Assembly (NCBI GenBank): GCA_021816845.1
Contig: JAKAWT010000001.1
Location: 408,209-472,208, forward strand
Source of the DNA: a bacterium
Lineage (GTDB): Bacteria > Patescibacteriota > Dojkabacteria > JAKAPS01 > JAJZLI01
Reading direction: 5' to 3'
DNA length: 64,000 nt
Part shown: one piece after another, positions 1-64,000 of the stretch
Numbering within the stretch: the stretch's first letter is position 1
Layout of the letters: the number at the start of each line of letters is the position of its first letter
The notes under the pieces: model-generated
Database searches by the model: none
What the model saw: the letters and a program-made list of their open reading frames with translations, nothing else
Told to the model about the DNA's origin: nothing
Made by a program: the position numbers and the translations under genes

Positions 1-100
1 TTACTTGTATCACGTAAAACTCTTATAAAAGCAGAAATATATTTATCCATGACTAACTTATAATGTATTTATATGTGATTCTAACATCTATAGGCTCTTC

Positions 101-526
101 TTGTCAACCAATATATGTACTATAATAATTCATATGGGAAACATGGATAGGAATAAGAATTCTATAAGTAAATATTTAATAGCAATGATACTATTATTTT
201 TTATAATTTTATTATCATATAATTTTATTAGGACTTATAATCATTATATTGATGTTAAAAATAAAATTAATGTAATTTCCAATCTCGTAAATACAAATAA
301 AAAGGAAACAAGTATATTGAAAAGTAAATATAAATATTATACTAGTTCCTATTACATACAAAAGGTAGCCAGTAATGATTTAAATTTGGTGAAAAATCCT
401 AATACTTCAGAGATAATTCTTCCTAGTTCTGTAACATCATCATATACTACTCACTTAACAAAAAATAAAACATCTTTAAAAGTTGTAAAACCCTCTTTAT
501 CCTCTTGGATAAGTTTTTTATTATAA
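101..526 (+). CDS. Hypothetical small membrane protein, possibly an FtsB/DivIC-like septum formation initiator
   Basis: N-terminal hydrophobic segment followed by a region (YYTSSYYIQKVASNDLNLVKNPNTSEII) resembling the C-terminal dpeYIeelAR..lgmvkpgE motif of FtsB/DivIC proteins. Start codon uncertain and composition is low-complexity. Confidence 0.3.
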   Translation: MSTNICTIIIHMGNMDRNKNSISKYLIAMILLFFIILLSYNFIRTYNHYIDVKNKINVISNLVNTNKKETSILKSKYKYYTSSYYIQKVASNDLNLVKNPNTSEIILPSSVTSSYTTHLTKNKTSLKVVKPSLSSWISFLL

Positions 527-653
527 TTATTCACGATCTATTTTGATTGACTATTAAAGGTTTTTATTGTATTATCAACTAGTAACTCGTTATTAGTAAT
601 TTGTTACTAGTAAATTAATTATTCGCAATTAATAAGGGTGATCTTTATATTAT

Positions 654-725
<72 letters not shown>

Positions 726-757
726 TTATGACTATGAAAGATACAGGTTTTAAATCT

Positions 758-830
758 GGCGACGTAGCTCAGTCGGTAGAGCAAAGGACTCATAAGCCTT
801 AGGTCACAGGTTCGATTCCTGTCGTCGCTA
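758..830 (+). tRNA. tRNA with CAT anticodon (elongator Met or lysidine-modified Ile2)
   Basis: Acceptor GGCGACG/CGTCGCT, D-arm GCTC-AGTCGGT-AGAGC, anticodon loop CTCATAA, T-arm ACAGG-TTCGATT-CCTGT. Anticodon-stem pair 31:39 is an AxG mismatch. Met versus Ile2 cannot be decided by eye. Confidence 0.75.
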
Positions 831-848
831 TTTTATATTAAAAAATTT

Positions 849-2696
849 ATGAGTAATAATCAAACTAAAAGTAATTCTAAAAAGAGTAATATTATGAAAG
901 GAAGTCCTGGATTCTGGATATTTTTTGCTTTTATAGTAGTATTTTTCCTTTTATATCTATTCATACCAACCATATCTCAAGGTAAAACTGTGCCAATAGG
1001 TACTTTAATAAAAGATATAAAGACTAATAGTGTTAAAAGTGTAGTGATTAACCAAGATTATGCTAATGCTGTTTTAAAGAATAATAAAAATATTACTGCT
1101 AACCTAGGAACTACTACTAATCCAGTAAGTATATTTACAAATAATGGTATTCAACTTGATAAATACCCTCAAATATCTATAGCTGCACAGCCTGCTATTA
1201 GTACTAGTGATATATTAACAATAATATTTATATTGGTTATAGTTTTGAGTACTTGGTATATGATAAGGCAATTTAGGTCTGCAGGATCTGGGGGAATATT
1301 TTCAATGGGTGAATCTAAAGCTAAACTTTTTCTTGGAGCTAAAGAATCTATAACTTTTGATGGTGTGGCTGGTATTGAGGAGGCTAAAGAAGAAGTTCAC
1401 GAGATTGTTGATTTTCTAAAAAATCCTAAAAAATATTTAAATCTTGGAGCTAGAATACCAAAAGGAGTACTGTTTATAGGTGCTCCAGGAACTGGGAAAA
1501 CATTACTTGCTAGAGCTATTGCCGGAGAGAGTGGGGTTCCTTTTTTTTCAACATCAGGTTCAGAATTTGAAGAGATGCTTGTTGGGGCAGGAGCATCAAG
1601 AGTGAGAGATCTTTTTTCTAAAGCAAGAAAAACTTCTCCTTCAATAATATTTATCGATGAGATTGATGCTGTAGCACGAAGAAGAGGTTTAAATTATACA
1701 ACGACTCATACAGAACAAACTTTAAATCAGATACTTGTAGAGATGGATGGGTTTGATATTAATACTAATGTTATTGTAATCGCTGCAACAAATAGACCAG
1801 ATGTTCTTGATCCTGCAATATTACGTCCTGGTAGGTTTGATAGAACTATAGTTATTGATCTTCCAGACCTTCAAGAAAGGAAAAAAATATTAGAACTTCA
1901 TGCTAGGAATAAACCTATTTCTCCATCAGTATCTTTTGATAAAATTGCAAAAAGAACAATAGGCTATTCTGGAGCAGATCTTGAAAATGTGTTAAATGAG
2001 GCAGCTATAATTACTGCAAAAAAGGGTGGAACATCAATTAATGAGGTAGACATTGAAGAAGCTGCAACCAAAGTAGTTATGGGACCAGAAAAGAAGAAAG
2101 TTAGATCTGATAAAGAAAAATCCATTGTAGCATATCATGAGGCTGGACATGCTCTTATATCTAAATTCTTGCCGGAATCAGATCCAGTACATAGGATATC
2201 TATAATATCTAGAGGGAGATCAGGAGGGGCAACAATGTATTTACCGACTGAAGATAATAATCTTTATACAAAGACTAAGATGATCACTATGATTACACAT
2301 ATGCTTGGGGGCAGAGCTGCAGAAAAGATCCAATTTAATGATATTACTAATGGGGCATCTGATGACATAAAAAAGGCTTCAGAAATGGCAAGGAAAATGA
2401 TTACAGATTTTGGTATGTCTGATAAGCTAGGCCCTATACAATATGGAACTACAGAAGATGAATCATATGCTATTCCTGAGAAAAATTACAGTGACAGTAC
2501 CTCTTTAGAGATAGATAAAGAAATCTCTTTAATTATAAATGATGCATATAAAAAAGCTTTATCTATATTAAAAGAATATAAATCGATATTAGATACTTTA
2601 GCTAGTAAATTAATGGATATTGAAGTTATAGAGGGTGATGAATTTAATAGAATTGTAGATACAATGTTGCATGCAGGGGGTAAAACATCAGAATAA
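849..2696 (+). CDS. ftsH: ATP-dependent zinc metalloprotease FtsH
   Basis: N-terminal TM segments, AAA+ Walker A GAPGTGKT, second region of homology, and zinc-binding HEAGHAL motif in the M41 protease domain. Confidence 0.95.
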
Positions 2697-5373
2697 AAAA
2701 CTATTTTTAATAGACTCTAATGCACTTATATTTAGAGCTTATCATGCTATCCCTGTATTAAAATCTAAAGATAGAAATGTGAATGCTGTATATGGTTTCT
2801 TCCTTATATTTTTTAAAACACTCCAAAATTATAATCCAGATTATATAATTTGTACTTTTGATTCAGCTACTTCTTCTCAAATTAGAAAAGATAAATATTC
2901 TTGGTATAAAGCGAATAGAGCAGAAACCCCAGATGATCTTGTTGATCAATTTAGTTATGTTAAAGATATACTAAAAACTCTAAATATTAAAATTTATGAA
3001 GAGCCATATTATGAGGCTGATGATATTATTGCATCAATAATAGAAGATTTTAAAAATAAAGATGATATTGATATATATGTGATGACGGGTGATAAGGATT
3101 TATTACAACTCATATCTAAAAAAGTATCTCTGTTGATGCCTTTAAAATCATTTTCTGATCCAGTAGAAATAAATATTAACAATGTTAAAGACTATTTTGG
3201 TATGGAACCTAATATGGTTACCACATATAAAGGCCTTAGAGGAGACCCTTCTGATAACATCCCTGGGGTATCGGGGATAGGAGATAAAGGAGCAAAAGAT
3301 TTAGTAAGTGAATTTGGAAATATCTATTCCATATATAAGGCTATAGATAATATAAAACCAAGTATTGCAAAAAAATTGATAGATAATAAAAAATCTGCAC
3401 TAGAATCATTTGATGCAGCATCACTATATTCAAATATATCTTTAAAAGATTTAGATTTAGACAAGAGTACAGTACTTTTTGACCATAAATCCGTAATTTC
3501 CAAGTTAGAAGAATACCAATTTAAAAGTTTAATAAATAAATATTTCCCTGACTATGTGAACTTACAGAATATAGAGTCTGAAAAAATAGGGCGTCTTAAT
3601 GGGGTGATTATTGAGGATCTAAGTTCATTTAGTGATTTTGTACATAAATTGGAAAAAGTTAAGGAATTTGCCTTTCTATGCACGATATATGATAAAAACA
3701 AATTAAATGCAGGATTACTACCTTTTGGTATATCTATATATGTTGAAGGTGATAATCCTACTTTTATAGATTTTAATAATTCTGATATTATTGAATCAAA
3801 TGAGTTTGAAAATTTTAGGAGTATATTCAAAAATGAAAAGATTAGGAAAATAGGTTATGACATAAAAAAACAAATGCATTTTATGAATAATATTTCTACA
3901 AAGGTAAATGGTATATATTTTGATACGCAAATAGCATATTTCATAATAAAGAATAGAAATACATCTCTGAAAAATATAATATTGGATGTTTTTGACAAGA
4001 ATTTATATGATATAGATATCCTAGAGAATAGTAAGAATACTAAATTGGATAAAAAAACTATAGCTCTAATATATGATGATTATAGTAAATATATATATGA
4101 TTTGTATAAATATATTGATCAACAATTTAAGAAAGATAGTACAATATCAAATGTATTTTTTGAGATAGATATGCCATTAGTTCAAATTCTTTATATGATG
4201 GAGTGTGTAGGAATTAAGGTAAATAAGGGTTTTTTAGATAAATTATATGATAAGTTTGAATTAGAACTTAATGCTCTGGAGAAAGATATATATAAAATTG
4301 CAGGGACTGAGTTTAATATTTCCTCACCAACACAATTAGGAAATGTCCTCTTTAAGACTTTGTCTTTGAAATCCTCAGGTAAGAAGAAGAGTGGAATATT
4401 TAATACTGAAGATTCTGTATTACAATCTATAGAACAAGATAATAACATAGTACCTCTAATTAGAAGGTATAAAGAGGTAAGTAAGATAAAAAATACTTAT
4501 ACTAAAAACCTTGTTAAATTAACTGATTATTCAAGTAGGTTGCATACTAGATACAATATAACTGGTGCATCTACGGGAAGATTATCATCTTCTAACCCTA
4601 ATTTACAGAATATTCCTATCAGGACTGAAACTGGTAGGCAGATAAGAGAAGCTTTTGTTGCAGATAAGGGAAAAGTACTATTTTCATTTGACTATTCTCA
4701 AATAGAATTAAGAATAATGGCATATTATTCTGATGATCCAAGTATGAAATATGCCTTTTTGCACGATGAAGATATACATAAGTATACCGCATCAATTATA
4801 TTTCAAAAAAAGCTTGAAGAAGTTACTAGGGATGAAAGATCTGTTGCTAAAACAATTAATTTTGGAGTTATATATGGTATATCAAGTTTTGGTTTATCTA
4901 GGCAGCTTGGTATTTCACGATTAGAAGCTGATACTTTTATAAAGAATTATTTTGATACCTTTTCTAATATATCTAAATATTATGATTGGATTTCTAATTT
5001 TATTAAAGAACACAACTACGTAGAAACATTATATGGAAGGCGTCGATACTTTGATTATAATAAAGGATATGTTTTTGAAAAAAGAATTTTTAGAGAAGCA
5101 ATAAATATGCCTATTCAAGGTACTAGTGCGGATATTATTAAGATTGCCATGAGAAAAATAAGTAATGATATTATAGATAAGTATGATGCTAATATGATTC
5201 TGCAGATACATGATGAATTAATATTTGAAGTTAGTAAAAAGGTTGATTATAATTCTTTTGTTACTGATATAATTGATGCTATGGTAGAAGGATTCAAGTT
5301 AAATGTAGCTTTAAAAGTAGATGTAAAATATGGAGCTAACTGGAAAAATATGATTCTTTATAAAAAATCATGA
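2671..5373 (+). CDS. polA: DNA polymerase I (5'-3' exonuclease domain plus family A polymerase domain)
   Basis: N-terminal FEN-like domain. Polymerase motif A DYSQIELRIMAYYS, motif B RSVAKTINFGVIYG, motif C QIHDELIFE. Start overlaps the ftsH 3' end; exact start codon uncertain. Confidence 0.9.
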   Translation: MQGVKHQNKKLFLIDSNALIFRAYHAIPVLKSKDRNVNAVYGFFLIFFKTLQNYNPDYIICTFDSATSSQIRKDKYSWYKANRAETPDDLVDQFSYVKDILKTLNIKIYEEPYYEADDIIASIIEDFKNKDDIDIYVMTGDKDLLQLISKKVSLLMPLKSFSDPVEININNVKDYFGMEPNMVTTYKGLRGDPSDNIPGVSGIGDKGAKDLVSEFGNIYSIYKAIDNIKPSIAKKLIDNKKSALESFDAASLYSNISLKDLDLDKSTVLFDHKSVISKLEEYQFKSLINKYFPDYVNLQNIESEKIGRLNGVIIEDLSSFSDFVHKLEKVKEFAFLCTIYDKNKLNAGLLPFGISIYVEGDNPTFIDFNNSDIIESNEFENFRSIFKNEKIRKIGYDIKKQMHFMNNISTKVNGIYFDTQIAYFIIKNRNTSLKNIILDVFDKNLYDIDILENSKNTKLDKKTIALIYDDYSKYIYDLYKYIDQQFKKDSTISNVFFEIDMPLVQILYMMECVGIKVNKGFLDKLYDKFELELNALEKDIYKIAGTEFNISSPTQLGNVLFKTLSLKSSGKKKSGIFNTEDSVLQSIEQDNNIVPLIRRYKEVSKIKNTYTKNLVKLTDYSSRLHTRYNITGASTGRLSSSNPNLQNIPIRTETGRQIREAFVADKGKVLFSFDYSQIELRIMAYYSDDPSMKYAFLHDEDIHKYTASIIFQKKLEEVTRDERSVAKTINFGVIYGISSFGLSRQLGISRLEADTFIKNYFDTFSNISKYYDWISNFIKEHNYVETLYGRRRYFDYNKGYVFEKRIFREAINMPIQGTSADIIKIAMRKISNDIIDKYDANMILQIHDELIFEVSKKVDYNSFVTDIIDAMVEGFKLNVALKVDVKYGANWKNMILYKKS

Positions 5374-7109
5374 AAGATATAAGTTTTGATTCTATTTGTA
5401 GGGATCTTCTCAAAATAGAAAATACAAGGTCAAGGAACGAAAGAACTGAGTTATTGGCCAATCTTCTTAATCTTATTCCTAAAGAATTTATTAAAGAATT
5501 TATCTATATGTTGGATGGGAGGATAAATCCAAGATATGTTAAGTCTGATTTCAACATAGGGAGTAAAAGATTAATTATAGTATTTTCTAAAGTTTTTAAC
5601 ATTCCTCAAGAAGAAGTCTCCAGATCTTTTAGAGAAATTGGAGATATAGGATTATTATTTTTTAATCTTAAGAAAAATAAAAAAACAACACCTACTAGTC
5701 TAAAAGATATAATATTAATGCTAAATAAAATTACTCAAATACATGGTAAAAATGCTAATATATATAAAGAAGATGAACTGGTCATTTTGTATAGTAAAAT
5801 TACTCAATTAGAGGGAAGATTCCTATCTAGAATTTTTGTTGGAAATTTAAGGATGGGATTTAGTGATAAAACTATTTTGGATGCGTTATCTTTTTCTTTA
5901 AAGAATAACAAGTCAAAAAGAGCTGAAATAGAATCTGCATATGCAAAATGTTCAGATCTGGGTATAGTAGCAAGTAAAGTTCTTTTTGATTTTAGTTCAT
6001 TAACTTTATTATCTGTAATTCCTGGTATACCTTTGTTTGCAAAATTAGTAGAAAGATCTAAAAGTGTAGATGATGGTATAAAAAGATTTGGAAGTGTTAT
6101 GGTTCAGCCTAAATTTGATGGATTGAGATGTCAAGTTCATATCACAAGTAACGGAGAAATAAAATTTTATTCAAGAGAACTGTATGATATGACTGACATG
6201 TTCCCAGAAATCACAAAATCTTTTTTAAAAATTAAGAACATAAATAGTGCAATATTTGATTCTGAGGTTGTTGGTATTGATAATATTAATAATAAATATT
6301 TAGCATTTCAAGAGACAATGCAAAGGAAAAGGAAATATGGAATAAATTCTTTTATTACTGATATTCCTTTAAGTATATATATCTTTGATATTATGTATCT
6401 CAATGGGAAATCTCTTCTTGAAATTCCGTTATCTGAGAGATTAGTAATTCTAGAAGATATTTTTAGGAATTCTAGTTACACTAACATAAAAGTAGCAGAA
6501 ACTAAGAATTTTTCAGATCCAATCAAACTATATAATTACTTTAAAAAATGCCTATCTAATGGTTTGGAGGGTGTCGTTATAAAGAATCCGTCAAGTTTAT
6601 ATAAACCTGGAACAAGGAATTTTGATTGGTTAAAATTAAAAAGATCTTCCCTAAAGGGTGTTGTAGATACAATAGATGTTGTAATTATGGGGTATTTCAA
6701 AGGAGGAGGTTCGAGGTCTAAATTTGGTATAGGTGCAGTTTTAGTTGGTATATATAACAAGAATAAAAATAGAGTAGAATCTATATCTAAAGTAGGAAGT
6801 GGTTTTTCAGAAAAGCAACTTATTGCAATAAAAAAACAATTAGATATCATAAAAGAGAGGACTATGCCAGTTAGTTATTATGTCAAAAAGGAGATGTATC
6901 CTGATGTATGGGTTAGTCCAAAAATTGTAGTAGAAATAAGGTCTGATGAAATCACTAAGAGTCCCACACATACTGCTTGTGAAGATAGTAAAAATAGAGG
7001 TTTTGCATTAAGATTCCCTAGAATCATTAATGTTAGGAGTGATAAAAGTTTTTATGATACAACTGATGAAAAAGAGATAAAAAATCTTTATAAAATGCAA
7101 AAAGGATAG
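5370..7109 (+). CDS. ATP-dependent DNA ligase (DNA-binding, adenylation and OB domains)
   Basis: Adenylation motif I KFDGLRCQ (KxDGxR), motif IV EGVVIK, motif V WLKLK. ATGA start overlap with the polA stop. Confidence 0.85.
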   Translation: MKDISFDSICRDLLKIENTRSRNERTELLANLLNLIPKEFIKEFIYMLDGRINPRYVKSDFNIGSKRLIIVFSKVFNIPQEEVSRSFREIGDIGLLFFNLKKNKKTTPTSLKDIILMLNKITQIHGKNANIYKEDELVILYSKITQLEGRFLSRIFVGNLRMGFSDKTILDALSFSLKNNKSKRAEIESAYAKCSDLGIVASKVLFDFSSLTLLSVIPGIPLFAKLVERSKSVDDGIKRFGSVMVQPKFDGLRCQVHITSNGEIKFYSRELYDMTDMFPEITKSFLKIKNINSAIFDSEVVGIDNINNKYLAFQETMQRKRKYGINSFITDIPLSIYIFDIMYLNGKSLLEIPLSERLVILEDIFRNSSYTNIKVAETKNFSDPIKLYNYFKKCLSNGLEGVVIKNPSSLYKPGTRNFDWLKLKRSSLKGVVDTIDVVIMGYFKGGGSRSKFGIGAVLVGIYNKNKNRVESISKVGSGFSEKQLIAIKKQLDIIKERTMPVSYYVKKEMYPDVWVSPKIVVEIRSDEITKSPTHTACEDSKNRGFALRFPRIINVRSDKSFYDTTDEKEIKNLYKMQKG

Positions 7110-7134
7110 CCATAAATTGTTATCATGATATAAT

Positions 7135-8256
7135 ATGTCAATGCAAACAAAAAATATAAAAAAACAGAAAGTACTAGTTGCAATGTCTGGAGGTATAGAT
7201 AGTTCTGTAGCAGCATATCTTTTAAAAGAGCAAGGGTATGATCTTATAGGTATACATATGAAATTTTGGACAGAAGAGAGGAAACAAGAAGGTTTTCTTT
7301 CTGGAAAAGAAAATAAATGTTGCTCTATAGAAAGTGTAGAAGATGCTAGAGACGTTTGTAATCAACTTAATATACCCTTTTATGTTTTGAATTTTAGAGA
7401 TGACTTTAAAGATGATGTAGTAAAATATTTTATTAATGCATTTAAAGCTGGTCTGACTCCAAATCCCTGTGTTGTATGTAATAAAAAAATCAAATTTGGA
7501 CTTCTATATGAGAAACTAAAGGAATTTGATGCTGATTATGTTGCAACAGGACATTATGCAAGGATAGCAAAGATAAGTGGGAAATATTATTTACAAAGAG
7601 CTAAAGATATTTCAAAGGATCAATCATATTTCCTCCATAATATTGATAAGTCTGTATTATCGAAAACTATATTCCCTATAGGTGAGATTGATAGCAAGGA
7701 GCAAGTTAGAAAGATAGCATTTGATATCGGCCTTAGAATATCACAAAAGAAAGATTCTCAAGAAATATGTTTTATTCCAGGTAATGATTATAAAGGTTTT
7801 ATTGCAAGAAATGTTAGGCATGAATCACCCAAAGGAGACATAGTAGATATGCATGGAAACATTATAGGGACGCATGATGGTCTATTGTATTATACAATAG
7901 GACAAAGGAAAGGCATTAATACAAAGCTAATAACTCCATTATATGTAATAAAGAAAAATTTTAAAAATAATACTCTTATTGTAGGGAGCCTTGAAGATTG
8001 TACTATAAACAATATAAATCTTTTGAATGCTAATTTTTTAACAGATGACATAGATGACTATAAATATGATATGAAAATACAGATTAGATATAGAGGAAAA
8101 GATTTAGAGGTTGAAAAGTTTAATATTATAAATAATAATACACTAAATATAGTACTAAAAGATGGAGATGTTGGTATAGCTCCAGGTCAATTTGGTGTTT
8201 TATACAACAAGGATAATATAGTTCTTGGTGGAGGAGTGATTAATATAAAGGAGTAA
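7135..8256 (+). CDS. mnmA: tRNA-specific 2-thiouridylase MnmA
   Basis: PP-loop ATPase motif VAMSGGIDSSV; conserved cysteines CVVCN; length and domain order typical of MnmA. Confidence 0.9.
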   Translation: MSMQTKNIKKQKVLVAMSGGIDSSVAAYLLKEQGYDLIGIHMKFWTEERKQEGFLSGKENKCCSIESVEDARDVCNQLNIPFYVLNFRDDFKDDVVKYFINAFKAGLTPNPCVVCNKKIKFGLLYEKLKEFDADYVATGHYARIAKISGKYYLQRAKDISKDQSYFLHNIDKSVLSKTIFPIGEIDSKEQVRKIAFDIGLRISQKKDSQEICFIPGNDYKGFIARNVRHESPKGDIVDMHGNIIGTHDGLLYYTIGQRKGINTKLITPLYVIKKNFKNNTLIVGSLEDCTINNINLLNANFLTDDIDDYKYDMKIQIRYRGKDLEVEKFNIINNNTLNIVLKDGDVGIAPGQFGVLYNKDNIVLGGGVINIKE

Positions 8257-8262
8257 AGAATT

Positions 8263-8700
8263 ATGTTTAACCTTAATTTTCAACAACTTATAAATCTACA
8301 TTATCTAACTGTAACACCAGCAAGTAATTTTTCATATAATAATATATTTTTTTTTCTACTATTTGATCTATTTATTTTATGGATAATCTTCTTATATGTA
8401 TATATTTTTCTCACAGAGAAGGATACTCCTAAATATAGTTTGAGCAAAAAAATATCATGGACATCTTTTTCTCTTACTATATTATTATTAATTTTATTAG
8501 TAGCTAGAAAACATGTAATTGTTGTTTTATCAATGAGAATTTTACTCGTAATATTTTTATTATTATTTATATTGTCTGTTGTATATTTTATATATTATTT
8601 TTTCTTTTCCTTAAAAAAGGCTACTAGACAGTACTATAGAAAGGTTACCATGGAAAAATATCTTCCCAAGAAAAAGAAAAATAAGAAAAAGAAAAAATAA
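8263..8700 (+). CDS. Hypothetical hydrophobic protein with poly-Lys tail; may not be a real gene
   Basis: ORF only. Very low-complexity hydrophobic sequence with a KKKKNKKKKK C-terminus, lying directly upstream of the rRNA promoter region. Confidence 0.25.
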   Translation: MFNLNFQQLINLHYLTVTPASNFSYNNIFFFLLFDLFILWIIFLYVYIFLTEKDTPKYSLSKKISWTSFSLTILLLILLVARKHVIVVLSMRILLVIFLLLFILSVVYFIYYFFFSLKKATRQYYRKVTMEKYLPKKKKNKKKKK

Positions 8701-8727
8701 TAAAATTCCTTTTGTTATAGAATTTAT

Positions 8728-8863
8728 TGACATTTGATTATCTACATGGTATAAGAATATGGTTATATACATGCAAATATTTCCTTAAAAATAGTCCATA
8801 ATAACAATATTTTTAGGCTATAAGGTTATTGACTTTTTATAGTTTAGATGATATAAGTTTTGA
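8728..8863 (+). promoter_or_regulatory. Tandem sigma70-like promoters upstream of the rRNA operon
   Basis: Seen in sequence: TTGACA(8728-8733)-17 nt-TATAAG and TTGACT(8829-8834)-17 nt-TATAAG, about 100 bp apart and about 100-220 bp upstream of the 16S 5' end. Confidence 0.4.
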
Positions 8864-8954
8864 GTCATTTTATGTCTTTGTTCTTTTTACAATTCAAAAG
8901 TAGTAGGGTCTTTAAAATTCGGATTTTGAATATAATCCTTAAAAAATATTTATT

Positions 8955-10462
<1,508 letters not shown>

Positions 10463-10573
10463 TTAAGGAGTATAAACAGTACAATAACCTATTGAATTTT
10501 AATGCACTCTGCTACTTTTGAATTGTAAAAAGGTTCTTTTATAAATAAATATATTTTCTTTCGTACTTGAAGA

Positions 10574-10647
10574 GGGCGACTAGCTCAGTTGGTTAGAGCG
10601 CAGTTCTGATAAGACTGAAGTCCATGGTTCGAATCCATGGTCGCCCA
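10574..10647 (+). tRNA. tRNA-Ile (GAT) in the 16S-23S spacer
   Basis: Acceptor GGGCGAC/GTCGCCC, anticodon loop CTGATAA, T-arm CATGG-TTCGAAT-CCATG. Confidence 0.9.
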
Positions 10648-10676
10648 GTTTATTATTAGATAATACGAGGGAAAAA

Positions 10677-10749
10677 GGGGACGTAGCTTAGTTGGTAGAG
10701 CGCTTCATTTGCACTGAAGAGGTCAGGAGTCCGAATCTCCTCGTCTCCA
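10677..10749 (+). tRNA. tRNA-Ala (TGC) in the 16S-23S spacer
   Basis: Acceptor GGGGACG/CGTCTCC with a G3:U70 pair, anticodon loop TTTGCAC, T-arm AGGAG-TCCGAAT-CTCCT. Confidence 0.9.
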
Positions 10750-10829
10750 TATATTTATTTACAATGCTCTTTCAAAAGTGAATAGAAAAGTGGGTATTTA
10801 ATCGTGTATTTTGCATACTCAAGTAAAAC

Positions 10830-13924
<3,095 letters not shown>

Positions 13925-14002
13925 GTGTATGTAAAATTCGATTAAAGATCCACTATATTCTATTCACTTTTAAAAGAGCATTGATATCTGATATAATGTG
14001 TT

Positions 14003-14113
14003 ACCTCTTGGTGATTGAAGCGAAGTGGAACTACCTCTTCCCATACCGAACAGAGTCGTAAAACGCTTCAGCTCCGAAAATACTGTAAGGGAAGATAGGT
14101 CATTGCCAAGAGT
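14003..14113 (+). rRNA. rrf: 5S ribosomal RNA
   Basis: Helix I CTCTTGG...CCAAGAG; internal CCATACCGAACAGAGTCGTAAAACGCTTCAGC matches the conserved CCATGCCGAACTCAGAAGTGAAACGCCGTAGC block. Confidence 0.85.
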
Positions 14114-14123
14114 TTTTTTGTAT

Positions 14124-15278
14124 ATGAAAAAAAAAGAATCTGTAAAAACAAAATCAAATGTATCTACAAAGGTTGGTAGCTTCAGAGAGCTTTTAGAATC
14201 TAATCCAGTAGTAATAAAACCTCTAAAAAGGGGAGACATTATTGAAGGGTCTATAGTAAAAATAGTTGGAGGTACAGTATTTTTGGATATTAATTATAAA
14301 GCCGAGGGTATTATATCAGGGATAGAACTTAAGTCTCCAGGTTTATCTACAAAAAGTTTGACAGAAGGAGCAGTACTTACAGTGTATGTCCTAAATCCAG
14401 AAAATGAGAATGGACAAGCAGAACTTTCACTAAGGAGAACTGAAGATATTAGAAAATGGAGAAAATTATCTGATGCATGGAAAAACAATGAAGTAATTGA
14501 AGTAAGTGTTGTTGACTATAATTCTGGTGGAGTTCTAGTTGATATTGATGGCTCATTATCAGGATTTGTCCCAATATCTCAATTGGATTTTCTAAGGGTG
14601 TATGATGATTCAGGAACACAAGATGTTTCTACTAAATTAAATTCTTTAATAGGTTCGAAGCTTAATGTTAAAGTCATAGAACTTGATAAAACAAAAGATA
14701 GAATAATATTGTCTGAAAAACTAGTATTATCAAATGAAGATGTAAAATTAAGGAATGAAACAGTTAAAAATGTTAAAGTTAATGATGTTCTTGAAGGTGT
14801 TGTTACTGGGGTTACCCCATATGGATTATTTGTTACAGCGCAAGGACTTGAAGGATTAGTTCATCTTTCTGAAATATCCTGGGATAAAGTATCTGATCCT
14901 AATGATTTTTATAAAGTTGGAGATTTAGTAAAAGTACAAATGATAGGTATGGGGGATGATGGCAAAAGAGTTGCATACTCTATTAAAAGATTACAGAAAG
15001 ATACATGGGATAGTATAATTTCTCAGTATAAAGTAGGTCAGATTGTTAAAGGTACTGTGCAGAAGATAGTTGATTATGGAGTGTTTGTTCGTATAGCAGA
15101 TGGTGTTAATGGACTTATACATATTTCTGAATTATCTGATAATCAAGTATCTAATCCTTCAGAAGTAGTTAAAATTGGTGATAATATTGATCTTAAAGTT
15201 CTTTCAATTTCTCCTGTTGAGCGACATTTAGGACTAAGTCTAAAAAAGGCTAAAGCTAAAACTAAAACAAAAAAATAA
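14124..15278 (+). CDS. rpsA: 30S ribosomal protein S1 (four S1 domains)
   Basis: Repeated S1/OB domains (GxV.G.V...GlFV). The track ORF (14025) starts inside the 5S gene; the first ATG in frame is 14124, about 10 nt after the 5S 3' end. Confidence 0.85.
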   Translation: MKKKESVKTKSNVSTKVGSFRELLESNPVVIKPLKRGDIIEGSIVKIVGGTVFLDINYKAEGIISGIELKSPGLSTKSLTEGAVLTVYVLNPENENGQAELSLRRTEDIRKWRKLSDAWKNNEVIEVSVVDYNSGGVLVDIDGSLSGFVPISQLDFLRVYDDSGTQDVSTKLNSLIGSKLNVKVIELDKTKDRIILSEKLVLSNEDVKLRNETVKNVKVNDVLEGVVTGVTPYGLFVTAQGLEGLVHLSEISWDKVSDPNDFYKVGDLVKVQMIGMGDDGKRVAYSIKRLQKDTWDSIISQYKVGQIVKGTVQKIVDYGVFVRIADGVNGLIHISELSDNQVSNPSEVVKIGDNIDLKVLSISPVERHLGLSLKKAKAKTKTKK

Positions 15279-15338
15279 AATTCTTTATATTTAAATCCTT
15301 TTTCTATATAAAATTCCAATATGTTATAATATGCATAT

Positions 15339-17828
15339 ATGAATGATCAAGATAACAGTTTCACAAAATTATCAAATAATGCTGTAAAGGCTATAATGTC
15401 AGCATATGATTATGCATTGAATGTTAATTCCAAAGAATTAGATATAAGGTATTTGTTCCTTGCCATAATAAAGAATAAAGATAATATAGTTTCAAAGGCT
15501 ATGGAAAATATCAATTTTAGTTCTTCTATATCTTTTGAAAATATAGATGACGTTCCTTCTTCAAGCAAAAAGTCAAAAAAAGATAATAATATTGTTTTAT
15601 CAAACGATTTTAAAGAAGTTATCACAGGGGCATACTATCTGGCAAAAAAATTTAATCATGTTTATGTTGGGACAGAGCATCTATTCTTATCCATAATGAG
15701 GCAAGAAGATAATTCTTTTGTTAAAGAATTGAAGAAATATGGGATAGACTATGAATCTGCATATAACATTATCTTTAGTTATGGTAATTACCCACCAGGC
15801 GTCTTTCTTCAGAAGGATAACGAAAATAATTCTTTGATACCTGTAGAGAGTCAAAGGGCTATTATCAATACAATAGCTACAAATTTAAATAAAACTGTTA
15901 AGGAGAAAGGAGGTGTAGAAATAGTAGGGAGAAGTGAAGAGATTGATAGGATAATTCACATTTTGTCAAGGAAGAGTAAGAATAACCCTATTTTGATTGG
16001 TGAGGCGGGAGTAGGTAAAACATTTTTAGTAGAAGCTCTAGCTTCAAGAATTGTTAATAATAAAGTTCCGGAGAATCTTAGGAATTTTGAGATATGGAGC
16101 TTAGATATATCAAAATTAATGATGTCCACAGAGATGAGGGGAGAGTTGGAAGGTAAGATTAACATGGTTATGGAAGAAGTAAAATCAAGAAAAAACATAA
16201 TAATTTTTATTGATGAGATACATATGATCTTTAATTCTAGTGGGAATGCCTCTAATAATGATATAGCTAATATATTAAAACCTCATTTAACAAGTGAATA
16301 TCTAAGATGTATTGGCGCAACAACACTGTATGAATACCAAAGATATTTTGAAGGTGATGCTGCTCTAAACAGAAGATTTCTTCCTGTAAAGGTTAAAGAG
16401 TTATCTATTGATGATTCCGTCAAAGTTCTATCTGGTGTAAAACAAGATATAGAAAGTTTTCACAGTATTAAAATAAATGAAGAAGCTATACCAACATCAG
16501 TATATCTTGCTGATAGATTTATAGTAGATAGATTCTTACCTGATAAGGCTATAGATTTACTTGAAGAGGCTGCTACTGCTAAAAACTTGGAAGATAATAG
16601 ATACTCTAAGAAGATTTCTAATTTAAGGGATAGCATTAAAAATATTCAAGAAAAAAAAGAAAAATATCTAGAAGAACAAAAATATCTTCAATCCATGTAT
16701 TTGAGAGAAAAAGAAAGAGTATTAAATCAGGAGATGATTAATATAAAGAGTAATGATCTTTTTTATGGTAGAGAAGTTATGCCTGAAGATATAGTAAAGG
16801 TTGTTTCTAAATGGACAGATATACCAGTCTATAATATATCAAATAGCAATCTTGCACAAATGAAATCTATTGATAAAGAGATAAGGAAGGAAATTATAGG
16901 ACAAGACAATGCAGTTACTAGGGTAGTAGATATATTGAAAAGTGCTAGAGCAGGGTTTAGAGACGAGAGAAGACCTTTAGGCATATTTCTATTTTTAGGT
17001 CCTACAGGTGTTGGTAAAACAGAATTGGCGAAGCAGGTAGCTAATAAATATATGGGAAGCTCTAAGTCATTAATACAGTTAGATATGTCCGAGTATATGG
17101 AGGCACATAGTGTATCAAAGTTTATTGGTTCTCCTCCTGGATATGTTGGTTATCAAGAAGGGGGAAGACTTACTGAATCTGTGAAAAACAAACCTTATTC
17201 AGTTGTACTTTTTGATGAAATTGAAAAGGCCCATCCAGATGTTTTAAATATATTACTTCAAGTTATGGAAGAAGGTCATTTAACTGACAGTAGAGGTCGT
17301 TTTGTAAATTTTAAAAATACTATTATAATACTGACATCTAATATTGGATCTGATTTGATTGAAAATAGTAATATTCTTGGATTTGATATAGATATAGAGG
17401 ATGAAGAGGAATCAAGTGTTGTTAGTGAATATGAAAAAATGGAATCACAGGCATTAATGAAATTAAAGGAATATTTGTTGCCTGAGTTCCTTAACAGAAT
17501 AGATGATGTGATAATATTTAGATCTTTAAGCAAAAATGATGCCTTAAAGATAGTCAAAAAATTAGCTTATGAATCTAAAAATAAATTATCAAAGCTGAAT
17601 ATTAATATAGAGTACTCGGAGAATTTCTTAAGATATATTACAGACAGAGGCTTTAGTGAAGAATTCGGTGTAAGACAATTGAAAAGGATATTCAATAAGA
17701 ATACAGAAACAACATTGGCTAGCTATTTTATTGATAATCATTTTAATAATGATAGTCAAATCCAAAACAAATCAATCATAATGGATTATGATTTAAATAA
17801 TAAGGTTGTTTTGATAAATAGCAAATAA
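15339..17828 (+). CDS. clpC: Clp ATPase of the ClpC/ClpB family (two AAA+ domains, Clp_N repeats, short middle domain)
   Basis: Two Clp_N repeats. D1 Walker [10 protein letters not shown]2 Walker [13 protein letters not shown]. Linker of about 60 aa between D1 and D2, resembling ClpC more than ClpB. Confidence 0.9.
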
Positions 17829-17830
17829 AC

Positions 17831-17872
17831 AACTTATCCACATAAAATTTTACCCAAATAACTTATCCACAT
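17831..17872 (+). promoter_or_regulatory. Two direct repeats AACTTATCCACAT containing perfect DnaA-box consensus TTATCCACA
   Basis: Seen in sequence at 17834-17842 and 17863-17871, immediately after the clpC stop and 29 bp apart. Confidence 0.3.
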
Positions 17873-17936
17873 TTTTAAAAAAACATTGTTTCTATGATAT
17901 ATTTATTTACTGAATCTCCATTTTTAAATTATAGGC

Positions 17937-18100
17937 TTGACAAAAAAAAGATTATGGGATACAATAATGTTGTCCTTTAAAATTAGTTTTAATAATAAAT
18001 GTACTTCCCTGGGTCTGGTTAGTAAAAGAAGCTTTGCTGGTCCCATGGAAGTACATTTATTATTGGGATCGGTGGGGGGCAGTACCGATCCCTTTTTTTA
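17937..18100 (+). ncRNA. Promoter plus GC-rich structured RNA ending in an intrinsic terminator; candidate rplJ (L10) leader/attenuator or small RNA
   Basis: TTGACA(17937-17942)-17 nt-TACAAT promoter. A 12-bp inverted repeat AAATGTACTTCC/GGAAGTACATTT (17997-18057) enclosing a GC-rich loop. Hairpin GGGATCGGT-GGGGGGCAGT-ACCGATCCC followed by TTTTTTT (18064-18100). GC content stands out sharply from the AT-rich surroundings. Confidence 0.4.
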
Positions 18101-18288
18101 TTTAATCTTCAATTTGACTTACAACAATAATTACTTTATAATCTTAGATACTCAAAAGAGGTCAAAGACAATAGGATTTAGTCTGATATTTTGATTAAAT
18201 TAAAAATCTCCTATTTAGACTTTTGCAAGGTTTATTTGTCTTATTGGCTTCCTTTTGGAAGCTTTTTTAATATTGATAATTTTTTAAT

Positions 18289-18819
18289 ATGGCAATAAGA
18301 AAAGATAAGAAGAAGCTAATAATAGAGAAATATATTAACTATATAGATTCTAGTGAGTCATTGTTTTTTATAGATACTCAAGGTTTAGACATAAAAACAA
18401 TTAATATTTTAAAAGAAGAATTAATTCCAAATAGTGCAAAGTATATCCTTATAAAAAATACATTGTTTAGAAAAGCTTTGAAAGGCTCTTCTGGATATGT
18501 AGAAAATATTGATAAAGGATTATTTGGATATAATGCTCTGGTATTTTCAGAATCTGACTCAAATATCATTGCAAAAAAAATATTAGATTTTGGTTCTAAA
18601 AATGATGTTGAAATTAAGTTTGGAAGTCTTTATGGATCTTTTCTCTCTAAAGAGGACATTATTGGATTAAGTAAGGTGCCTTCAAAAGAACAAAGTATTG
18701 TTAACATAATATATATTATTAACGGGGGGCTTCAAAGATTACATTTTGTTTTAAATTATAACATTCAGATGCTTATAAATACTATTAATATTATAAAAGA
18801 ATCAAAGGAGGTGAAATAA
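18289..18819 (+). CDS. rplJ: 50S ribosomal protein L10
   Basis: L10-like N-terminal region; position immediately upstream of rplL. Confidence 0.8.
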   Translation: MAIRKDKKKLIIEKYINYIDSSESLFFIDTQGLDIKTINILKEELIPNSAKYILIKNTLFRKALKGSSGYVENIDKGLFGYNALVFSESDSNIIAKKILDFGSKNDVEIKFGSLYGSFLSKEDIIGLSKVPSKEQSIVNIIYIINGGLQRLHFVLNYNIQMLINTINIIKESKEVK

Positions 18820-18823
18820 TAAT

Positions 18824-19225
18824 ATGGATGAGAAAAAAATGAATTCTATTGTAGAAAGTATAGAGAAAATGAATGTATTGGAAGTTTCTCAGTTAGTAAA
18901 AATTTTAGAGGAGAAATTTGGAGTACAAGCATCAGGGGTTATGCCTATGGGCAACTCGATGCCAGTTGGCCAGGCTACAGAATCTAATGTTGGAGATGAA
19001 AAAGAAGAAAAAACCTCTTTTGATGTTATATTAAAGTCAACTGGAGATAAGAAGATTGAAGTTATTAAAGCATTAAGAGTTATTAGTCCTGAACTTGGTT
19101 TAACAGAAGCAAAAGCTATTGCTGAGTCAGCTCCTAAAACAATTAAAGAATCTGTATCCAAAGAGGATGCTGATGAGATGAAAAAATCTCTTGAAGCTGC
19201 TGGAGCAACAGTTGAACTTAAATAA
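18824..19225 (+). CDS. rplL: 50S ribosomal protein L7/L12
   Basis: N-terminal dimerisation helix, Ala/Gly/Pro-rich hinge, and C-terminal domain ending ...EAAGATVELK. Confidence 0.9.
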   Translation: MDEKKMNSIVESIEKMNVLEVSQLVKILEEKFGVQASGVMPMGNSMPVGQATESNVGDEKEEKTSFDVILKSTGDKKIEVIKALRVISPELGLTEAKAIAESAPKTIKESVSKEDADEMKKSLEAAGATVELK

Positions 19226-19258
19226 AATATTATATTTTAATTTAAACTAAACAATACT

Positions 19259-19282
19259 AAGAGAGAGGTTGTCCTCTCTCTT
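19259..19282. terminator. Bidirectional rho-independent terminator between convergent rplL and the Wzy_C-like gene
   Basis: Perfect hairpin AAGAGAGAGG-TTGT-CCTCTCTCTT flanked by T-rich sequence on both strands. Confidence 0.6.
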
Positions 19283-20634
19283 TAGTTGTTATGTAGTATT
19301 GATTTTTTTGTAGCTTTTTCCAGTATTGCTAAAAATGTACCCATGATTATCCAATTGAAAAATAGGTCAAAATAAGAATGGAATAAATTTGCTATAAGTA
19401 GAGCTAATAAACCAGACATAAATGCACTGATTATAATAAAATCAATACTTTTTCTATTCTTAGTTATTATTTCTAATTTCTTCCAGAAAATACTAAAATA
19501 AGTTATAAGGAAAAACATATAACTTAAAAATCCCACTATACCTATCTCTGAAAGCCATAATGTAAATAATGGTGGTGTATCAATATTGTTGTAATAAAAT
19601 GGTATAAAAGGCTTTATGTATAATCCAAAATAATATGTAAAAGTTCCTAATCCTGTTCCAAATATTGGGAATTTCTTAAAGATATTAATGCTTGATTGCA
19701 AAAGTAATATATGTGTATCAAAAGAATATTTTTGTAAAGAGTATATATATGGAAATATTATTACACTTGATATCACAGCTATGATAAAATATGCCTCCAG
19801 GATATATAAAAGGTGCTTATTTTTATAAGTTTTATAATAGTATAACAATAAAAGAAAAAATGCTATGGTTATACCAATTAATGAACTTTTAGAAAAAGTT
19901 ATTATGAAAAAGAAAAATACTATTATAGATAGTAAGTTTAATACTAATAATAGTTTTTTGGTTTTTGAGGTTAGATTTTTACGATTTATAAAATATAGTA
20001 TTAACAATATAGGTATAAATATTGCAATGAATCCCGCAGTAGTATTTACATCATTAAATGTGGAATCTGGTCTTAGTATACTGAAGTGACCTATATGCAG
20101 TATAAATGTACTTGGGTTTATAGTTGTTGAGTGCAATATATTATGAAGGTCTAATGTATCAAATTTATAAAATAAATATCCGAAAAACTGTAATATTCCA
20201 TAGAAAGAAACCAGTAATATAGTTATAAAAAATGTTACTAATATAGTCATTGTATTTTTATAATAAAGTGTATATATGTAACATATTAAGAACAGTAATA
20301 TTGATAAAACAATATAAATTGTTGATTTGAAAGATAAAAATTTATCTATAGAAAAGAAATCACTTATCAATATAGTTACAGGTATAGCAATTAGGCTTAT
20401 TTTCAAATATTTATTCATTGTTTTAGCATATTCAATTATACTATGATAATTAATCCATATTGACATTATAATAACTGGGAAAAACATTGCTATTGGATCT
20501 AATGTGAATCCTATGTAAGAATTAAATCTTTCAAGTGGCATAAGGAGTATTAATATAGGGACTAGAAGCTTGGGATAATTCAATGCTATGAATCCAAGTA
20601 TTAGATATATAATTATTATAGCTATGATGATCAT
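19282..20634 (-). CDS. Polytopic membrane protein of the O-antigen ligase / Wzy_C-like superfamily (possible O-glycan ligase)
   Basis: At least 10 predicted TM helices. C-terminal segment FPIFGTGLGTF ... LWLSEIGIVGFLSYMFFL resembles the GxGxG / E-G-hydrophobic block of WaaL/Wzy_C/PglL-type proteins. Stop 1 nt downstream of the mreB-paralog stop (same strand). Confidence 0.45.
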   Translation of the reverse strand: MIIIAIIIIYLILGFIALNYPKLLVPILILLMPLERFNSYIGFTLDPIAMFFPVIIMSIWINYHSIIEYAKTMNKYLKISLIAIPVTILISDFFSIDKFLSFKSTIYIVLSILLFLICYIYTLYYKNTMTILVTFFITILLVSFYGILQFFGYLFYKFDTLDLHNILHSTTINPSTFILHIGHFSILRPDSTFNDVNTTAGFIAIFIPILLILYFINRKNLTSKTKKLLLVLNLLSIIVFFFFIITFSKSSLIGITIAFFLLLLYYYKTYKNKHLLYILEAYFIIAVISSVIIFPYIYSLQKYSFDTHILLLQSSINIFKKFPIFGTGLGTFTYYFGLYIKPFIPFYYNNIDTPPLFTLWLSEIGIVGFLSYMFFLITYFSIFWKKLEIITKNRKSIDFIIISAFMSGLLALLIANLFHSYFDLFFNWIIMGTFLAILEKATKKSILHNN

Positions 20635-20635
20635 A

Positions 20636-21679
20636 TTAGTTCGGATTCTTTATATTTTTTGATAATATATCTATATATTTGATTGATTCTGCAGCCCCTT
20701 TTGCGGCAGTAAGCATTGGTTCGTCTGATATATATGTCGGTATGCCTATTGCCCTAGTTAAAAGTGTATCAATATTCCTTAATAAAGCTGTTCCTCCACT
20801 TAGCAATATTCCTCTATCAATTATATCTGAGGATAACTCTGGAGGAGTTTTTTCTAAAACATATCTTGTTGATTGAATTATTAGATTGAGAGGATTCTTT
20901 ATAGCTTCAACAATCCTGTTAGTATCTATATTTATAGATCTTGGCATTCCAGTGATTGCATCTCTACCTTTTACTTCTGTTTCTAAAGGAGCCTTAAGTG
21001 GTAGGGCAGAACCTATATCTATTTTTATTTTTTCTGCCATTTGATCACCTATAACTAGACCTTCGTGTCTTTTTAGATGATTGATAATAGCATCGTTAAT
21101 TGAATCACCACCGACTCTTATAGAATCAGAAATAACAATACCATTCAAGGAAATTACTGCTAGTTCAGCAGTACCACCTCCTATATTGATAACCATATTT
21201 CCAGAAGATGTTCCTATTGGTAAATTTGCTCCTATTGCAGTTAATAATGCTTCTGGTACCAAATAAACTTTTTTTATTCCAGAATTTATTATTGCTTCAT
21301 AAATAGCTCTTTTTTCTACTGATGTTAATCCAGAGGATATATTTGCGACTACTTGTGATCCAAAAAAAATATTTGATTTTCCAACTTTAGAAAAGAAATA
21401 TTTTATCATAGATTCAGATATTTTATAATTTGCTATAGCCCCGGAACGTATAGGTTTTTTGGAAATGATTCCTTCGGGTGTTTTTCCTAGCATTTCTTTT
21501 GCCTCTACACCTACGGATAATATTGATTTATCATCTACTGATATTGCTACTACTGAAGGTTCATTAAGTAGGACGCCCTTATTGATAGATGATATTAAAG
21601 AGTTTGAAGTACCGAAATCTAATCCAAATTTATTATTACTAAACATAATTTTGCATGAATAAATAAAAAAATGTATCAA
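20636..21679 (-). CDS. Divergent MreB/actin-like paralog
   Basis: Phosphate-1 motif LDFGTSNS, NEPSVVAI, phosphate-2/adenosine motif INIGGGTAELAVISLNGIV. Clearly MreB-like but more divergent than the canonical mreB at 31185. Confidence 0.8.
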   Translation of the reverse strand: MIHFFIYSCKIMFSNNKFGLDFGTSNSLISSINKGVLLNEPSVVAISVDDKSILSVGVEAKEMLGKTPEGIISKKPIRSGAIANYKISESMIKYFFSKVGKSNIFFGSQVVANISSGLTSVEKRAIYEAIINSGIKKVYLVPEALLTAIGANLPIGTSSGNMVINIGGGTAELAVISLNGIVISDSIRVGGDSINDAIINHLKRHEGLVIGDQMAEKIKIDIGSALPLKAPLETEVKGRDAITGMPRSINIDTNRIVEAIKNPLNLIIQSTRYVLEKTPPELSSDIIDRGILLSGGTALLRNIDTLLTRAIGIPTYISDEPMLTAAKGAAESIKYIDILSKNIKNPN

Positions 21680-21741
21680 TTGTGTTATAATTCTAACATA
21701 CTTGCTATGTTATTTAAATATAATAATATTCACTATTAGTA

Positions 21742-23223
21742 ATGAAAAAAAGAATTATATTATTATTATCTAAAATTTGGGGATTTATTGGTATATTGTT
21801 GGTAGTAATTATTGCTACTTTGATTATATTTTGGGCTAGAGGATATGAAATTAATTTTACTACTGGTAATGTTGTCGATACAGGTATTTTGAGAATTAAT
21901 AGTACTCCTACAAATGCTAAAATTTATTTAAATAATACATATGAAGGACTTTCGCCATTAATAATCAATTCTTTAATTCCAGGTACCTATAATGTCAAGG
22001 TTCAGACACCTAATTATTCTGTATGGAATGGATTAGTTTCTATTCAACCTCAACAAATTACTAATCTCAACTCATTCTTGTTACCCACAAATATAAAGCA
22101 AAGTATCGTTAATATTCCTGGTACTATATATTATTCTACTTTTAGTAAGGATAGTAATATGTTATTTATAGTTTCTAAGAGAAAAAATGGTAATTATGAT
22201 TTATATTATATGAATCTAAACAATAATACACTTAATTACCCACTAAATCCAACTTTTATAACTGATTTATCAAACTATACAAATACTGCTATATCATCAA
22301 TAAAAGTAACTTCTAACAGCGATTTTAGTTATTTAACAATATATATGAATGGGACATACTATTTGTATTCTGTATCTAATTCCACAATGACTCCTATGAG
22401 TACACTTTTGAGTTCTTTAACGATACAGAATATGAAATGGGCAAATAGTAACACTTTAATATTAGAAAATAATAGTTTATTGGCTACTTTAAATATAAAT
22501 ACTGGACAAATTATTGTCATTGCAATAAATTCTGGTAAAAATATTATCCCATATGCTTTATATAATGGAGGTATAGTTTATGCTATTACCCAAACTATTA
22601 CCAAAACATTAGACTCATCTCTTATTTATACTTCTAATTTGGATGGTACAAATAAGATCCTTTTAACCAATCTTACTGGAGATGCTAAAGCTCTTATAGT
22701 AGATAATAATAATAAATTTTTAGGGATTACAACTTCTTTAGGAAATTATATATTGAATATAAAATCAAATAAGCTTTATCAGATAAATAATAATGTTAAA
22801 ATAATAAAATTCTCTCCCAATAGTAATTATTTACTATTAGATTCTGGAAACACTCTACAAGAATATTATTTAGCAAATAAACATTATATTATCCTTAATA
22901 ATAATTTGAAATATTTATATAATATAATGTGGTATCCGATAGGTGGATATATATTCTATGAAGAGGAAAATAAAAATATTAATCAATCTCATAGTGTTTC
23001 TCACGAATCAACTTTGTTAAATAATTTAAACAGCTATTCTCTCTTCTTTGAAACTGAAAGTTCTACTGTTACTGATACTATTGTTAATAATATTAATGGA
23101 ACATATTATATATCTACCAACGGTAATTATTTAGTAGTTGAAACTCAATCTACTAGCAAACATAATTTAATATATATTATAGATCTAATACAGAATAATT
23201 CTATATTGCCGTTTTCATTATAA
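21742..23223 (+). CDS. Membrane-anchored protein with an N-terminal PEGA-like domain and a C-terminal beta-propeller-like repeat region
   Basis: Single N-terminal TM helix. PEGA-like segment TNAKIYLNNTYEGLSPLIINSLIPGTYNVKVQ...YSVW. Then repeated short YY/DLYY-containing beta-strand-like units. Divergently transcribed from the mreB paralog. Confidence 0.45.
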   Translation: MKKRIILLLSKIWGFIGILLVVIIATLIIFWARGYEINFTTGNVVDTGILRINSTPTNAKIYLNNTYEGLSPLIINSLIPGTYNVKVQTPNYSVWNGLVSIQPQQITNLNSFLLPTNIKQSIVNIPGTIYYSTFSKDSNMLFIVSKRKNGNYDLYYMNLNNNTLNYPLNPTFITDLSNYTNTAISSIKVTSNSDFSYLTIYMNGTYYLYSVSNSTMTPMSTLLSSLTIQNMKWANSNTLILENNSLLATLNINTGQIIVIAINSGKNIIPYALYNGGIVYAITQTITKTLDSSLIYTSNLDGTNKILLTNLTGDAKALIVDNNNKFLGITTSLGNYILNIKSNKLYQINNNVKIIKFSPNSNYLLLDSGNTLQEYYLANKHYIILNNNLKYLYNIMWYPIGGYIFYEEENKNINQSHSVSHESTLLNNLNSYSLFFETESSTVTDTIVNNINGTYYISTNGNYLVVETQSTSKHNLIYIIDLIQNNSILPFSL

Positions 23224-23228
23224 AAACA

Positions 23229-23302
23229 CATCCCTGATAGGATTCGAACCTACGACCTTCTCGTTAGGACCGAGACACTCTATCCAGCTGAGCTACAGGG
23301 AT
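23229..23302 (-). tRNA. tRNA-Arg (CCT)
   Basis: Reverse complement gives acceptor ATCCCTG/CAGGGAT, D-arm GCTC-AGCTGGAT-AGAGT, anticodon stem TCTCG/CGAGA with loop GTCCTAA, T-arm CGTAG-GTTCGAAT-CCTAT. Confidence 0.8.
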
Positions 23303-23414
23303 ATAATTTAGCTATATTATACATAAAAATTACTTATTTTTAAAATGTTTTATTGATAATCAAATTATATTTTGATAAAATTAGCCTGTTATTTTATTTA
23401 CAATTATCTATATT

Positions 23415-24020
23415 ATGATTAAATACGAACAAACATTAGTTTTAATAAAGCACGATGGAGTAGCTAGGGGATTAATTGGAGAAATAATAAGTAGATTTGA
23501 GAGAGTAGGTTTGAAAGTTGTTGGTATGAAATTTATTATTCCTTCTATAGATGTTGCGACAAAACATTATCCATCTAGTGAAGAATGGCTACTAAATGTT
23601 GGAAATAGGGTTATAAAAGAGTATACAGATAATGGTATTGATATTAAACAAGTTTTCAATACATTAGATCCTCAAAAAATAGGTGAAGTAATTAAATCTT
23701 GGAATGTTGAATACCTTACATTCGGTCCAGTTCTAGCTATTGTATTGGAAGGTCCTGGATCAGTTAAATTAGTTAGAAAAATGGTTGGTGCTACAAATCC
23801 ATCAGAATCAGCTCCCGGAACAATCAGGGGTGATTATACTTGGGATAGTGGAGAAGTCTCCAATAAACATAATCGTCCATTCTATAATTTGATTCATGCA
23901 TCAAGTTCAGTAGATGATGCAAGGACAGAGATAAAATTATGGTTCAGTAAATCAGAAATTGTAGAATATGAGTTAAGTAACCACAACTCAATGGGTTGGC
24001 ATGGCAAGTTAAAGAAATAA
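23415..24020 (+). CDS. ndk: Nucleoside diphosphate kinase with internal insertions (201 aa)
   Basis: N-terminal ERTLVLIKHDGV..GLIGEIISRFE, GATNP..SAPGTIRGD, and active-site NLIHASSS block. About 50 extra residues compared with the canonical enzyme of about 150 aa. Confidence 0.85.
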   Translation: MIKYEQTLVLIKHDGVARGLIGEIISRFERVGLKVVGMKFIIPSIDVATKHYPSSEEWLLNVGNRVIKEYTDNGIDIKQVFNTLDPQKIGEVIKSWNVEYLTFGPVLAIVLEGPGSVKLVRKMVGATNPSESAPGTIRGDYTWDSGEVSNKHNRPFYNLIHASSSVDDARTEIKLWFSKSEIVEYELSNHNSMGWHGKLKK

Positions 24021-24126
24021 TTTTATCAGATATGTAATATGTATTGATAACTAATGATATGGATTATTATCAGTCTATGTTAGTATATTGATAAATAATT
24101 GAATTTATACTGTTTTTGTGGAATTA

Positions 24127-25389
24127 TTATATACTTTCAGTTAAAGTTGCTAAGAAATCGCTATTATTTTTTGTCTTTTTTAGTCTATCTAATAATAACT
24201 CATAATTTTCTCCATTATTTTTCAATGTGTCTAACATTTTTCTTATTCTCCAAGATTGACTTAAAACTTCTGAGTCTAGTAATTTTTCTTCATGTCTAGT
24301 TCCTGATTTAACTATCTCTATTGCTGGATAAAGTCTTCTATCAGCTAATCTTCTATCTAGATGTAATTCCATATTCCCTGTGCCTTTAAATTCTTCAAAT
24401 ACCAAATCATCCATTCTACTTCCAGTATCAATAAGTGCAGTAGCTATTATGGTGAGGCTGCCAAATTCTTCTAAATTTCTTGCAGAACCAAAGAACCTTT
24501 TGGGAGGATATAATGCTACTGGATCAAACCCACCAGACAAAGTTCTCCCGGATGGGGGTACTATTATGTTATAGGCTCTAGCGAGTCTTGTAAGGCTATC
24601 CATTAATATAACTACATCATTGCCTTCTTCTACTAATCTTTTTGCTCGACCAAGTGCTATTTCTGCAACTTTAATCTGATTTTCTGGTAGATCATCAAAA
24701 TTAGAAGCATATACTTCTCCTTTTGTAGATTTACGTATATCTGTAACTTCTTCAGGTCTCTCTCCTATCAGTAAAATCATCAGATGTATTTCTGGGTGAT
24801 TATGTGTTATACCATCTGCTATATCTTTTAATAATGTTGTCTTACCAGACTTTGGTGGGGATACAATCATACCTCTTTGTCCTTTGCCAATTGGAGATAA
24901 AAGATCTATTACCCTATTAGAAATAGGGAATTGACCTATTTCTAGTTTTATTTGTTCTAATGGAAATATTGGAGTAAGTCTTTCAAATGCTATCCTTTTT
25001 GCTGCATTATCAGGTTCTCTAGAGTTTATTTTATCAATTTTTAATAAACCTAGATACCGTTCATTTTCCTTAGGTAATCTAGCTTTTCCAACAATATAAT
25101 CACCTTGTCTTAAATCAAATTTCTTTATTTGAGAACCAGAGACATAAACATCATTCTCATTTGGTAGCAATGTGTATGATCTAAGTACTCCTCTAACACC
25201 ATCATTTATGATCTCTAATATACCTTCAACACTTATAGCTTCATCTTTATCTACATCTTTTAGTATCTTAAATATAAGATCTCTTTTGTTTAGTTCTTGA
25301 AAATCAGTGAGTTTTTCTTTTTCAGCAATTATACGTAAATCTGCTAAACTTTTTGAATCTAAGTTCTGTAAAGAATACTGTTCTTTCAT
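24127..25389 (-). CDS. rho: Transcription termination factor Rho
   Basis: N-terminal Rho_N, OB/CSD fold, Walker A SPPKSGKTTLLKDIA, RecA-like domain; length 420 aa. Confidence 0.9.
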   Translation of the reverse strand: MKEQYSLQNLDSKSLADLRIIAEKEKLTDFQELNKRDLIFKILKDVDKDEAISVEGILEIINDGVRGVLRSYTLLPNENDVYVSGSQIKKFDLRQGDYIVGKARLPKENERYLGLLKIDKINSREPDNAAKRIAFERLTPIFPLEQIKLEIGQFPISNRVIDLLSPIGKGQRGMIVSPPKSGKTTLLKDIADGITHNHPEIHLMILLIGERPEEVTDIRKSTKGEVYASNFDDLPENQIKVAEIALGRAKRLVEEGNDVVILMDSLTRLARAYNIIVPPSGRTLSGGFDPVALYPPKRFFGSARNLEEFGSLTIIATALIDTGSRMDDLVFEEFKGTGNMELHLDRRLADRRLYPAIEIVKSGTRHEEKLLDSEVLSQSWRIRKMLDTLKNNGENYELLLDRLKKTKNNSDFLATLTESI

Positions 25390-25506
25390 ATATTGTAATT
25401 ATAAGAAATAAGAAAATTAGTAAAATGCATGATTAAGAAATTTATTTTAGAGTTTCAAGATAGATGTCAATAGGATAATATAACAAAATAAAAAAAATAG
25501 CAAGGA

Positions 25507-26196
25507 TTATAATCTAGTAATTAACTCTTCTGACTTTATTTTTATGGATGGCCCCATGGTTGGACATATATATATACTTTTAAATATTGTATTCTCTGGT
25601 TTTTGTACAACACTTATTATCGATTTTATCAACAATAAAGTATTTTCTAGAAGTTCTTCTTTTGTATTATTTACATTTCCTATGATAGTGTGTATTACAC
25701 CTGTTTGGTCTGATTTATAATCAAATTTCCCGCCCATATAACTATTTATAGCTTCATCTATATTGTCTGTAATTGTACCTTTTTTTGGATTAGGCATAAG
25801 ATCCTTTGGCCCTAATATTTTTCCTAAAACTGCTATTTTGGACATTACATTAGGTGTAGCTATTATAACATCAAAATCCGACCATCCTTGATTAATCTTA
25901 TCTATATATTCTTCAAGTCCTATGTAATCATATTTTTTTGCAGTTTCAGGTTTTATATCTTTTGAATCTGTTAATAAAAGAACCCTTTTTTTCTCACCAA
26001 CTTTGTTTTTATAGTTCACACTTCCTCTTAATACCTGTTTTGTATTTTTTTGATTTATGTTTAATGCTATGTGTATTTCTACAGATCCTGGAAATTTGGA
26101 TAAAGACAATTTTTTTACTTCTTCAAAAGAATTATTAAAAGATATATTATTATCCATTTTTTCTATAATTTTTTTATATTTCTTACCTCTTTTCAT
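25507..26196 (-). CDS. rplA: 50S ribosomal protein L1
   Basis: Conserved L1 blocks (IIATPNVMSKIAVLGKILGPKDLMPNPK...). Synteny nusG-rplK-rplA. Confidence 0.9.
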   Translation of the reverse strand: MKRGKKYKKIIEKMDNNISFNNSFEEVKKLSLSKFPGSVEIHIALNINQKNTKQVLRGSVNYKNKVGEKKRVLLLTDSKDIKPETAKKYDYIGLEEYIDKINQGWSDFDVIIATPNVMSKIAVLGKILGPKDLMPNPKKGTITDNIDEAINSYMGGKFDYKSDQTGVIHTIIGNVNNTKEELLENTLLLIKSIISVVQKPENTIFKSIYICPTMGPSIKIKSEELITRL

Positions 26197-26201
26197 AGTT
26201 T

Positions 26202-26630
26202 TTAATTTTCAGATACTTCTACTCCCATATTTCTTGCTGTTCCTATAATAATTTTTTTAGCTGCATCTAAATTATTAGTATTAAGGTCTGGCATTTTAGT
26301 CTTTGCTATATCTTCAATCTGTGATTGCGTTAATTTACCAACCTTTTCTTTTAATGATTGGCTTGATCCTTTTGGTATATTTAATGCCATTTTTATTAAA
26401 ATAGCGGTAGGAGGGGTTTTTATAATAAATGAGAATGATCTGTCTTCAAATACATCTATAACTACTGGAAAAATTAATTCACCTTTATCTTTAGTTTGAT
26501 TATTGAATTGGTTACAAAAATCCATAATATTTATACCATGTTGTCCTAGAGCAGGTCCTATAGGAGGAGCAGGGTTTGCTTGTCCAGCCTTTATTTGTAA
26601 TTTTATTTGTGTAATTAATTTCTTAGCCAT
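26202..26630 (-). CDS. rplK: 50S ribosomal protein L11
   Basis: N-terminus ...[28 protein letters not shown] typical of L11. Confidence 0.9.
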
Positions 26631-27199
26631 TATATTAATTTTATTTGCATTAAATCTAATTCTACAGGTGTTTCTCTTCCGAATATTGAAATAAGTATTT
26701 TTACTTTGCTTTTTTCTTCACTTATATCACTTATTTTCCCATTAAAATCTTTAAAAGCACCATCTGTAACTGTTACACTATCTCCAACATTAAATGATGT
26801 TTGTATTGCAGGAGTATCAAGTTCCATGAATTTCAATATTGCATTGACTTCATTATCGTTTAGTGGTGTAGGTGTAGCACTTGTTGGTCCTACAAAACCA
26901 GTAACTCCCTCAGTATCTCTTATTATTGGCCAAGTCTCTCTATTAAGTTCCATTCTAATTAATATATACCCAGGAAGTATTTTCTCTTTTATCTTTCTCT
27001 TTTTGCCATCTGCTATTACAGTTTTATTCTGAGTAGGAATAACTATTTCATCCAAATATCTGTCTACACCTGCTGTTTCTGCTCTTTGCTTGATTAATAT
27101 AGAAATCTTATTTTCATGTCCAGTAAAAACATTGATGGCATACCACTTCATATTTTCAGTGTTTTTTTGTTTATTCTTTTTTATTTTTATCTTATCCAT
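26630..27199 (-). CDS. nusG: Transcription termination/antitermination factor NusG
   Basis: NGN domain ([14 protein letters not shown]...) and C-terminal KOW motif ([18 protein letters not shown]). Synteny with secE. Confidence 0.9.
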
Positions 27200-27208
27200 A
27201 ATATGTAT

Positions 27209-27385
27209 TTAGAATATTAAAACCAATAATTTCTGAAACAGTATATCTATACCAAAAAGAAACAAGCTAAGAATTACTGCTATTAATATAACCATCATGG
27301 TTGAATTATATAACTCTTTTCCTGTATACCACCTAGTATTTTTTAGTTCTGTATTTACTCCCTTTAAAAATTTGAATATATTCAT
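27209..27385 (-). CDS. secE: Preprotein translocase subunit SecE (58 aa; absent from the ORF track)
   Basis: Translated by hand: MNIFKFLKGVNTELKNTRWYTGKELYNSTMMVILIAVILSLFLFGIDILFQKLLVLIF. Shows the conserved amphipathic segment plus single TM helix of SecE. Lies directly upstream of nusG. Confidence 0.75.
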   Translation of the reverse strand: MNIFKFLKGVNTELKNTRWYTGKELYNSTMMVILIAVILSLFLFGIDILFQKLLVLIF

Positions 27386-27433
27386 TATTATACCCTAAGG
27401 ATAATATCAAAATTTTATCATATAATCAATCAA

Positions 27434-27504
27434 CAGGTTCAGTGGGGATCGAACCCACATCAATGGTTTTGGAGACCAATATTTTACCATTAAACTATGA
27501 ACCT
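27434..27504 (-). tRNA. tRNA-Trp (CCA)
   Basis: Reverse complement: acceptor AGGTTCA/TGAACCT, anticodon loop CTCCAAA, T-arm GTGGG-TTCGATC-CCCAC. Sits in the classical position upstream of secE. Confidence 0.85.
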
Positions 27505-27512
27505 CTATAAAT

Positions 27513-27677
27513 TTATTTTACTTCTTTATGTAAAGTATGCTTTTTACAAGTATTACAAAATTTATTTAATTCTAACCTTTCCTTATTATTAGTATAATTC
27601 TTCTTAGAAGTATAGTTTTTATTTTTACATATGGTACATTGTAGAAAAATATACCTTCTGTTATCTTTTTTAGCCAT
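27513..27677 (-). CDS. rpmG: 50S ribosomal protein L33 (54 aa; absent from the ORF track)
   Basis: Translated by hand: [54 protein letters not shown]. Two CxxC pairs in the spacing characteristic of L33. Confidence 0.8.
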
Positions 27678-27723
27678 ATTATTTTATAAAATATTATTTG
27701 TTTAAATTATGTTGTTATTTCTC

Positions 27724-27795
27724 AGCCTAGAAGCGGACTTGAACCGCTGGTCTTTCCCTTACCATGGGAATGCTCTACCACTGAGCTATCTAGGC
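27724..27795 (-). tRNA. tRNA-Thr (GGT)
   Basis: Reverse complement: acceptor GCCTAGA/TCTAGGC, anticodon stem TTCCC/GGGAA with loop ATGGTAA, T-arm AGCGG-TTCAAGT-CCGCT. Confidence 0.85.
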
Positions 27796-27798
27796 ATA

Positions 27799-27882
27799 TG
27801 CAGAGAGAAGGATTCGAACCTTCGTAGCCGTAACGGCAACTGATTTACAGTCAGCCGCGATTGTCCACTCCGCCATCTCTGC
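27799..27882 (-). tRNA. tRNA-Tyr (GTA), long variable arm
   Basis: Reverse complement: acceptor GCAGAGA/TCTCTGC, anticodon loop containing GTA (GACTGTAAATC), long extra arm GTTGCCGTTACGGCTAC, T-arm GAAGG-TTCGAAT-CCTTC. Confidence 0.85.
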
Positions 27883-27893
27883 ATAATGCTATC

Positions 27894-27965
27894 AGCCTTC
27901 TGTCAGGGTCGAACTGACGACCTGCTGTTTACAAAACAGCTGCTCTACCACTGAGCTAAGAAGGC
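27894..27965 (-). tRNA. tRNA-Thr (TGT)
   Basis: Reverse complement: acceptor GCCTTCT/AGAAGGC, anticodon stem GCTGT/ACAGC with loop TTTGTAA, T-arm GTCAG-TTCGACC-CTGAC. Confidence 0.8.
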
Positions 27966-28202
27966 TTTATATTTGCCATACTAAATATATTTAGTAATGC
28001 TTGCATTCTATATAAAAAGATATTCTTTTTCAACCTTGACCCATCTAGCTTTAAAACTTGATTTCAAAAAAAACAAGTATTGTAACGCAAGTATAAATCA
28101 TAAGAGTTATACTGATATAGTTATTATTTTATATTATGTTAAATCAGTTTTTACCTTATGCTAGATGGGCTAATACTTATTATAGCAAATAAACTAGTGG
28201 AT

Positions 28203-28841
28203 TCAAATTATAGTTATTATGAAATTGAAAATATAACTAATTAAAGGTAGTAGTACTATTTGTATTATAGATTCTAAATTCCCATTTATTGGGAATATTG
28301 GTAATATACTGAATATAAGGATAAATATGGCATATTTATCAATTGTATCTACTATATGATAATGATGCTTAAAAATCACTTTAAATATGTGGCTTCCATC
28401 AAGAGGAGGTATAGGAATAAGATTAAATAGCGCTAGTCCTATATTAATTATAGCTGCATCTATAAATACTCCTCCAAGTTTTAAATTGATACTGCTAGAC
28501 AATTGTAATAGTGGTAGTCCTTGTAATATAAGTATAGATATAATAGATAATACTATATTCGAAATAGGTCCGGCAATTGCAATAATAAGATTATCTCTAT
28601 ATGGATTTTTAAGATTATTTAGATTTATAGGTGTAGGATTCCCCCATCCAAATCTAAATTGAGTAAGTATCATTACTAGTAATCCCATTAATGTTATATG
28701 TTTTGTAGGATCTAGCGTTAACCTACCATTATTTTTGGCTGTATCATCACCTAAAAGATGTGCAACATAACCATGAGAAAATTCATGAAATGAAATACTA
28801 AAGATAATTATAATACCTAAAATTATCAAATTTATAATCAT
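28203..28841 (-). CDS. Peptidase M50 family (site-2 protease-like) membrane metalloprotease
   Basis: HExxH within a TM helix (FHEFSHGYVAHLLGDD). Multiple TM segments. Downstream LDG-like motif (PPLDGSHIF). Confidence 0.7.
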   Translation of the reverse strand: MIINLIILGIIIIFSISFHEFSHGYVAHLLGDDTAKNNGRLTLDPTKHITLMGLLVMILTQFRFGWGNPTPINLNNLKNPYRDNLIIAIAGPISNIVLSIISILILQGLPLLQLSSSINLKLGGVFIDAAIINIGLALFNLIPIPPLDGSHIFKVIFKHHYHIVDTIDKYAIFILIFSILPIFPINGNLESIIQIVLLPLISYIFNFIITII

Positions 28842-28916
28842 TACGTGATATTTGCATAAAAACTTATTTTATTATATCATACAGGGTGTGTTATTAAATT
28901 AATACCATTTTTAATC

Positions 28917-29138
28917 ATGTCTAGATCTTGTGATTTATGCAACAAAGGAGTTACAGTTATAAATAATATTAGCCACAAACATTCAGGTAAGTGGGCTAAA
29001 AGAGCACCTAAAACAAAAAGGAAGATATTTCCTAATTTAAGAGTTCTTAATATTGATACTGCTGAGAATAATAAGGTTAATATTAAAGTTTGTATGAGGT
29101 GTTATAGAACATTAAACTCTTCATTACAACAAAACTGA
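28917..29138 (+). CDS. rpmB: 50S ribosomal protein L28
   Basis: MSRSCDLCNKGVTVINNISHKHSGKWAKRAPKTKRKIFPNLR...KVCMRCYRTL matches the L28 pattern (CxxC...SH...R.F.PNL...KVC..C). 3' end overlaps the convergent priA 3' end. Confidence 0.8.
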   Translation: MSRSCDLCNKGVTVINNISHKHSGKWAKRAPKTKRKIFPNLRVLNIDTAENNKVNIKVCMRCYRTLNSSLQQN

Positions 29139-31118
29139 AGGATCTATATCTATACTTAAATCCTTGTTTTGTTTATATCTATTCCTCAAGAAAGTCTTTA
29201 TATTTTTTATATTTTTATTAGCTTTTATTATTATATTTAATCTATATACATAATTAATTTTATATGGAATAGCTTCAATTGGTGGGTATATTTTTATACC
29301 AACCATATTGGTATTACTAATTTCATCATATATTTTTTTTGCTCTTGTGAATACTGTTTTCTCATTTTTACCTTTTACAATAATTTTTATTAAGTTAGAG
29401 AAGGGTGGGTAATTTAACTGTCTTCTTATTGTAATTTCTTCATCAAAGAATTTACTAAAATTATTATTTAGGGCAAACTGTAATATTTTATTTTTAATAT
29501 CCATAGTTTGTATTACTATATCAGCCGAATTATCTTCTCTCCCACCTCTTCCTATTACTTGGATTATTGTCTGGTAAGCTTTTTCAACTGAGCTATAATC
29601 TGGAAATACAAATTCTATATCAGCCAAAATAATACCTATTAAACCAACGTTATAAAAGTCCCATCCTGTAGTAATTAATTGTGTCCCTATAATAATATTG
29701 ATATTTTTATCAGATAATTTATTATAAATCTCTAAGTGTTGATCACTATTACCAGAAGTAGAATCTTTATCTAATATTTCAATATGAAGGTTCTTTTCCT
29801 TAAATAGTTTGTCAATTTCCTCCTTAACAAGTTGAGTACCTATACCATAGAATTTTAATTTTCCCTTTTTACATATATCACATATGGGATTTTCAGTATT
29901 TATATATTTTTTGTAGTCACAGTGGTGACAACTTAAGAATGTTGTATTGCCATTTTGATGTACTGTTAATGGTATATCACACCTAGGACATTTTTCTATA
30001 TGACCACAATTATTACATACATACAGATTGGAGTAACCTCTCCTATTGATATATAATATGATTTTTTTATTATTATTTAGAGTCTTCTCTATACTTTTTT
30101 TAAGTACTCTTGATATTATTATTTTTTTACTATTTATTTTATCCTCATTTAAATCAACAATTTTTGTATGTATATTATTTTTAAATTTATAGTCTGATAT
30201 CTTTTTATCTAATCTAACTATGGTATGACCTTCTTTAAGCATTTTATAATATATATCTATCTTTGGTGTGGCACTACCAAGTAGTAATTTAATCTTCTGT
30301 TCTTTTGCTATAAATCTTGCTAGATTAATAGCATTATATCTTGGATCTTGATCTTGTTTATAACTGTTGTCGTGAAATTCATCAATAATTATTAATCCTA
30401 AATTTTTAAATCTCGAAAATAATGCTGAACGAGCACCTATAATTATTTTTTTTTCTCCAGTTCGAATTAAATTATTTTCAAGTGTCTTGTCCCTTTTTGT
30501 AATTTTGCTATGCATGATTGAAATTATCTCTTTATCAAAAAAAGCTTTTAGTCTTGTATAAAATTGAGATGTAATAGCTATATCAGGTAAAAGTATCAAT
30601 ACTTGATTTCCCTTGTTAATTTGTTCTTCAATTAATTTTATATACACATGTGTTTTACCTGATCCAGTGATACCAAATAATATATATTCATTATCTTGTC
30701 CATTTGATATTTTATTAATAGCATTCATTTGTTCTTTATTGACTGGTAGTTTTTCTTTGGGGATTATCATTTTTTTAATAACAGTATTTTTAGTATTGTT
30801 TTCCTTAGTTTTTATTGTAATAAAAGGAGAAATGGTATTATTGATGGAAGCATTGTAGTAAGTGATAATGTGTTTAATAAGTTTTAATTCTAATAAATTA
30901 AGATCAATATAATGATTTTTTGTATCTTCAATTATATTTTTTATAGTAAAGTTTATATCAATATTTGCATCCTTTACATTATCAACTACTATGCCTGTTG
31001 TCCTTTTTAATCCTAATGGGATTTCGACTACTTTACCAATAGGAATATTTCTCTCAGAAGAGTATATAAGTGGTTTTTCAATCTTTAATTTTGTTTTTGT
31101 AAGTATCTTAATTAACAT
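29124..31118 (-). CDS. priA: Primosomal protein N' (PriA helicase)
   Basis: Walker A GITGSGKTHVY, DExH-like IIIDEFHD, cysteine-rich zinc-binding insert CNNCGHIEKCPRCD...CHHCDY, helicase C domain. Confidence 0.9.
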   Translation of the reverse strand: MLIKILTKTKLKIEKPLIYSSERNIPIGKVVEIPLGLKRTTGIVVDNVKDANIDINFTIKNIIEDTKNHYIDLNLLELKLIKHIITYYNASINNTISPFITIKTKENNTKNTVIKKMIIPKEKLPVNKEQMNAINKISNGQDNEYILFGITGSGKTHVYIKLIEEQINKGNQVLILLPDIAITSQFYTRLKAFFDKEIISIMHSKITKRDKTLENNLIRTGEKKIIIGARSALFSRFKNLGLIIIDEFHDNSYKQDQDPRYNAINLARFIAKEQKIKLLLGSATPKIDIYYKMLKEGHTIVRLDKKISDYKFKNNIHTKIVDLNEDKINSKKIIISRVLKKSIEKTLNNNKKIILYINRRGYSNLYVCNNCGHIEKCPRCDIPLTVHQNGNTTFLSCHHCDYKKYINTENPICDICKKGKLKFYGIGTQLVKEEIDKLFKEKNLHIEILDKDSTSGNSDQHLEIYNKLSDKNINIIIGTQLITTGWDFYNVGLIGIILADIEFVFPDYSSVEKAYQTIIQVIGRGGREDNSADIVIQTMDIKNKILQFALNNNFSKFFDEEITIRRQLNYPPFSNLIKIIVKGKNEKTVFTRAKKIYDEISNTNMVGIKIYPPIEAIPYKINYVYRLNIIIKANKNIKNIKTFLRNRYKQNKDLSIDIDPSVLL

Positions 31119-31184
31119 TTATTTGTTTTAAGCCATTTTTAGTGTTAAAATAAACCATATTTAATTTACAAGATATAGAGGATT

Positions 31185-32243
31185 ATGGCATTTTCTGATC
31201 CATTTTGGAATATGTTTACTTATGATATAGGTATCGATCTTGGTACTGCAAACACACTAGTTTGTGTTAGGAATCAGGGTGTTACAATATCTGAACCATC
31301 AGTTGTAGCTTTCAATTCAAAAACTAAAACAGTGCTAGCGGTAGGATCTGAAGCTCAAAAAATGTTGGGTAGAACACCTGCATCTATTGTAGCTATAAGA
31401 CCTTTGAAGGATGGGGTGATATCAGATTTTGATGCCACCAGAGAGATGATAAAATATTTTATAGAGAAAGTTCATAAAGATTCTCCTAAATTTTTTAAGA
31501 TACCTAGGCCAAGGGTTGTTATAGGTATACCTTCAGCTATAACTGAAGTAGAAAAAAAGGCTGTTATTGATGCTGCTATATCTGCTGGAGCTAGGAAGGT
31601 ATATTTAATAGAAGAGCCCATGGCAGCTGCAGTTGGTATAAATGTTCCTGTAACAGAACCATTGGGATCATTAATTGTAGATATAGGGGGAGGTACTTCA
31701 GATATTGCTGTAATATCATTGGGAGGTATAGTTGTTGATAAATCAATTAGGGTGGCGGGAGATGAGATGACAGTAGATATAGTTAATTATATTAGATCAA
31801 AGTACAACTTATTAATAGGAGAGAGGACAGCTGAAGAAATTAAAATAAAGTTGGGTAATGCTTATCCCAGGAAGGATAATAAAAGTATGGAGATAAAGGG
31901 TCGAGATATATTGTTAGGTCTCCCTAAAGTTATAAAAATATCTGAAGTTGAAATAAGGGAAGCAATGTCTAATTCGCTTAATATTATTATTGAAGCTATT
32001 TCTGAAGCTTTAGAGGAGACACCTCCTGAACTTATTTCAGATATTACAAATAATGGGATATATCTTACTGGAGGAGGTGCCCAGATTTCTGGAATTAATA
32101 AATTATTTCTAGAAAAGTTAAAAATACCAATAATGATAGCTGATGATCCTTTATCTAGTGTAGTATTAGGAGCTTCAAAAATTTTAGAAGACTTAAGTCT
32201 TCTTGAGAATATCTCTTATTCAGATTCTGAAGAATTCTTATAA
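31185..32243 (+). CDS. mreB: Rod shape-determining protein MreB (canonical)
   Basis: IGIDLGTANTLV, NEPSVVAF, IVDIGGGTSDIAVISLGGIV; followed by mreC and mreD. Confidence 0.9.
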   Translation: MAFSDPFWNMFTYDIGIDLGTANTLVCVRNQGVTISEPSVVAFNSKTKTVLAVGSEAQKMLGRTPASIVAIRPLKDGVISDFDATREMIKYFIEKVHKDSPKFFKIPRPRVVIGIPSAITEVEKKAVIDAAISAGARKVYLIEEPMAAAVGINVPVTEPLGSLIVDIGGGTSDIAVISLGGIVVDKSIRVAGDEMTVDIVNYIRSKYNLLIGERTAEEIKIKLGNAYPRKDNKSMEIKGRDILLGLPKVIKISEVEIREAMSNSLNIIIEAISEALEETPPELISDITNNGIYLTGGGAQISGINKLFLEKLKIPIMIADDPLSSVVLGASKILEDLSLLENISYSDSEEFL

Positions 32244-32252
32244 ATCTAAATT

Positions 32253-33062
32253 ATGGTTAGTTTTAAAAAAAGTACAAAAACGTCCAACATATTAAAAAAA
32301 ATATCTATACTTTTTGCAATAGCAATAGTTCTTATTATAATAAGTATCAAAGTTCCAGCACTTTCTAATCTTACAAGTGGGATATTTATACCTATTAAAT
32401 CGGATATATTTTCTTTTTCATCCAATATTGGAGGGTTTTTCTATAATATAAATAACATAAATAATATTGAATATAGTAATACTATTTTAGAGAGGAAAAT
32501 ATATAATTATAAATCTGAATTAGCTAATCTAAATATTTATAAATCTGAGAATAAGATTTTAAAGGATCAATTAAATAAAAAATATTTTAATACAAATTAT
32601 AGATATACATTATCGAGGATACTTTATTATGGACCTATAAATACATTAGGTTATATATATGTTGGGAGTGGAAGTAATCAAGGTGTGAAAGTAGGTGATG
32701 CTGTTGTATATAAAAATTTTCTTCTGGGTAAAGTAATCTATACATATAGTAACTATTCTAAGGTTATTTTGATATCAAATGTAAATTTATCTATTCCTGT
32801 AATTGTAAATAAAGTTAATGCTATCCTAACGGGAAGCCTATCTAGCTCTTTGATTCTTCAAGATGTAACACAGCTTGATAATGTTAAAATTGGAGATAGT
32901 GTTGTAACTTCTGGAATAGATGGAACTTTCCCTCAGAATCTAATAACTGGGTATGTCAGTTATGTTTCAAACAATAAAAGTAGTACATTTAAGGCTATAA
33001 GTGTTGATAATGCAATAAATATTTATGATCTCCAGTATGTCTTTATAATGGACAATCAGTAA
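32253..33062 (+). CDS. mreC: Rod shape-determining protein MreC
   Basis: N-terminal TM, coiled-coil region, and the conserved C-terminal beta-domain block GDSVVTSGIDGTFPQNLITGYV. Confidence 0.75.
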   Translation: MVSFKKSTKTSNILKKISILFAIAIVLIIISIKVPALSNLTSGIFIPIKSDIFSFSSNIGGFFYNINNINNIEYSNTILERKIYNYKSELANLNIYKSENKILKDQLNKKYFNTNYRYTLSRILYYGPINTLGYIYVGSGSNQGVKVGDAVVYKNFLLGKVIYTYSNYSKVILISNVNLSIPVIVNKVNAILTGSLSSSLILQDVTQLDNVKIGDSVVTSGIDGTFPQNLITGYVSYVSNNKSSTFKAISVDNAINIYDLQYVFIMDNQ

Positions 33063-33063
33063 C

Positions 33064-33564
33064 ATGAAAAAAGGTGTTTATATATTTACTATAATAATAT
33101 TAATGTTTTTTATCATAGGATTAAATCAAATGATAATATACCCATTTTTATTTTTTGATATAATATATATATATACAATATTATACTTTATTCTATATCA
33201 AAAAGATCAAAATTTTATTATATATTTTCTTTTTTTTGTTGGAATAGTTACAGATATAGTTTTTATTAATCCTTTGGGTATTACTTCAATTTTATTACTT
33301 TTACCAATACTTATATTGGAATTGAATAAATTGTTTAAAAAAGATACCAATTTGAGCTTTATTTCTATTTTAATTATATCTTTTATATATAATATTTTTC
33401 TGTGGGTATATTTATATGGTATTATAATACTTAGAAATAATACTAAATATATTGTTTTGTTTTTGATTTCTGTTATTATTTCAAGCGTATTAGATTCTTT
33501 GTTTATATTCCTTTATAAATTATATTATAACAACAATAATGGCTTGAAAATTAATATTAATTAG
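33064..33564 (+). CDS. mreD: Rod shape-determining protein MreD (putative)
   Basis: Small polytopic membrane protein in the canonical position between mreC and PBP2; assignment rests on position and topology only. Confidence 0.5.
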   Translation: MKKGVYIFTIIILMFFIIGLNQMIIYPFLFFDIIYIYTILYFILYQKDQNFIIYFLFFVGIVTDIVFINPLGITSILLLLPILILELNKLFKKDTNLSFISILIISFIYNIFLWVYLYGIIILRNNTKYIVLFLISVIISSVLDSLFIFLYKLYYNNNNGLKININ

Positions 33565-33570
33565 TAAATT

Positions 33571-35430
33571 ATGGATGATTTTGAATTAGATGATTTTAAT
33601 AACCTACCTACTGATGAAGATAAAGATAAAGTAAATAAATCTTTATTGTTAAAATTCATGGGTTCTTTTATATTTGTAATTATCTTGATTTTTATTCTTG
33701 GTGTTTTTTATATATCAATTATTGAGCATAATAAATTTCAGAATTTAGCCTTTCAAAATAGAATTATAAAAAGTCCTATAGTTGCAAATAGGGGGGTAAT
33801 ATTAAGTAGGAATATGACACAACTTTCTTTCAATGTTCCTACATATCAACTTTATCTTGATATAAATAATTTAAGTAATACGCAAATAAAAAATGATATC
33901 AATAAAATAGCACCTATATTGAATATGTCTGTTAAAAAGATAACAAATATTGTTCATAATGGTAAAAAAAATAATGAAATTGAAATACCTATATATAATG
34001 GTTTATCTAGTAAAAATGAAATATTAATTAGTTCAAATACTGCATTAAATGCATTCATAATAAAGGAAGTTCCTGTAGTTAAATTTAAATATAATAATTT
34101 GTTGTCACATATAATAGGGTATACAGGACCCGTTACTGAACAAGAGCTTTTATCTAATCCAAATTTAACTCCATACGATATAGTAGGAAGATATGGGATA
34201 GAACAATCATTCAATAAATATCTCATGGGGCAAGATGGAATTCAGTTAAAAGAGGTTAATACTTATGGGCAAATTGTTTCAAGTTATGGAGAAAAAAAAC
34301 CAGTAGCTGGAGACAATGTTCAATTAAATATTAGCAGTACCATTCAAAAAGAAATGCAATCTTTACTTATCCAAAGTATCAAAACTGATCCTAATCATGT
34401 TACAGGTGCTGTTGGTGTTGTAGAAAATGTAAATACTGGCGGAATTTTGGCAATGGTTAGTTATCCTACTTTTAACAATAATGCTTTTGAAGGTGCAGGG
34501 ATTAGTAATGCTGCATACAATGTTCTTCTTAATAATCCTATGGATCCGCTTTTAAACAGAGCAATTTCTGAGCAGCAACCAGTAGGCTCTATAATGAAGA
34601 CAATACTTCTTTCGGCTGCATTACAAGATAATGTTCTAACTCCTAATACTACATTTACTGTTCCTGGAACCTTTTTATATGATGGAACATTGTTTGAAAA
34701 TTATGCAAAAATAAACTGGGGAACTGCCAATATAGCTAAATGCTTGCAATTTTCAATCAATGTTTTCGCTTTTAAAGCTTCAATAAAACTAGGGATTCAG
34801 AGGTTTGTAAAATTCGAACAATTATTTGGTCTTGGTAAAACTACTGGTATACAATTACCAGGAGAATTATCTGGTATAATTTCTGATCCTAAAACTAAAT
34901 TAGCTATTACGGGGCAAGCATGGTATCCAGGTGATTTACTCAATGCCGCAATAGGTCAAGGTTATACAGAGGTTACACCAATACAAGTTGTAAACTGGAT
35001 AAGTGCTATTGCTAATGGTGGTACACTATACAAGCCAAGAATTGTTAAAGCTATATATAATCAACAAGGGAAAGTTGTTAAAAATTATGCTCCACAGGTA
35101 GTAAGGAGAGGCTTTGTATCTACCAACAATTTGAATGTGATAAAATATGGTATGGAACAAGCTGTACAGAACGGTATAGATATAGCTGCAAAGAGTGTGA
35201 TAGCTGATAATGCGGGTAAGAGTGGTACAGCTCAGTTTGGGAATGAAATTATTAGTAATACTTCTGATAGATATAGTCATTCTCACTCATGGATGGCATC
35301 TTTTGCTCCATATAAGAATCCTCAGATAGCTGTTGTTGTTTTTGAAGAAAACGGAGGTCTGAGTACTTATGCTGCAGAAGTTGTAAAAAATTTCATGAAT
35401 TGGTATTTTGGTGTATATTTAAAAAAATAA
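33571..35430 (+). CDS. mrdA: Penicillin-binding protein 2 (class B transpeptidase)
   Basis: N-terminal TM and dimerisation domain. Transpeptidase motifs SxxK (GSIMK), SxN, and KSGT (GKSGTAQ). Confidence 0.85.
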   Translation: MDDFELDDFNNLPTDEDKDKVNKSLLLKFMGSFIFVIILIFILGVFYISIIEHNKFQNLAFQNRIIKSPIVANRGVILSRNMTQLSFNVPTYQLYLDINNLSNTQIKNDINKIAPILNMSVKKITNIVHNGKKNNEIEIPIYNGLSSKNEILISSNTALNAFIIKEVPVVKFKYNNLLSHIIGYTGPVTEQELLSNPNLTPYDIVGRYGIEQSFNKYLMGQDGIQLKEVNTYGQIVSSYGEKKPVAGDNVQLNISSTIQKEMQSLLIQSIKTDPNHVTGAVGVVENVNTGGILAMVSYPTFNNNAFEGAGISNAAYNVLLNNPMDPLLNRAISEQQPVGSIMKTILLSAALQDNVLTPNTTFTVPGTFLYDGTLFENYAKINWGTANIAKCLQFSINVFAFKASIKLGIQRFVKFEQLFGLGKTTGIQLPGELSGIISDPKTKLAITGQAWYPGDLLNAAIGQGYTEVTPIQVVNWISAIANGGTLYKPRIVKAIYNQQGKVVKNYAPQVVRRGFVSTNNLNVIKYGMEQAVQNGIDIAAKSVIADNAGKSGTAQFGNEIISNTSDRYSHSHSWMASFAPYKNPQIAVVVFEENGGLSTYAAEVVKNFMNWYFGVYLKK

Positions 35431-35434
35431 AAAA

Positions 35435-37582
35435 ATGTCTAAAAAATTAATAATTGTTGAATCTCCAACAAAAGCGAAAACAATATCTAAATTTCTTTCA
35501 AAAGATTATTCTATAATTGCTACTAAAGGGCATGTAGAAGATCTTCCAAAGAGCAAATTTGGTATACAAGTAGAAGATAATTTCAAACCTGATTATGTGA
35601 TCCTTAAAGACAAGAGTAATTTGTTGAAGGAAATAAAGAAGGAAGCAAAAGTTGCAGATACTATATATATAGCAACAGATCCTGATCGAGAAGGGGAAGC
35701 CATAGGATGGCATGTATTGAACTCACTAGCACTGAAAAATCCTACTTTAGTAAAAAGAATTGCATTCCACGAGATAACACAAAGTGCTCTAGAAAATGCT
35801 ATTCACAATCCTACAGTACTAAATATGAATCTTGTAGATGCTCAGCAGGCACGCAGAGTTCTCGATAGAATTGTGGGCTATAAATTATCTCCTCTTCTAT
35901 GGTCAAAGATAAGATATGGACTTTCAGCAGGAAGGGTTCAATCAGTAGCCTTGAAAATTATTGTTGATAGAGAAGAAGAAAGAAATAACTTTGTATCACA
36001 GGAGTACTGGAATATAGTAGGAGTTTTCTTGATTAATAATATAGAGTATGACTTTGATCTTGTAAAGATTAATAAAAATAATTTTGAGATCAAAAGTAAA
36101 GAAGAGTCTGATAATATTAGTAAGGATATAAAATCTGGTAATGCAGAAATTGATTCTATACAAAAAACAGAAACAAAAAAATATCCAATACCTCCATATA
36201 CTACATCTACTCTACAACAAGATGCTAATAGAAGACTTGGTTTCTCTTCAAAGAAAACCATGTCTATAGCTCAAAAATTATATGAAGGGGTATCATTAGG
36301 TGCTGATAATGTTGGACTTATTACATATATGAGAACCGATTCAGTATCTATGGCTGAGGTAGCAGTAGACAATATTAGAGGGTATATCAATAAAAATTAT
36401 GATAAAGCTTATCTTCCAGATAGGAAAAATATATATAAAACAAAAAGCAAGCTTGCTCAAGAGGCACATGAAGCTATAAGGCCAGCTTATATAGATAAGA
36501 CTCCCGAATCAATACAAAAGTATGTTGATAAAGATTTTTACAGATTATATAAGTTAATTTGGGAAAGAGCTTTGTCTAGTCAAATGACTCCTGCATTATA
36601 TGAAAATAAAAAAGTATTAATTGTTGTTCAAGGTAAGGAAAATAATTATACCTTTGCCCTAAATATTTCACACAATGTTTTTAAAGGGTATCAGATTTTC
36701 AATAAGAAAGAAGAGAATAAAGATTTACAAGATCAAGAATTCAATATTGATGATAAAAAAGACATAAAGAGTCTTGAAATGAAAAAAACCAATGCTGATC
36801 AGCATTTTACTGAACCTCCTCCAAGATATAATGATGCATCATTGGTTAAAATATTAGAATCCTGCGGTGTAGGAAGACCTTCTACATATTCTTCTATAAT
36901 ATCAACTTTAATTTCTAGGGGGTATATTGATAGGAAAGAAAAGTATTTTATACCTACTGATGTAGGTATAGTTGTAAGTAATTTTTTATCAAAATATTTT
37001 ACTGATATAGTAGACACTAATTTTACTTCTGATATAGAAGATAAGCTTGATGATATAGCAAATGGTAAATCAAAATGGACTAAAGTAGTGTCAGATTTTT
37101 ATATACCATTTAACAAGAAAATAGAAAGCAGTCAAGATGTTATAGAAAAAAAAGATGTTACCAATCTTGGAGAATCTACAGAATTATGTCCAGAATGTGG
37201 TTCACCAATGTATATTAAGTTAGGTAAGTATGGTAAATTTCTAAGCTGTAGTAGATTCCCTGAGTGTAAGGGTATGAGATCTTTAGATACTGAAAAAGAA
37301 GAGAAATTGATAGGAGAGAATTGTCCTCAGTGTGGGGCAGAGTTAGTTATTAAGAAAGGTAGATTTGGAAATTTTATTGCATGTAGTAATTATCCAACTT
37401 GTAAATATACTAAATCTTTAAATGAGAATAAGAAAAAGGTCCTTGATATTAAATGTCCAGATTGTGAAACTGGAAATATAGTGGAACTTAAAAATAGGAG
37501 AGGTAAAACATTTTATGGCTGTTCAAACTATCCTAAATGTAAATTCATAGCAAATAAACTTGAAGATATAGAGAAAAAATGA
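35435..37582 (+). CDS. topA: DNA topoisomerase I
   Basis: Toprim domain (LIIVESPTKAKTI..., DPDREGE), type IA core, and three C-terminal CxxC...CxxC zinc ribbons. Confidence 0.9.
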   Translation: MSKKLIIVESPTKAKTISKFLSKDYSIIATKGHVEDLPKSKFGIQVEDNFKPDYVILKDKSNLLKEIKKEAKVADTIYIATDPDREGEAIGWHVLNSLALKNPTLVKRIAFHEITQSALENAIHNPTVLNMNLVDAQQARRVLDRIVGYKLSPLLWSKIRYGLSAGRVQSVALKIIVDREEERNNFVSQEYWNIVGVFLINNIEYDFDLVKINKNNFEIKSKEESDNISKDIKSGNAEIDSIQKTETKKYPIPPYTTSTLQQDANRRLGFSSKKTMSIAQKLYEGVSLGADNVGLITYMRTDSVSMAEVAVDNIRGYINKNYDKAYLPDRKNIYKTKSKLAQEAHEAIRPAYIDKTPESIQKYVDKDFYRLYKLIWERALSSQMTPALYENKKVLIVVQGKENNYTFALNISHNVFKGYQIFNKKEENKDLQDQEFNIDDKKDIKSLEMKKTNADQHFTEPPPRYNDASLVKILESCGVGRPSTYSSIISTLISRGYIDRKEKYFIPTDVGIVVSNFLSKYFTDIVDTNFTSDIEDKLDDIANGKSKWTKVVSDFYIPFNKKIESSQDVIEKKDVTNLGESTELCPECGSPMYIKLGKYGKFLSCSRFPECKGMRSLDTEKEEKLIGENCPQCGAELVIKKGRFGNFIACSNYPTCKYTKSLNENKKKVLDIKCPDCETGNIVELKNRRGKTFYGCSNYPKCKFIANKLEDIEKK

Positions 37583-37715
37583 AGATTTTATAGACTATTT
37601 TCTATATAAAAATCATTATGCTATAATAATGACTATTAAATTAAGCATACTCAAATTTAAATTCCTTCCCTTAAATATAAGGGCAGATGTTGAGTAGAAG
37701 TATAAAGGAGTTATT

Positions 37716-38378
37716 ATGAAAAAATTAACAGTTAAAGAATTAATGTCTTCTGGTGTTCATTTTGGACATCAAGTAAAAAGATGGAATCCTAAAATGGCAC
37801 CATATATTTACACAGTTTCAAATGGTTCTCATATTATTGATCTTGATAAAACATTAATAATGCTTGATGAGGCTGTTGCTTTCTTAAAGAAAAAAAAAGA
37901 AACTGGGAAGATTTTGTTTGTAGGCACTAAAGAACAAATACAAGATATAGTAGCTGAAAAAGCTCAAATATCTGGAGATTATTATATTAATAAAAGATGG
38001 CCAGGGGGGTTACTTACTAATTTTAAGACTGTGAGTTTAAGTCTTAAAAAAATGGATGAATATGAAAAGATTCTCACAGAGGGTGATACAGATAGAACTA
38101 AGTTGGAATTAATGTTAATAGCTAAAGAAAAAGCAAAGTTAGATTTATTGTATCAGGGTATAAGAGGATTTAATGGTAAACCAGCAGCACTTTTTGTTAT
38201 AGATGTTAAACACGAAATAGTTGCTATGAAAGAAGCCATGAAATTATCCATACCTGTTGTAGCATTAGTTGATACTAATGCTGATCCTACTATAGTAGAT
38301 TATCCTATTCCTGGAAATGATGATGCTATAAAATCTGTAGATATTATATTAGATTACATTGTAGAAAATATAAAATAA
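37716..38378 (+). CDS. rpsB: 30S ribosomal protein S2
   Basis: ELMSSGVHFGHQVKRWNPKMAPYIY... A Shine-Dalgarno AAAGGAG lies 8 nt upstream. Confidence 0.9.
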   Translation: MKKLTVKELMSSGVHFGHQVKRWNPKMAPYIYTVSNGSHIIDLDKTLIMLDEAVAFLKKKKETGKILFVGTKEQIQDIVAEKAQISGDYYINKRWPGGLLTNFKTVSLSLKKMDEYEKILTEGDTDRTKLELMLIAKEKAKLDLLYQGIRGFNGKPAALFVIDVKHEIVAMKEAMKLSIPVVALVDTNADPTIVDYPIPGNDDAIKSVDIILDYIVENIK

Positions 38379-38381
38379 AGT

Positions 38382-38987
38382 ATGAAGGTTGATCTAGAAA
38401 GTATAAAACAATTGAGGAATATGACTGGTGCTGGTATGGTTGACTGTAGTAAAGCTTTAGAAGAATCTGACGGAGATATAGAAAAGGCTGTAGATTTGCT
38501 TAGAAAAAAAGGTATTCTAAAAGCTGGATCTAAAAGTGATAGAACTACCCATGAAGGATTAATTGAATCATATATACATCAAAATGGAAGGTTAGGTGCA
38601 TTAGTTGAGATTAATTGTGAGACAGATTTTGTTGCAAGGACTGAAGTTTTTAAAGATCTTGCACATACCCTGGCAGTCCAAGTAGCAAGTATGAATCCAT
38701 TATATGTATCTATAGAAGATGTACCTACAAATGTAAAAGAAAAAGAAGTGGAGATTATAAAATCAGATAAAGCTTTCAAATCAAAACCTGAAAAAGTAAG
38801 AGACAGTATTCTGGAAGGAAGATTATCTAAATATTATGTACAAGTTTGTTTACTTGAGCAACCTTATTATAAGGATGAGAAGATCAAAATAGCTGATCTT
38901 ATAAATAATGCAATATCAAAAACAGGTGAAAATATTAAAGTAAAAAGATTCACTAGATTAGAGATAGGGGAAGAGTATGGATATTAA
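38382..38987 (+). CDS. tsf: Elongation factor Ts
   Basis: UBA-like N-terminus IKQLRNMTGAGMVDCSKALEESDGDIEKAVDLLRKKG; immediately follows rpsB. Confidence 0.9.
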   Translation: MKVDLESIKQLRNMTGAGMVDCSKALEESDGDIEKAVDLLRKKGILKAGSKSDRTTHEGLIESYIHQNGRLGALVEINCETDFVARTEVFKDLAHTLAVQVASMNPLYVSIEDVPTNVKEKEVEIIKSDKAFKSKPEKVRDSILEGRLSKYYVQVCLLEQPYYKDEKIKIADLINNAISKTGENIKVKRFTRLEIGEEYGY

Positions 38988-39525
38988 CGAGATAAGATCA
39001 AAGATGAATAAGAGTATTGATTTTCTGATATCGGAGTTAAAAAAATTAAGAACAAGTAAAGCAAGTGCATCTTTAGTCGAAGATATTAGGGTAAATGTAT
39101 ATGAATCTCATATGCCTATCTCTCAACTTGCAACAATTATAATACCAGAATCTAATGTAATTTTAATCCAACCATGGGATAAGAATAATGTATCTGCTAT
39201 TAAGGATGCCATTTTAAATATTAATATTGGTATCACACCAATAGAAAATGATGATAGTGTGAGATTAGTTTTACCTCCGTTATCTGAAGAAAGGAGAAAT
39301 GATTTTGTCAAAATATTAAATAATAAAGTTGAATCAGCGAAAGTATCATTAAGGAGTATAAGGAAAGAATATATTGACGGTTTAAAAAAAGATAAGGAAG
39401 AGAATAATATAAGTGAAGATGAATATAATAGAGATGTGGAACATGTAGATAGCCTGATTAAAGAGATGAATATTGAGATAGAGAAAATATTTGAAGATAA
39501 AAAGAAAGATTTACTAGAGATTTGA
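38977..39525 (+). CDS. frr: Ribosome recycling factor
   Basis: 182-aa RRF-like protein directly after tsf; no pyrH lies between them. Confidence 0.8.
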   Translation: MDINEIRSKMNKSIDFLISELKKLRTSKASASLVEDIRVNVYESHMPISQLATIIIPESNVILIQPWDKNNVSAIKDAILNINIGITPIENDDSVRLVLPPLSEERRNDFVKILNNKVESAKVSLRSIRKEYIDGLKKDKEENNISEDEYNRDVEHVDSLIKEMNIEIEKIFEDKKKDLLEI

Positions 39526-39529
39526 TTCT

Positions 39530-40684
39530 ATGGTTACAGGTATAATTACTTTTTTCATATTTATAATACTTTTAAGTGTCCTAGTTATTATACATGAATG
39601 GGGGCATATGTTTGTTGCTAGAAAAAGAGGTGTGGTTGTTAAAACATTTGCTGTTGGGTTTGGTAAAAAAATATATTCTAGAAAAAAGAATGGTATAGAA
39701 TATAAAATAAATCTTTTACCTTTTGGAGGATATGTTAGTTTACTTGGTGATGATGATTTTAATAGTACAGAAGAAGGATCTTTACCTGTTGCATCAGCAT
39801 TATCCAAATTTCTAATTACTGTTGCTGGAGCATTTATGAATTTTTTACTTGCACTGGTTTTTCTTTTTATATTTCTCATTGTTGTTAATTTTAAATTTTA
39901 TTATTCCAATATTATTCCTAATTTTAATTTTGCTTTTGGAACCAATATTAATAATGTAATATTCTCTGCAGTGCCTAAAGATACTACATCCTCAGCTTTG
40001 AAAGATAAACTGACCAGTAATTATATGCTACTTTCTATTGATGGTGAAAAAATAAATAATGCTATTCAAGTTGAGAAGATAGTTGATCATAATAAAGGGA
40101 GATTGCTAACATTTAGATATCAAGTTGTAAAATCCCTAAATTTATTTGGTGTACAACTAGGTGGTGTTCAGGAAAAGACTTTAATAGACAGAAAGATATA
40201 TCCTAAATTCTCAGGGCCTGTAGGAATATCTCTTCTCCAAATATCTCATATAGAGTTTCCAACCACAATTTCTAAAATTTCTTCAATTGTGACATTTCCG
40301 TACGATTTGATGCAATTAACTTTTACTGGATTAGGGTATCTTATACACCAAGCAGTTATACACAACAACAGCTCTATAATAACAACACAAGTTGCAGGAC
40401 CTGTAGGTATTTATATGTATACAAACATTTTATTCCAAAGTGATGGGGTAGCTGGACTACTATTTATATTTGGTATTATTTCTCTTTCACTATCAATAAT
40501 GAATTTATTACCAATACCTCCTCTTGATGGATTCTACGTTTTACTTGCGATACTAGAAGGTATTTTCAAATTTAAACCAAATGCTAAATTTCTATATTAT
40601 GTATCTGTTATAGGTATAACATTTTTTATTATTCTTATGGTATTAGTTACATTAAATGATTTAGTGAATTTTAAAATCATCTAA
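39530..40684 (+). CDS. rseP: RIP metalloprotease RseP-like (M50 site-2 protease with PDZ-like insert)
   Basis: HEWGHMFVARKRG (HExxH) in TM1, central extracytoplasmic domain, C-terminal LLPIPPLDGF (LDG motif). Confidence 0.8.
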   Translation: MVTGIITFFIFIILLSVLVIIHEWGHMFVARKRGVVVKTFAVGFGKKIYSRKKNGIEYKINLLPFGGYVSLLGDDDFNSTEEGSLPVASALSKFLITVAGAFMNFLLALVFLFIFLIVVNFKFYYSNIIPNFNFAFGTNINNVIFSAVPKDTTSSALKDKLTSNYMLLSIDGEKINNAIQVEKIVDHNKGRLLTFRYQVVKSLNLFGVQLGGVQEKTLIDRKIYPKFSGPVGISLLQISHIEFPTTISKISSIVTFPYDLMQLTFTGLGYLIHQAVIHNNSSIITTQVAGPVGIYMYTNILFQSDGVAGLLFIFGIISLSLSIMNLLPIPPLDGFYVLLAILEGIFKFKPNAKFLYYVSVIGITFFIILMVLVTLNDLVNFKII

Positions 40685-40779
40685 AATGTTGTAACCCCTA
40701 TTGAAGATAGTTTTTGTCTGTGGTTCTCTTTTATGGTATACTTTATCAGTGTGATTCTTTTTGGTACTGAATAATTATT

Positions 40780-41109
40780 ATGCATGATGATTGTGTCTTT
40801 TGTAAAATTGTCAATAAAAAAATTGATGCAGAAGTATTATATGAAGATAAAGAGTATATAGTATTTTCTGATATTCATCCTTCTGCAGAAATTCATAAGT
40901 TAATAGTTCCAAAAGAACATGTAGTAAATTTAAAAGATGTTAGGGAAGATTTATGGGGGAAGTCTTCTTTAGTTATACAAAAAATTGTTAAGGATTTGGG
41001 GTTGGATAATTTTAAAATAGTAGTCAATAATGGTGATAAACTACAAATGGTCAAACATTTACACTTACATCTTGTAAGTGGAAAGAATATAAATGATAAA
41101 GTAAATTAG
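40780..41109 (+). CDS. HIT family (histidine triad) hydrolase
   Basis: C-terminal histidine triad HLHLHLV. N-terminal CVFCKI nucleotide-binding motif. Confidence 0.8.
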   Translation: MHDDCVFCKIVNKKIDAEVLYEDKEYIVFSDIHPSAEIHKLIVPKEHVVNLKDVREDLWGKSSLVIQKIVKDLGLDNFKIVVNNGDKLQMVKHLHLHLVSGKNINDKVN

Positions 41110-41122
41110 GAGGTGAATTTTT

Positions 41123-41350
41123 ATGGCAATAATAGTAAGAGATAATGAGGTTTTTGAATCCGCATGGAAGAGGTTTATGCGCGAAATTATAAGTAATGGC
41201 GTTATAGAGGAAGTAAAGGATAGGTCTTATTACAAGAAACCATCAGTTGAAAAGTCTGCTCTGAGAAGAGAATTTAAAAAAAGAAAAACAAGACATCATA
41301 GAGCCATGAGAAAGGTTAGAAGTAAATATGGGAAAGGTTTTTCTATGTAA
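41123..41350 (+). CDS. rpsU: 30S ribosomal protein S21
   Basis: Small basic protein with S21-like blocks (E.ALRRFKR...KK...HRAMRK); AGGAGG Shine-Dalgarno upstream. Confidence 0.8.
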   Translation: MAIIVRDNEVFESAWKRFMREIISNGVIEEVKDRSYYKKPSVEKSALRREFKKRKTRHHRAMRKVRSKYGKGFSM

Positions 41351-41371
41351 ATAAAAATATATTTATATACC

Positions 41372-41809
41372 ATGTATCAAAAATTACAAGATGATATGAA
41401 AATTTACATGAAGAATAAAGACAGTTTTAAGCTGTCTGTTGTTCGTTTATTGCTTTCAGATATTAAAAATGAGACTATTTTAAAACATGTGGATGTTCCT
41501 TCTGATGATCTTGTATTTCAAGTAATAGCAAAAAATATAAAACAGCGAGAAGAGAGTATTAAAATATATAAAGATATTAATAATGTAGATTTAGCAGAGA
41601 GTGAAGAGAAAGAACTTATCTTCCTTAATGAATTTATGCCTCAACAATTATCAGATAAAGAGTTGGAAGATATAGTAAAATTGGAAATTGGAAAAATTAA
41701 TGATTTTAAAATGCAAGATATGGGTAAGGTGATTAGTCAAATTTCTAAAGACTTTCCAAATAGAGTTGATGGTAGAAGAATAAGTGATGTTGTTAGAAAA
41801 TTTTTATGA
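41372..41809 (+). CDS. yqeY: GatB/YqeY domain protein
   Basis: N-terminus MYQKLQDDMKIYMKNKDSFKLSVVRLLLSDIKN typical of YqeY; lies between rpsU and ybeY as in many Firmicutes-like operons. Confidence 0.65.
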   Translation: MYQKLQDDMKIYMKNKDSFKLSVVRLLLSDIKNETILKHVDVPSDDLVFQVIAKNIKQREESIKIYKDINNVDLAESEEKELIFLNEFMPQQLSDKELEDIVKLEIGKINDFKMQDMGKVISQISKDFPNRVDGRRISDVVRKFL

Positions 41810-42192
41810 ATGTGATTTTTAAAAAAAATCATTTTACAAGATTATATAACCATATAATAAATGATTTGAATCTAGAAAAAAAAGAATTTAGTGTAGAATT
41901 CGTTTCTGTAGAAGAGATAAAATATTTGAATAGAAAATATAGAGGAATAGATAGTAAGACTGATGTTATATCTTTAGAATACAATGATCCGGTATTTTTA
42001 GGAGAAATATATATTTCTTCTGATGTAGTTTTAGAGAACTCGACAATATATGGGTGTACCTTTGCGGAGGAAATGGATAGAACTTTTATCCATGCTGTGC
42101 TACATCTTCTTGGTTATGATCACAAGGATAGTTTAAATAAAAATGAGAAAATGTTTATAATACAAGAAAATATATTAAATAGATTTAAATAA
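41806..42192 (+). CDS. ybeY: rRNA maturation endoribonuclease YbeY
   Basis: Metal-binding motif HAVLHLLGYDH (HxxxHxxxxxH). Confidence 0.85.
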   Translation: MNVIFKKNHFTRLYNHIINDLNLEKKEFSVEFVSVEEIKYLNRKYRGIDSKTDVISLEYNDPVFLGEIYISSDVVLENSTIYGCTFAEEMDRTFIHAVLHLLGYDHKDSLNKNEKMFIIQENILNRFK

Positions 42193-42193
42193 G

Positions 42194-42748
42194 GTGAAAT
42201 ATTTAATAGTAGGATTGGGTAATCCAGGAGAAGAATATATGAATAATAGGCATAACGTCGGATTTATTCTGTTGGACTATATTGTGAACTCTATTAATCT
42301 AAAATCTCAAGAATCTAGTCTACAATGGGAATACTCAAAAAAGTTTAATGGTGAGTACATAAAATATAAAGATAATATTTTTTTAAAACCTTTTACATTT
42401 ATGAATGATTCAGGTGAAAGCATTTCTAATACAGTATCTTTTTATAACATAGATAGTTCTTCATTAATTGTTATATATGATGACTTAGATATACAATTTG
42501 GTCAATATAAAGTTACAAAAAAAACTCCAAAAGGACATAATGGAATACTATCTGTTGTAGATAAAATCAAACAAAAAGAATTTTTAAACATAAGAATAGG
42601 TATTAATAATAGGAATGGTCAAGGTGAGACTGGTAATCCAGGAAAAGAATATGTATTATCAGATTTTTCTAAAGAGGAATTGTCTATCCTAGAAGATAAA
42701 GTTTTCACTGGAATATTAAAAGAATTAAAAATAATGATTAATGTTTGA
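42194..42748 (+). CDS. pth: Peptidyl-tRNA hydrolase
   Basis: N-terminus YLIVGLGNPGEEYMNNRHNVGF, the Pth signature. Confidence 0.85.
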   Translation: MKYLIVGLGNPGEEYMNNRHNVGFILLDYIVNSINLKSQESSLQWEYSKKFNGEYIKYKDNIFLKPFTFMNDSGESISNTVSFYNIDSSSLIVIYDDLDIQFGQYKVTKKTPKGHNGILSVVDKIKQKEFLNIRIGINNRNGQGETGNPGKEYVLSDFSKEELSILEDKVFTGILKELKIMINV

Positions 42749-45158
42749 TAGCGATAATCTAGATATTATAAAATCAGTTTTTAAAAGTGATCCCAATTTT
42801 ATAAATCTTCTTAGTAGTATTAATAATACTGGAAATTCTGTTATAAATGTGAGTGGGATAGACCCTAATATTGTTGATATTTTTGTAAAATTGGTTGATT
42901 CTTGTATACCTGAAATGTCTTTCATGTATACTTCTATGTATCATAGTGCTAGCAATCCTTCATATTTTAAGATAGATTTTGATCTAAAATATAACGATGT
43001 TATTAATATACTTGAATCTTTAAATGATTTTGAGAAGGTTCCAATCATAGATAATGAAAGACAATATACTATAGCGGGGGATAGAATAGATATATATTTA
43101 TCCGGAGAATCCATGTTTAGAATAAGTTTTTTTGGTGATGATATAGATGAAATATCATCAAGAGATTATTTAACATTTAGAGTGCTATATAAGGTAGATA
43201 AAATATATATACCAAAAAATAAGGGTACATACCTATCTAGTAATAAAGATATTATTTCAGGAAATATAGTAAATTTCAATAATTATAGCAATATTAGTAA
43301 TAAAGATAGTTGCATAATATTTGATTATATAAATATTCCTAGAGTTGCCATATCTAATTCTAATTTTAGACTGATAATTCCAAGTAGTATTAATAATTTC
43401 ATTATAAATTCTAAAAATCCTGTACCTGATTTTATGGAGAATGAAAAGATAGTTTTTTCTAGTATAGAATTCCCATCTGGATTTATGTCTGAAAAAGCTA
43501 AATTTGCAGTATTGACAGACAGAGAACTTTATGGAGAATTCAATCTAAATCTATATAGAGTTAAGAAGAGTAAAAGGATTGTTACTGATTTTTTAGATGG
43601 TAAGATATATGAAGGTGATTATATAGTACATATAAATCATGGGATAGGAATCTATAGAGGTACTATAGTGAGGAAAACTGATAGCGGTGATAAGGAATAT
43701 ATAGAAGTTGAATATGCACAAGGAGACAAACTTTTTATTCCTCTTGAAATATCAGAAAGGATTACAAAGTATATATCTGATAGTGATAAAAAACCTAAGC
43801 TTACAAGACTGGGCACACTAGAATGGAAGCATTTGAGAGAGAGGGTAGAAAAAGACATTGAAATGATTGCTATGGATATTATTATGACTCATGCTCAGAG
43901 GATGATTGCTAAAAAAGTAATACCCGATATATCTAAAACTAATACTTGGGAGTCTGAATTTGAATCTCAATTTGAACATATTGAGACGAAAGATCAATTA
44001 TCTGCAATTATTGATGTACGCAATGATATATATTCAAATAAGGTAATGGATAGACTGATTGTTGGAGATGTAGGTTTCGGAAAGACTGAAATAGCAGCAC
44101 GTGCAAGTTTTATTGTAACATTCAATGGAAAACAAGTAATTATTCTTGTACCTACAACTATATTGGCTGATCAACACTATAATGTATTTTTAAATAGATT
44201 CAAAAAATTCCCAATTAATATCAAAAAGATAACTAGGCATACCACATCAAGGGATTTAAAAAGTATTTATGATGGTATATCGAATGGAAGTATAGATATA
44301 CTCATTGGGACGCATAAAGTTTTTTCTAATAAGATAAAATTTAAAGATTTAGGACTAATTATTGTGGATGAAGAGCAGAGATTCGGAGTTAAACAAAAGG
44401 AAAAGTTAAAACAGATAAAGAGTGATGTTGATTATCTTGCAATGAGCGCTACTCCTATTCCTCGTACATTGTATTCTGCATTTTCAGGTATTAGAGACAT
44501 TAGTATTATAGCTACTGCACCTTTGGGTAGGAAATCTATAACAACTAATATTATAGATTTTAACATTCTAAGGTTTAAAGAAATAATTGAAGATGAAATA
44601 AAAAGGTCTGGACAGGTGTTTTTTCTACATAATAATATTTCAACATTAAATAATATCAAATCATTACTTCAAGATATTTTACCTAATGTGACAATGAAAG
44701 TAGGGTATGGAGGGATGAAAGGACTTAGTGATGTGATCGAAGATTTTAAATCAAAAAAATTTAATGTTTTCATCTCAACTTCAATAATTGAAAATGGCAT
44801 TGATTTTCCTAATGTGAACACCATTATTATAAATCAGTCATTTAAATTTGGGTTATCTCAATTATATCAATTTAGAGGAAGAGTTGGGAGGAGTGATATT
44901 CCCGCATTTTGTTATCTTGTATGTCCAAAATCTATATTTAAAAATAATAATAAAATAGCTATGAGATTAAATGCACTTGTACAAAATCAACACGTAGGAA
45001 GTGGTTTTAATATTTCAGTAAAAGACTTGGAAATCAGGGGAGCAGGAAATCTATTAGGTATAAAACAACATGGAAATATTAATAAAATAGGATTTGATTT
45101 ATATTCCCAACTTGTTCAAAAATCTGTTGAGGAATTAAAAAAAGAAATAGTTGTATAA
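42741..45158 (+). CDS. mfd: Transcription-repair coupling factor Mfd, shortened (805 aa)
   Basis: CarD/RNAP-interacting domain (GDYIVHINHGIGIYRG) followed by SF2 translocase motifs (GDVGFGKTEIA; IIVDEEQRFG; helicase C). Lacks most of the UvrB-homology N-terminal module and the C-terminal D7 compared with E. coli Mfd (1148 aa). Confidence 0.8.
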   Translation: MFDSDNLDIIKSVFKSDPNFINLLSSINNTGNSVINVSGIDPNIVDIFVKLVDSCIPEMSFMYTSMYHSASNPSYFKIDFDLKYNDVINILESLNDFEKVPIIDNERQYTIAGDRIDIYLSGESMFRISFFGDDIDEISSRDYLTFRVLYKVDKIYIPKNKGTYLSSNKDIISGNIVNFNNYSNISNKDSCIIFDYINIPRVAISNSNFRLIIPSSINNFIINSKNPVPDFMENEKIVFSSIEFPSGFMSEKAKFAVLTDRELYGEFNLNLYRVKKSKRIVTDFLDGKIYEGDYIVHINHGIGIYRGTIVRKTDSGDKEYIEVEYAQGDKLFIPLEISERITKYISDSDKKPKLTRLGTLEWKHLRERVEKDIEMIAMDIIMTHAQRMIAKKVIPDISKTNTWESEFESQFEHIETKDQLSAIIDVRNDIYSNKVMDRLIVGDVGFGKTEIAARASFIVTFNGKQVIILVPTTILADQHYNVFLNRFKKFPINIKKITRHTTSRDLKSIYDGISNGSIDILIGTHKVFSNKIKFKDLGLIIVDEEQRFGVKQKEKLKQIKSDVDYLAMSATPIPRTLYSAFSGIRDISIIATAPLGRKSITTNIIDFNILRFKEIIEDEIKRSGQVFFLHNNISTLNNIKSLLQDILPNVTMKVGYGGMKGLSDVIEDFKSKKFNVFISTSIIENGIDFPNVNTIIINQSFKFGLSQLYQFRGRVGRSDIPAFCYLVCPKSIFKNNNKIAMRLNALVQNQHVGSGFNISVKDLEIRGAGNLLGIKQHGNINKIGFDLYSQLVQKSVEELKKEIVV

Positions 45159-45213
45159 ATTTTAGAGTATGATGAATTAAAATCTAAGATAATGAATAGC
45201 CCTGTAATTTATT

Positions 45214-46242
45214 TTGTTGTATAATCTTCATATGAATAGAAAAAAAAGGATCCTTACAGGAGATAGACCAACCGGTAATCTTCACATAGGTCATTATGTG
45301 GGATCTTTAAAATCAAGGTTAGAATTTCAAAATGAATATGACACATTTGTATTGATTGCTGATGTACAAGCGTTAACAGATAATTTTAATACACCTTTGA
45401 AAGTAAGAGATAATATCTTAGAACTTTTAAAAGATTATTTGGCAGTTGGGCTCGATCCTAAAAAGGTAACTTTTGTGCTGCAGTCACAGATTCCACAGAT
45501 TGCGGAATTAACAATATTTTTTTCTAATCTTGTTAGTGTTGCAAGATTAATGAGGAACCCTACAGTTAAAAATGAACTTTATGATAAAAAAGATCTTTTT
45601 AAACATTCTATTCCATATGGATTTCTAGGATATCCAGTTAGCCAGGCAGCAGATATCTCTATTTTTAATGCAGATTTGGTACCTGTGGGTGATGATCAAG
45701 CTCCACATATTGAACAAACAATTGAAATAGTGAAGAAATTTAATAGTGTTTATGGAGATACATTAAAAGTACCTACATTGAAACTTGGTACAATCCCAAG
45801 ATTAGTTGGTATTGACGGGAAATCTAAAATGTCCAAAAGTATGAACAATACAATTAATTTTTCTGATACAACACAAGATATAAAAAGAAAAATAATGCAA
45901 ATGTATACCGATCCAAAAAGAATACATTCTACAGATCCAGGAGAGGTTAAAGGCAATCCTGTATTTATATACCATAATGCATTTAATCCTAATAAATCAG
46001 AAATTAAAGATTTAGAAAATAGATATAAGAAAGGCCAGGTTGGAGACATAGAAGTTAAGGAAAAATTATTTAATGCCATTGATGCATTTATTAGTCCTAT
46101 TCGAGAAAAAAGATTAGAACTTAATAATAAGGATAATTATTTATATGATATTCTAAAAGAGGGTACCTTAAGAGCAAGGGATGAAGCTCAAAATACTATG
46201 TCTAAAGTTCGAGAATCTATGAAGTTACTTAATTTTAATTAA
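45214..46242 (+). CDS. trpS: Tryptophanyl-tRNA synthetase
   Basis: Class I HIGH motif (TGNLHIGHYVG) and KMSKS; about 340 aa, typical of TrpRS. Confidence 0.9.
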   Translation: MLYNLHMNRKKRILTGDRPTGNLHIGHYVGSLKSRLEFQNEYDTFVLIADVQALTDNFNTPLKVRDNILELLKDYLAVGLDPKKVTFVLQSQIPQIAELTIFFSNLVSVARLMRNPTVKNELYDKKDLFKHSIPYGFLGYPVSQAADISIFNADLVPVGDDQAPHIEQTIEIVKKFNSVYGDTLKVPTLKLGTIPRLVGIDGKSKMSKSMNNTINFSDTTQDIKRKIMQMYTDPKRIHSTDPGEVKGNPVFIYHNAFNPNKSEIKDLENRYKKGQVGDIEVKEKLFNAIDAFISPIREKRLELNNKDNYLYDILKEGTLRARDEAQNTMSKVRESMKLLNFN

Positions 46243-46246
46243 TATT

Positions 46247-47485
46247 ATGAAAATTGATTTAAAACCACTAAAGGGATTTAGAGATTTTTATCCTGATGAT
46301 TACCTTAAAAGAGAAAATATACTGGATGTAATGCATGAAGTCTCAAGGAGTTTTGGATACCTTCCTTATGATGGACCAACGCTAGAAAGATCATCTATAT
46401 ATGAGATTAAATCAGGAGACAATATTGCTAGGGATGAATCATATACATTTCTTGATAGAGGAGAAAGAAGGGTATCACTAAGACCAGAAATGACACCAAC
46501 TTTAGCCCGTATGATGGCTGCAAAATCTTCAGATTTTAAAAAACCTATCAGGTTATATTCGATACCTCTTATATTTAGAAATGAGAATCCTCAAAAAGGT
46601 AGATCTAGAGAATCTATGCAGTACAATGCAGACATATTGGGGGAACCTTCTCTTATGGCTGAGATAGAAATTATAGATATTTTTATAACAATACTTGAAA
46701 AGCTAGGATTTGATAAAAAAGATTTTGAAATTAGAATCAATAATCGTGGTTTTATGGAAAATATTTTATCATCATATACTAATGATAGTAAAGCTCTTTT
46801 TGCTTTAATAGATAGGTACTTAAAATTACCTAAAAATGAATTTAAAGAAAATCTTAATAATTTATTAATAGATAAAAAAGATTTAAATAAGGTACTTGAT
46901 TTTTTAGAAAACAAAGATTATAGCAATGATGATACTATGGTCTCGTTATTTAGATTGGCAACTGATTTAGGTATAGGTGATATATTACATTATGATCCTA
47001 CTATGGTTAGAGGTTTTGATTATTATACTGGTATTGTATTCGAAATATGGGATAAAACATTACAATTTAAAAGAGCAATTGCTGGAGGTGGTAGGTATGA
47101 AAACTTAGTTTCTCTTTTTGGTGGAGAGAAATTAGAAGGTGTTGGAGCGGCATTTTCTGATGTTGTAATATTGGGATTACTGGATTTATTTAATAAAGAA
47201 GTTAAGATAGATACCAAAATTGATTACTTCATATCAACGTTTGAAGGGATTCCCATCTCTAAGTACAAATATATTGCAAATATTTTAAGAAATAAAGGGA
47301 AAAGTGTTATTGTAAATACTGCCACCTCGTGGTCTTTAACAAAACAGTTAGGTTTTGCATCAAGTATAAATGTATCAAGAGTCCTAATAATGGGGGATAA
47401 GGAAATAAATGATAAAAGTATTGTAGTGAGGGATTTACATAAGAACTTCCAAGAAGAGAAAAAATTAGATATTTTTTTAAAATAA
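46247..47485 (+). CDS. hisS: Histidyl-tRNA synthetase
   Basis: Class II core with N-terminus LKGFRDFYPDD (cf. GTRDFLP), motifs 2 and 3, and a C-terminal anticodon-binding domain. A HisZ paralog is not excluded, but HisS is more likely in a reduced genome. Confidence 0.75.
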   Translation: MKIDLKPLKGFRDFYPDDYLKRENILDVMHEVSRSFGYLPYDGPTLERSSIYEIKSGDNIARDESYTFLDRGERRVSLRPEMTPTLARMMAAKSSDFKKPIRLYSIPLIFRNENPQKGRSRESMQYNADILGEPSLMAEIEIIDIFITILEKLGFDKKDFEIRINNRGFMENILSSYTNDSKALFALIDRYLKLPKNEFKENLNNLLIDKKDLNKVLDFLENKDYSNDDTMVSLFRLATDLGIGDILHYDPTMVRGFDYYTGIVFEIWDKTLQFKRAIAGGGRYENLVSLFGGEKLEGVGAAFSDVVILGLLDLFNKEVKIDTKIDYFISTFEGIPISKYKYIANILRNKGKSVIVNTATSWSLTKQLGFASSINVSRVLIMGDKEINDKSIVVRDLHKNFQEEKKLDIFLK

Positions 47486-47488
47486 ATA

Positions 47489-49009
47489 ATGGGGAGAGAG
47501 ATACTGTACCAAAAATATAGACCTAGAAAATTTAAAGATATAATAGGTCAAGATCATATAGTCAAAGTGCTCCAAAATGAAGTATTAAAAAATAATATAG
47601 CTAATGGATATCTATTTTTTGGTCCTCGTGGTCTAGGCAAAACCTCTATTGCAAGAATATTTGCGAACGCTATAAATTGTAGTAATCCTCAAAACGGAGA
47701 AATCTGTGGAGAATGTAGTGAATGTATGGCTATACAAGAGGGATCATTTATAGATCTTATAGAAATTGATGCAGCTTCTAACAGGGGGATTGACGATATA
47801 AGGGATATAAGAAATAGGACTTATTTCACCCCAGTTATGGGTAGGTTTAAAGTATATATAATAGATGAAGTTCATATGCTTACCCCTGAAGCTTTTAATG
47901 GGCTTTTGAAAATATTAGAAGAGCCTCCTTCTAGTGTTGTATTTATTTTAGCAACTACAGAAGTTCATAAAGTACCTAAAACCATAGTGTCAAGATGCCA
48001 AAGATTTGATTTTAATCCTGCAAGTAGAGAAGATATTCTAAAACAACTGAACTATATAATAAAGGAAGAAAATTTAAGAATAAAGGATGAAATTAGAGAT
48101 TTGATAGTTGCAAAATCAGAGGGTAGTTTTAGGGATTCTCTAACTAATATGCAGAAAATCATTAATGTTAGAGATGATATGCCGTATGAAGAAGCACTTA
48201 GTATATTGGGCGTGTCAGGAGAGAGAGAAATTCTAGATCTATGGAATAATATATTTGAGGGTAATATAGACTCAGAGATAGAGAGGATAGAGAAAAGTTC
48301 TATAAATATAGCTACTTTCATAAAAGATTCATTGGATATTTTTAGAAAAGTTCTGATTTATAAAGTTACTAAAGAGGATAATGATATCTCAGGATTAAAT
48401 GTTTCGAATTATTCAGCTGGTGATATAGTAAATATTATCAATATACTTATAAAAGCTTTAGACAATCTTCGAATTTCTTCTTTACCTATATTATCCTTAG
48501 AAATTGCTCTTGTAGAGGTTATTAATGCCTTAAAGATCAATAATTCTACTAGAGTACAATCAAAGCCCATTGATGAGTCTGTAGATAAACCATTGATGTC
48601 TAAGCAAGACAGAAGGAAAAAAAATCATATAGATGATGTAGAAGGTCAAGATGAAAACTTAGAAGAAGTAATAAAGTCAAGATGGATAGATATAATAGAA
48701 GGCACTAAATCCTTTAATCATCATATGAGTGGTTTTTTATCGAGATCTTCTTTTGAGATTAATAAAAATAATTTTACAATTATTGTGCCATTCCAGTTTT
48801 ATAAAGATATGCTAATGGTTGAGAAAAGTAGGGAACATATGGTAAATATTTTGAAAAATATGTTTAATATTAACTTCAAAATTAATGTCAAAGTTCAGAA
48901 AGATGTTACTCCAATATTATCACCATTAAATGATTCATCACTTAATGGTACAGAGGAGACTGTTATAAGTGAAAGTGATCTTAAAGATGTTTTCGATATA
49001 GAAGACTAA
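47489..49009 (+). CDS. dnaX: DNA polymerase III subunit gamma/tau
   Basis: AAA+ Walker A GPRGLGKTSIA, zinc module CxxCxxC, SRC motif (VSRCQRF). Confidence 0.9.
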   Translation: MGREILYQKYRPRKFKDIIGQDHIVKVLQNEVLKNNIANGYLFFGPRGLGKTSIARIFANAINCSNPQNGEICGECSECMAIQEGSFIDLIEIDAASNRGIDDIRDIRNRTYFTPVMGRFKVYIIDEVHMLTPEAFNGLLKILEEPPSSVVFILATTEVHKVPKTIVSRCQRFDFNPASREDILKQLNYIIKEENLRIKDEIRDLIVAKSEGSFRDSLTNMQKIINVRDDMPYEEALSILGVSGEREILDLWNNIFEGNIDSEIERIEKSSINIATFIKDSLDIFRKVLIYKVTKEDNDISGLNVSNYSAGDIVNIINILIKALDNLRISSLPILSLEIALVEVINALKINNSTRVQSKPIDESVDKPLMSKQDRRKKNHIDDVEGQDENLEEVIKSRWIDIIEGTKSFNHHMSGFLSRSSFEINKNNFTIIVPFQFYKDMLMVEKSREHMVNILKNMFNINFKINVKVQKDVTPILSPLNDSSLNGTEETVISESDLKDVFDIED

Positions 49010-49114
49010 AAATCCGATAAAAATACTATTAATATTCAACTTTTTATATTTTTAATATATACAAATATATGTTAATATCATAAATATTATATTTATTTTA
49101 TTGGAGGAATAATT

Positions 49115-49420
49115 ATGGCTAATCCTTTTTCACAAGCTAGAGATTTAATGAAGCTTCAAGGTGAGGTTAAGAAGATGCAGAAGGAAATGGAAGGTAAAAA
49201 ATTTATGGGTGAATCTAATAAAGGTTTTGTTAAGATTTATCTTAATGGTACAGGGGAGATTATAGATATAGTTATAGATGACATACTTATTGGTATGGAG
49301 AGAAAAATGGATCTTATATCTCATATAAAAGATGCTTATAAAGATGCTCAAAAGAAAATGTCTAAAGATATGGCAAAAGATATGGACCTATCAAAACTAA
49401 AGAATTTTATGGGTGTTTGA
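49115..49420 (+). CDS. ybaB: Nucleoid-associated protein YbaB/EbfC
   Basis: About 100 aa, with N-terminal MKLQGEVKKMQKE and a central GESNKGFVKIYLNGTGEIIDI block; classical dnaX-ybaB-recR context. Confidence 0.85.
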   Translation: MANPFSQARDLMKLQGEVKKMQKEMEGKKFMGESNKGFVKIYLNGTGEIIDIVIDDILIGMERKMDLISHIKDAYKDAQKKMSKDMAKDMDLSKLKNFMGV

Positions 49421-49423
49421 ATT

Positions 49424-50038
49424 ATGGATCAAGATCCTATTTTATCATTACAAAAAGAATTTGAAAAGATGCCAAGTATTGGAGCAAAGTCAGCTTTGAG
49501 AATGGTGTATTTTTATATATATAATAAAAATAATATTCCTTTCTTAGAGAAGGCCTTAAACGATGTTTATCTTAATATAGAAAATTGCAATATTTGTCAT
49601 ATGATTACACATAAAGATAAGAATCCTTGTGTTTATTGTTCTGATTCGAAACGTAATAAATACCAAATCTGTGTTGTAGAGAATACTACTGATTTATTAT
49701 CAATAGAAAAATCTAATTCATACAAAGGACTGTATCATGTCCTTGGGGGGGTAATATCGCCTTTAAGTAATATCAAAGAAGAAGATTTATATATTAAAGA
49801 TCTTTTAAGGAGAGTAAAATCGATCAATGAAGAAGATAGTATAGAAATAATACTTGCAACAAATTTTACTGTTGAGGGTGATGCTACAGCTACATATATA
49901 AAGAATTTATTGAAAGATATACACAACGTACACTTTACTAGACTAGCATCTGGTTTACCAGCAGGTTCTGATTTAGAATACGTTGATTCATATACAATAG
50001 GTAGAGCTATTGATAAAAGAAGTGATTATGGTATTTAA
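49424..50038 (+). CDS. recR: Recombination protein RecR
   Basis: HhH N-terminus (LPSIGAKSALR), C4 zinc finger CNICHMITHKDKNPCVYC, Toprim domain. Confidence 0.9.
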   Translation: MDQDPILSLQKEFEKMPSIGAKSALRMVYFYIYNKNNIPFLEKALNDVYLNIENCNICHMITHKDKNPCVYCSDSKRNKYQICVVENTTDLLSIEKSNSYKGLYHVLGGVISPLSNIKEEDLYIKDLLRRVKSINEEDSIEIILATNFTVEGDATATYIKNLLKDIHNVHFTRLASGLPAGSDLEYVDSYTIGRAIDKRSDYGI

Positions 50039-51413
50039 GCTTAAAGATACACAAACTGGATTGCATGAATTAAATCCCATCAAAGATAATACATTAAAAA
50101 TATATACTTGTGGACCTACAGTATATAATTATATTTCCATAGGTAATTTAAGGACATATATAGCATCTGATGTATTAAAAAAGTGTTTATTATATGTTGG
50201 TTACAAGATAGAAGATGTTATGAATATTACAGATGTAGGACACCTTGTCACTGATTCTGATACAGGTGAAGATAAACTTGATAAAAAGGCTAGATCAGAA
50301 GGTAAAAGTGCATATGAGATAGCAGACTTCTATACAAAATATTTTTATTCCTCAATAGATAAAGTAAATGTTAGGTTGCCACAAGTAATATCTAAGGCAA
50401 CAGATAACATAGATAAACAAATAGAAATAATCCAAATACTTGATAAAAAAGGCTTGGTATATAAAACAGATACTGGTGTTTATTTCGATGTATCAAAAAT
50501 AAAGGATTATGAAAAATTATTAGGACAAGATATAGATAAACAGAAGATAGCTTCTAGAGAAGATGTAAAAATAGATACTACAAAGAAGAATCAGGCAGAT
50601 TTTAGGTTATGGCAAACTGAGTATCCTAATCATGAAATGCAGTGGGACAGCCCTTGGGGAAGAGGATTCCCTGGGTGGCATATTGAGTGTGCAGCTATTG
50701 TGAATAAATTTCTTGGTAATCATATTGATATACATACTGGGGGGTATGACTTAATTTTCCCCCATCATTTTAATGAGAAACTTATCTCTGAGTCTGCATT
50801 TGATAGTAAATTTGTAAATTTCTGGGTACATTCTGGATTGCTTCTTGTTGAAGGTGAGAAGATGTCTAAGAGTTTAGAAAATATATATACCATTGAAGAT
50901 ATAGAAAGTAAAGGTTTTGATCCTTTATCATTAAGGTACCTATTCCTTACATCTCATTATTCTACAAAATTGAATTTTACATTTTCATCTCTTCAATCAG
51001 CTCAAAATGCTTTATTTAGAATATATAATTTTATTAAGCTAAATAAATCTTTGTTTGATAAAGATAAAAAGGTAAGCTTAGAATACAAAAATAAATTTGA
51101 AGAAAAAATTAAAAATAATGTCGACTCTCCTGGTATGATTGATGTATTGTGGCAGGTTATAAAAGATAAGAATTTGGATACTTCTTCAAAAATTACTACT
51201 ATACTTGATTTTGACAGGGTGTTATCTTTAGATTTGCATAAATATCTCCTGACTGAAGAAGTACCTGAAGATATTAGTAATATGTTATTAGAAAGAAAAG
51301 AATATAGAGATAATAAAGAGTGGAATGAGGCTGATAACTTACGCATAAAAATTGAAGATAGAGGATATATTGTTATAGACTTAAAAGATAATACTTTTGT
51401 AATTGAAAAATAG
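50028..51413 (+). CDS. cysS: Cysteinyl-tRNA synthetase
   Basis: IYTCGPTVYNYISIGN (HIGH region), KMSKS (KMSKSLEN), zinc-binding Cys/His. The track ORF starts at 50010; the more likely start is MVFKLK at 50028, overlapping the recR end. Confidence 0.85.
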   Translation: MVFKLKDTQTGLHELNPIKDNTLKIYTCGPTVYNYISIGNLRTYIASDVLKKCLLYVGYKIEDVMNITDVGHLVTDSDTGEDKLDKKARSEGKSAYEIADFYTKYFYSSIDKVNVRLPQVISKATDNIDKQIEIIQILDKKGLVYKTDTGVYFDVSKIKDYEKLLGQDIDKQKIASREDVKIDTTKKNQADFRLWQTEYPNHEMQWDSPWGRGFPGWHIECAAIVNKFLGNHIDIHTGGYDLIFPHHFNEKLISESAFDSKFVNFWVHSGLLLVEGEKMSKSLENIYTIEDIESKGFDPLSLRYLFLTSHYSTKLNFTFSSLQSAQNALFRIYNFIKLNKSLFDKDKKVSLEYKNKFEEKIKNNVDSPGMIDVLWQVIKDKNLDTSSKITTILDFDRVLSLDLHKYLLTEEVPEDISNMLLERKEYRDNKEWNEADNLRIKIEDRGYIVIDLKDNTFVIEK

Positions 51414-52757
51414 ATGATAGATATTCATAGAAATATTTCTAAAGATGCATTAAAAATTTCGGATATACTCTCTAAAAATGGGTATCAAGCTTATCTTGTC
51501 GGTGGATCTATAAGAGATATATTAATGAATAAAAATGACTTACACGATTATGATATAGCCACAGATGCAACTCCTGATGATTTAAAAAGAATTTTTAAGG
51601 ATGCTATAGCTTTTGGAGAAAAATTTGGCACAATACTTGTAATTTATAAAGGTTTTAACTTTGAAATTACTACTTTTAGGACTGAATCTGATTATAAAGA
51701 TCAAAGACACCCAGAAAAAGTTGTATTCATAAAAGATATTAAAGAAGATTTGAAGAGAAGAGATTTTACTATGAATGCAATTGCTTTTAATATGCAATCA
51801 AATGATCTTATTGACATTTTTGGTGGGCAAAAAGATATAAAGAATAAAATTATTAGATGTGTAGGGGATCCTGATTTAAGATTTAATGAAGATCCTTTAC
51901 GTCTTATTAGGGCTGTAAGGTTTTATGTACAACTTCATTTTGATATTGAGGAAGATACCTATAAATCAATTAAAAATAATGCTTCTAAAATAGTGACTGT
52001 ATCTAAGGAAAGGATTCGTGATGAGTTTATGAGAATGCTTTCATTTGATAAACCAAGTAGAGGTATAGAACTACTTCGTGATACTGGATTACTAGATTAT
52101 ATATTTCCTGAGATTAACCTTTGTTATGGGGTTGAACAGAATAAATTTCATTCATTAGATGTATATCATCATATATTACTATCAATGGATATGGCTGACA
52201 AAAGAATTAGATTAGCTGCTTTACTCCATGATATAGGCAAACCTCAAACTAAAAATGGTGAGCATTTTTTTGGTCACGAAAAAATTGGTGCAGAAATGGC
52301 TGATAAGATGTTGAGAAGATTAAAATTTCCTAAAAAAGATATATCTCTTATATCCAAACTTATATATTTACATCTTTTTAATTATGAGGATAAATGGACA
52401 GATTCTGCAATAAGGAGATTTTTAAGAAGGGTTGAAAATGATGAAACCTTGGAACTCTTATTTTTACTCAGAGAAGCTGATGAACATGGTAATCCAATAT
52501 CTCAATATGACTTTACAAATTTAGATAAACTAAAAAAAAGAATATCTAAAGTTAGAGATAAGGATGGATATTTATCATTGAAGGATTTAAAATTAAATGG
52601 TGATGATTTGATAAAAATAGGTTATAGCAAGGGCATAGATATAGGTAAGGAACTACAGACTATACTTATGAAAGTTATTGAGAATCCAAATATAAATAAT
52701 AGAGAGAAGCTTCTAAAAATGGCTAAAGATGATTTTATTAAATTAAAAACAATATGA
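51414..52757 (+). CDS. cca: CCA-adding tRNA nucleotidyltransferase with C-terminal HD domain
   Basis: PolyA polymerase head domain (GGSIRDILMNK...DYDIAT) and HD motif (HDIGKP). Confidence 0.85.
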   Translation: MIDIHRNISKDALKISDILSKNGYQAYLVGGSIRDILMNKNDLHDYDIATDATPDDLKRIFKDAIAFGEKFGTILVIYKGFNFEITTFRTESDYKDQRHPEKVVFIKDIKEDLKRRDFTMNAIAFNMQSNDLIDIFGGQKDIKNKIIRCVGDPDLRFNEDPLRLIRAVRFYVQLHFDIEEDTYKSIKNNASKIVTVSKERIRDEFMRMLSFDKPSRGIELLRDTGLLDYIFPEINLCYGVEQNKFHSLDVYHHILLSMDMADKRIRLAALLHDIGKPQTKNGEHFFGHEKIGAEMADKMLRRLKFPKKDISLISKLIYLHLFNYEDKWTDSAIRRFLRRVENDETLELLFLLREADEHGNPISQYDFTNLDKLKKRISKVRDKDGYLSLKDLKLNGDDLIKIGYSKGIDIGKELQTILMKVIENPNINNREKLLKMAKDDFIKLKTI

Positions 52758-54043
52758 TTAATGTTCAGCCATTTTATGATCCTGAAGATAATATATCTTG
52801 TATATATATAAAATCTCAGAAATACAATATTCTTATAAATTGCGGTGTCATATATCCCAATATGCCATTTAAAAAGTTTCCATTTGATCCAAAGCTAATA
52901 GATTTCCTCTTTCTATCTAGCGCTGATATACAGGATACAGGCTTAATTCCCAGATTTGTAAAAGATGGATTTGATGGAGAAATATATTCCACCAAAGAGA
53001 CATTAGAATTATATGATAATATAATTAAGAATGCTGCCTTAATAGAGAAAGAAAATATTTCAGAAAATAAGCACTATACGTTGTATGATAATGTGTCAAT
53101 AAATAAATCACTCTCTATGTTTAATTTTTTAGATAAAAAATCAGGAGTAATTTATGATGATTTAGTTCTACAAATATTTTTTTCTGGACATATGCCAGGT
53201 TCTATTTCTATTAAATTAATGATTGAAGGTAAAAATTTGATTATATTGGGTAATCTATATTCTAATAATAAAAATATATATAAGAAAGACAGTATAAAAA
53301 TTAATAAAGGAGACACTGTTATTATTCAATGTTATAGTATGAATGATAAGTATGACCGTGAGGATGATATAATAAAATTTGATACTATATTGGGTAAAAC
53401 AATATCATCTGGAGGAAATATACTATTTCCTGTTTTTTCCCCTATAGCTATTTTTAATATACTTTCTCAGTTGGATAAATTCTTTAAGTCTAAAGATATA
53501 AGTAATATTCCAGTCTTTATAGATGGTTTATTTTTTGATAAATTTATCAAATTTCTAAATACTCATAAATATAAATATGATTTATCTGTAGATAATATTA
53601 ATTATATAGATAACATATCAAAATCCTTTAGGTTAGTACAGAAATCTTTATCAAAAATAGATAAAAGAAGAACCCTTCAGTCACAAATAATAATATCTTC
53701 AGGGGAACGTATGATCAATTATTTAAAAAAGAATATTGTATTTAAAAAAAATGCTATAATCTTAACAGAAAAAGCACTTAAAGATACTTTAGAATATAAA
53801 ACAAAAAACCATACTAACATATTATATAAAAATAAAATTTATAAAATAAGAGCTGGTATTGCTGAATGTTTAAGTTTTTCTGGATATACTTCCTATGATG
53901 ATATAATATCCTTACTGGGAGATAAAAGTACAGATATAAATATTATTGAGGTTGGTGGATCAAATTATTTATTAGAGCGTCTTGGTTACCCAAATATTTT
54001 GATAAAAAAAATATTGTCTAGTGAAACATATATTTTAAATTAA
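52754..54043 (+). CDS. MBL-fold/beta-CASP-like protein with degenerate metal-binding motif (predicted non-catalytic)
   Basis: The N-terminal beta-strand/loop pattern resembles the metallo-beta-lactamase fold. The position expected for HxHxDH reads LSSADIQDTG. A later SGHMPGS block resembles MBL motif 3. Assignment is by pattern only. Confidence 0.35.
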   Translation: MINVQPFYDPEDNISCIYIKSQKYNILINCGVIYPNMPFKKFPFDPKLIDFLFLSSADIQDTGLIPRFVKDGFDGEIYSTKETLELYDNIIKNAALIEKENISENKHYTLYDNVSINKSLSMFNFLDKKSGVIYDDLVLQIFFSGHMPGSISIKLMIEGKNLIILGNLYSNNKNIYKKDSIKINKGDTVIIQCYSMNDKYDREDDIIKFDTILGKTISSGGNILFPVFSPIAIFNILSQLDKFFKSKDISNIPVFIDGLFFDKFIKFLNTHKYKYDLSVDNINYIDNISKSFRLVQKSLSKIDKRRTLQSQIIISSGERMINYLKKNIVFKKNAIILTEKALKDTLEYKTKNHTNILYKNKIYKIRAGIAECLSFSGYTSYDDIISLLGDKSTDINIIEVGGSNYLLERLGYPNILIKKILSSETYILN

Positions 54044-54049
54044 AACTTT

Positions 54050-55093
54050 ATGTCTTTAAGAATAGGTATAGTAGGCCTTCCAAATGTCGGAAAATCAACA
54101 TTATTTAATGCTCTGACAGAAAATTCAGTGCCTGCAGAAAATTTTCCATTTTGTACTATTGATCCTAATATAGGGGTTATTAATGTTTATGATGAAAGGC
54201 TATATAAAATAAATGAAATAACTAAATCAAATAAAATTGTTAATGCTACTGCTACTTTTGTTGATATAGCTGGGATAGTAAAAGGGGCGCACGAAGGTGA
54301 AGGTTTAGGTAACCAATTTTTATCACATATTGGAGAAGTGGATCTTATACTCGAGGTTGTGAGAGATTTTAAAGATGATAATATCATACACGTAGAGAAT
54401 GGTATTGACCCTGTAAGGGATATAGAAATTATAAGATATGAATTCTTATGTAAAGATATTGAAAAAGTTCAATCTCTCAGATTTAGATTTGAGAAGGCAA
54501 TGAAGAAAGATCCTTCAAATAGTAAGTATATTGAAGTATTTAATATTATTATAGATAATTTTGATAAAGGTATTATGCTAACAGAGATGAATCTTAGAGA
54601 TGATCAAAAAGATTTAATAAAGGAATTTAACTTCCTTACAAATAAACCTTTTTTAATGTTATATAATATTGAAGAGTATAAGGCTTATTATAAAGATAAT
54701 AATATTTATCTAAACATACTTTTCGAGTATGAATTGTCTAAGATGGATAAACTTGATAGGGATAAATTTTTATCTGACATTGGTATTTCATTATCAGGAG
54801 TAGATTTATTATCAAATATTGCATTTGAAAAACTTGGGCTACAAACATTTTTTACTGAAGGTGAAAAAGAAGTAAGGGCTTGGAGTGTAACTAGAGGAAC
54901 AAATGCTATTAATGCTGCTGGGGTAATCCATACTGATTTTACAAAAAATTTTATAAAAATGGAGGTTGTTTCATTTGATGATTTTATCAAATATAAAGGT
55001 TGGGTTGGGGCCAAAGAAAATGGCTGTTTAAAAATAGTTGGTGCCGACTATATTCTTCAGGATGGAGACATTGTGATTGTAAAACATTCATAA
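54050..55093 (+). CDS. ychF: Ribosome-binding ATPase/GTPase YchF
   Basis: G1 GIVGLPNVGKST, Obg-family G-domain, C-terminal TGS-like domain. Confidence 0.9.
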   Translation: MSLRIGIVGLPNVGKSTLFNALTENSVPAENFPFCTIDPNIGVINVYDERLYKINEITKSNKIVNATATFVDIAGIVKGAHEGEGLGNQFLSHIGEVDLILEVVRDFKDDNIIHVENGIDPVRDIEIIRYEFLCKDIEKVQSLRFRFEKAMKKDPSNSKYIEVFNIIIDNFDKGIMLTEMNLRDDQKDLIKEFNFLTNKPFLMLYNIEEYKAYYKDNNIYLNILFEYELSKMDKLDRDKFLSDIGISLSGVDLLSNIAFEKLGLQTFFTEGEKEVRAWSVTRGTNAINAAGVIHTDFTKNFIKMEVVSFDDFIKYKGWVGAKENGCLKIVGADYILQDGDIVIVKHS

Positions 55094-55182
55094 ATTATAG
55101 TTAGGAAAGTGCTGTATATATGGAACAATTTATGTATTAATTAGATCTTAATAATAAATTGTAATTATTCAATAATAAATAA

Positions 55183-55591
55183 TATATGGTGGAGATGGTG
55201 GGGATCGAACCCACATCCAATGAAGTTATTATATATATGGAATTACAAGTTTACCAATTTAAAATTTTAAAGATAATTATTCAAAAATTAGCAAACAATA
55301 ATTACCCTGATACTGTTCTTAATGTCATACTAAATCGTAGGTATCATAATTTAATATCTAGCTTATCTTTGTTTAAACAAAATAATAAACTCAAGCAGGT
55401 TTACTATTTCATCCTAAATGTACTGTTTAGGCAACATTTAGATAGAAAGCAGGTTTTGCAAATATAGAGTTAACTACTGTGCTAACCTTACTTTTTATAT
55501 TGTTTACATTTGTGTTTTTAGAAATTTTTTAAAAGATTTCTAAATCTTTACTTGCCATTTATATAACAGAATTCCTTGTCAAGACCGATCA
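55183..55591 (-). ncRNA. ssrA: tmRNA (transfer-messenger RNA, SsrA), about 409 nt with encoded CCA
   Basis: Read by hand on the minus strand. 5' end GGGGATG pairs with the 3' acceptor strand CATCTCC and includes a G3:U70 pair, the alanine identity element. T-arm GTGGG-TTCGATC-CCCAC followed by ACCA. Internal reading frame GCA AAA CCT GCT TTC TAT CTA AAT GTT GCC TAA gives the tag AKPAFYLNVA. The stop codon sits in the loop of a hairpin CTAAATGT...ACATTTAG, as in helix 5 of tmRNAs. Confidence 0.8.
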
Positions 55592-55662
55592 TCCCCATAT
55601 TTATTTATAATTAAAGAACACAACTTTTAATTTTACCATATTTATGTTAATCTTTCAATAAT

Positions 55663-56229
55663 ATGGCATACAGACACAAAGAAGATATAAATCTATTACA
55701 TAATGTTGAAGGTCCTGTGGGCTCTTTTGACATTTTTTATTCATGGGTATTTAAAGTAGGGAAACATATTCTAATAGGTGTTGAGGTTCTTGTTATTATA
55801 GCTTTTATATTTAAAATATTTTTAGATAGTACATATGCTAGTGTTGCACACAAATCAGAGTCTCTCCAGTCACAGCTGAGTTCTTCTTCAATGGTTAACA
55901 AAGTGAATAAGATTTCAAAATATCAGCAAAGTATTAATACAATAACAAGATTGGAAACATTTAGAGAAAAAACTGGTACTACTTTATATAATATATTACA
56001 TCTTATACCATCAGGTATAGTTGTCTCTAATGTAAGTTTAGATATTAATAAGTTCCTTATTTCTGGTACTGCAGTAACGTATGCTCAATTACAAGATTTA
56101 TCTAATAATTTTACCAATGATTCATCACAATTTAGTAATGTAATTATCCCACAACTTACTAATTCTAGCTTACAATCTATTAACAACATAAATTTTTCTT
56201 TATCTGCAAATGTAATTAATAAACAATGA
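55663..56229 (+). CDS. PilN-like type IV pilus assembly protein (putative)
   Basis: N-terminal INLL motif (DINLLHN) followed by a single TM helix and an extracytoplasmic domain; 4-nt overlap with the next ORF. Confidence 0.4.
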   Translation: MAYRHKEDINLLHNVEGPVGSFDIFYSWVFKVGKHILIGVEVLVIIAFIFKIFLDSTYASVAHKSESLQSQLSSSSMVNKVNKISKYQQSINTITRLETFREKTGTTLYNILHLIPSGIVVSNVSLDINKFLISGTAVTYAQLQDLSNNFTNDSSQFSNVIIPQLTNSSLQSINNINFSLSANVINKQ

Positions 56230-56852
56230 AGAGTTTTGATTATCAAAAAGAAAAAAAGTTATTCTTAGATAGCTTTAATAATAAAAGGTATGTACTTTAT
56301 TATTATATGAGCTTTTCTATAGTACTTATTATTATATTTGTTGCATTTATAATATACCCTATAACCACTGATATGATAAAGGAGAATAATCAAATTACTG
56401 CTATTAAAGCTATGAATGTTCAGATGCAAAACAGAATTAATCTTATTAACTCAACATATTCTGTATATTCTAATAAAGTAGCTAAAAATACTGCTGCTGT
56501 GAATGATTCTTTGCCTAAAAATCAGGATACTGCATTCATATTTGGAAATACTTATCAGATATTCCAGAATAATGCTCTGCAACTTGATTCTATTGATTTT
56601 TCAAGCAATATTAATTCACAATTAGAAATTGCAATAACACCATTTTTTGCATCTGCATTTCCTATAGATATTTCTGGGTCAGGAACATATCAGAATCTAT
56701 TATCTGCCTTAGCAACATTGTCTGCGTATCCCCAAAGGATTGCTGTTTACAATGTTTCTTTTGCTGTATCTAACAATAATTTAAGTAATAATTTTATCGG
56801 TTCACCTGGGCTGTTCCAATTAAGTGCAATAGTATTTTATTCTAAATTCTAA
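56226..56852 (+). CDS. PilO-like type IV pilus assembly protein (putative)
   Basis: Single N-terminal TM, predicted coiled-coil segment, and position directly after the PilN-like gene; weak assignment. Confidence 0.3.
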   Translation: MKSFDYQKEKKLFLDSFNNKRYVLYYYMSFSIVLIIIFVAFIIYPITTDMIKENNQITAIKAMNVQMQNRINLINSTYSVYSNKVAKNTAAVNDSLPKNQDTAFIFGNTYQIFQNNALQLDSIDFSSNINSQLEIAITPFFASAFPIDISGSGTYQNLLSALATLSAYPQRIAVYNVSFAVSNNNLSNNFIGSPGLFQLSAIVFYSKF

Positions 56853-56854
56853 TT

Positions 56855-57094
56855 ATGAAAAAGTTTTTTACTATTATAATTTTTACATTTGTAGTATTCA
56901 TATTATGGATAGGTTTTTCTCTTTATTCTGCTATATCAAAACCTCCTGTTGTAAATGTACCTCCATCAGATATAGCTAATTTTAATACAGATTTACAACT
57001 GAATACTTTAGATAATATTGTAAATAGTCAAAAATATATTTGTATAAACAATAATTTTACAATTAAATCTTGTTCTAATAAAACTCAGATATAA
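56855..57094 (+). CDS. Small membrane-anchored protein (79 aa), possibly the third member of the pil-like operon
   Basis: N-terminal TM helix with short Cys-containing C-terminal part; tightly packed after the PilO-like ORF. Confidence 0.3.
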   Translation: MKKFFTIIIFTFVVFILWIGFSLYSAISKPPVVNVPPSDIANFNTDLQLNTLDNIVNSQKYICINNNFTIKSCSNKTQI

Positions 57095-57113
57095 TAAGCG
57101 AGGCTATTATTAA

Positions 57114-57446
57114 TTATTTTCTAACTCTAGCTGCTATAGCAAATTGCATAAAATATTTTTCTAATTCTAGTGCATCTTTATCATTAAATTTTTCACTGAA
57201 CAAATTACTAATGAATTGATCTTTAGAACGTAATACTTCTTTTGCTCTTATTGATTTTTTCTTTATAAGAGTTTCTACTGTAGCATCAAATAATTCTATT
57301 GCTCTAATTACAGATAGAATCTCATATTCCTTATTATTATCTCTTTTTGCTTTAAAAGATCTACTAATCTCACTATAGATATTACCCATCTGTTCAAATA
57401 TACTCATTCTTGACCATGAGTTATAATTGATAGTGTATCTATTCAT
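57114..57446 (-). CDS. Hypothetical all-alpha protein (110 aa), weakly MazG-like NTP pyrophosphohydrolase fold
   Basis: Acidic helix patterns (IFEQMGNIYSEI; EYEILSVIRAIELFDAT) loosely resemble the EExxE/ExxD helices of small MazG-like proteins; low confidence. Confidence 0.3.
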   Translation of the reverse strand: MNRYTINYNSWSRMSIFEQMGNIYSEISRSFKAKRDNNKEYEILSVIRAIELFDATVETLIKKKSIRAKEVLRSKDQFISNLFSEKFNDKDALELEKYFMQFAIAARVRK

Positions 57447-57784
57447 TTTGTTATTTTCCTTTTAATTAAATCTAATATTGCTTTACGAATCATTTCATCT
57501 TCAATATTCCGTGATATGTTATTTTGACTAGGACGAATATTTATCATAGAATCAAATTCTACAAATTTATCAGTATTAAACTCTTCGGGATACAAATTTA
57601 TCCCCCATATATCTTTCTGTCTAGATCCATTTTCTAATAAAAATTGCTCTCCATCAACATGCATTTCAAGATTAATTATTAGTAGTTCATTTTCTATATC
57701 TACTGCAGCCTTAACCAGATTACCATACATATTATGTGCTATATTTGTTAGATCTTTAATACTTATTGTATCTACTTGTTGCAT
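57443..57784 (-). CDS. Hypothetical protein (113 aa), upstream member of an overlapping two-gene cassette
   Basis: ORF only; no family recognised by eye. ATGA start/stop overlap with the downstream 110-aa ORF. Confidence 0.4.
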   Translation of the reverse strand: MQQVDTISIKDLTNIAHNMYGNLVKAAVDIENELLIINLEMHVDGEQFLLENGSRQKDIWGINLYPEEFNTDKFVEFDSMINIRPSQNNISRNIEDEMIRKAILDLIKRKITK

Positions 57785-57883
57785 TCCTTGATTTTACATT
57801 AAAATTTAACATTTTTCTACATATTTATTCATCATATAGCTGACATTAGTAATATTACTTTAAGAATACATGTGTTGGTCATA

Positions 57884-58006
57884 TTGACAATAAAATAGTA
57901 ATATGATATATATATACACATACATTATTACGACTTGATGAAGGTTGATCACCAGTAAAAATATAGATTTTTACAAAGCCTCTGTTGCGCTCAGGGGTAT
58001 TTTTGT
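57884..58006 (+). promoter_or_regulatory. rpoB leader: sigma70-like promoter plus terminator-like hairpin (candidate attenuator)
   Basis: TTGACA(57884-57889)-17 nt-TATATA(57907-57912). Hairpin CCTCTG-TTGCGCT-CAGGGG (57979-57997) followed by TATTTTTGTGTGTTT, about 50 nt before the rpoB start. Confidence 0.35.
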
Positions 58007-58058
58007 GTGTTTAACTCTTTAAAAGTAATGTTTTTATTAATTATTAGAAAATAATATT

Positions 58059-61000
58059 ATGCAACAAAGAATCAACCTTGCTACGTCTAATAAATATAAT
58101 AAGTATTTTGAATATCCAAATTTAATAGAAGCACAGAAAAAATCATATGAATGGTTTTTAAGCGAACATCTTAAAGAATTATTTGAAGAAATAAATCCAG
58201 TTGTAGATAATACAGGAAAGTTATGGGTTCTAGAATTTCTAGATTATAGATTTGGTGATATAAATAGAAGTGTCAGAGAGGCTATAAGAAAGGGATTGAG
58301 TTATGACAAGTCTTTATACTTTAACGTAAGACTTACTAATAAAGTTTCCGGAGAAATTAAAGAGCAAGAGATCTTTATAGCTGAGCTCCCCATTATGACA
58401 GATAGAGGCAGTTTTATTATAAATGGTCACGAAAGAGTTGTAATTCATCAAGTAGTAAGATCTGAGGGTATACTCTTTACTGAAGGAGATAAAAAAGCTA
58501 TACGTAATAAAGTTTATTTTGCAAAGCTAATAACATCTATAGGACCATGGCTAACTTTTGAGGTAAATGCTCATAATGTTATGTCATTGAAGCTAGCACC
58601 AAAAAAACCTAAGATTCTTGTAACTACTCTTTTAAGGGCATTAGGTTATTCTACTAATACTGAAATTTCTAATTTGTTTTCTGATGTTGATACAAGTAGT
58701 GAATCAAGGTATATTGAATCTACTCTAGCAAAAGATCCTACACACAATAACAATGAAGCTGTTTTAGAGATATATAGGAAAATAAGGCCTGATATAGCGG
58801 TAAACTATGAAAATGCTTTGTTATATATAAATAGCTTGTTTTTTAACCCTAGGAAATTATTTCTTGGTAAAACTGGTAGATATAAATTAAATAAAAAATT
58901 GGGCTTAAATATTCCTGTAGAGTCTAATAATTATGTTCTCACTAATATGGACATAATAGCTATAATAAAAAGATTAATTCAAGTAAACAATGGGGAGATA
59001 GATCCTGATGATGTTGATTCATTATCTAATAGAAGGGTAAAGAGTGTTGGTGAGTTAATGGGGGACTATCTAAGGATAGGTGTAAGGAGAGTTGAGAAGA
59101 TAATTAAAGATAGGATGAGTATTATGTCTTCAGATGAAGTGCTTACTCCATCAATGCTTGTAAGTGCAAAACCTTTTGTTTCTGTTATAAATGAATTTTT
59201 TGGTAGTAGTTCTGTATCAGTATTTATGGATCAGGATAATATATTATCAGAAATATCTAATAAAAGAAGAGTTACTGCTGGAGGTCCAGGTGGTCTTACT
59301 AAAGAAAGTGCTACATTTTCAGTCCGTGATGTTCATTATTCTCAATACTCTAGATTGTGTCCTGTAGAATCTCCAGAAGGTCCACAGATTGGAATAGTCA
59401 ATCATCTTTCCGTATATGCTAGAATAAATGATTATGGTTTTATAGAAGCTCCATATAGAAAGGTATTTCATAGTATTTCATTTGATTCAGATGAACTGGT
59501 TGGAAGAATAATTAAAAAAGATGTAAAGGTAGATTCTAAAATATACAAAAAAGGGACTGTTATAGATAAAGATCTAGCTTTGAAAATAAAAAAAGCAAAA
59601 CTTAAAGATATTGATGTTATTGCTTATTTATCAAATGAGATTATATATTATGATGTAGATGAAGAGTTTAACCTAAAAATTTCGAGTTTAAGCGTGGAAA
59701 TAGATGAGTATGGGAATATATTAGATTCCGTGATACAAATAAGGTCAAGAGGTGAATACGCTTTAGGCTCTGTAGATGATATAGATCATATTGAAGTTTC
59801 TACATCTCAGATAGGAGGTGTTTCATTGAATTTAATACCATTTTCTGCAGGGAACAAAGCAGATAGAACTTTGATGGGATCAAATATGCAGAAACAAGCA
59901 GTTCCTCTTGTTAATCCAGAAGCTCCACTTATAGGTACTGGGTTTGAGTCTGTTGTAGCAAAAAATTCTAATAGAGCAGTATTTGCCTCTGGCAACGGGA
60001 TTATTGAATATGCTGATGCAGGGAAAGTTATTGTAAAGTATGATAAAGGTGATAAAGAAACATATTTTGTGGATAAATTTGTGCCTACAAATAAGAAGAC
60101 GTCTTTTTCTCAAACTGTTCTACTAAAAAAAGGTGATAAAGTATCATCTGGTGACATCATTATTGATGGACCTGGAATGGATAATGGAGAACTCGCTTTA
60201 GGCAGAAATTTAGTTGTAGGGTATATGATGTATGAAGGTTATAATTATGAAGATGGGATAGTTATATCAGAAAGATTAATAAAGGAGGACCTTCTCACTT
60301 CTGTACATGTACAATCTTACACACAAGATATAAAAGAGACAAGACTTGGTAATGAAATACATACAAGAGATATACCAAATGTTTCATTACACTCACTACG
60401 TAATCTTGATGAGCAAGGTATTGTTAGAATAGGTGCTTATGTAGAATCTGGAGATATATTAGTGGGTATAGTAGCTCCGAAAGGTGAAGTAGAACTCACT
60501 GCGGAAGAAAAACTTTTAAGATCTATTTTTGGTGATGTTGCAAAGGATGTAAGAGATAATTCTTTAAGAATCCCAAATGGTGAAAGAGGTATTGTTATAG
60601 ATGTGGAAATTTTAGAAAGGAGTGACGACTCAAATAAGTTAAACCCTGGAGTTATAAAACAAATTAAAGTTTGGGTTGCTAGAACACATAAAGTTGGATT
60701 AGGTGATAAATTATCTGGAAGATTTGGTGATAAAGGTGTTGTGTCTAAAATATTACCTGTAGAGGATATGCCATATTTAAGAGATGGTACTCCTATAGAT
60801 ATTATTTTGTCACCTTCTAGTATAACGAAAAGGCTTAATTTCGGACAATTAAATGAAATATATTATGGTGAGATAGCAAAACGTGCAGGACTAAATTTTG
60901 CTTTTCCTATTTTTTCTAGAATGGATGAAGGTAAACTAGAAAATATCAAGAAAAAATATGATGTTGGTGAAATTGAGGATAAAGTGTTACTGCGTGATGG

Positions 61001-61511
61001 TAGGAATAGTGAACTATTTGAAAATAAGGTTTCAGTTGGTCCCAGGTATATATTGATGCTAGATCATCTTGCAGATACTAAAGTGACTGCACGCTCCACT
61101 GGTCATTATACTGTTGTAAATCAACAGCCACTCGGTGGTAAAGCACAAATGGGTGGACAAAGGTTTGGAGAGATGGAAGTATGGGCATTAGAAGCTTATG
61201 GTGCAGCAAGTACTCTTCAAGAGATGTTGTCTATAAAATCGGATGATATTATCGGAAGATCTGAGGCATATAAGTCAATCATTCAGAATAAGAAGATTCA
61301 AATGGTTGGTATTCCAGAATCTTTTAAAGTTTTACTTTTGGAACTTAAATCTCTAGCTTTAAATATTGAACCTATTGATGTTGTTATAGAACCAACCCTG
61401 GAGGAAGCAGAGTCAGAAAGTGTTTTACCAGAAGATGTTTTTATAGATAATGAAGAAGAAGTTAACGTAGTCTTAAACGATAATAGTATCGAAAGTTTAG
61501 AAGAAGAATAG
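58059..61511 (+). CDS. rpoB: DNA-directed RNA polymerase subunit beta
   Basis: 1150 aa with conserved beta-subunit blocks throughout (rifampicin-binding region, GDK..GRFGDKGV active-site region, C-terminal clamp). Confidence 0.95.
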   Translation: MQQRINLATSNKYNKYFEYPNLIEAQKKSYEWFLSEHLKELFEEINPVVDNTGKLWVLEFLDYRFGDINRSVREAIRKGLSYDKSLYFNVRLTNKVSGEIKEQEIFIAELPIMTDRGSFIINGHERVVIHQVVRSEGILFTEGDKKAIRNKVYFAKLITSIGPWLTFEVNAHNVMSLKLAPKKPKILVTTLLRALGYSTNTEISNLFSDVDTSSESRYIESTLAKDPTHNNNEAVLEIYRKIRPDIAVNYENALLYINSLFFNPRKLFLGKTGRYKLNKKLGLNIPVESNNYVLTNMDIIAIIKRLIQVNNGEIDPDDVDSLSNRRVKSVGELMGDYLRIGVRRVEKIIKDRMSIMSSDEVLTPSMLVSAKPFVSVINEFFGSSSVSVFMDQDNILSEISNKRRVTAGGPGGLTKESATFSVRDVHYSQYSRLCPVESPEGPQIGIVNHLSVYARINDYGFIEAPYRKVFHSISFDSDELVGRIIKKDVKVDSKIYKKGTVIDKDLALKIKKAKLKDIDVIAYLSNEIIYYDVDEEFNLKISSLSVEIDEYGNILDSVIQIRSRGEYALGSVDDIDHIEVSTSQIGGVSLNLIPFSAGNKADRTLMGSNMQKQAVPLVNPEAPLIGTGFESVVAKNSNRAVFASGNGIIEYADAGKVIVKYDKGDKETYFVDKFVPTNKKTSFSQTVLLKKGDKVSSGDIIIDGPGMDNGELALGRNLVVGYMMYEGYNYEDGIVISERLIKEDLLTSVHVQSYTQDIKETRLGNEIHTRDIPNVSLHSLRNLDEQGIVRIGAYVESGDILVGIVAPKGEVELTAEEKLLRSIFGDVAKDVRDNSLRIPNGERGIVIDVEILERSDDSNKLNPGVIKQIKVWVARTHKVGLGDKLSGRFGDKGVVSKILPVEDMPYLRDGTPIDIILSPSSITKRLNFGQLNEIYYGEIAKRAGLNFAFPIFSRMDEGKLENIKKKYDVGEIEDKVLLRDGRNSELFENKVSVGPRYILMLDHLADTKVTARSTGHYTVVNQQPLGGKAQMGGQRFGEMEVWALEAYGAASTLQEMLSIKSDDIIGRSEAYKSIIQNKKIQMVGIPESFKVLLLELKSLALNIEPIDVVIEPTLEEAESESVLPEDVFIDNEEEVNVVLNDNSIESLEEE

Positions 61512-61534
61512 TTTTAATTTATATTGTATTTATT

Positions 61535-64000
61535 ATGATAAAAGATTTTAAAGCATTAAAAATAACACTAGCATCACCTGATAACATACAGGATTGGTCT
61601 CATGGTGAAGTTAAAAAAGCAGAGACTATAAACTATAGAACTCAAAGGCCAGAAGTTGGTGGTTTGATGTGTGAAAAGATCTTTGGCCCTACAAAAAATT
61701 ATGAGTGTTACTGTGGGAAATATAAAAAAATAAGGTATAAAGGTATAATTTGTGATAAATGTGGAGTTGAAGTAACAACAAGAAATGTAAGAAGGGAGAG
61801 GATGGGGCATATTAAACTTGCATCTCCAGTTACTCATATATGGTATGTTCATGAAGTACCTAATAAATTATCATTACTTTTAGATATTACTCAAAAAAAA
61901 CTTATATCTGTGTTATATTTTTCAAGATATGTAGTTCTTGATATTGATGAAGAAGCTAAAGATAAAGCGATAGATCTTATCAAAAATAAGATAGAAGAGG
62001 AAGAGAAAGCACATAAGGAAGATTTACAATTGCAGATTGACTCTATAAAAGATGAAAATGCATCAGTGATAAAAGAAATGACTAAAGAGTCAAAAGGTTC
62101 TGGTGACGAAAAAAATGTTGAAGCTTTAGAGTTGCAAGTTGAAAAAATTAATTTTAAATATAGACAAAAAATAGCAAAATTAAAGGAGGAACAAGATCTT
62201 ATATTTGCAGAAATATCTAAAGCAAATCAAGATCTTTTAGCCTTAGTAAAGAGAATGGTCGTAGGTGAAGTTGTATCTGAGGAGGAATATGGAAGGCTTA
62301 TAGGCAATGACTTAGATTTTTTCAAGTTAGGAATGGGAAGTGAGGCTATAAGGACATTATTATCGAGAATAAATTTAGAGGAATTATCTAAGGAGTTATA
62401 CAAAGATATTAATGCTAAATCAATTCAAAAGAGGGTAAGAGTTATCCAAAGGCTTAAAATTGTTGAAGGATTTAGAAAAAATAATATGAAGCCAGAGTGG
62501 ATGGTACTTGATATTATACCAGTAATTCCTCCTGATTTAAGGCCTATTATTCAATTACCAGGAGGCAGGTTTGCAACATCAGATTTAAATGATTTATACA
62601 GGAGAGTAATAAATAGGAATAACAGGCTGAAAAAACTTGTTGATCTTGGTGCACCAGATGTAATATTAAGGAATGAAAAGAGGATGTTACAAGAGAGTGT
62701 AGATGCTTTGTTTGATAATCAACACAGACCATCTCCTCCTGTTCTGAATTCAAGAAGGATTCCATATAAATCATTATCTGACAATATAAGGGGTAAATAT
62801 GGGAGATTTAGAGAGAATTTATTAGGTAAAAGAGTTGATTATTCTGGAAGAGCAGTTATAACAGCTGGTCCTGATTTAAACCTATATCAATGTGGTTTAC
62901 CTAAAAAAATGGCTTTAGAGTTATTTAAGCCTTTTGTTATGAGAGAAATACTATATAGGGATCTTGCACCTAATATAAAGGGAGCAAAGTTGTTATTCGA
63001 ACAGGCGACTCCAGAAGTGTGGGATATCTTAGAGGAAGTCATAAAAGATAGGCCTGTGCTTTTAAATAGGGCACCTACATTACATAAACAAGGTGTACAG
63101 GGATTTTATCCTATTCTTATTGAAGGAGATGCTATAAGGTTACATCCTTTATCTTGTGATGGTTTTAATGCAGATTTTGATGGAGATGCTATGGCTGTTC
63201 ATGTTCCTTTGTCAGATGAAGCAATTTTAGAAGTGAAGACTCTTATGATGGCTCATAGCAACTTATTTCTTGCTGCTGATGGAGCACCTGTTATAACACT
63301 AAAAAGAGATATGGTTTATGGTTGTTATTATTTAACTTCTATCTCTAAGGAATCTTTACAGTTTACTTTTAGTTCTCCGGATGATTTATTATCAGCTCAA
63401 GAAAAAGGTTTGGTTCATTTTAGAGATCTTGTTAATGTGAGACTAGATGGAGAAATCATAAAAACTACTGCTGGAAGAATAATATTTAACAATGTTTTAC
63501 CTAAAGAAATTCCATATGTTAATGAAATAACAAATGATACTTTAATAACAAATATAATAATATCTTGTGTTGAAAAGATTGGTACAGAAGCAACTATTCC
63601 TGTACTTGATAAACTTAAAGATCTTGGTTTTAAATATGCTTTAAAATCTGATTTTTCTATATCTTTATCAGATTGTAAAATATTGCCTGAAAAAGATAGT
63701 ATGATTGCTGAGGCAAATTCTAAAGTTGAGAAACTTGTAGATTCATATAAGGAGGGTTTAATTACTAAAGGAGAAAGAATACAGCTATCAACTGTTTTAT
63801 GGAAAGAAGTTACTGATTCAATAGCAGATAAATCTCTTGCCAATTTAGATGATTCAAATATTTTCAAAACTATAGTAACAAATAAATTTATGGGTGCAAA
63901 CATAGATCAATTAAAACAGATAATAGGAATGAAAGGTCTTGTTATTGATCCTACAGGAGGTATTGTTGAGTTACCGGTAAAATCTAATTATGTTGAAGGA
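61535..64000 (+). CDS. rpoC: DNA-directed RNA polymerase subunit beta' (5' partial, continues beyond the window)
   Basis: Hand-translated N-terminus MIKDFKALKITLASPDNIQDWSHGEVKKAETINYRTQRPEVGGLMCEKIFGP...CYCGKYKKIRYKGIICDKCGVEV has the zinc-binding CxC...CxxC. Open to the window end (822 codons). Not in the ORF track because no stop codon falls within the window. Confidence 0.9.
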   Translation, partial: MIKDFKALKITLASPDNIQDWSHGEVKKAETINYRTQRPEVGGLMCEKIFGPTKNYECYCGKYKKIRYKGIICDKCGVEVTTRNVRRERMGHIKLASPVTHIWYVHEVPNKLSLLLDITQKKLISVLYFSRYVVLDIDEEAKDKAIDLIKNKIEEEEKAHKEDLQLQIDSIKDENASVIKEMTKESKGSGDEKNVEALELQVEKINFKYRQKIAKLKEEQDLIFAEISKANQDLLALVKRMVVGEVVSEEEYGRLIGNDLDFFKLGMGSEAIRTLLSRINLEELSKELYKDINAKSIQKRVRVIQRLKIVEGFRKNNMKPEWMVLDIIPVIPPDLRPIIQLPGGRFATSDLNDLYRRVINRNNRLKKLVDLGAPDVILRNEKRMLQESVDALFDNQHRPSPPVLNSRRIPYKSLSDNIRGKYGRFRENLLGKRVDYSGRAVITAGPDLNLYQCGLPKKMALELFKPFVMREILYRDLAPNIKGAKLLFEQATPEVWDILEEVIKDRPVLLNRAPTLHKQGVQGFYPILIEGDAIRLHPLSCDGFNADFDGDAMAVHVPLSDEAILEVKTLMMAHSNLFLAADGAPVITLKRDMVYGCYYLTSISKESLQFTFSSPDDLLSAQEKGLVHFRDLVNVRLDGEIIKTTAGRIIFNNVLPKEIPYVNEITNDTLITNIIISCVEKIGTEATIPVLDKLKDLGFKYALKSDFSISLSDCKILPEKDSMIAEANSKVEKLVDSYKEGLITKGERIQLSTVLWKEVTDSIADKSLANLDDSNIFKTIVTNKFMGANIDQLKQIIGMKGLVIDPTGGIVELPVKSNYVEG

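Follow-up and report, generated by a model that had tools for sequence, protein, structure and literature searches.

Between a gene for a ClpC-type ATPase (clpC) and the gene for ribosomal protein L10 (rplJ), the 64,000-nt stretch of DNA analysed here (the window) contains a GC-rich element for which the original prediction offered two readings, namely the L10(L12)4 autoregulatory leader or attenuator of rplJ, or an independent small RNA. Which of the two is encoded here, and what such an RNA might do, is the question raised by this locus. The independent small RNA is the reading that held: the element possesses its own conserved promoter and terminator, its helices covary, and it lies downstream of clpC or radA regardless of the gene that follows. 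It is very probable that an RNA gene with the structure described below exists. The fuller reading, in which positions 17972-18099 encode a stand-alone structured RNA of about 129 nt that represents a family outside Rfam in WS6/Dojkabacteria-related Patescibacteria and acts in trans by binding protein, is assigned a probability of about 0.5.

Layout and structure of the RNA gene

The promoters, hairpins, terminator and adjoining elements described below are located on the + strand. The clpC gene (15339-17828) is the upstream neighbour of the element, and rplJ-rplL (encoding L10 and L7/L12; 18289-19225, with the rplJ ATG at 18289) are the downstream neighbours, so that these gene calls place the element where the original prediction had put it. 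The other predicted landmarks are all found as well, including a distance of 189 nt from the T-run to the rplJ ATG (about 190 nt had been claimed), a GC content of up to 0.46 at the element versus 0.20-0.30 in its flanks, a near-consensus promoter (TTGACA-17-TACAAT, 17937-17965) matching 11 of 12 consensus positions, and a strong hairpin, GGGATCGGT/ACCGATCCC (18065-18092), that runs into seven T residues (18093-18099). The perfect inverted repeat is present as well, but the predicted 12 bp understated its length, which amounts to 18 perfect pairs. The order of features is promoter, a 19-nt unpaired stretch, hairpin P1, hairpin P3 directly abutting P1, and the T-run.

The promoter region (17930-17965) comprises a -35 hexamer TTGACA (17937-17942), a 17-nt spacer and a -10 hexamer TACAAT (17960-17965), and is the joint best match in a consensus scan of positions 17000-19500. 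A TATRGG motif immediately precedes each hexamer (17930-17935 and 17953-17958); hexamers and motifs are retained in all loci, and their combination is unique within the window. Promoter identity among loci is 69-98%, where the spacers are 37-74% identical. Transcription probably starts at the G located 6-7 nt past the -10 hexamer (around 17972), followed by a predicted single-stranded 5' tail (17972-17990) that is unpaired in the minimum-free-energy fold. The tail motif reads GUCCUUUAAAA in the window and GUUCUUU in most relatives, and a G(U/C)UCUUU-like start is found in most variants. At the other end, the U-run (18093-18099) completes an intrinsic terminator, at which the RNA of about 129 nt is predicted to end. 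A terminator scan detected seven terminator-like sites in the region versus 0.5 expected. The U-run is kept in most relatives and is weak in locus L029 only (CCCUACUUUC), and both the promoter and the terminator hairpin are conserved together with the RNA at every locus. The near-consensus sigma-70-type promoter would drive transcription, and the P3 hairpin with its U-run would end it. Because the element has a promoter and a terminator of its own, the RNA would be released as a discrete molecule, separate from the rplJ mRNA.

The predicted 129-nt transcript has a folding energy of -55.1 kcal/mol, compared with -29.5 +/- 3.6 kcal/mol for dinucleotide shuffles (z = -7.1; none of 200 shuffles folds as well). 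Hairpin P1 (17991-18064) stands on the 18-bp perfect basal stem (17991-18008 with 18047-18064), and its inverted-repeat arms reach 23 nt at 96% complementarity. Its conserved core (18007-18048) begins with CC/GG pairs at the base, followed by a first mismatch (18009/18046; C.U in the window, and C.U, C.A or C.C among variants), a 4-bp helix UGGG/CCCA (18010-18013 with 18042-18045) that is replaced by AGAG/CUCU in L031 and L029 as a compensatory change, and a second mismatch (18014/18041; U.U in the window, G.A or U-A in relatives). Above it lies an inner 5-bp helix, CUGGU/GCUGG (18015-18019 with 18036-18040), containing U.G, G.U and U.G pairs. Across variants this helix is CUGGU/RCUGG and nearly invariant, with one U.G pair that never changes and with G.U to A-U at 18017 and U.G to U-A at 18019/18036 as its changes. 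A small asymmetric loop with extra bases on the 3' side follows above this second helix. The apex (18020-18035) is UAGUAAAAGAAGCUUU in the window and in most lineages. L031 has CGCGUACAAC in its place and L029 has CGCGUACA together with an additional hairpin, yet both keep the helix beneath. Since the apex varies between lineages, that part at least is no universal recognition site. A sarcin-ricin-like AGUA/GAA reading of the apex was rejected, as it is not conserved in L031 or L029, and so was its derivation from a displaced fragment of 23S rRNA, since neither the GTPase-associated region (12060) nor the sarcin-ricin loop (13642) of the 23S is disrupted.

Hairpin P3 (18065-18092), which doubles as the stem of the intrinsic terminator, consists of a 9-bp stem, GGGAUCGGU/ACCGAUCCC, with a loop of 10 nt. 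All lineages found share the same loop sequence, GGGGCAGU (18076-18083), and the P3 motif occurs only with this RNA in the approximately 300 kb of locus DNA searched. In L029 the loop is kept despite a U-run too poor for a good terminator, suggesting that P3 has a function beyond termination. In most relatives an A/U-rich hairpin, P2, lies between P1 and P3, and distant relatives have longer linkers. In the clade of the window, the 5' strand of P2 precedes P1, and P1 is thereby enclosed by the P2 stem in a single hairpin that is based on the 18-bp stem and abuts P3; elsewhere P1 and P2 are arranged in tandem, not nested. Such free rearrangement of the linker fits two separately constrained or recognised modules on a variable tether. 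Pairing between the 5' tail (UUCUUU) and the apex loop (AAAGAA), or between GUUC and GGGC of the P3 loop, can be drawn in many variants, except in L028; as these pairings show no covariation, they are speculation.

Two perfect DnaA-box 9-mers, TTATCCACA (17834-17842 and 17863-17871), are located between the clpC stop codon and the RNA promoter, outside the predicted transcript, and account for two of just three exact copies in the window. Both boxes are invariant in aligned relatives and are also present in L050, L051 and L028, but absent from L029 and L031. The replication origin (oriC) at which they might hint was rejected, as there are two boxes only and no GC-skew switch was found. An 85-aa open reading frame starting with TTG (17937-18194) spans the element, and one metagenome-assembled genome (MAG) carries an annotated 75-aa hypothetical protein at this place. 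A protein-coding gene was discarded, because neither frame is kept across relatives, which differ by indels of 30-37 nt.

Conservation and covariation in Patescibacteria

Homologous loci were collected from contigs reached via L10 and ClpC homologues and from one 20-mer scan of GTDB genomes. They comprise 13 distinct full-length variants (a count that leaves out L007, an assembly artefact) from Patescibacteria MAGs with ClpC identities down to 42%, and the RNA is always single copy. The nearest named ClpC relatives are a Patescibacteria group bacterium (61%) and Candidatus Dojkabacteria (approximately 43-45%), the latter corresponding to candidate division WS6. The window comes from an AT-rich CPR bacterium, whose L10 protein is encoded identically in MAG GCA_027425395.1; among the public DNA samples in which the contig occurs are SRR13205817 and ERZ27237490. 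Further homologues were found neither by an L10-based genome scan nor by a degenerate R/Y pattern in metagenome contigs, and a 19-mer search returned only chance matches in coding sequence, encoding LVKEAL. The element and the P3 motif are absent from phage and viral collections, which rules out a phage element.

In close relatives, L005 and L006 (L10 83-86% identical), the stretch from promoter to terminator differs at only 2-3 bases, all near its start, against a background of diverging flanks. Five loci with ClpC identities of about 62% (L010, L013, L016, L051 and L027) keep the gene order rpsA-clpC-RNA-rplJ-rplL-wzy-mreB. Among relatives at this ClpC distance, identity is 95-100% for the P1 core and P3, compared with 37-44% for the upstream spacer and 27-39% for the DNA past the terminator. 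Overall, the clpC-RNA-rplJ arrangement was observed in relatives with ClpC identities of approximately 62-90%. The RNA is located between clpC and rho in L050 (ClpC 62%), between radA and rho in L028 (ClpC 47%) and L031 (ClpC 42%), and 5' of a GNAT acetyltransferase gene followed by rho in L029, from a Candidatus Dojkabacteria MAG (ClpC 45%). Thus, the RNA precedes rplJ, rho or the GNAT gene depending on the lineage, indicating indifference to the downstream gene, and in the window and its relatives it keeps to the rRNA-rpsA-clpC(-radA) side. In the window genome, rho lies on the other strand 6 kb away (24127-25389), with nusG-rplK-rplA at 27199-25507; this gene order looks like the product of an inversion with a breakpoint just past the RNA terminator.

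Directly past the terminator, a consensus-like promoter for the next gene is found in the window, L050, L028 and L031, whereas no clear second promoter is seen before the next gene in L029. In the window this promoter (TTGACT-17-TATAAT, 18114-18142; 11 of 12 consensus positions) lies outside the RNA and would serve rplJ-rplL. It is followed by a second structured segment outside the RNA (18144-18279), which is a candidate for the actual L10 leader. Its full-length alignment to the Rfam L10 leader family (RF00557) is weak, with 14.4 bits and an E value of 6.4 against a gathering score of 44; its consensus structure has six compensatory pairs among rplJ-adjacent loci, and it is absent where rho follows the RNA.

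Comparison of the window element with its counterparts at related loci shows that the element is conserved and that its stems covary. For this analysis, P1 was represented by 10 distinct sequences and P3 by 6 distinct versions, with the fold of the window RNA as reference. In the P1 alignment, 94.4% of cells form standard pairs, compared with 81.5% in shuffles and 30-47% in controls with slid partners, and compensatory changes occur at 11 of 21 helix pairs, although several of them are common to L029 and L031 and may represent one event. The P1 covariation score is 0.432 versus 0.171 for shuffles, and none of 500 shuffles reaches 0.432. RNAalifold independently predicts the same P1 structure with 13 compensatory pairs. 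The basal P1 stem covaries freely, in contrast to the near-invariant core above it. P3 is 100% paired in its 6 versions, among which one compensatory change (G-C to A-U) and two changes to G.U are seen. With a covariance model of P1, the + strand scores 62-91 bits and the - strand 25-40 bits, and exactly one copy per locus is found in the approximately 300 kb of locus DNA searched. The G.U pairs that are invariant or change by transition only further point to a constraint on the + strand RNA. A promoter and a terminator of its own, together with a conserved and covarying structure, are among the features that characterise a stand-alone small RNA gene, and they are observed at this locus.

Alternative readings and known RNA families

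In its architecture of promoter, covarying hairpins and U-tailed terminator, and in its occurrence in one bacterial group, the RNA resembles classical terminator-ended small RNAs and orphan structured RNAs. Examples of the latter are raiA and OLE, which were known from comparative genomics only when first described. It differs from both in sharing no common sequence or structure with them in Rfam scans and in having an invariant terminator loop. This architecture, together with the invariance of loop sequences, would also suit a base-pairing small RNA in which the P1 apex (AAAAGAA), the P3 loop GGGGCAGU or the 5' tail (GUUCUUU) serves as a seed for mRNAs in trans. However, conservation that extends to ClpC identities of 42-47% and is strongest in paired regions is unusual for base-pairing small RNAs, and some lineages have an entirely different P1 apex. 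In addition, complements of the two loops occur at chance level in the window (13 versus 10.6 and 13 versus 11.8 expected). A base-pairing role is judged unlikely. Protein binding is favoured over an antisense role on account of the conservation in paired regions and one loop, its deep reach, and the lack of enrichment of loop complements.

The succession of a conserved folded domain and a terminator upstream of genes would equally be expected of a cis-acting attenuator or riboswitch, with P1 as the sensor and P3 as a regulated terminator that decides whether transcription continues into the next gene. The distant loci provide some evidence for such a switch. The L029 linker GGCACUGCC pairs with GGCAGUGCC of P3, similar linker-P3 pairing is possible in L028 and L031, the minimum-free-energy folds of all three pair the linker with P3, and L029 is the locus that lacks a clear second promoter; in these longer forms the predicted pairing could represent a regulated terminator. 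The same idea does not suit the form in the window, nor does it account for the variety of downstream genes. P1 abuts P3 on the 18-bp perfect stem in the window, L005 and L006, so that the linker is absent and no antiterminator fold is available. Moreover, the downstream gene is inconsistent in function (rplJ-rplL, rho or GNAT acetyltransferase), and a consensus-like promoter lies past the terminator in the window, L050, L028 and L031. The terminator loop is invariant, unlike in ordinary expression platforms, and no riboswitch family matches the element in the window, L028 or L029. A cis-acting switch is accordingly judged improbable, though possible as a regulated terminator in the longer forms.

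With respect to known families, the covariance-model search called for by the original prediction (L10_leader, 6S, SRP and the whole of Rfam) yielded no match to the element. At the gathering score, no family of Rfam 15 matches the element in the window or in 10 related loci. At E<=10, the segments searched (window 17966-18102, L028 13930-14140 and L029 6640-6885) return microRNA-type hairpin noise only, and these lists contain no SRP, 6S, RNase P, Y RNA, L10_leader, riboswitch or known small RNA; a scan of the whole window at E<=0.5 likewise assigns no family to the element. The scans thus agree with the original prediction, which had been unable to match SRP or RNase P motifs by eye. A likeness, presumed by eye, between GCUGGUCC and the stem through which Y RNAs bind Ro was dismissed because the pairing scheme does not fit, and no bacterial family of any type appears for the element in the Rfam scans. 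The searchable literature contains nothing on this RNA, nor any relevant report on SRP, 6S or new RNA motifs in CPR/Patescibacteria.

One known RNA with which the element can be compared is the bacterial small signal recognition particle RNA (4.5S, RF00169), of which it could be a highly divergent version with P1 as the Ffh-binding hairpin. Both are single-copy, deeply conserved RNAs with a long irregular hairpin and their own promoter, and the size and the reduced genome would fit. No SRP RNA is found elsewhere in the window, which covers approximately 10% of the genome and includes the region beside dnaX-ybaB-recR. The 5' half of the P1 top, GGUCUGGUUAGUAAAAGAAGC, also looks by eye like GGUCAGGUCCGGAAGGAAGC of E. 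coli domain IV, a likeness that serves as a lead only. SRP domain IV has a GNRA tetraloop over a symmetric loop (AGG/AGCA) and an asymmetric loop whose 5' strand is the longer one. In P1, by comparison, the apex is AGUAAAAGAAGC in most variants, and it is precisely the SRP-like stretch for which L031 and L029 have CGCGUACAAC instead, with neither a GNRA loop nor AGCA. The GG of this stretch pairs ordinarily with the 3' strand (G.U changing to A-U at 18017), leaving no non-canonical symmetric loop, and the internal loop carries its extra bases in the 3' strand, the reverse of the SRP arrangement. The invariant hairpin P3 is an extra 3' element with no SRP counterpart, P1 obtains no covariance-model score (RF00169/RF01854), and no SRP family, whether small, large or other, appears at E<=10 in the 137-nt search space of the window or in the L028 and L029 segments. 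An SRP identity is therefore considered quite improbable.

Very improbable is a reading that places the function either in the DNA itself, as an operator or recombination site made up of the palindromes, or in a 6S-like RNA that binds RNA polymerase. As DNA, P3 resembles a dimeric operator in having two inverted 9-bp arms around a 10-bp spacer, and DnaA boxes lie nearby. However, many conserved G.U pairs would correspond to A.C mismatches in the complementary strand or in a cruciform of the DNA, the asymmetric P3 loop sequence is invariant, and the element is framed by a promoter and a U-run. As for 6S RNA (RF00013), the element shares with it a small size, presumed abundance, a stand-alone gene and a housekeeping-type promoter, and 6S RNAs are poorly detected by sequence models. 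Its fold, however, is a row of two to four hairpins behind an unpaired 5' tail, as opposed to a rod whose 5' and 3' ends pair and whose centre holds a large bubble, and RF00013 does not match the element in the window, L028 or L029.

Finally, although the element is a structured RNA in non-coding DNA 5' of rplJ-rplL, as L10 leaders are, the original prediction of an L10(L12)4 autoregulatory leader or attenuator is almost certainly incorrect, since RF00557 has no match within 17937-18100 at the gathering score or at E<=10 and aligns weakly only to the separate covarying leader downstream, a terminator and a second promoter split the RNA from rplJ, and the same RNA occurs without rplJ, before rho or GNAT, in four other lineages (L050, L028, L031 and L029).

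Proposed function and biological implications

Having weighed these alternatives, we regard the RNA as a new family, confined so far to WS6/Dojkabacteria-related Patescibacteria, of a kind of feature already known, the stand-alone structured small RNAs of bacteria. It may act in trans as a stable protein-binding RNA, that is, as a ribonucleoprotein component, a scaffold or a sequestering RNA. Two invariant modules would provide the recognition surfaces, namely the inner part of P1, with its 4-bp helix, its G.U-rich 5-bp helix and their mismatches, and P3 with GGGGCAGU. The pattern of conservation, from which this mechanism is argued, makes protein binding a plausible proposal at slightly less than even odds; in this proposal the RNA would be stable and its partners would be proteins. 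More tentatively, the RNA might be a housekeeping subunit or scaffold of a ribonucleoprotein with two protein-recognition modules, encoded beside rRNA-rpsA-clpC(-radA) and kept through genome reduction, and it might even replace a canonical universal RNA, for example SRP RNA, in these lineages.

CPR/Patescibacteria have some of the smallest bacterial genomes, with very little non-coding DNA. In genomes so poor in non-coding sequence, the persistence of an unchanged core at ClpC identities of 42-62% suggests that the RNA is likely important to these bacteria. For annotation, an RNA gene takes the place of the 75-aa hypothetical protein called in one MAG, and the RNA is separated from the true rplJ leader. 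Collectively, the analysis adds an RNA family for which a structure model, the invariant modules and a conserved genomic position can be given. If this RNA indeed forms part of a ribonucleoprotein or stands in for a universal RNA, the finding would have consequences for how the housekeeping of translation, secretion or transcription is arranged in these uncultured episymbionts.

The rplJ leader and a possible rearrangement downstream of the RNA

The structured RNA of about 129 nt encoded between clpC and rplJ had been proposed in the original prediction as a possible L10 autoregulatory leader. At 18114-18279 (+), a second near-consensus promoter precedes an rplJ leader with a structure of its own, and this leader, which shows covariation among relatives in which rplJ is adjacent, aligns over the full length of the Rfam L10_leader model (RF00557), albeit weakly. 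The L10 autoregulatory leader is likely to be this rplJ leader rather than the RNA itself. In the window, nusG-rplK-rplA (27199-25507, -) is separated from rplJ-rplL, and rho (24127-25389, -) and ndk (23415-24020, +) are located about 6 kb away, whereas the related locus L050 has the order clpC-RNA-rho-ndk (5871-7873). The split of the ribosomal protein genes, together with this difference in rho-ndk placement (23415-27199 in the window), suggests an inversion in the clade formed by the window and its close relatives, with one putative breakpoint just past the RNA terminator.

Annotation of the RNA and of other features

Two irregularities affect the RNA in related contigs. L007 (1-378) starts inside the hairpin and carries a reverse-complement copy of sequence from the terminator hairpin (P3) and the long hairpin (P1), an assembly artefact induced by the palindrome. 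The 75-aa hypothetical ORF that a gene caller placed across the RNA in L004 (2679-2906) is probably spurious.

In Firmicutes, the SRP RNA gene is usually found immediately upstream of dnaX. The window carries a dnaX-ybaB-recR cluster (47489-50038, +), in which hisS adjoins dnaX directly and the 105-nt dnaX-ybaB gap is AT-rich and unstructured; no SRP RNA was detected across the whole window. The tmRNA (55187-55596, -; GC 0.28) is very AT-rich, with a modest score of 78 bits and long insertions relative to the model. The 23S rRNA (10821-13927, +) spans 3107 nt versus 2925 model positions and contains several insertions, including those near 11116-11212 and 11492-11535. The 23S gene of the relative L028 reaches approximately 3.9 kb, and LAGLIDADG homing-endonuclease ORFs within it (L028 6486-7080) indicate an intron. 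In addition, a gene at 5370-7109 (+), next to that for DNA polymerase I, encodes an archaeal/eukaryotic-type ATP-dependent DNA ligase comprising N, adenylation and C domains. The region 61511-63415 (~1.9 kb) contains only short ORFs (51-92 aa, all on the - strand), with no ORF of at least 100 aa and no Rfam match.

Motifs at and upstream of the RNA promoter

Downstream of the clpC stop and ahead of the RNA promoter lie two perfect DnaA-box 9-mers, TTATCCACA (17834-17842 and 17863-17871, +; spacing 29 bp), accounting for two of the three exact copies in the whole window. Both are kept throughout the window clade and also in L050, L051 and L028; the pair is not conserved in L029 or L031. The site (17834-17871) shows no GC-skew switch and is therefore probably not oriC; the pair may instead place a promoter under DnaA control or serve to titrate DnaA. 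Two copies of a TATRGG motif (17930-17935 and 17953-17958, +) stand directly 5' of the -35 and -10 hexamers. Every lineage retains them, L029 and L031 among the rest, and their combination with the hexamers is unique to this promoter within the window. These motifs may constitute a regulator site or mark a special promoter class.

Follow-up and report, generated by a model that had tools for sequence, protein, structure and literature searches.

Could the minus strand of this locus, where public assemblies carry a 93-aa protein, encode a tmRNA (ssrA), and, if so, at which codon does translation resume and what tag does it append? The window, that is, the whole 64,000-nt stretch of DNA analysed here, has ~28% GC, and a preliminary description made from its letters had placed a tmRNA gene on its minus strand at 55183–55591, to be checked with an Rfam tmRNA model and with ARAGORN. 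Both checks were positive. ARAGORN found a one-piece tmRNA of 410 nt with an encoded 3′ CCA at 55187–55596 (−), the sole tmRNA in the window, and RF00023 matched the same interval at 78.3 bits (gathering threshold, 47; E = 1.1e-28) over positions 1–374 of the 374-position model. The gene lies where it had been proposed, with ends that had been drawn 4–5 nt off the correct ones. The tmRNAs of eight distinct syntenic relatives were likewise called by ARAGORN and scored 48.2–87.7 bits with RF00023, each above the gathering threshold. Because of the low E value and the covariation over nine related sequences described below, the match is not one of chance. As a whole, we put the probability at roughly 0.83 that the locus is a standard one-piece tmRNA gene of an uncultivated, small-genome Patescibacteria (CPR) bacterium that resumes at a GUA codon at nt 90 and encodes a long tag.

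The tRNA-like domain had been described as a GGGGATG/CATCTCC acceptor with a G3:U70 pair, a T-arm and an encoded CCA, and all of these elements can be read in the sequence; the gap of about 400 nt said to part its two halves amounts to 392 nt between the acceptor strands. All seven acceptor pairs are invariant in the nine sequences, each of which has G:U as its third pair (G3 opposite U404 in the window). The CCA of ssrA is encoded only in the close clade of the window (the window and loci L085–L087) and is absent in L088–L095. None of the nine tRNA genes of the window has an encoded CCA.

Could such ends instead belong to an intron-containing or split tRNA gene, with its halves parted by unrelated sequence? 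The acceptor stem, T-arm and CCA are the sole points in favour of this alternative, which the preliminary description had set against the tmRNA. However, the RF00023 match spans the whole model, ARAGORN classed the locus as a tmRNA and found no tRNA there, and smpB is present. Furthermore, PK1, P2, a tag frame and a stop-codon hairpin are conserved in the interior, where covariation is seen as well. An intron-containing tRNA is ruled out by the absence of an anticodon arm and by the covariation of P2, PK1 and the stop-codon hairpin, and we give this alternative virtually no credence.

To describe the interior of the tmRNA, nine distinct tmRNAs were aligned, RNAalifold was run on the alignment, PK1 stem 1 was added afterwards, and 61 pairs were counted. 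RNAalifold recovered the acceptor stem, the T-arm, P2, PK1 stem 2, the stop-codon hairpin and a single helix at each of the positions of PK2 and PK4. The results show that, over the nine sequences, 95.8% of the cells were paired in the proposed structure, whereas only 40–50% were paired when the 3′ partners were slid by 1–3 columns. Similarly, compensatory changes were seen at 17 pairs, a number that fell to 2–5 when the partners were slid and that was not attained in any of 500 shuffles; the relatives that enter these counts are not independent samples. P2, which is 92.6–100% paired and has compensatory changes at four pairs, accounts together with PK1 for seven pairs with such changes. The arms of the helix 5 hairpin, CUAAAUGU/ACAUUUAG, occupy nt 156–163 and 176–183, with the UAA within a 12-nt loop; the stop codon was thus correctly placed in a hairpin loop from the outset, and the compensatory changes in the relatives back the hairpin. 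At the PK2 and PK4 positions there is one covarying helix each; the alignment is poor for their second stems and for the PK3 region. The features are collected in Table 1.

Table 1. Features at and around the ssrA locus, with positions in the window; nt numbers refer to the 410-nt RNA.
Feature	Position in window	Strand	Basis
Acceptor stem, 5′ strand GGGGAUG, nt 1–7, including G3	55590..55596	−	sequence
Acceptor stem, 3′ strand CAUCUCC, nt 400–406, with discriminator A and CCA, nt 407–410	55187..55197	−	sequence
T-arm GUGGG-UUCGAUC-CCCAC, nt 383–399	55198..55214	−	Rfam alignment; 5 stem pairs invariant
Helix P2, 5′ strand, nt 29–47	55550..55568	−	pairs with nt 347–370
Helix P2, 3′ strand, nt 347–370	55227..55250	−	alignment fold
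PK1, nt 48–79 (stem 1 AAAG/CUUU; stem 2 UAGAAA/UUUCUA)	55518..55549	−	stem 2: 3 compensatory pairs
A86, 4 nt upstream of proposed resume codon	55511..55511	−	invariant in 9 of 9 sequences
Proposed resume codon GUA (Val), nt 90–92	55505..55507	−	Rfam consensus resume column; relatives
Proposed tag frame, 26 codons VNNIKSKVSTVVNSIFAKPAFYLNVA plus UAA, nt 90–170	55427..55507	−	open frame, conservation
GCA nt 138–140, resume codon of preliminary description and ARAGORN, most likely internal Ala-17 codon	55457..55459	−	
Helix 5 hairpin, nt 155–184, UAA nt 168–170 in loop	55413..55442	−	7 pairs, 2 compensatory, 96.8% paired
Helix at PK2 position, nt 185–191 with nt 214–220	55377..55412	−	4 compensatory pairs
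Helix at PK4 position, nt 303–312 with nt 337–346	55251..55294	−	4 compensatory pairs
Promoter-like TTGAAA-17-TAAAAT, extended −10 TG	55630..55658	−	34 nt upstream of mature 5′ end
Spurious ORF, 93 aa, antisense to tmRNA	55186..55467	+	ORF list

The ORF on the opposite strand opens with an ATG, and the Logan, ENA and NCBI (GCA_027425395.1) assemblies list it as a gene instead of ssrA. If these calls were right, a real 93-aa protein would be encoded here and the resemblance to an RNA would be secondary. However, the ORF has no Pfam family match, it is not called in L085 (YchF 91% identical) or in more distant relatives, though the tmRNA is conserved there, and the substitutions at the locus track the pairing of the RNA and the tag frame on the minus strand. 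We therefore consider a protein gene extremely improbable and agree with the first reading of this ORF as spurious, which means that the public assemblies carry a spurious protein where ssrA belongs.

Where does this tmRNA resume translation? The preliminary description had pointed to a short frame that begins with GCA and encodes the tag AKPAFYLNVA. This frame exists, and ARAGORN predicts the same tag, but it is probably a truncated one, with the resume codon lying 48 nt upstream. The tag frame is free of stops from nt 69, well before the GCA at nt 138. The Rfam consensus UGCaAAC is aligned to UGUAAAC at nt 88–94, which makes GUA at nt 90–92 the resume codon, 10–11 nt after PK1 (which ends at ~nt 79). 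The context AAAUG[U/C]AAA, including A86 at −4, is invariant in the nine sequences; in the resume column itself, the window clade, L088, L090 and L092 have GUA and L093–L095 have GCA. With GUA or GCA in this column, the tags of the eight syntenic relatives are 26–30 residues long. In the more distant relatives, ARAGORN itself begins the tag at this column, giving tags of 28–30 residues (VNNIKSKVSEFVGNLKSTFTPQYNLSLA, VNNIKSKVSAFVDNLKTAFVSPSYNLNLA, ANKIKSTVSEFFAKLKANVFTPNYNLNLA and ANKVKNFVSNAVAQIRTTLFSQPALNLNIA). The N-terminus of the tag is kept among the relatives as VNNIKSKVS or ANKIKS....

The pattern of substitutions was evaluated codon by codon. The first nine residues, VNNIKSKVS, are the same in the window, L088 and L090, the whole tmRNAs being 64–67% identical; in the comparison of the window with either L088 or L090, four of the nine codons differ, all synonymously, including a serine codon that changes from AGC to TCA. 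Upstream of GCA-138, the close clade shows synonymous AAT/AAC, ATA/ATC and TTT/TTC changes and conservative T/A and S/A replacements (few in all, with three synonymous and two conservative ones) and neither stops nor frameshifts. Among the relatives, the tags differ in length by multiples of three nucleotides. Over the nine sequences, the 253 codons of the tag frame contain no stop, whereas the other two frames contain 34 and 31; a single shuffled segment stays open by chance in 5–11% of cases. The codon at GCA-138 is not conserved, as the relatives have a gap, GTC, GCT, TTT or AGT in that column. The conservation of nt 90–137 could partly reflect constraint on the RNA rather than on the peptide, but constraint on the RNA alone is disfavoured by the switch between serine codon families (AGC to TCA).

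The open frame, the Rfam column, the conserved N-terminus, the stop counts and the unconserved GCA-138 together argue for a long tag, and so does the N-terminal pattern AN..(S/A)K(V/A)(K/S)..V that it shares with the 22–30-residue tags of Parcubacteria-type tmRNAs. On this comparative evidence, the tag is very probably (A)VNNIKSKVSTVVNSIFAKPAFYLNVA, 26 residues counted from the Val codon, of which AKPAFYLNVA would be the last 10. The observation that the tag ends differently from the common ...ALAA holds in any case, since it ends in ...LNVA under either resume codon; the tags of the relatives end in ...YNL(N/S)LA, and that of the window in ...AFYLNVA.

Could translation resume at GCA-138 after all, with a short tag (A)AKPAFYLNVA and an upstream open frame that is the remnant of an ancestral long tag? 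GCA is the commonest tmRNA resume codon and encodes the canonical alanine, and it is the choice of ARAGORN not only in the window but also in L081, L085, L086 and L087. It is preceded by U133-A134 at −5/−4, which resembles U85-A86 of E. coli, and the window clade has lost 2–4 codons in the middle of the tag compared with the relatives, indicating that this region has been remodelled. However, GCA-138 and its context are unconserved beyond the close clade, whereas the upstream resume context AAAUGUAAA, including A86, is wholly kept. A remnant would also have to account for the close-clade changes upstream, which are synonymous third-position or conservative ones, and for VNNIKSKVS, which is kept through synonymous changes relative to L088 and L090. 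Moreover, ARAGORN calls a similarly downstream codon in L118, L164 and L175 despite an in-frame AN... start at nt 88–91. We consider resumption at GCA-138 unlikely.

It is also conceivable that the long frame is the right one and that its first codon is a neighbour of GUA-90, for example AAU at nt 96. The upstream UAAAC puts an A at −4 of that codon too, the A-rich region offers several such positions, and two Parcubacteria loci (L101 and L149) read ...UGUAAAU followed by GCN, so that their GCN lies two codons past a GUA. However, resume codons overwhelmingly begin with G. In addition, the canonical GCA of L093–L095, with typical AN... starts, falls exactly in the GUA column, which is the resume codon of the Rfam consensus as well. 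A neighbouring first codon is thus very unlikely, and GUA-90 remains our preferred resume codon.

In E. coli, the resume codon is located 12 nt after PK1 and A86 at −4 sets the frame (PMC2481249), and the arrangement proposed here is close to this one. The spacing alone is not decisive for the choice of the resume codon, because how far U85 lies from PK1 is not critical in E. coli (PMC2481249). A Val resume codon would be unusual, since a 2005 survey of resume codons listed only Ala, Gly, Asp, Arg, Ser and Glu (PMC1168896).

Does the organism have the partners that such a tmRNA would need? smpB was not found within the window. The preliminary description had suggested a search elsewhere in the genome, and smpB was indeed found ~3.9 kb outside the window (window-equivalent positions −4365 to −3910) on contig k141_490397, which differs from the window by 15 mismatches in a 12,696-nt overlap (99.9% identical) and represents a near-identical strain rather than the window's own assembly. 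The same contig also bears an ssrA locus (L082). The 151-aa SmpB scored 150.4 bits with the NCBIfam equivalog NF003843 (cutoff, 130) and 139.4 bits with TIGR00086 (cutoff, 119.1), and its basic C-terminal tail, with a DKR motif, is intact. The window also encodes peptidyl-tRNA hydrolase and ribosome recycling factor, and a CCA-adding enzyme lies two genes upstream of ssrA.

Among the candidate proteases, FtsH is encoded at 849–2696 of the window (721.6 bits; cutoff, 600). An 829-aa ClpC-like Hsp100 unfoldase at 15339–17828 did not reach the cutoffs of ClpB and ClpA, but an LGF tripeptide occupies the place of ClpP-docking loops, which suggests that a ClpP exists. In the ~74 kb of the genome that were read, none of clpX, clpP and lon was found. 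No relevant publication came up in literature searches on tmRNA tags of the CPR, on the proteases that CPR genomes contain or on the peptide strings of the tag.

The gene order at the locus is cysS, cca, (beta-CASP), ychF, ssrA on the opposite strand, a pilN-like gene, two small ORFs and rpoB. This order is kept in relatives with YchF proteins that are 91%, 87% and 57–62% identical, and all of them have a tmRNA in the gap between ychF and pilN. In a protein search, the YchF of the window had a 100% identical match on contigs as long as 484 kb, and the named proteins nearest to it were from Patescibacteria MAGs; a YchF scan of genome contigs gave best matches of ~47% identity, mostly from Gammaproteobacteria, and close relatives were not found in it. 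Elsewhere, the window contains an rRNA operon whose spacer encodes tRNA-Ile and tRNA-Ala, a 23S rRNA with large insertions, and many housekeeping genes.

How might ssrA be expressed? The best promoter-like site in our scan has 10 of 12 matches plus the TG of an extended −10, but such sites did not exceed the number expected by chance in the region, and its candidacy is therefore supported solely by the conservation of the −10 element. In divergent relatives, too, TGnTAnAAT, an extended −10, precedes AAAAGTTG at a variable distance upstream of ssrA. TTGAAA-17-TAAAAT may thus function as the promoter, in which case the transcript would have a 5′ leader in need of removal. A terminator scan found no intrinsic terminator downstream of ssrA.

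Taken in sequence, and following the known pathway, ssrA would be transcribed from the extended −10 promoter, the transcript would carry a short 5′ leader and be processed to GGGG...ACCA, the acceptor stem with its G3:U70 pair would direct charging with alanine, and the tmRNA together with SmpB would enter stalled ribosomes. Based on the comparison with the relatives, translation would then resume at GUA nt 90, 4 nt after the invariant A86, rather than at GCA nt 138, append (A)VNNIKSKVSTVVNSIFAKPAFYLNVA, and terminate at the UAA in the loop of helix 5. Finally, the long tag, with its conserved N-terminal half and hydrophobic ...LNVA end, may mark the rescued protein for an AAA+ protease.

How does this tmRNA compare with known systems? 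It shares with E. coli SsrA (RF00023) the G3:U70 pair, the T-arm, the ACCA end, a long P2, SmpB as the partner and a terminal alanine in the tag. The two also agree in having PK1, a resume codon (the proposed one here) ~10–12 nt later and A86 at −4, so that the A86/G90 numbering matches exactly, as well as a stop codon in helix 5 and additional helices where PK2 and PK4 lie. On the other hand, the RNA is longer (410 nt at 28% GC, compared with 363 nt in E. coli), and the proposed tag begins at GUA (Val), has 26 residues and ends in LNVA, whereas that of E. coli begins at GCA, has 10 residues and ends in LAA.

The Mollicutes, in particular Mesoplasma florum (mf-ssrA), resemble the window organism in their small, AT-rich, reduced genomes and in a tag far longer than that of E. 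coli. Mycoplasma pulmonis, with a Glu resume codon, provides a precedent for a non-alanine start (PMC1168896). In M. florum, the long tag accompanies a protease switch and is directed to Lon (PMC9382460). While the proposed tag and those of the relatives exceed ~10 residues (26 here; 28–30 in the relatives), as in the Mollicutes, an NYAFA-type motif is absent; the tag sequences are unrelated, ending in the Lon-recognised ...NYAFA in M. florum (PMC9382460) and in ...YLNVA here. A further parallel is Carsonella ruddii, in which the tag frame was identified by comparison, as the one most conserved among relatives (Hudson et al. 2014, PMC4131195). There, as here, the tag frame cannot be read reliably from one AT-rich sequence, and the same comparative logic was used in our analysis. 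Unlike Carsonella, whose SmpB is degenerate and whose tag ends in Lys in some strains (PMC4131195), the organism studied here combines an intact SmpB tail with an Ala-ending tag.

Could long tags be common in other Patescibacteria? One metagenome scan, anchored on both ends of the tmRNA, returned 80 loci. About half of them were Bacteroidota-type tmRNAs with tags such as GENNYALAA, and roughly 18–25 others had tags of 22–30 residues of the form AN..(S/A)K(A/V)K..VSPYFG...FAFAYA.A. In three loci (L118, L164 and L175), ARAGORN starts the tag at a downstream GCN, and an in-frame AN.../AK... start with the proper context is present at nt 88–91. On the 583-kb contig of L166, a divergent ftsH is followed by smpB and then ssrA. 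The closest homologues of this SmpB are from named Pacebacteria, Yonathbacteria, Nomurabacteria, Minisyncoccia and Parcubacteria, which assigns the long-tag group to the Patescibacteria; the SmpB of the window genome itself was absent among the matches listed for that query. Searches with tblastn using YchF, the PilN-like protein, the CCA enzyme and orf208 gave no matches in the 80 metagenome loci, indicating that the long-tag metagenome tmRNAs lack the gene order of the window.

The Parcubacteria/Paceibacteria loci among them (L096, L126, L166, L170, L171, L175 and others) resemble the window tmRNA in their tRNA-like-domain ends, a likeness built into the design of the search pattern, and in their length (397–422 nt). 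Their tags likewise are long (22–30 residues), end in alanine and follow the pattern A-(N/K)-x-x-x-(S/A)-K-(V/A)-(K/S)-x-x-V. They differ in the C-terminal half of the tag (...VSPYFG...FAFAYA.A, compared with ...IFAKPAFYLNVA here), in their GCN resume codon, in their higher GC content (0.36–0.5) and in the lack of ychF synteny. The window tag aligns with those of the long-tag group in its N-terminal half and differs from them in its C-terminal half.

It is tempting to extend these observations into a broader proposal, which we offer tentatively and with more doubt than conviction: the Patescibacteria as a group may use an unusually long, two-part tag, in which the conserved N-terminal (A/V)N..(S/A)K(V/A)(K/S)..V would give an adaptor, or a non-ClpX protease such as FtsH, a second element to recognise. 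In L166, ftsH adjoins smpB–ssrA. Such a system would be analogous to, and independent of, the Lon switch of the Mollicutes; in the lineage of the window, GCA would have given way to GUA as the resume codon by drift, with function retained, and standard tools would systematically truncate the tags of the group.

The gene itself is routine and of a known kind; to our knowledge, a tmRNA is expected in every bacterium, and standard tools detect ssrA here. A modest interest lies in the corrected tag, the GUA resume codon, the long-tag family and the spurious annotation. The tags that ARAGORN reports for the window clade and for several other Patescibacteria appear to be truncated, which would introduce errors for this group into tag catalogues and into any inferences on degrons and proteases drawn from them. 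A conserved tag of 26–30 residues with a Val resume codon, in a minimal genome, would give a concrete entry point for tests of how rescued proteins are removed in CPR bacteria.

A short motif 5' of the tmRNA gene, ssrA, is conserved. A TGnTAnAAT motif followed by AAAAGTTG was kept upstream of the gene both in the window (55597–55662) and in five more distant syntenic relatives (L088, L092, L093, L094 and L095), and the tmRNAs of the relatives sharing the motif are just 64–68% identical to that of the window. The spacing between the TGnTAnAAT motif and the mature tmRNA 5' end varies among the relatives. On the opposite strand, a 93-aa ORF antisense to ssrA (55186–55467, +) has been annotated as protein-coding in the Logan, ENA and NCBI (GCA_027425395.1) assemblies, and the gene calls in these assemblies leave no tmRNA-sized gap at ssrA.

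The window's tmRNA gene encodes its 3' CCA (55187–55190). None of the nine tRNA genes of the window (653–831, 10574–10749, 23228–23303 and 27434–27966) does so, and ssrA of the more distant relatives likewise lacks an encoded CCA. The cca gene lies two genes upstream of ssrA, a position common to all relatives. The beta-CASP gene that follows it is missing from L088, L090, L092 and L093; in L094 and L095, it carries complete metallo-beta-lactamase, beta-CASP and RMMBL domains. In the window's close clade, it gives a weak Beta-Casp match alone and looks degenerate.

Features of the window and of L216, the near-identical strain's contig that extends upstream of it
Feature	Position	Strand	Location
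smpB	L216 4787–5242 (window-equivalent −4365 to −3910)		just beyond the window's left end
TraD/VirD4-like coupling ATPase and tyrosine integrase	L216 5513–7945 and 8339–9202
beta-CASP gene	52754–54043	+	between cca and ychF
Hsp100 protein, 829 aa	15339–17828	+
Two MreB paralogues, MreC and PBP2-type transpeptidase	20636–21679, 31185–32243, 32253–33062, 33571–35430	−, +, +, +

Could a mobile element have integrated beside smpB? In L216, the coupling ATPase and the tyrosine integrase separate smpB from DivIC, two tRNA-Met genes and ftsH, and this pair could be such an element. In a 583-kb Parcubacteria-type contig (L166, 3159–6074), ftsH (−), smpB (+) and ssrA (+) form a tight cluster. Such an arrangement hints at a connection of FtsH with the tag but does not amount to evidence of it. 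Three other long-tag tmRNA loci of Patescibacteria (L118, L164 and L175) have in-frame AN... or AK... starts at nt 88–91, in a UAA(A/G)U context, upstream of the GCN codon chosen by ARAGORN. Their ARAGORN tags appear to be truncated, like that of the window.

Elsewhere in the window, the gene immediately 3' of DNA polymerase I encodes an ATP-dependent DNA ligase with domains of archaeal/eukaryotic type (5370–7109, +; DNA_ligase_A_N, _M and _C). The 23S rRNA (10821–13927, +) measures 3107 nt versus the 2925 positions of the model and contains several large insertions, for example, near 11115–11212 and 11492–11534. The two MreB paralogues, MreC and the PBP2-type transpeptidase make up a complete rod-shape module, encoded by a genome that is very small.

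The Hsp100 protein scored under the equivalog cutoffs of both ClpB and ClpA. Near residue 680, it carries an ILGFD motif at the place of ClpP-docking loops. The protein is probably ClpC-like and, if so, the presence of ClpP elsewhere in the genome would be implied.

What the first reader, a model, noticed from the sequence alone, without database searches (positions are those of the whole stretch)
57114..57784. Overlapping two-gene cassette of small unknown proteins just upstream of the rpoB promoter
Two small ORFs (113 aa and 110 aa) on the minus strand share an ATGA stop/start overlap, which implies translational coupling. They sit alone between the pil-like genes and the rpoBC operon. The distal product has weak resemblance to all-alpha MazG-like NTP pyrophosphohydrolases; the proximal one matches nothing I recognise. 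Size, coupling and isolation are typical of toxin-antitoxin or nucleotide-signalling/defence pairs.
Basis: inference. Interest (0 to 1): 0.5.

Follow-up and report, generated by a model that had tools for sequence, protein, structure and literature searches.

The report
Conserved DUF5674 plus helical-partner gene pair
The two overlapping small genes are real and form a two-gene unit of unknown function that recurs in many bacterial phyla; it is not MazG-like, and the evidence leans against a classical toxin-antitoxin pair without excluding one.

Summary
Observation confirmed. ORF A (57443-57784, minus strand, 113 aa) and ORF B (57114-57446, minus strand, 110 aa) share an ATGA stop/start overlap. 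Both are under purifying selection (dN/dS 0.08 and 0.15).

A B homolog lies directly downstream of A in 84 of 84 testable A loci. Stop and start overlap in 119 of 143 distinct pairs. About 10% of B genes stand alone, and A never does.

Neighbours vary, and the pair occurs in more than ten phyla. In one Saccharibacteria clade it sits between pheS and pheT and has diverged about as much as PheS.

Best reading (0.4): a stable two-protein unit, an enzyme-like acidic A with a basic helical partner B. A shows a weak, non-significant resemblance to the phosphohistidine phosphatase PHPT1. A toxin-antitoxin-like module remains a live rival (0.25). Function is unproven.

The parts
57443..57784 (-). Gene A, 113 aa: a DUF5674 family protein, acidic (pI 4.85), with a predicted alpha/beta fold
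   Evidence: ORF. Pfam PF18924, E 1.2e-30, 106 bits against a cut-off of 27. 5456 homologous clusters. Model pLDDT 88. Invariant residues include K25, D29, E40, H42, E46, W60, G61, N63, E76, D78, S79, N82, R84, P85, Q87, N89, S91 and R92. dN/dS 0.079. pI.
57114..57446 (-). Gene B, 110 aa: a basic (pI 9.62) four-helix-bundle protein from a family with no Pfam, NCBIfam or PADLOC model
   Evidence: ORF. No family hits. 94 homologous clusters by word-index search and 991 representative clusters by full HMM search. Model pLDDT 94 with four long helices. Near-invariant W11, Q19, N22, E26, R29, R48, L52, E70 and Y98 across 113 diverse members. dN/dS 0.146.
57443..57446 (-). ATGA stop/start overlap between A and B (translational coupling)
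   Evidence: Sequence. Overlap occurs in 119 of 143 distinct homologous pairs.
57457..57461 (-). Shine-Dalgarno-like AAGGA inside the 3' end of A, with 10 nt between it and the B start codon
   Evidence: Read directly from the sequence. Its function is inferred.
57785..58058 (.). Divergent intergenic region between A and rpoB. It must hold the promoter of the pair, which has not been located.
   Evidence: Promoter-like hexamers on the minus strand at 57890-57863 and 57819-57791 are no more frequent than in shuffled sequence (14 found against 12.2 expected). The region is 89% conserved among three relatives, more than the coding DNA at 84%.

Best explanation
Gene A (DUF5674) and gene B (an unmodelled four-helix-bundle family) make up one autonomous, translationally coupled two-protein unit. 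I think the two proteins most likely form a stoichiometric complex with a stable cellular role.

In this reading A is a small enzyme. Its invariant polar residues sit at the N-terminus of helix 2 (E40-x-H42-x-D44) and in the two loops that follow helix 2 and strand 5 (G53, S54, Q56; S79-M80...R84-P85-x-Q87...S91). The layout resembles the active site of the phosphohistidine phosphatase PHPT1. B would be its dedicated partner, acting as regulator, adaptor or substrate, and it can also work alone.

Shown here: both genes are real and under purifying selection. The pairing, the overlap and the co-divergence of A and B are conserved. No other gene is consistently linked. Both models are confident. 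The pair has resided for a long time inside pheS-pheT in one clade.

Inferred only: physical complex formation, catalysis by A, the chemistry involved, and the cellular role.
For: Pairing:
- A B homolog lies directly downstream of A on the same strand in 84 of 86 A-centred loci. The other two are cut by contig ends.
- 68 of 76 testable B-centred loci have A upstream.
- Stop and start overlap in 119 of 143 distinct pairs.
- The A and B identity matrices correlate (r = 0.61; 0 of 999 Mantel permutations reach that value).

Autonomy:
- No neighbour family occurs in more than 7 of about 80 loci.
- The neighbour families are miscellaneous chromosomal genes, led by PheS.

Constraint:
- dN/dS is 0.08 for A and 0.15 for B.
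- Mean identity is 57% for A and 43% for B across the 140 distinct pairs, which come from many phyla and metagenomes.
- A has 31 invariant columns, many of them polar.

Stable inheritance:
- The order pheS, A, B, then 0-4 small genes, then pheT is seen in at least 8 Saccharibacteria loci by Pfam and about 12 by ORF pattern.
- In L065 every junction overlaps by 4 bp, and the 846-aa ORF is PheT.
- Between the same genome pairs PheS is 54-63% identical, A 56-65% and B 48-55%.
- Close relatives of this window keep the pair at the rpoB site.

Enzyme lead:
- A local hhalign alignment matches A 37-102 to PHPT1 48-112. It places EMHVD on EYHAD, which contains the general base His53, and IRPSQNNIS on YGPAQHAIS.
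- PHPT1's substrate site lies between the alpha1-beta4 and beta5-alpha2 loops and uses Glu51, His53, Ser94, Met95 and Ala96 (PMC4817053, PMC11277029).
- The most conserved loop of A (residues 79-92) is the least confident part of the monomer model (pLDDT about 51). That would fit a segment ordered by a partner or a substrate.
Against: - No complex model could be made, so the A-B contact is inferred from genetics only.
- Several features look more like a mobile or selfish cassette:
  - sequence clusters mix phyla;
  - divergent copies lie on 32 cyanobacterial plasmids, many predicted conjugative and several with two matched places per record, and two of the three regions inspected also carry IS transposases;
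  - a tRNA gene lies within 200 bp of the pair in 6 of 60 loci;
  - one IMG/VR contig has the pair beside a tyrosine-integrase-like ORF, by my reading of its translation;
  - some solitary B genes sit among TA-like genes, and one B domain is fused to a MazF domain.
- The partner of A in cyanobacteria is not detectably homologous to B (hhalign probability 1%).
Confidence: 0.4

Rival explanations
1. The pair is a new toxin-antitoxin-like (or abortive-infection) module. A would be the enzymatic toxin or effector, and B, made by coupled translation, would bind and neutralise it. Solitary B genes would be orphan antitoxins.
For: - It is a two-gene cassette of small proteins with a stop/start overlap.
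- A is never seen without a downstream partner (84/84 testable loci). B stands alone in 8 of 76 metagenome loci and in one Saccharibacteria lineage.
- B diverges faster than A (43% against 57% mean identity).
- In cyanobacteria A is paired with a partner that is not recognisably homologous to B, which looks like partner swapping.
- Copies lie on plasmids and can be multi-copy.
- Sequence clusters mix phyla.
- Solitary B genes in L114 and L124 lie among ORFs I read as HEPN/NTase-, RHH/MazF- and DUF4160/DUF2442-like (my reading of the translations).
- P0266 fuses a PemK/MazF domain to a B domain.
Against: - There is no hit to any PADLOC model and no Pfam hit other than DUF5674.
- Neither model is a recognisable DNA-binding fold.
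- The charges run opposite to the usual pattern if A is the toxin (A pI 4.8, B pI 8.8).
- Nothing was found in 50,697 phage records, and only 2 of 2.9 million IMG/VR contigs carry it.
- No transposase or integrase family is among the 25 commonest neighbour families listed.
- The pair is retained inside the essential pheS-pheT operon and has diverged about as much as PheS. That is unusual for addiction modules.
- Solitary B genes keep all the near-invariant polar residues.
Confidence: 0.25
2. One reading: B is a MazG-like all-alpha NTP pyrophosphohydrolase, and the pair acts in nucleotide house-cleaning or nucleotide signalling.
For: - B is a four-helix bundle of the right size.
- Helix 1 (E18-Q-M-G-N-I-x-S-E26) loosely recalls the EExGE helix of MazG proteins. 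That comparison rests on my recollection and was not tested.
- A few neighbours are nucleotide hydrolases: Ham1 in 4 loci, NUDIX in 2, HD in 2, and HIT and CYTH in one locus each.
Against: - No MazG-type Pfam or NCBIfam hit for the window protein. No family recurs in more than 3 of 113 diverse members at E<=5, and no MazG-type family is among the 25 families shown of 56.
- The metal-binding acidic motifs are absent. The near-invariant residues are W, Q, N, E, R, R, L, E and Y.
- The four Ham1 neighbours probably come from one group of syntenic oral Saccharibacteria loci, which would be a single event.
Confidence: 0.03
3. B is a FliS-like chaperone or immunity protein for A, and A is an exported effector used in the epibiotic lifestyle.
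For: - The pair lies next to pil-like genes in this window.
- The family is most common in Saccharibacteria and other Patescibacteria.
Against: - The pil neighbourhood is limited to close relatives.
- The pair also occurs in free-living phyla.
- I saw no signal peptide or secretion domain in A by eye. This was not tested with a tool.
Confidence: 0.05
4. The ORFs are spurious, arising by chance in AT-rich DNA.
For: None was found. The window is 29.5% G+C, which does favour long chance ORFs.
Against: Thousands of homologues exist across phyla with G+C from 26% to 71%. dN/dS is 0.08-0.15. Both structure models are confident.
Confidence: 0.005

Closest known systems
Pfam DUF5674 (PF18924)
   Same: Gene A is a full-length member (106 bits against a cut-off of 27). 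NCBI names close homologues 'DUF5674 family protein'.
   Different: The family has no assigned function. No paper in the searched library mentions DUF5674 or PF18924. I found no description of its obligate pairing with a helical partner.
PHPT1 / Janus-Ocnus phosphohistidine phosphatases (PF05005)
   Same: - Both are small alpha/beta proteins.
- The motifs are collinear: E-x-H-x-D at the start of a helix, and S-M...P-x-Q..I-S in the loop before the last helix.
- In PHPT1 these positions form the active site (PMC4817053).
   Different: No significant sequence or profile similarity was found. A has an extra N-terminal strand-helix unit and no equivalent of Arg78. PHPT1 works alone and, as far as I recall, the family is eukaryotic.
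MntA-HepT (MNT-HEPN) type VII toxin-antitoxin pairs
   Same: The architecture is alike: an upstream acidic alpha/beta protein of about 110-130 aa, a downstream all-helical protein of similar size, and overlapping genes.
   Different: A lacks the nucleotidyltransferase G-S...D-x-D motif: D29 is invariant but position 31 varies. B has no R-x4-6-H motif, and the window protein contains no histidine at all. No Pfam HEPN or NTase hit.
MazG-like all-alpha NTP pyrophosphohydrolases
   Same: Both are four-helix bundles of about 110 aa.
FliS flagellar export chaperones and other generic up-down four-helix bundles
   Different: There is no sequence relationship (6-12% identity) and no flagellar context. 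De novo designed bundles score higher, so the match reflects only the generic fold.

Membership tests
Pfam DUF5674 (gene A) | Score above the curated gathering threshold over the full model length | tested here: met
   106.2 bits against 27; residues 7-108 match model positions 7-107 of 109.
MazG-like NTP pyrophosphohydrolase (gene B) | Match to a MazG-type profile (Pfam or NCBIfam) | tested here: not met
   No family at E<=1 for the window protein. No family recurs in more than 3 of 113 members at E<=5, and no MazG-type family is among the 25 families shown of 56.
MazG-like NTP pyrophosphohydrolase (gene B) | Conserved acidic metal-binding motifs (EXXE ... EXXD) on the bundle helices | tested here: not met
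   The near-invariant residues are W11, Q19, N22, E26, R29, R48, L52, E70 and Y98. No conserved EXXE or EXXD is present.
MazG-like NTP pyrophosphohydrolase (gene B) | All-alpha four-helix-bundle fold | tested here: inconclusive
Type II toxin-antitoxin module | Two small adjacent co-directional genes, usually overlapping | tested here: met
Type II toxin-antitoxin module | One partner carries a DNA-binding domain (RHH, HTH, AbrB, Phd/YefM and the like) or matches a known antitoxin family | tested here: not met
   Neither protein has such a Pfam hit. The models are an alpha/beta fold and a four-helix bundle.
Type II toxin-antitoxin module | One partner matches a known toxin family or fold | tested here: not met
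Type II toxin-antitoxin module | Toxicity of one partner, rescued by the other | not testable with these tools
   This needs expression experiments.
Type II toxin-antitoxin module | Patchy, mobile distribution (plasmids, islands, several copies) | tested here: inconclusive
   For: clusters mix phyla, cyanobacterial plasmids carry copies, and tRNA genes lie nearby. Against: the pair has long resided in pheS-pheT, and no mobile-element family is among the commonest neighbours listed.
MNT-HEPN (type VII TA) | R-x4-6-H motif in the helical protein | tested here: not met
   The window B protein has no histidine, and no His is conserved in the family.
MNT-HEPN (type VII TA) | Minimal nucleotidyltransferase motif G[SG]-x9-13-[DE]h[DE] in the alpha/beta protein | tested here: not met
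PHPT1 / Janus-Ocnus phosphohistidine phosphatase | Match to PF05005, or significant profile similarity | tested here: not met
   A does not hit PF05005, although PHPT1 itself does. hhalign gives P 0.19-0.36.
PHPT1 / Janus-Ocnus phosphohistidine phosphatase | Same fold | tested here: inconclusive
PHPT1 / Janus-Ocnus phosphohistidine phosphatase | Catalytic His at the helix N-terminus (Glu51-Tyr-His53) and a Ser94-Met95-Ala96 phosphate loop | tested here: inconclusive
   Invariant E40-M-H42-V-D44 and S79-M80 in A align with these positions (PMC4817053). The alignment itself is not significant.
Known anti-phage defence systems (PADLOC-DB v2) | Match to any component model | tested here: not met
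   No family at E<=1 for either protein.

The most novel reading that the evidence does not exclude
DUF5674 would be a previously unrecognised bacterial branch of the PHPT1-type phosphatases that cleave P-N bonds (phosphohistidine, phospholysine). It would work as an obligate pair with a dedicated four-helix-bundle partner. In Saccharibacteria it would be tied to the translation machinery, being co-operonic with pheS/pheT and often next to tRNA or rRNA genes. That would expose an unknown layer of protein or nucleotide phosphoramidate turnover in minimal-genome bacteria.
Probability: 0.12. Interest if true: 0.75.

Novelty: new variant of a known kind. Interest (0 to 1): 0.5.

Why it matters
This module has thousands of sequence clusters in more than ten phyla, and it is kept even in the very small genomes of Saccharibacteria. 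Neither protein has an assigned function, a solved relative or any mention in the searched literature. One of the two families has no profile model at all.

The work here turns a single-genome curiosity into a defined and testable system. It now has a firm pairing rule, conserved candidate active-site residues in both proteins, a set of natural solitary-B variants, and a specific chemical lead (PHPT1-like hydrolysis).

If it proves to be a toxin-antitoxin pair, it would be a new family built from new folds. If it proves to be a cellular enzyme-partner pair, it would fill a gap in the poorly known core biology of Patescibacteria.

Tried and rejected
- **Sequence search of the PDB.** Single sequences and profiles of A and B gave nothing better than E 0.4.
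- **PHROGs, PADLOC and NCBIfam.** No meaningful hits.
- **Fold searches.**
  - A against viral structures (BFVD) gave nothing at E<=0.001.
  - The afdb50 library was not available.
- **Weak consistent Pfam hits across family members.** None were found for B (113 members), A (28) or the cyanobacterial partner (24).
- **Homology between B and the cyanobacterial partner of DUF5674.** hhalign gave 1% probability. Only a helix-1 motif is alike (MGNIxSExxR against LGHIASNLAR), so homology is rejected as unproven.
- **DUF3024, fused to B in P0326, as a hidden A homologue.** Rejected.
- **A riboswitch or other RNA element upstream of the pair.** None was found in the window or in 18 loci.
- **Promoter, operator and inverted-repeat search upstream of A.** Nothing exceeded the expectation from shuffled sequence.
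- **Phage carriage.** No match in 50,697 phage records.
- **Conserved third gene.** None.
- **Compositional anomaly.** None: the pair is 26.2% G+C and the window 29.5%.
- **Literature.** Searches for DUF5674, PF18924 and Saccharibacteria toxin-antitoxin found nothing relevant.

Full report
**1. The observation**

The window holds two minus-strand ORFs. A runs 57443..57784 (113 aa) and B runs 57114..57446 (110 aa). The TGA stop of A overlaps the ATG of B in the sequence ATGA. An AAGGA lies inside the end of A, with 10 nt between it and the B start.

The pair is convergent with a run of pil-like genes on the + strand (55663-57094) and divergent from rpoB (58059-61511). Only one copy of each gene is present in the 64 kb window.

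The ORFs are real genes. A has 5456 homologous clusters. B has 94 by word-index search and 991 representative clusters at E<=0.001 by exhaustive HMM search. Against a relative with 84% nucleotide identity, dN/dS is 0.079 for A and 0.146 for B. The G+C content of the pair (26.2%) is close to that of the window (29.5%).

**2. What the two proteins are**

A is a full-length member of Pfam DUF5674 (E 1.2e-30). An alignment of 28 homologues from several phyla shows 66% mean column identity and 31 invariant columns, many of them polar. These include K25, D29, E40, H42, E46, W60-G61, N63, E76, D78, S79, N82, R84, P85, Q87, N89, S91 and R92.

B has no hit in Pfam, NCBIfam, PADLOC or the PDB. Its model (pLDDT 94) is an up-down four-helix bundle. 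That fold matches thousands of chains. De novo designs and FliS score highest, and no MazG-type protein is among the 60 matches listed.

Across 113 diverse family members, with 25-48% identity to the window protein, W11, Q19, N22, E26, R29, R48, L52, E70 and Y98 stay nearly invariant. No Pfam family recurs among these members even at E<=5.

A is acidic (median pI 4.8) and B is mostly basic (median 8.8; 9.6 in the window).

**3. The pairing**

| Measure | Result |
|---|---|
| B directly downstream of A, same strand, in A-centred loci | 84 of 86; the other two are cut by contig ends |
| A upstream of B in B-centred metagenome loci | 68 paired, 6 cut, 8 with B alone |
| Stop/start overlap among distinct pairs | 119 of 143 (60 by 4 bp, 52 by 8 bp) |
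| Correlation of A and B identity matrices | r = 0.61; 0 of 999 Mantel permutations reach it |
| Mean pairwise identity | A 57%, B 43% |

A further Saccharibacteria lineage has an intact B (65% identical to the window protein) with no A within 5 kb. So A was never seen without a partner, while about one B gene in ten is solitary. These solitary copies keep the conserved residues.

**4. Distribution and context**

Saccharibacteria and other Patescibacteria dominate. Other hits come from Coriobacteriia (including the cultured isolate Adlercreutzia sp. ZJ176), Dormibacterota, Chloroflexi, Planctomycetes, Omnitrophota, Bacteroidota and others.

Sequence clusters mix phyla. For example, Coriobacteriia group with some Saccharibacteria, and contig G+C confirms that these are not mis-binned.

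No neighbouring gene family occurs in more than 7 of about 80 loci. A Pfam census of 134 nearest neighbours shows miscellaneous chromosomal genes, and no transposase or integrase family is among the 25 commonest listed. No match was found in 50,697 phage records, and only two IMG/VR contigs carry the pair.

A divergent DUF5674 subfamily (about 45% identity) lies on 32 cyanobacterial plasmids, several with two matched places in one record. In the three regions inspected it is followed by an overlapping 115-118 aa ORF. That partner is not detectably homologous to B.

**5. Evidence that bears on the toxin-antitoxin question**

For a selfish or defensive cassette:
- The pair is autonomous and sequence clusters mix phyla.
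- Divergent copies are carried on plasmids.
- There is an asymmetry: solitary B genes exist but no solitary A.
- B evolves faster than A, and the partner appears to have been swapped in cyanobacteria.
- A tRNA gene lies within 200 bp of the pair in 6 of 60 loci. I expect roughly 1.5 by chance if there is one tRNA per 22 kb; that estimate is my own rough calculation.
- One IMG/VR locus has a tyrosine-integrase-like ORF beside the pair, by my reading of its translation.
- Two solitary B genes lie among TA-like ORFs.
- One protein fuses a MazF domain to a B domain.

Against it:
- No known toxin, antitoxin or defence profile matches either protein, and neither model is a DNA-binding fold.
- In a large Saccharibacteria group the order is pheS, A, B, then 0-4 variable small genes, then pheT.
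- In L065 all junctions overlap by 4 bp, and the 846-aa ORF is PheT by five Pfam domains.
- Between the same genome pairs PheS is 54-63% identical, A 56-65% and B 48-55%. So the pair has stayed in an essential operon for as long as PheS took to diverge that far, and A has diverged no more than PheS.
- Close relatives of this window (80-87% identical proteins) keep the pair at the rpoB site. Relatives at 61-65% identity have it elsewhere.

This pattern fits a useful cellular function that is sometimes transferred better than it fits an addiction module. It does not exclude the latter.

**6. A mechanistic lead for A**

Profile-to-sequence comparison is not significant (P 0.19-0.36). The local alignment is nevertheless collinear over A 37-102 and PHPT1 48-112. 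It places the invariant E40-M-H42-V-D44 of A on E51-Y-H53-A-D55, and I83-R-P-S-Q-N-N-I-S91 on Y97-G-P-A-Q-H-A-I-S105. With a one-residue gap, S79-M80 falls on S94-M95.

In PHPT1, His53 is the general base. Ser94, Met95, Ala96, Glu51 and Tyr52 line the substrate site, which lies between the alpha1-beta4 and beta5-alpha2 loops (PMC4817053, PMC11277029). The conserved residues of A occupy the equivalent positions: the N-terminus of helix 2 and the loops after helix 2 and after strand 5.

This is a lead and not a membership claim. PF05005 does not match A, and no equivalent of Arg78 was found.

**7. Verdict**

The MazG idea is not supported. The toxin-antitoxin or defence idea remains possible but is not favoured.

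My best reading (confidence 0.4) is a stable two-protein unit, an enzyme-like A with a dedicated helical partner B, and a speculative PHPT1-like chemistry. A new toxin-antitoxin-like family is the main rival (0.25). The function of both proteins is unproven, and the decisive tests are listed separately.

Noticed in passing
window 55187-55596 (-): A tmRNA gene (Rfam RF00023, 78 bits, full length). The 93-aa ORF at 55186..55467 (+), which gene callers also report in relatives, overlaps it on the opposite strand and is probably spurious.
   Followed up: partly
window 57785-58058, hairpin at 57978-57998 (+): The A-rpoB intergenic region is 89% identical among three relatives, more than the flanking coding DNA (84%). 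It holds a terminator-like hairpin with a T-run about 60 nt upstream of the rpoB start. This may be an rpoB leader or attenuator, or a small RNA. No Rfam family matches, and the fold z-score is only -2.1.
   Followed up: partly
L065 2967-7198; also L013, L033, L034, L049, L053, L058, L067 and others: In one Saccharibacteria clade the pair lies between pheS and pheT, with 4-bp overlaps at every junction in L065. Other members have 1-4 extra small genes between B and pheT (NYN, PNPOx, serine hydrolase, CYTH, HIT, cytidine deaminase, SDR). The pheS-pheT gap seems to accumulate small hydrolase genes.
   Followed up: yes
L011 223-6951 (Dormibacterota MAG): Here the pair sits inside an rRNA operon: 16S, a group II intron fragment, tRNA-Ala, tRNA-Ile, then A-B starting 77 bp further on, then 23S.
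   Followed up: no
L090-L092; L111, L114, L116, L124, L130, L147, L148, L149: These loci have solitary B genes with no A within reach, and the conserved residues are intact. L114 and L124 lie among ORFs that look like toxin-antitoxin genes (HEPN/NTase, RHH+MazF, DUF4160/DUF2442), judging from the translations.
   Followed up: partly
P0266 (280 aa) and P0326 (211 aa): Two rare fusions. P0266 joins a PemK/MazF toxin domain to a degenerate B domain. P0326 joins a B domain to DUF3024. DUF3024 is not related to DUF5674 (hhalign).
   Followed up: partly
L087-L089 (Nostoc and Anabaena plasmids): A divergent DUF5674 subfamily lies on 32 cyanobacterial plasmids, several with two matched places per record. 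In the three regions inspected it is paired with an acidic 115-118 aa ORF that is not detectably homologous to B. Two of those regions also carry IS transposases.
   Followed up: yes
L021, L043, L047, L066, L069 compared with L013, L034, L038, L055: The pairs from Coriobacteriia (Actinomycetota, a phylum that includes known hosts of Saccharibacteria, from my own knowledge) cluster with a subset of Saccharibacteria pairs. This suggests gene transfer between the two phyla. The direction was not determined.
   Followed up: partly
L011, L022, L038, L044, L051, L060: A tRNA gene lies within 200 bp of the pair in 6 of 60 loci, with six different tRNA identities. That is more than my rough expectation of about 1.5.
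   Followed up: partly
L176 3401-5666 (IMG/VR contig): The pair lies at the end of a predicted viral contig. Beside it are ORFs that I read, from their translations, as a tyrosine integrase and an amidase (endolysin-like). It may lie just outside a prophage boundary.
   Followed up: no
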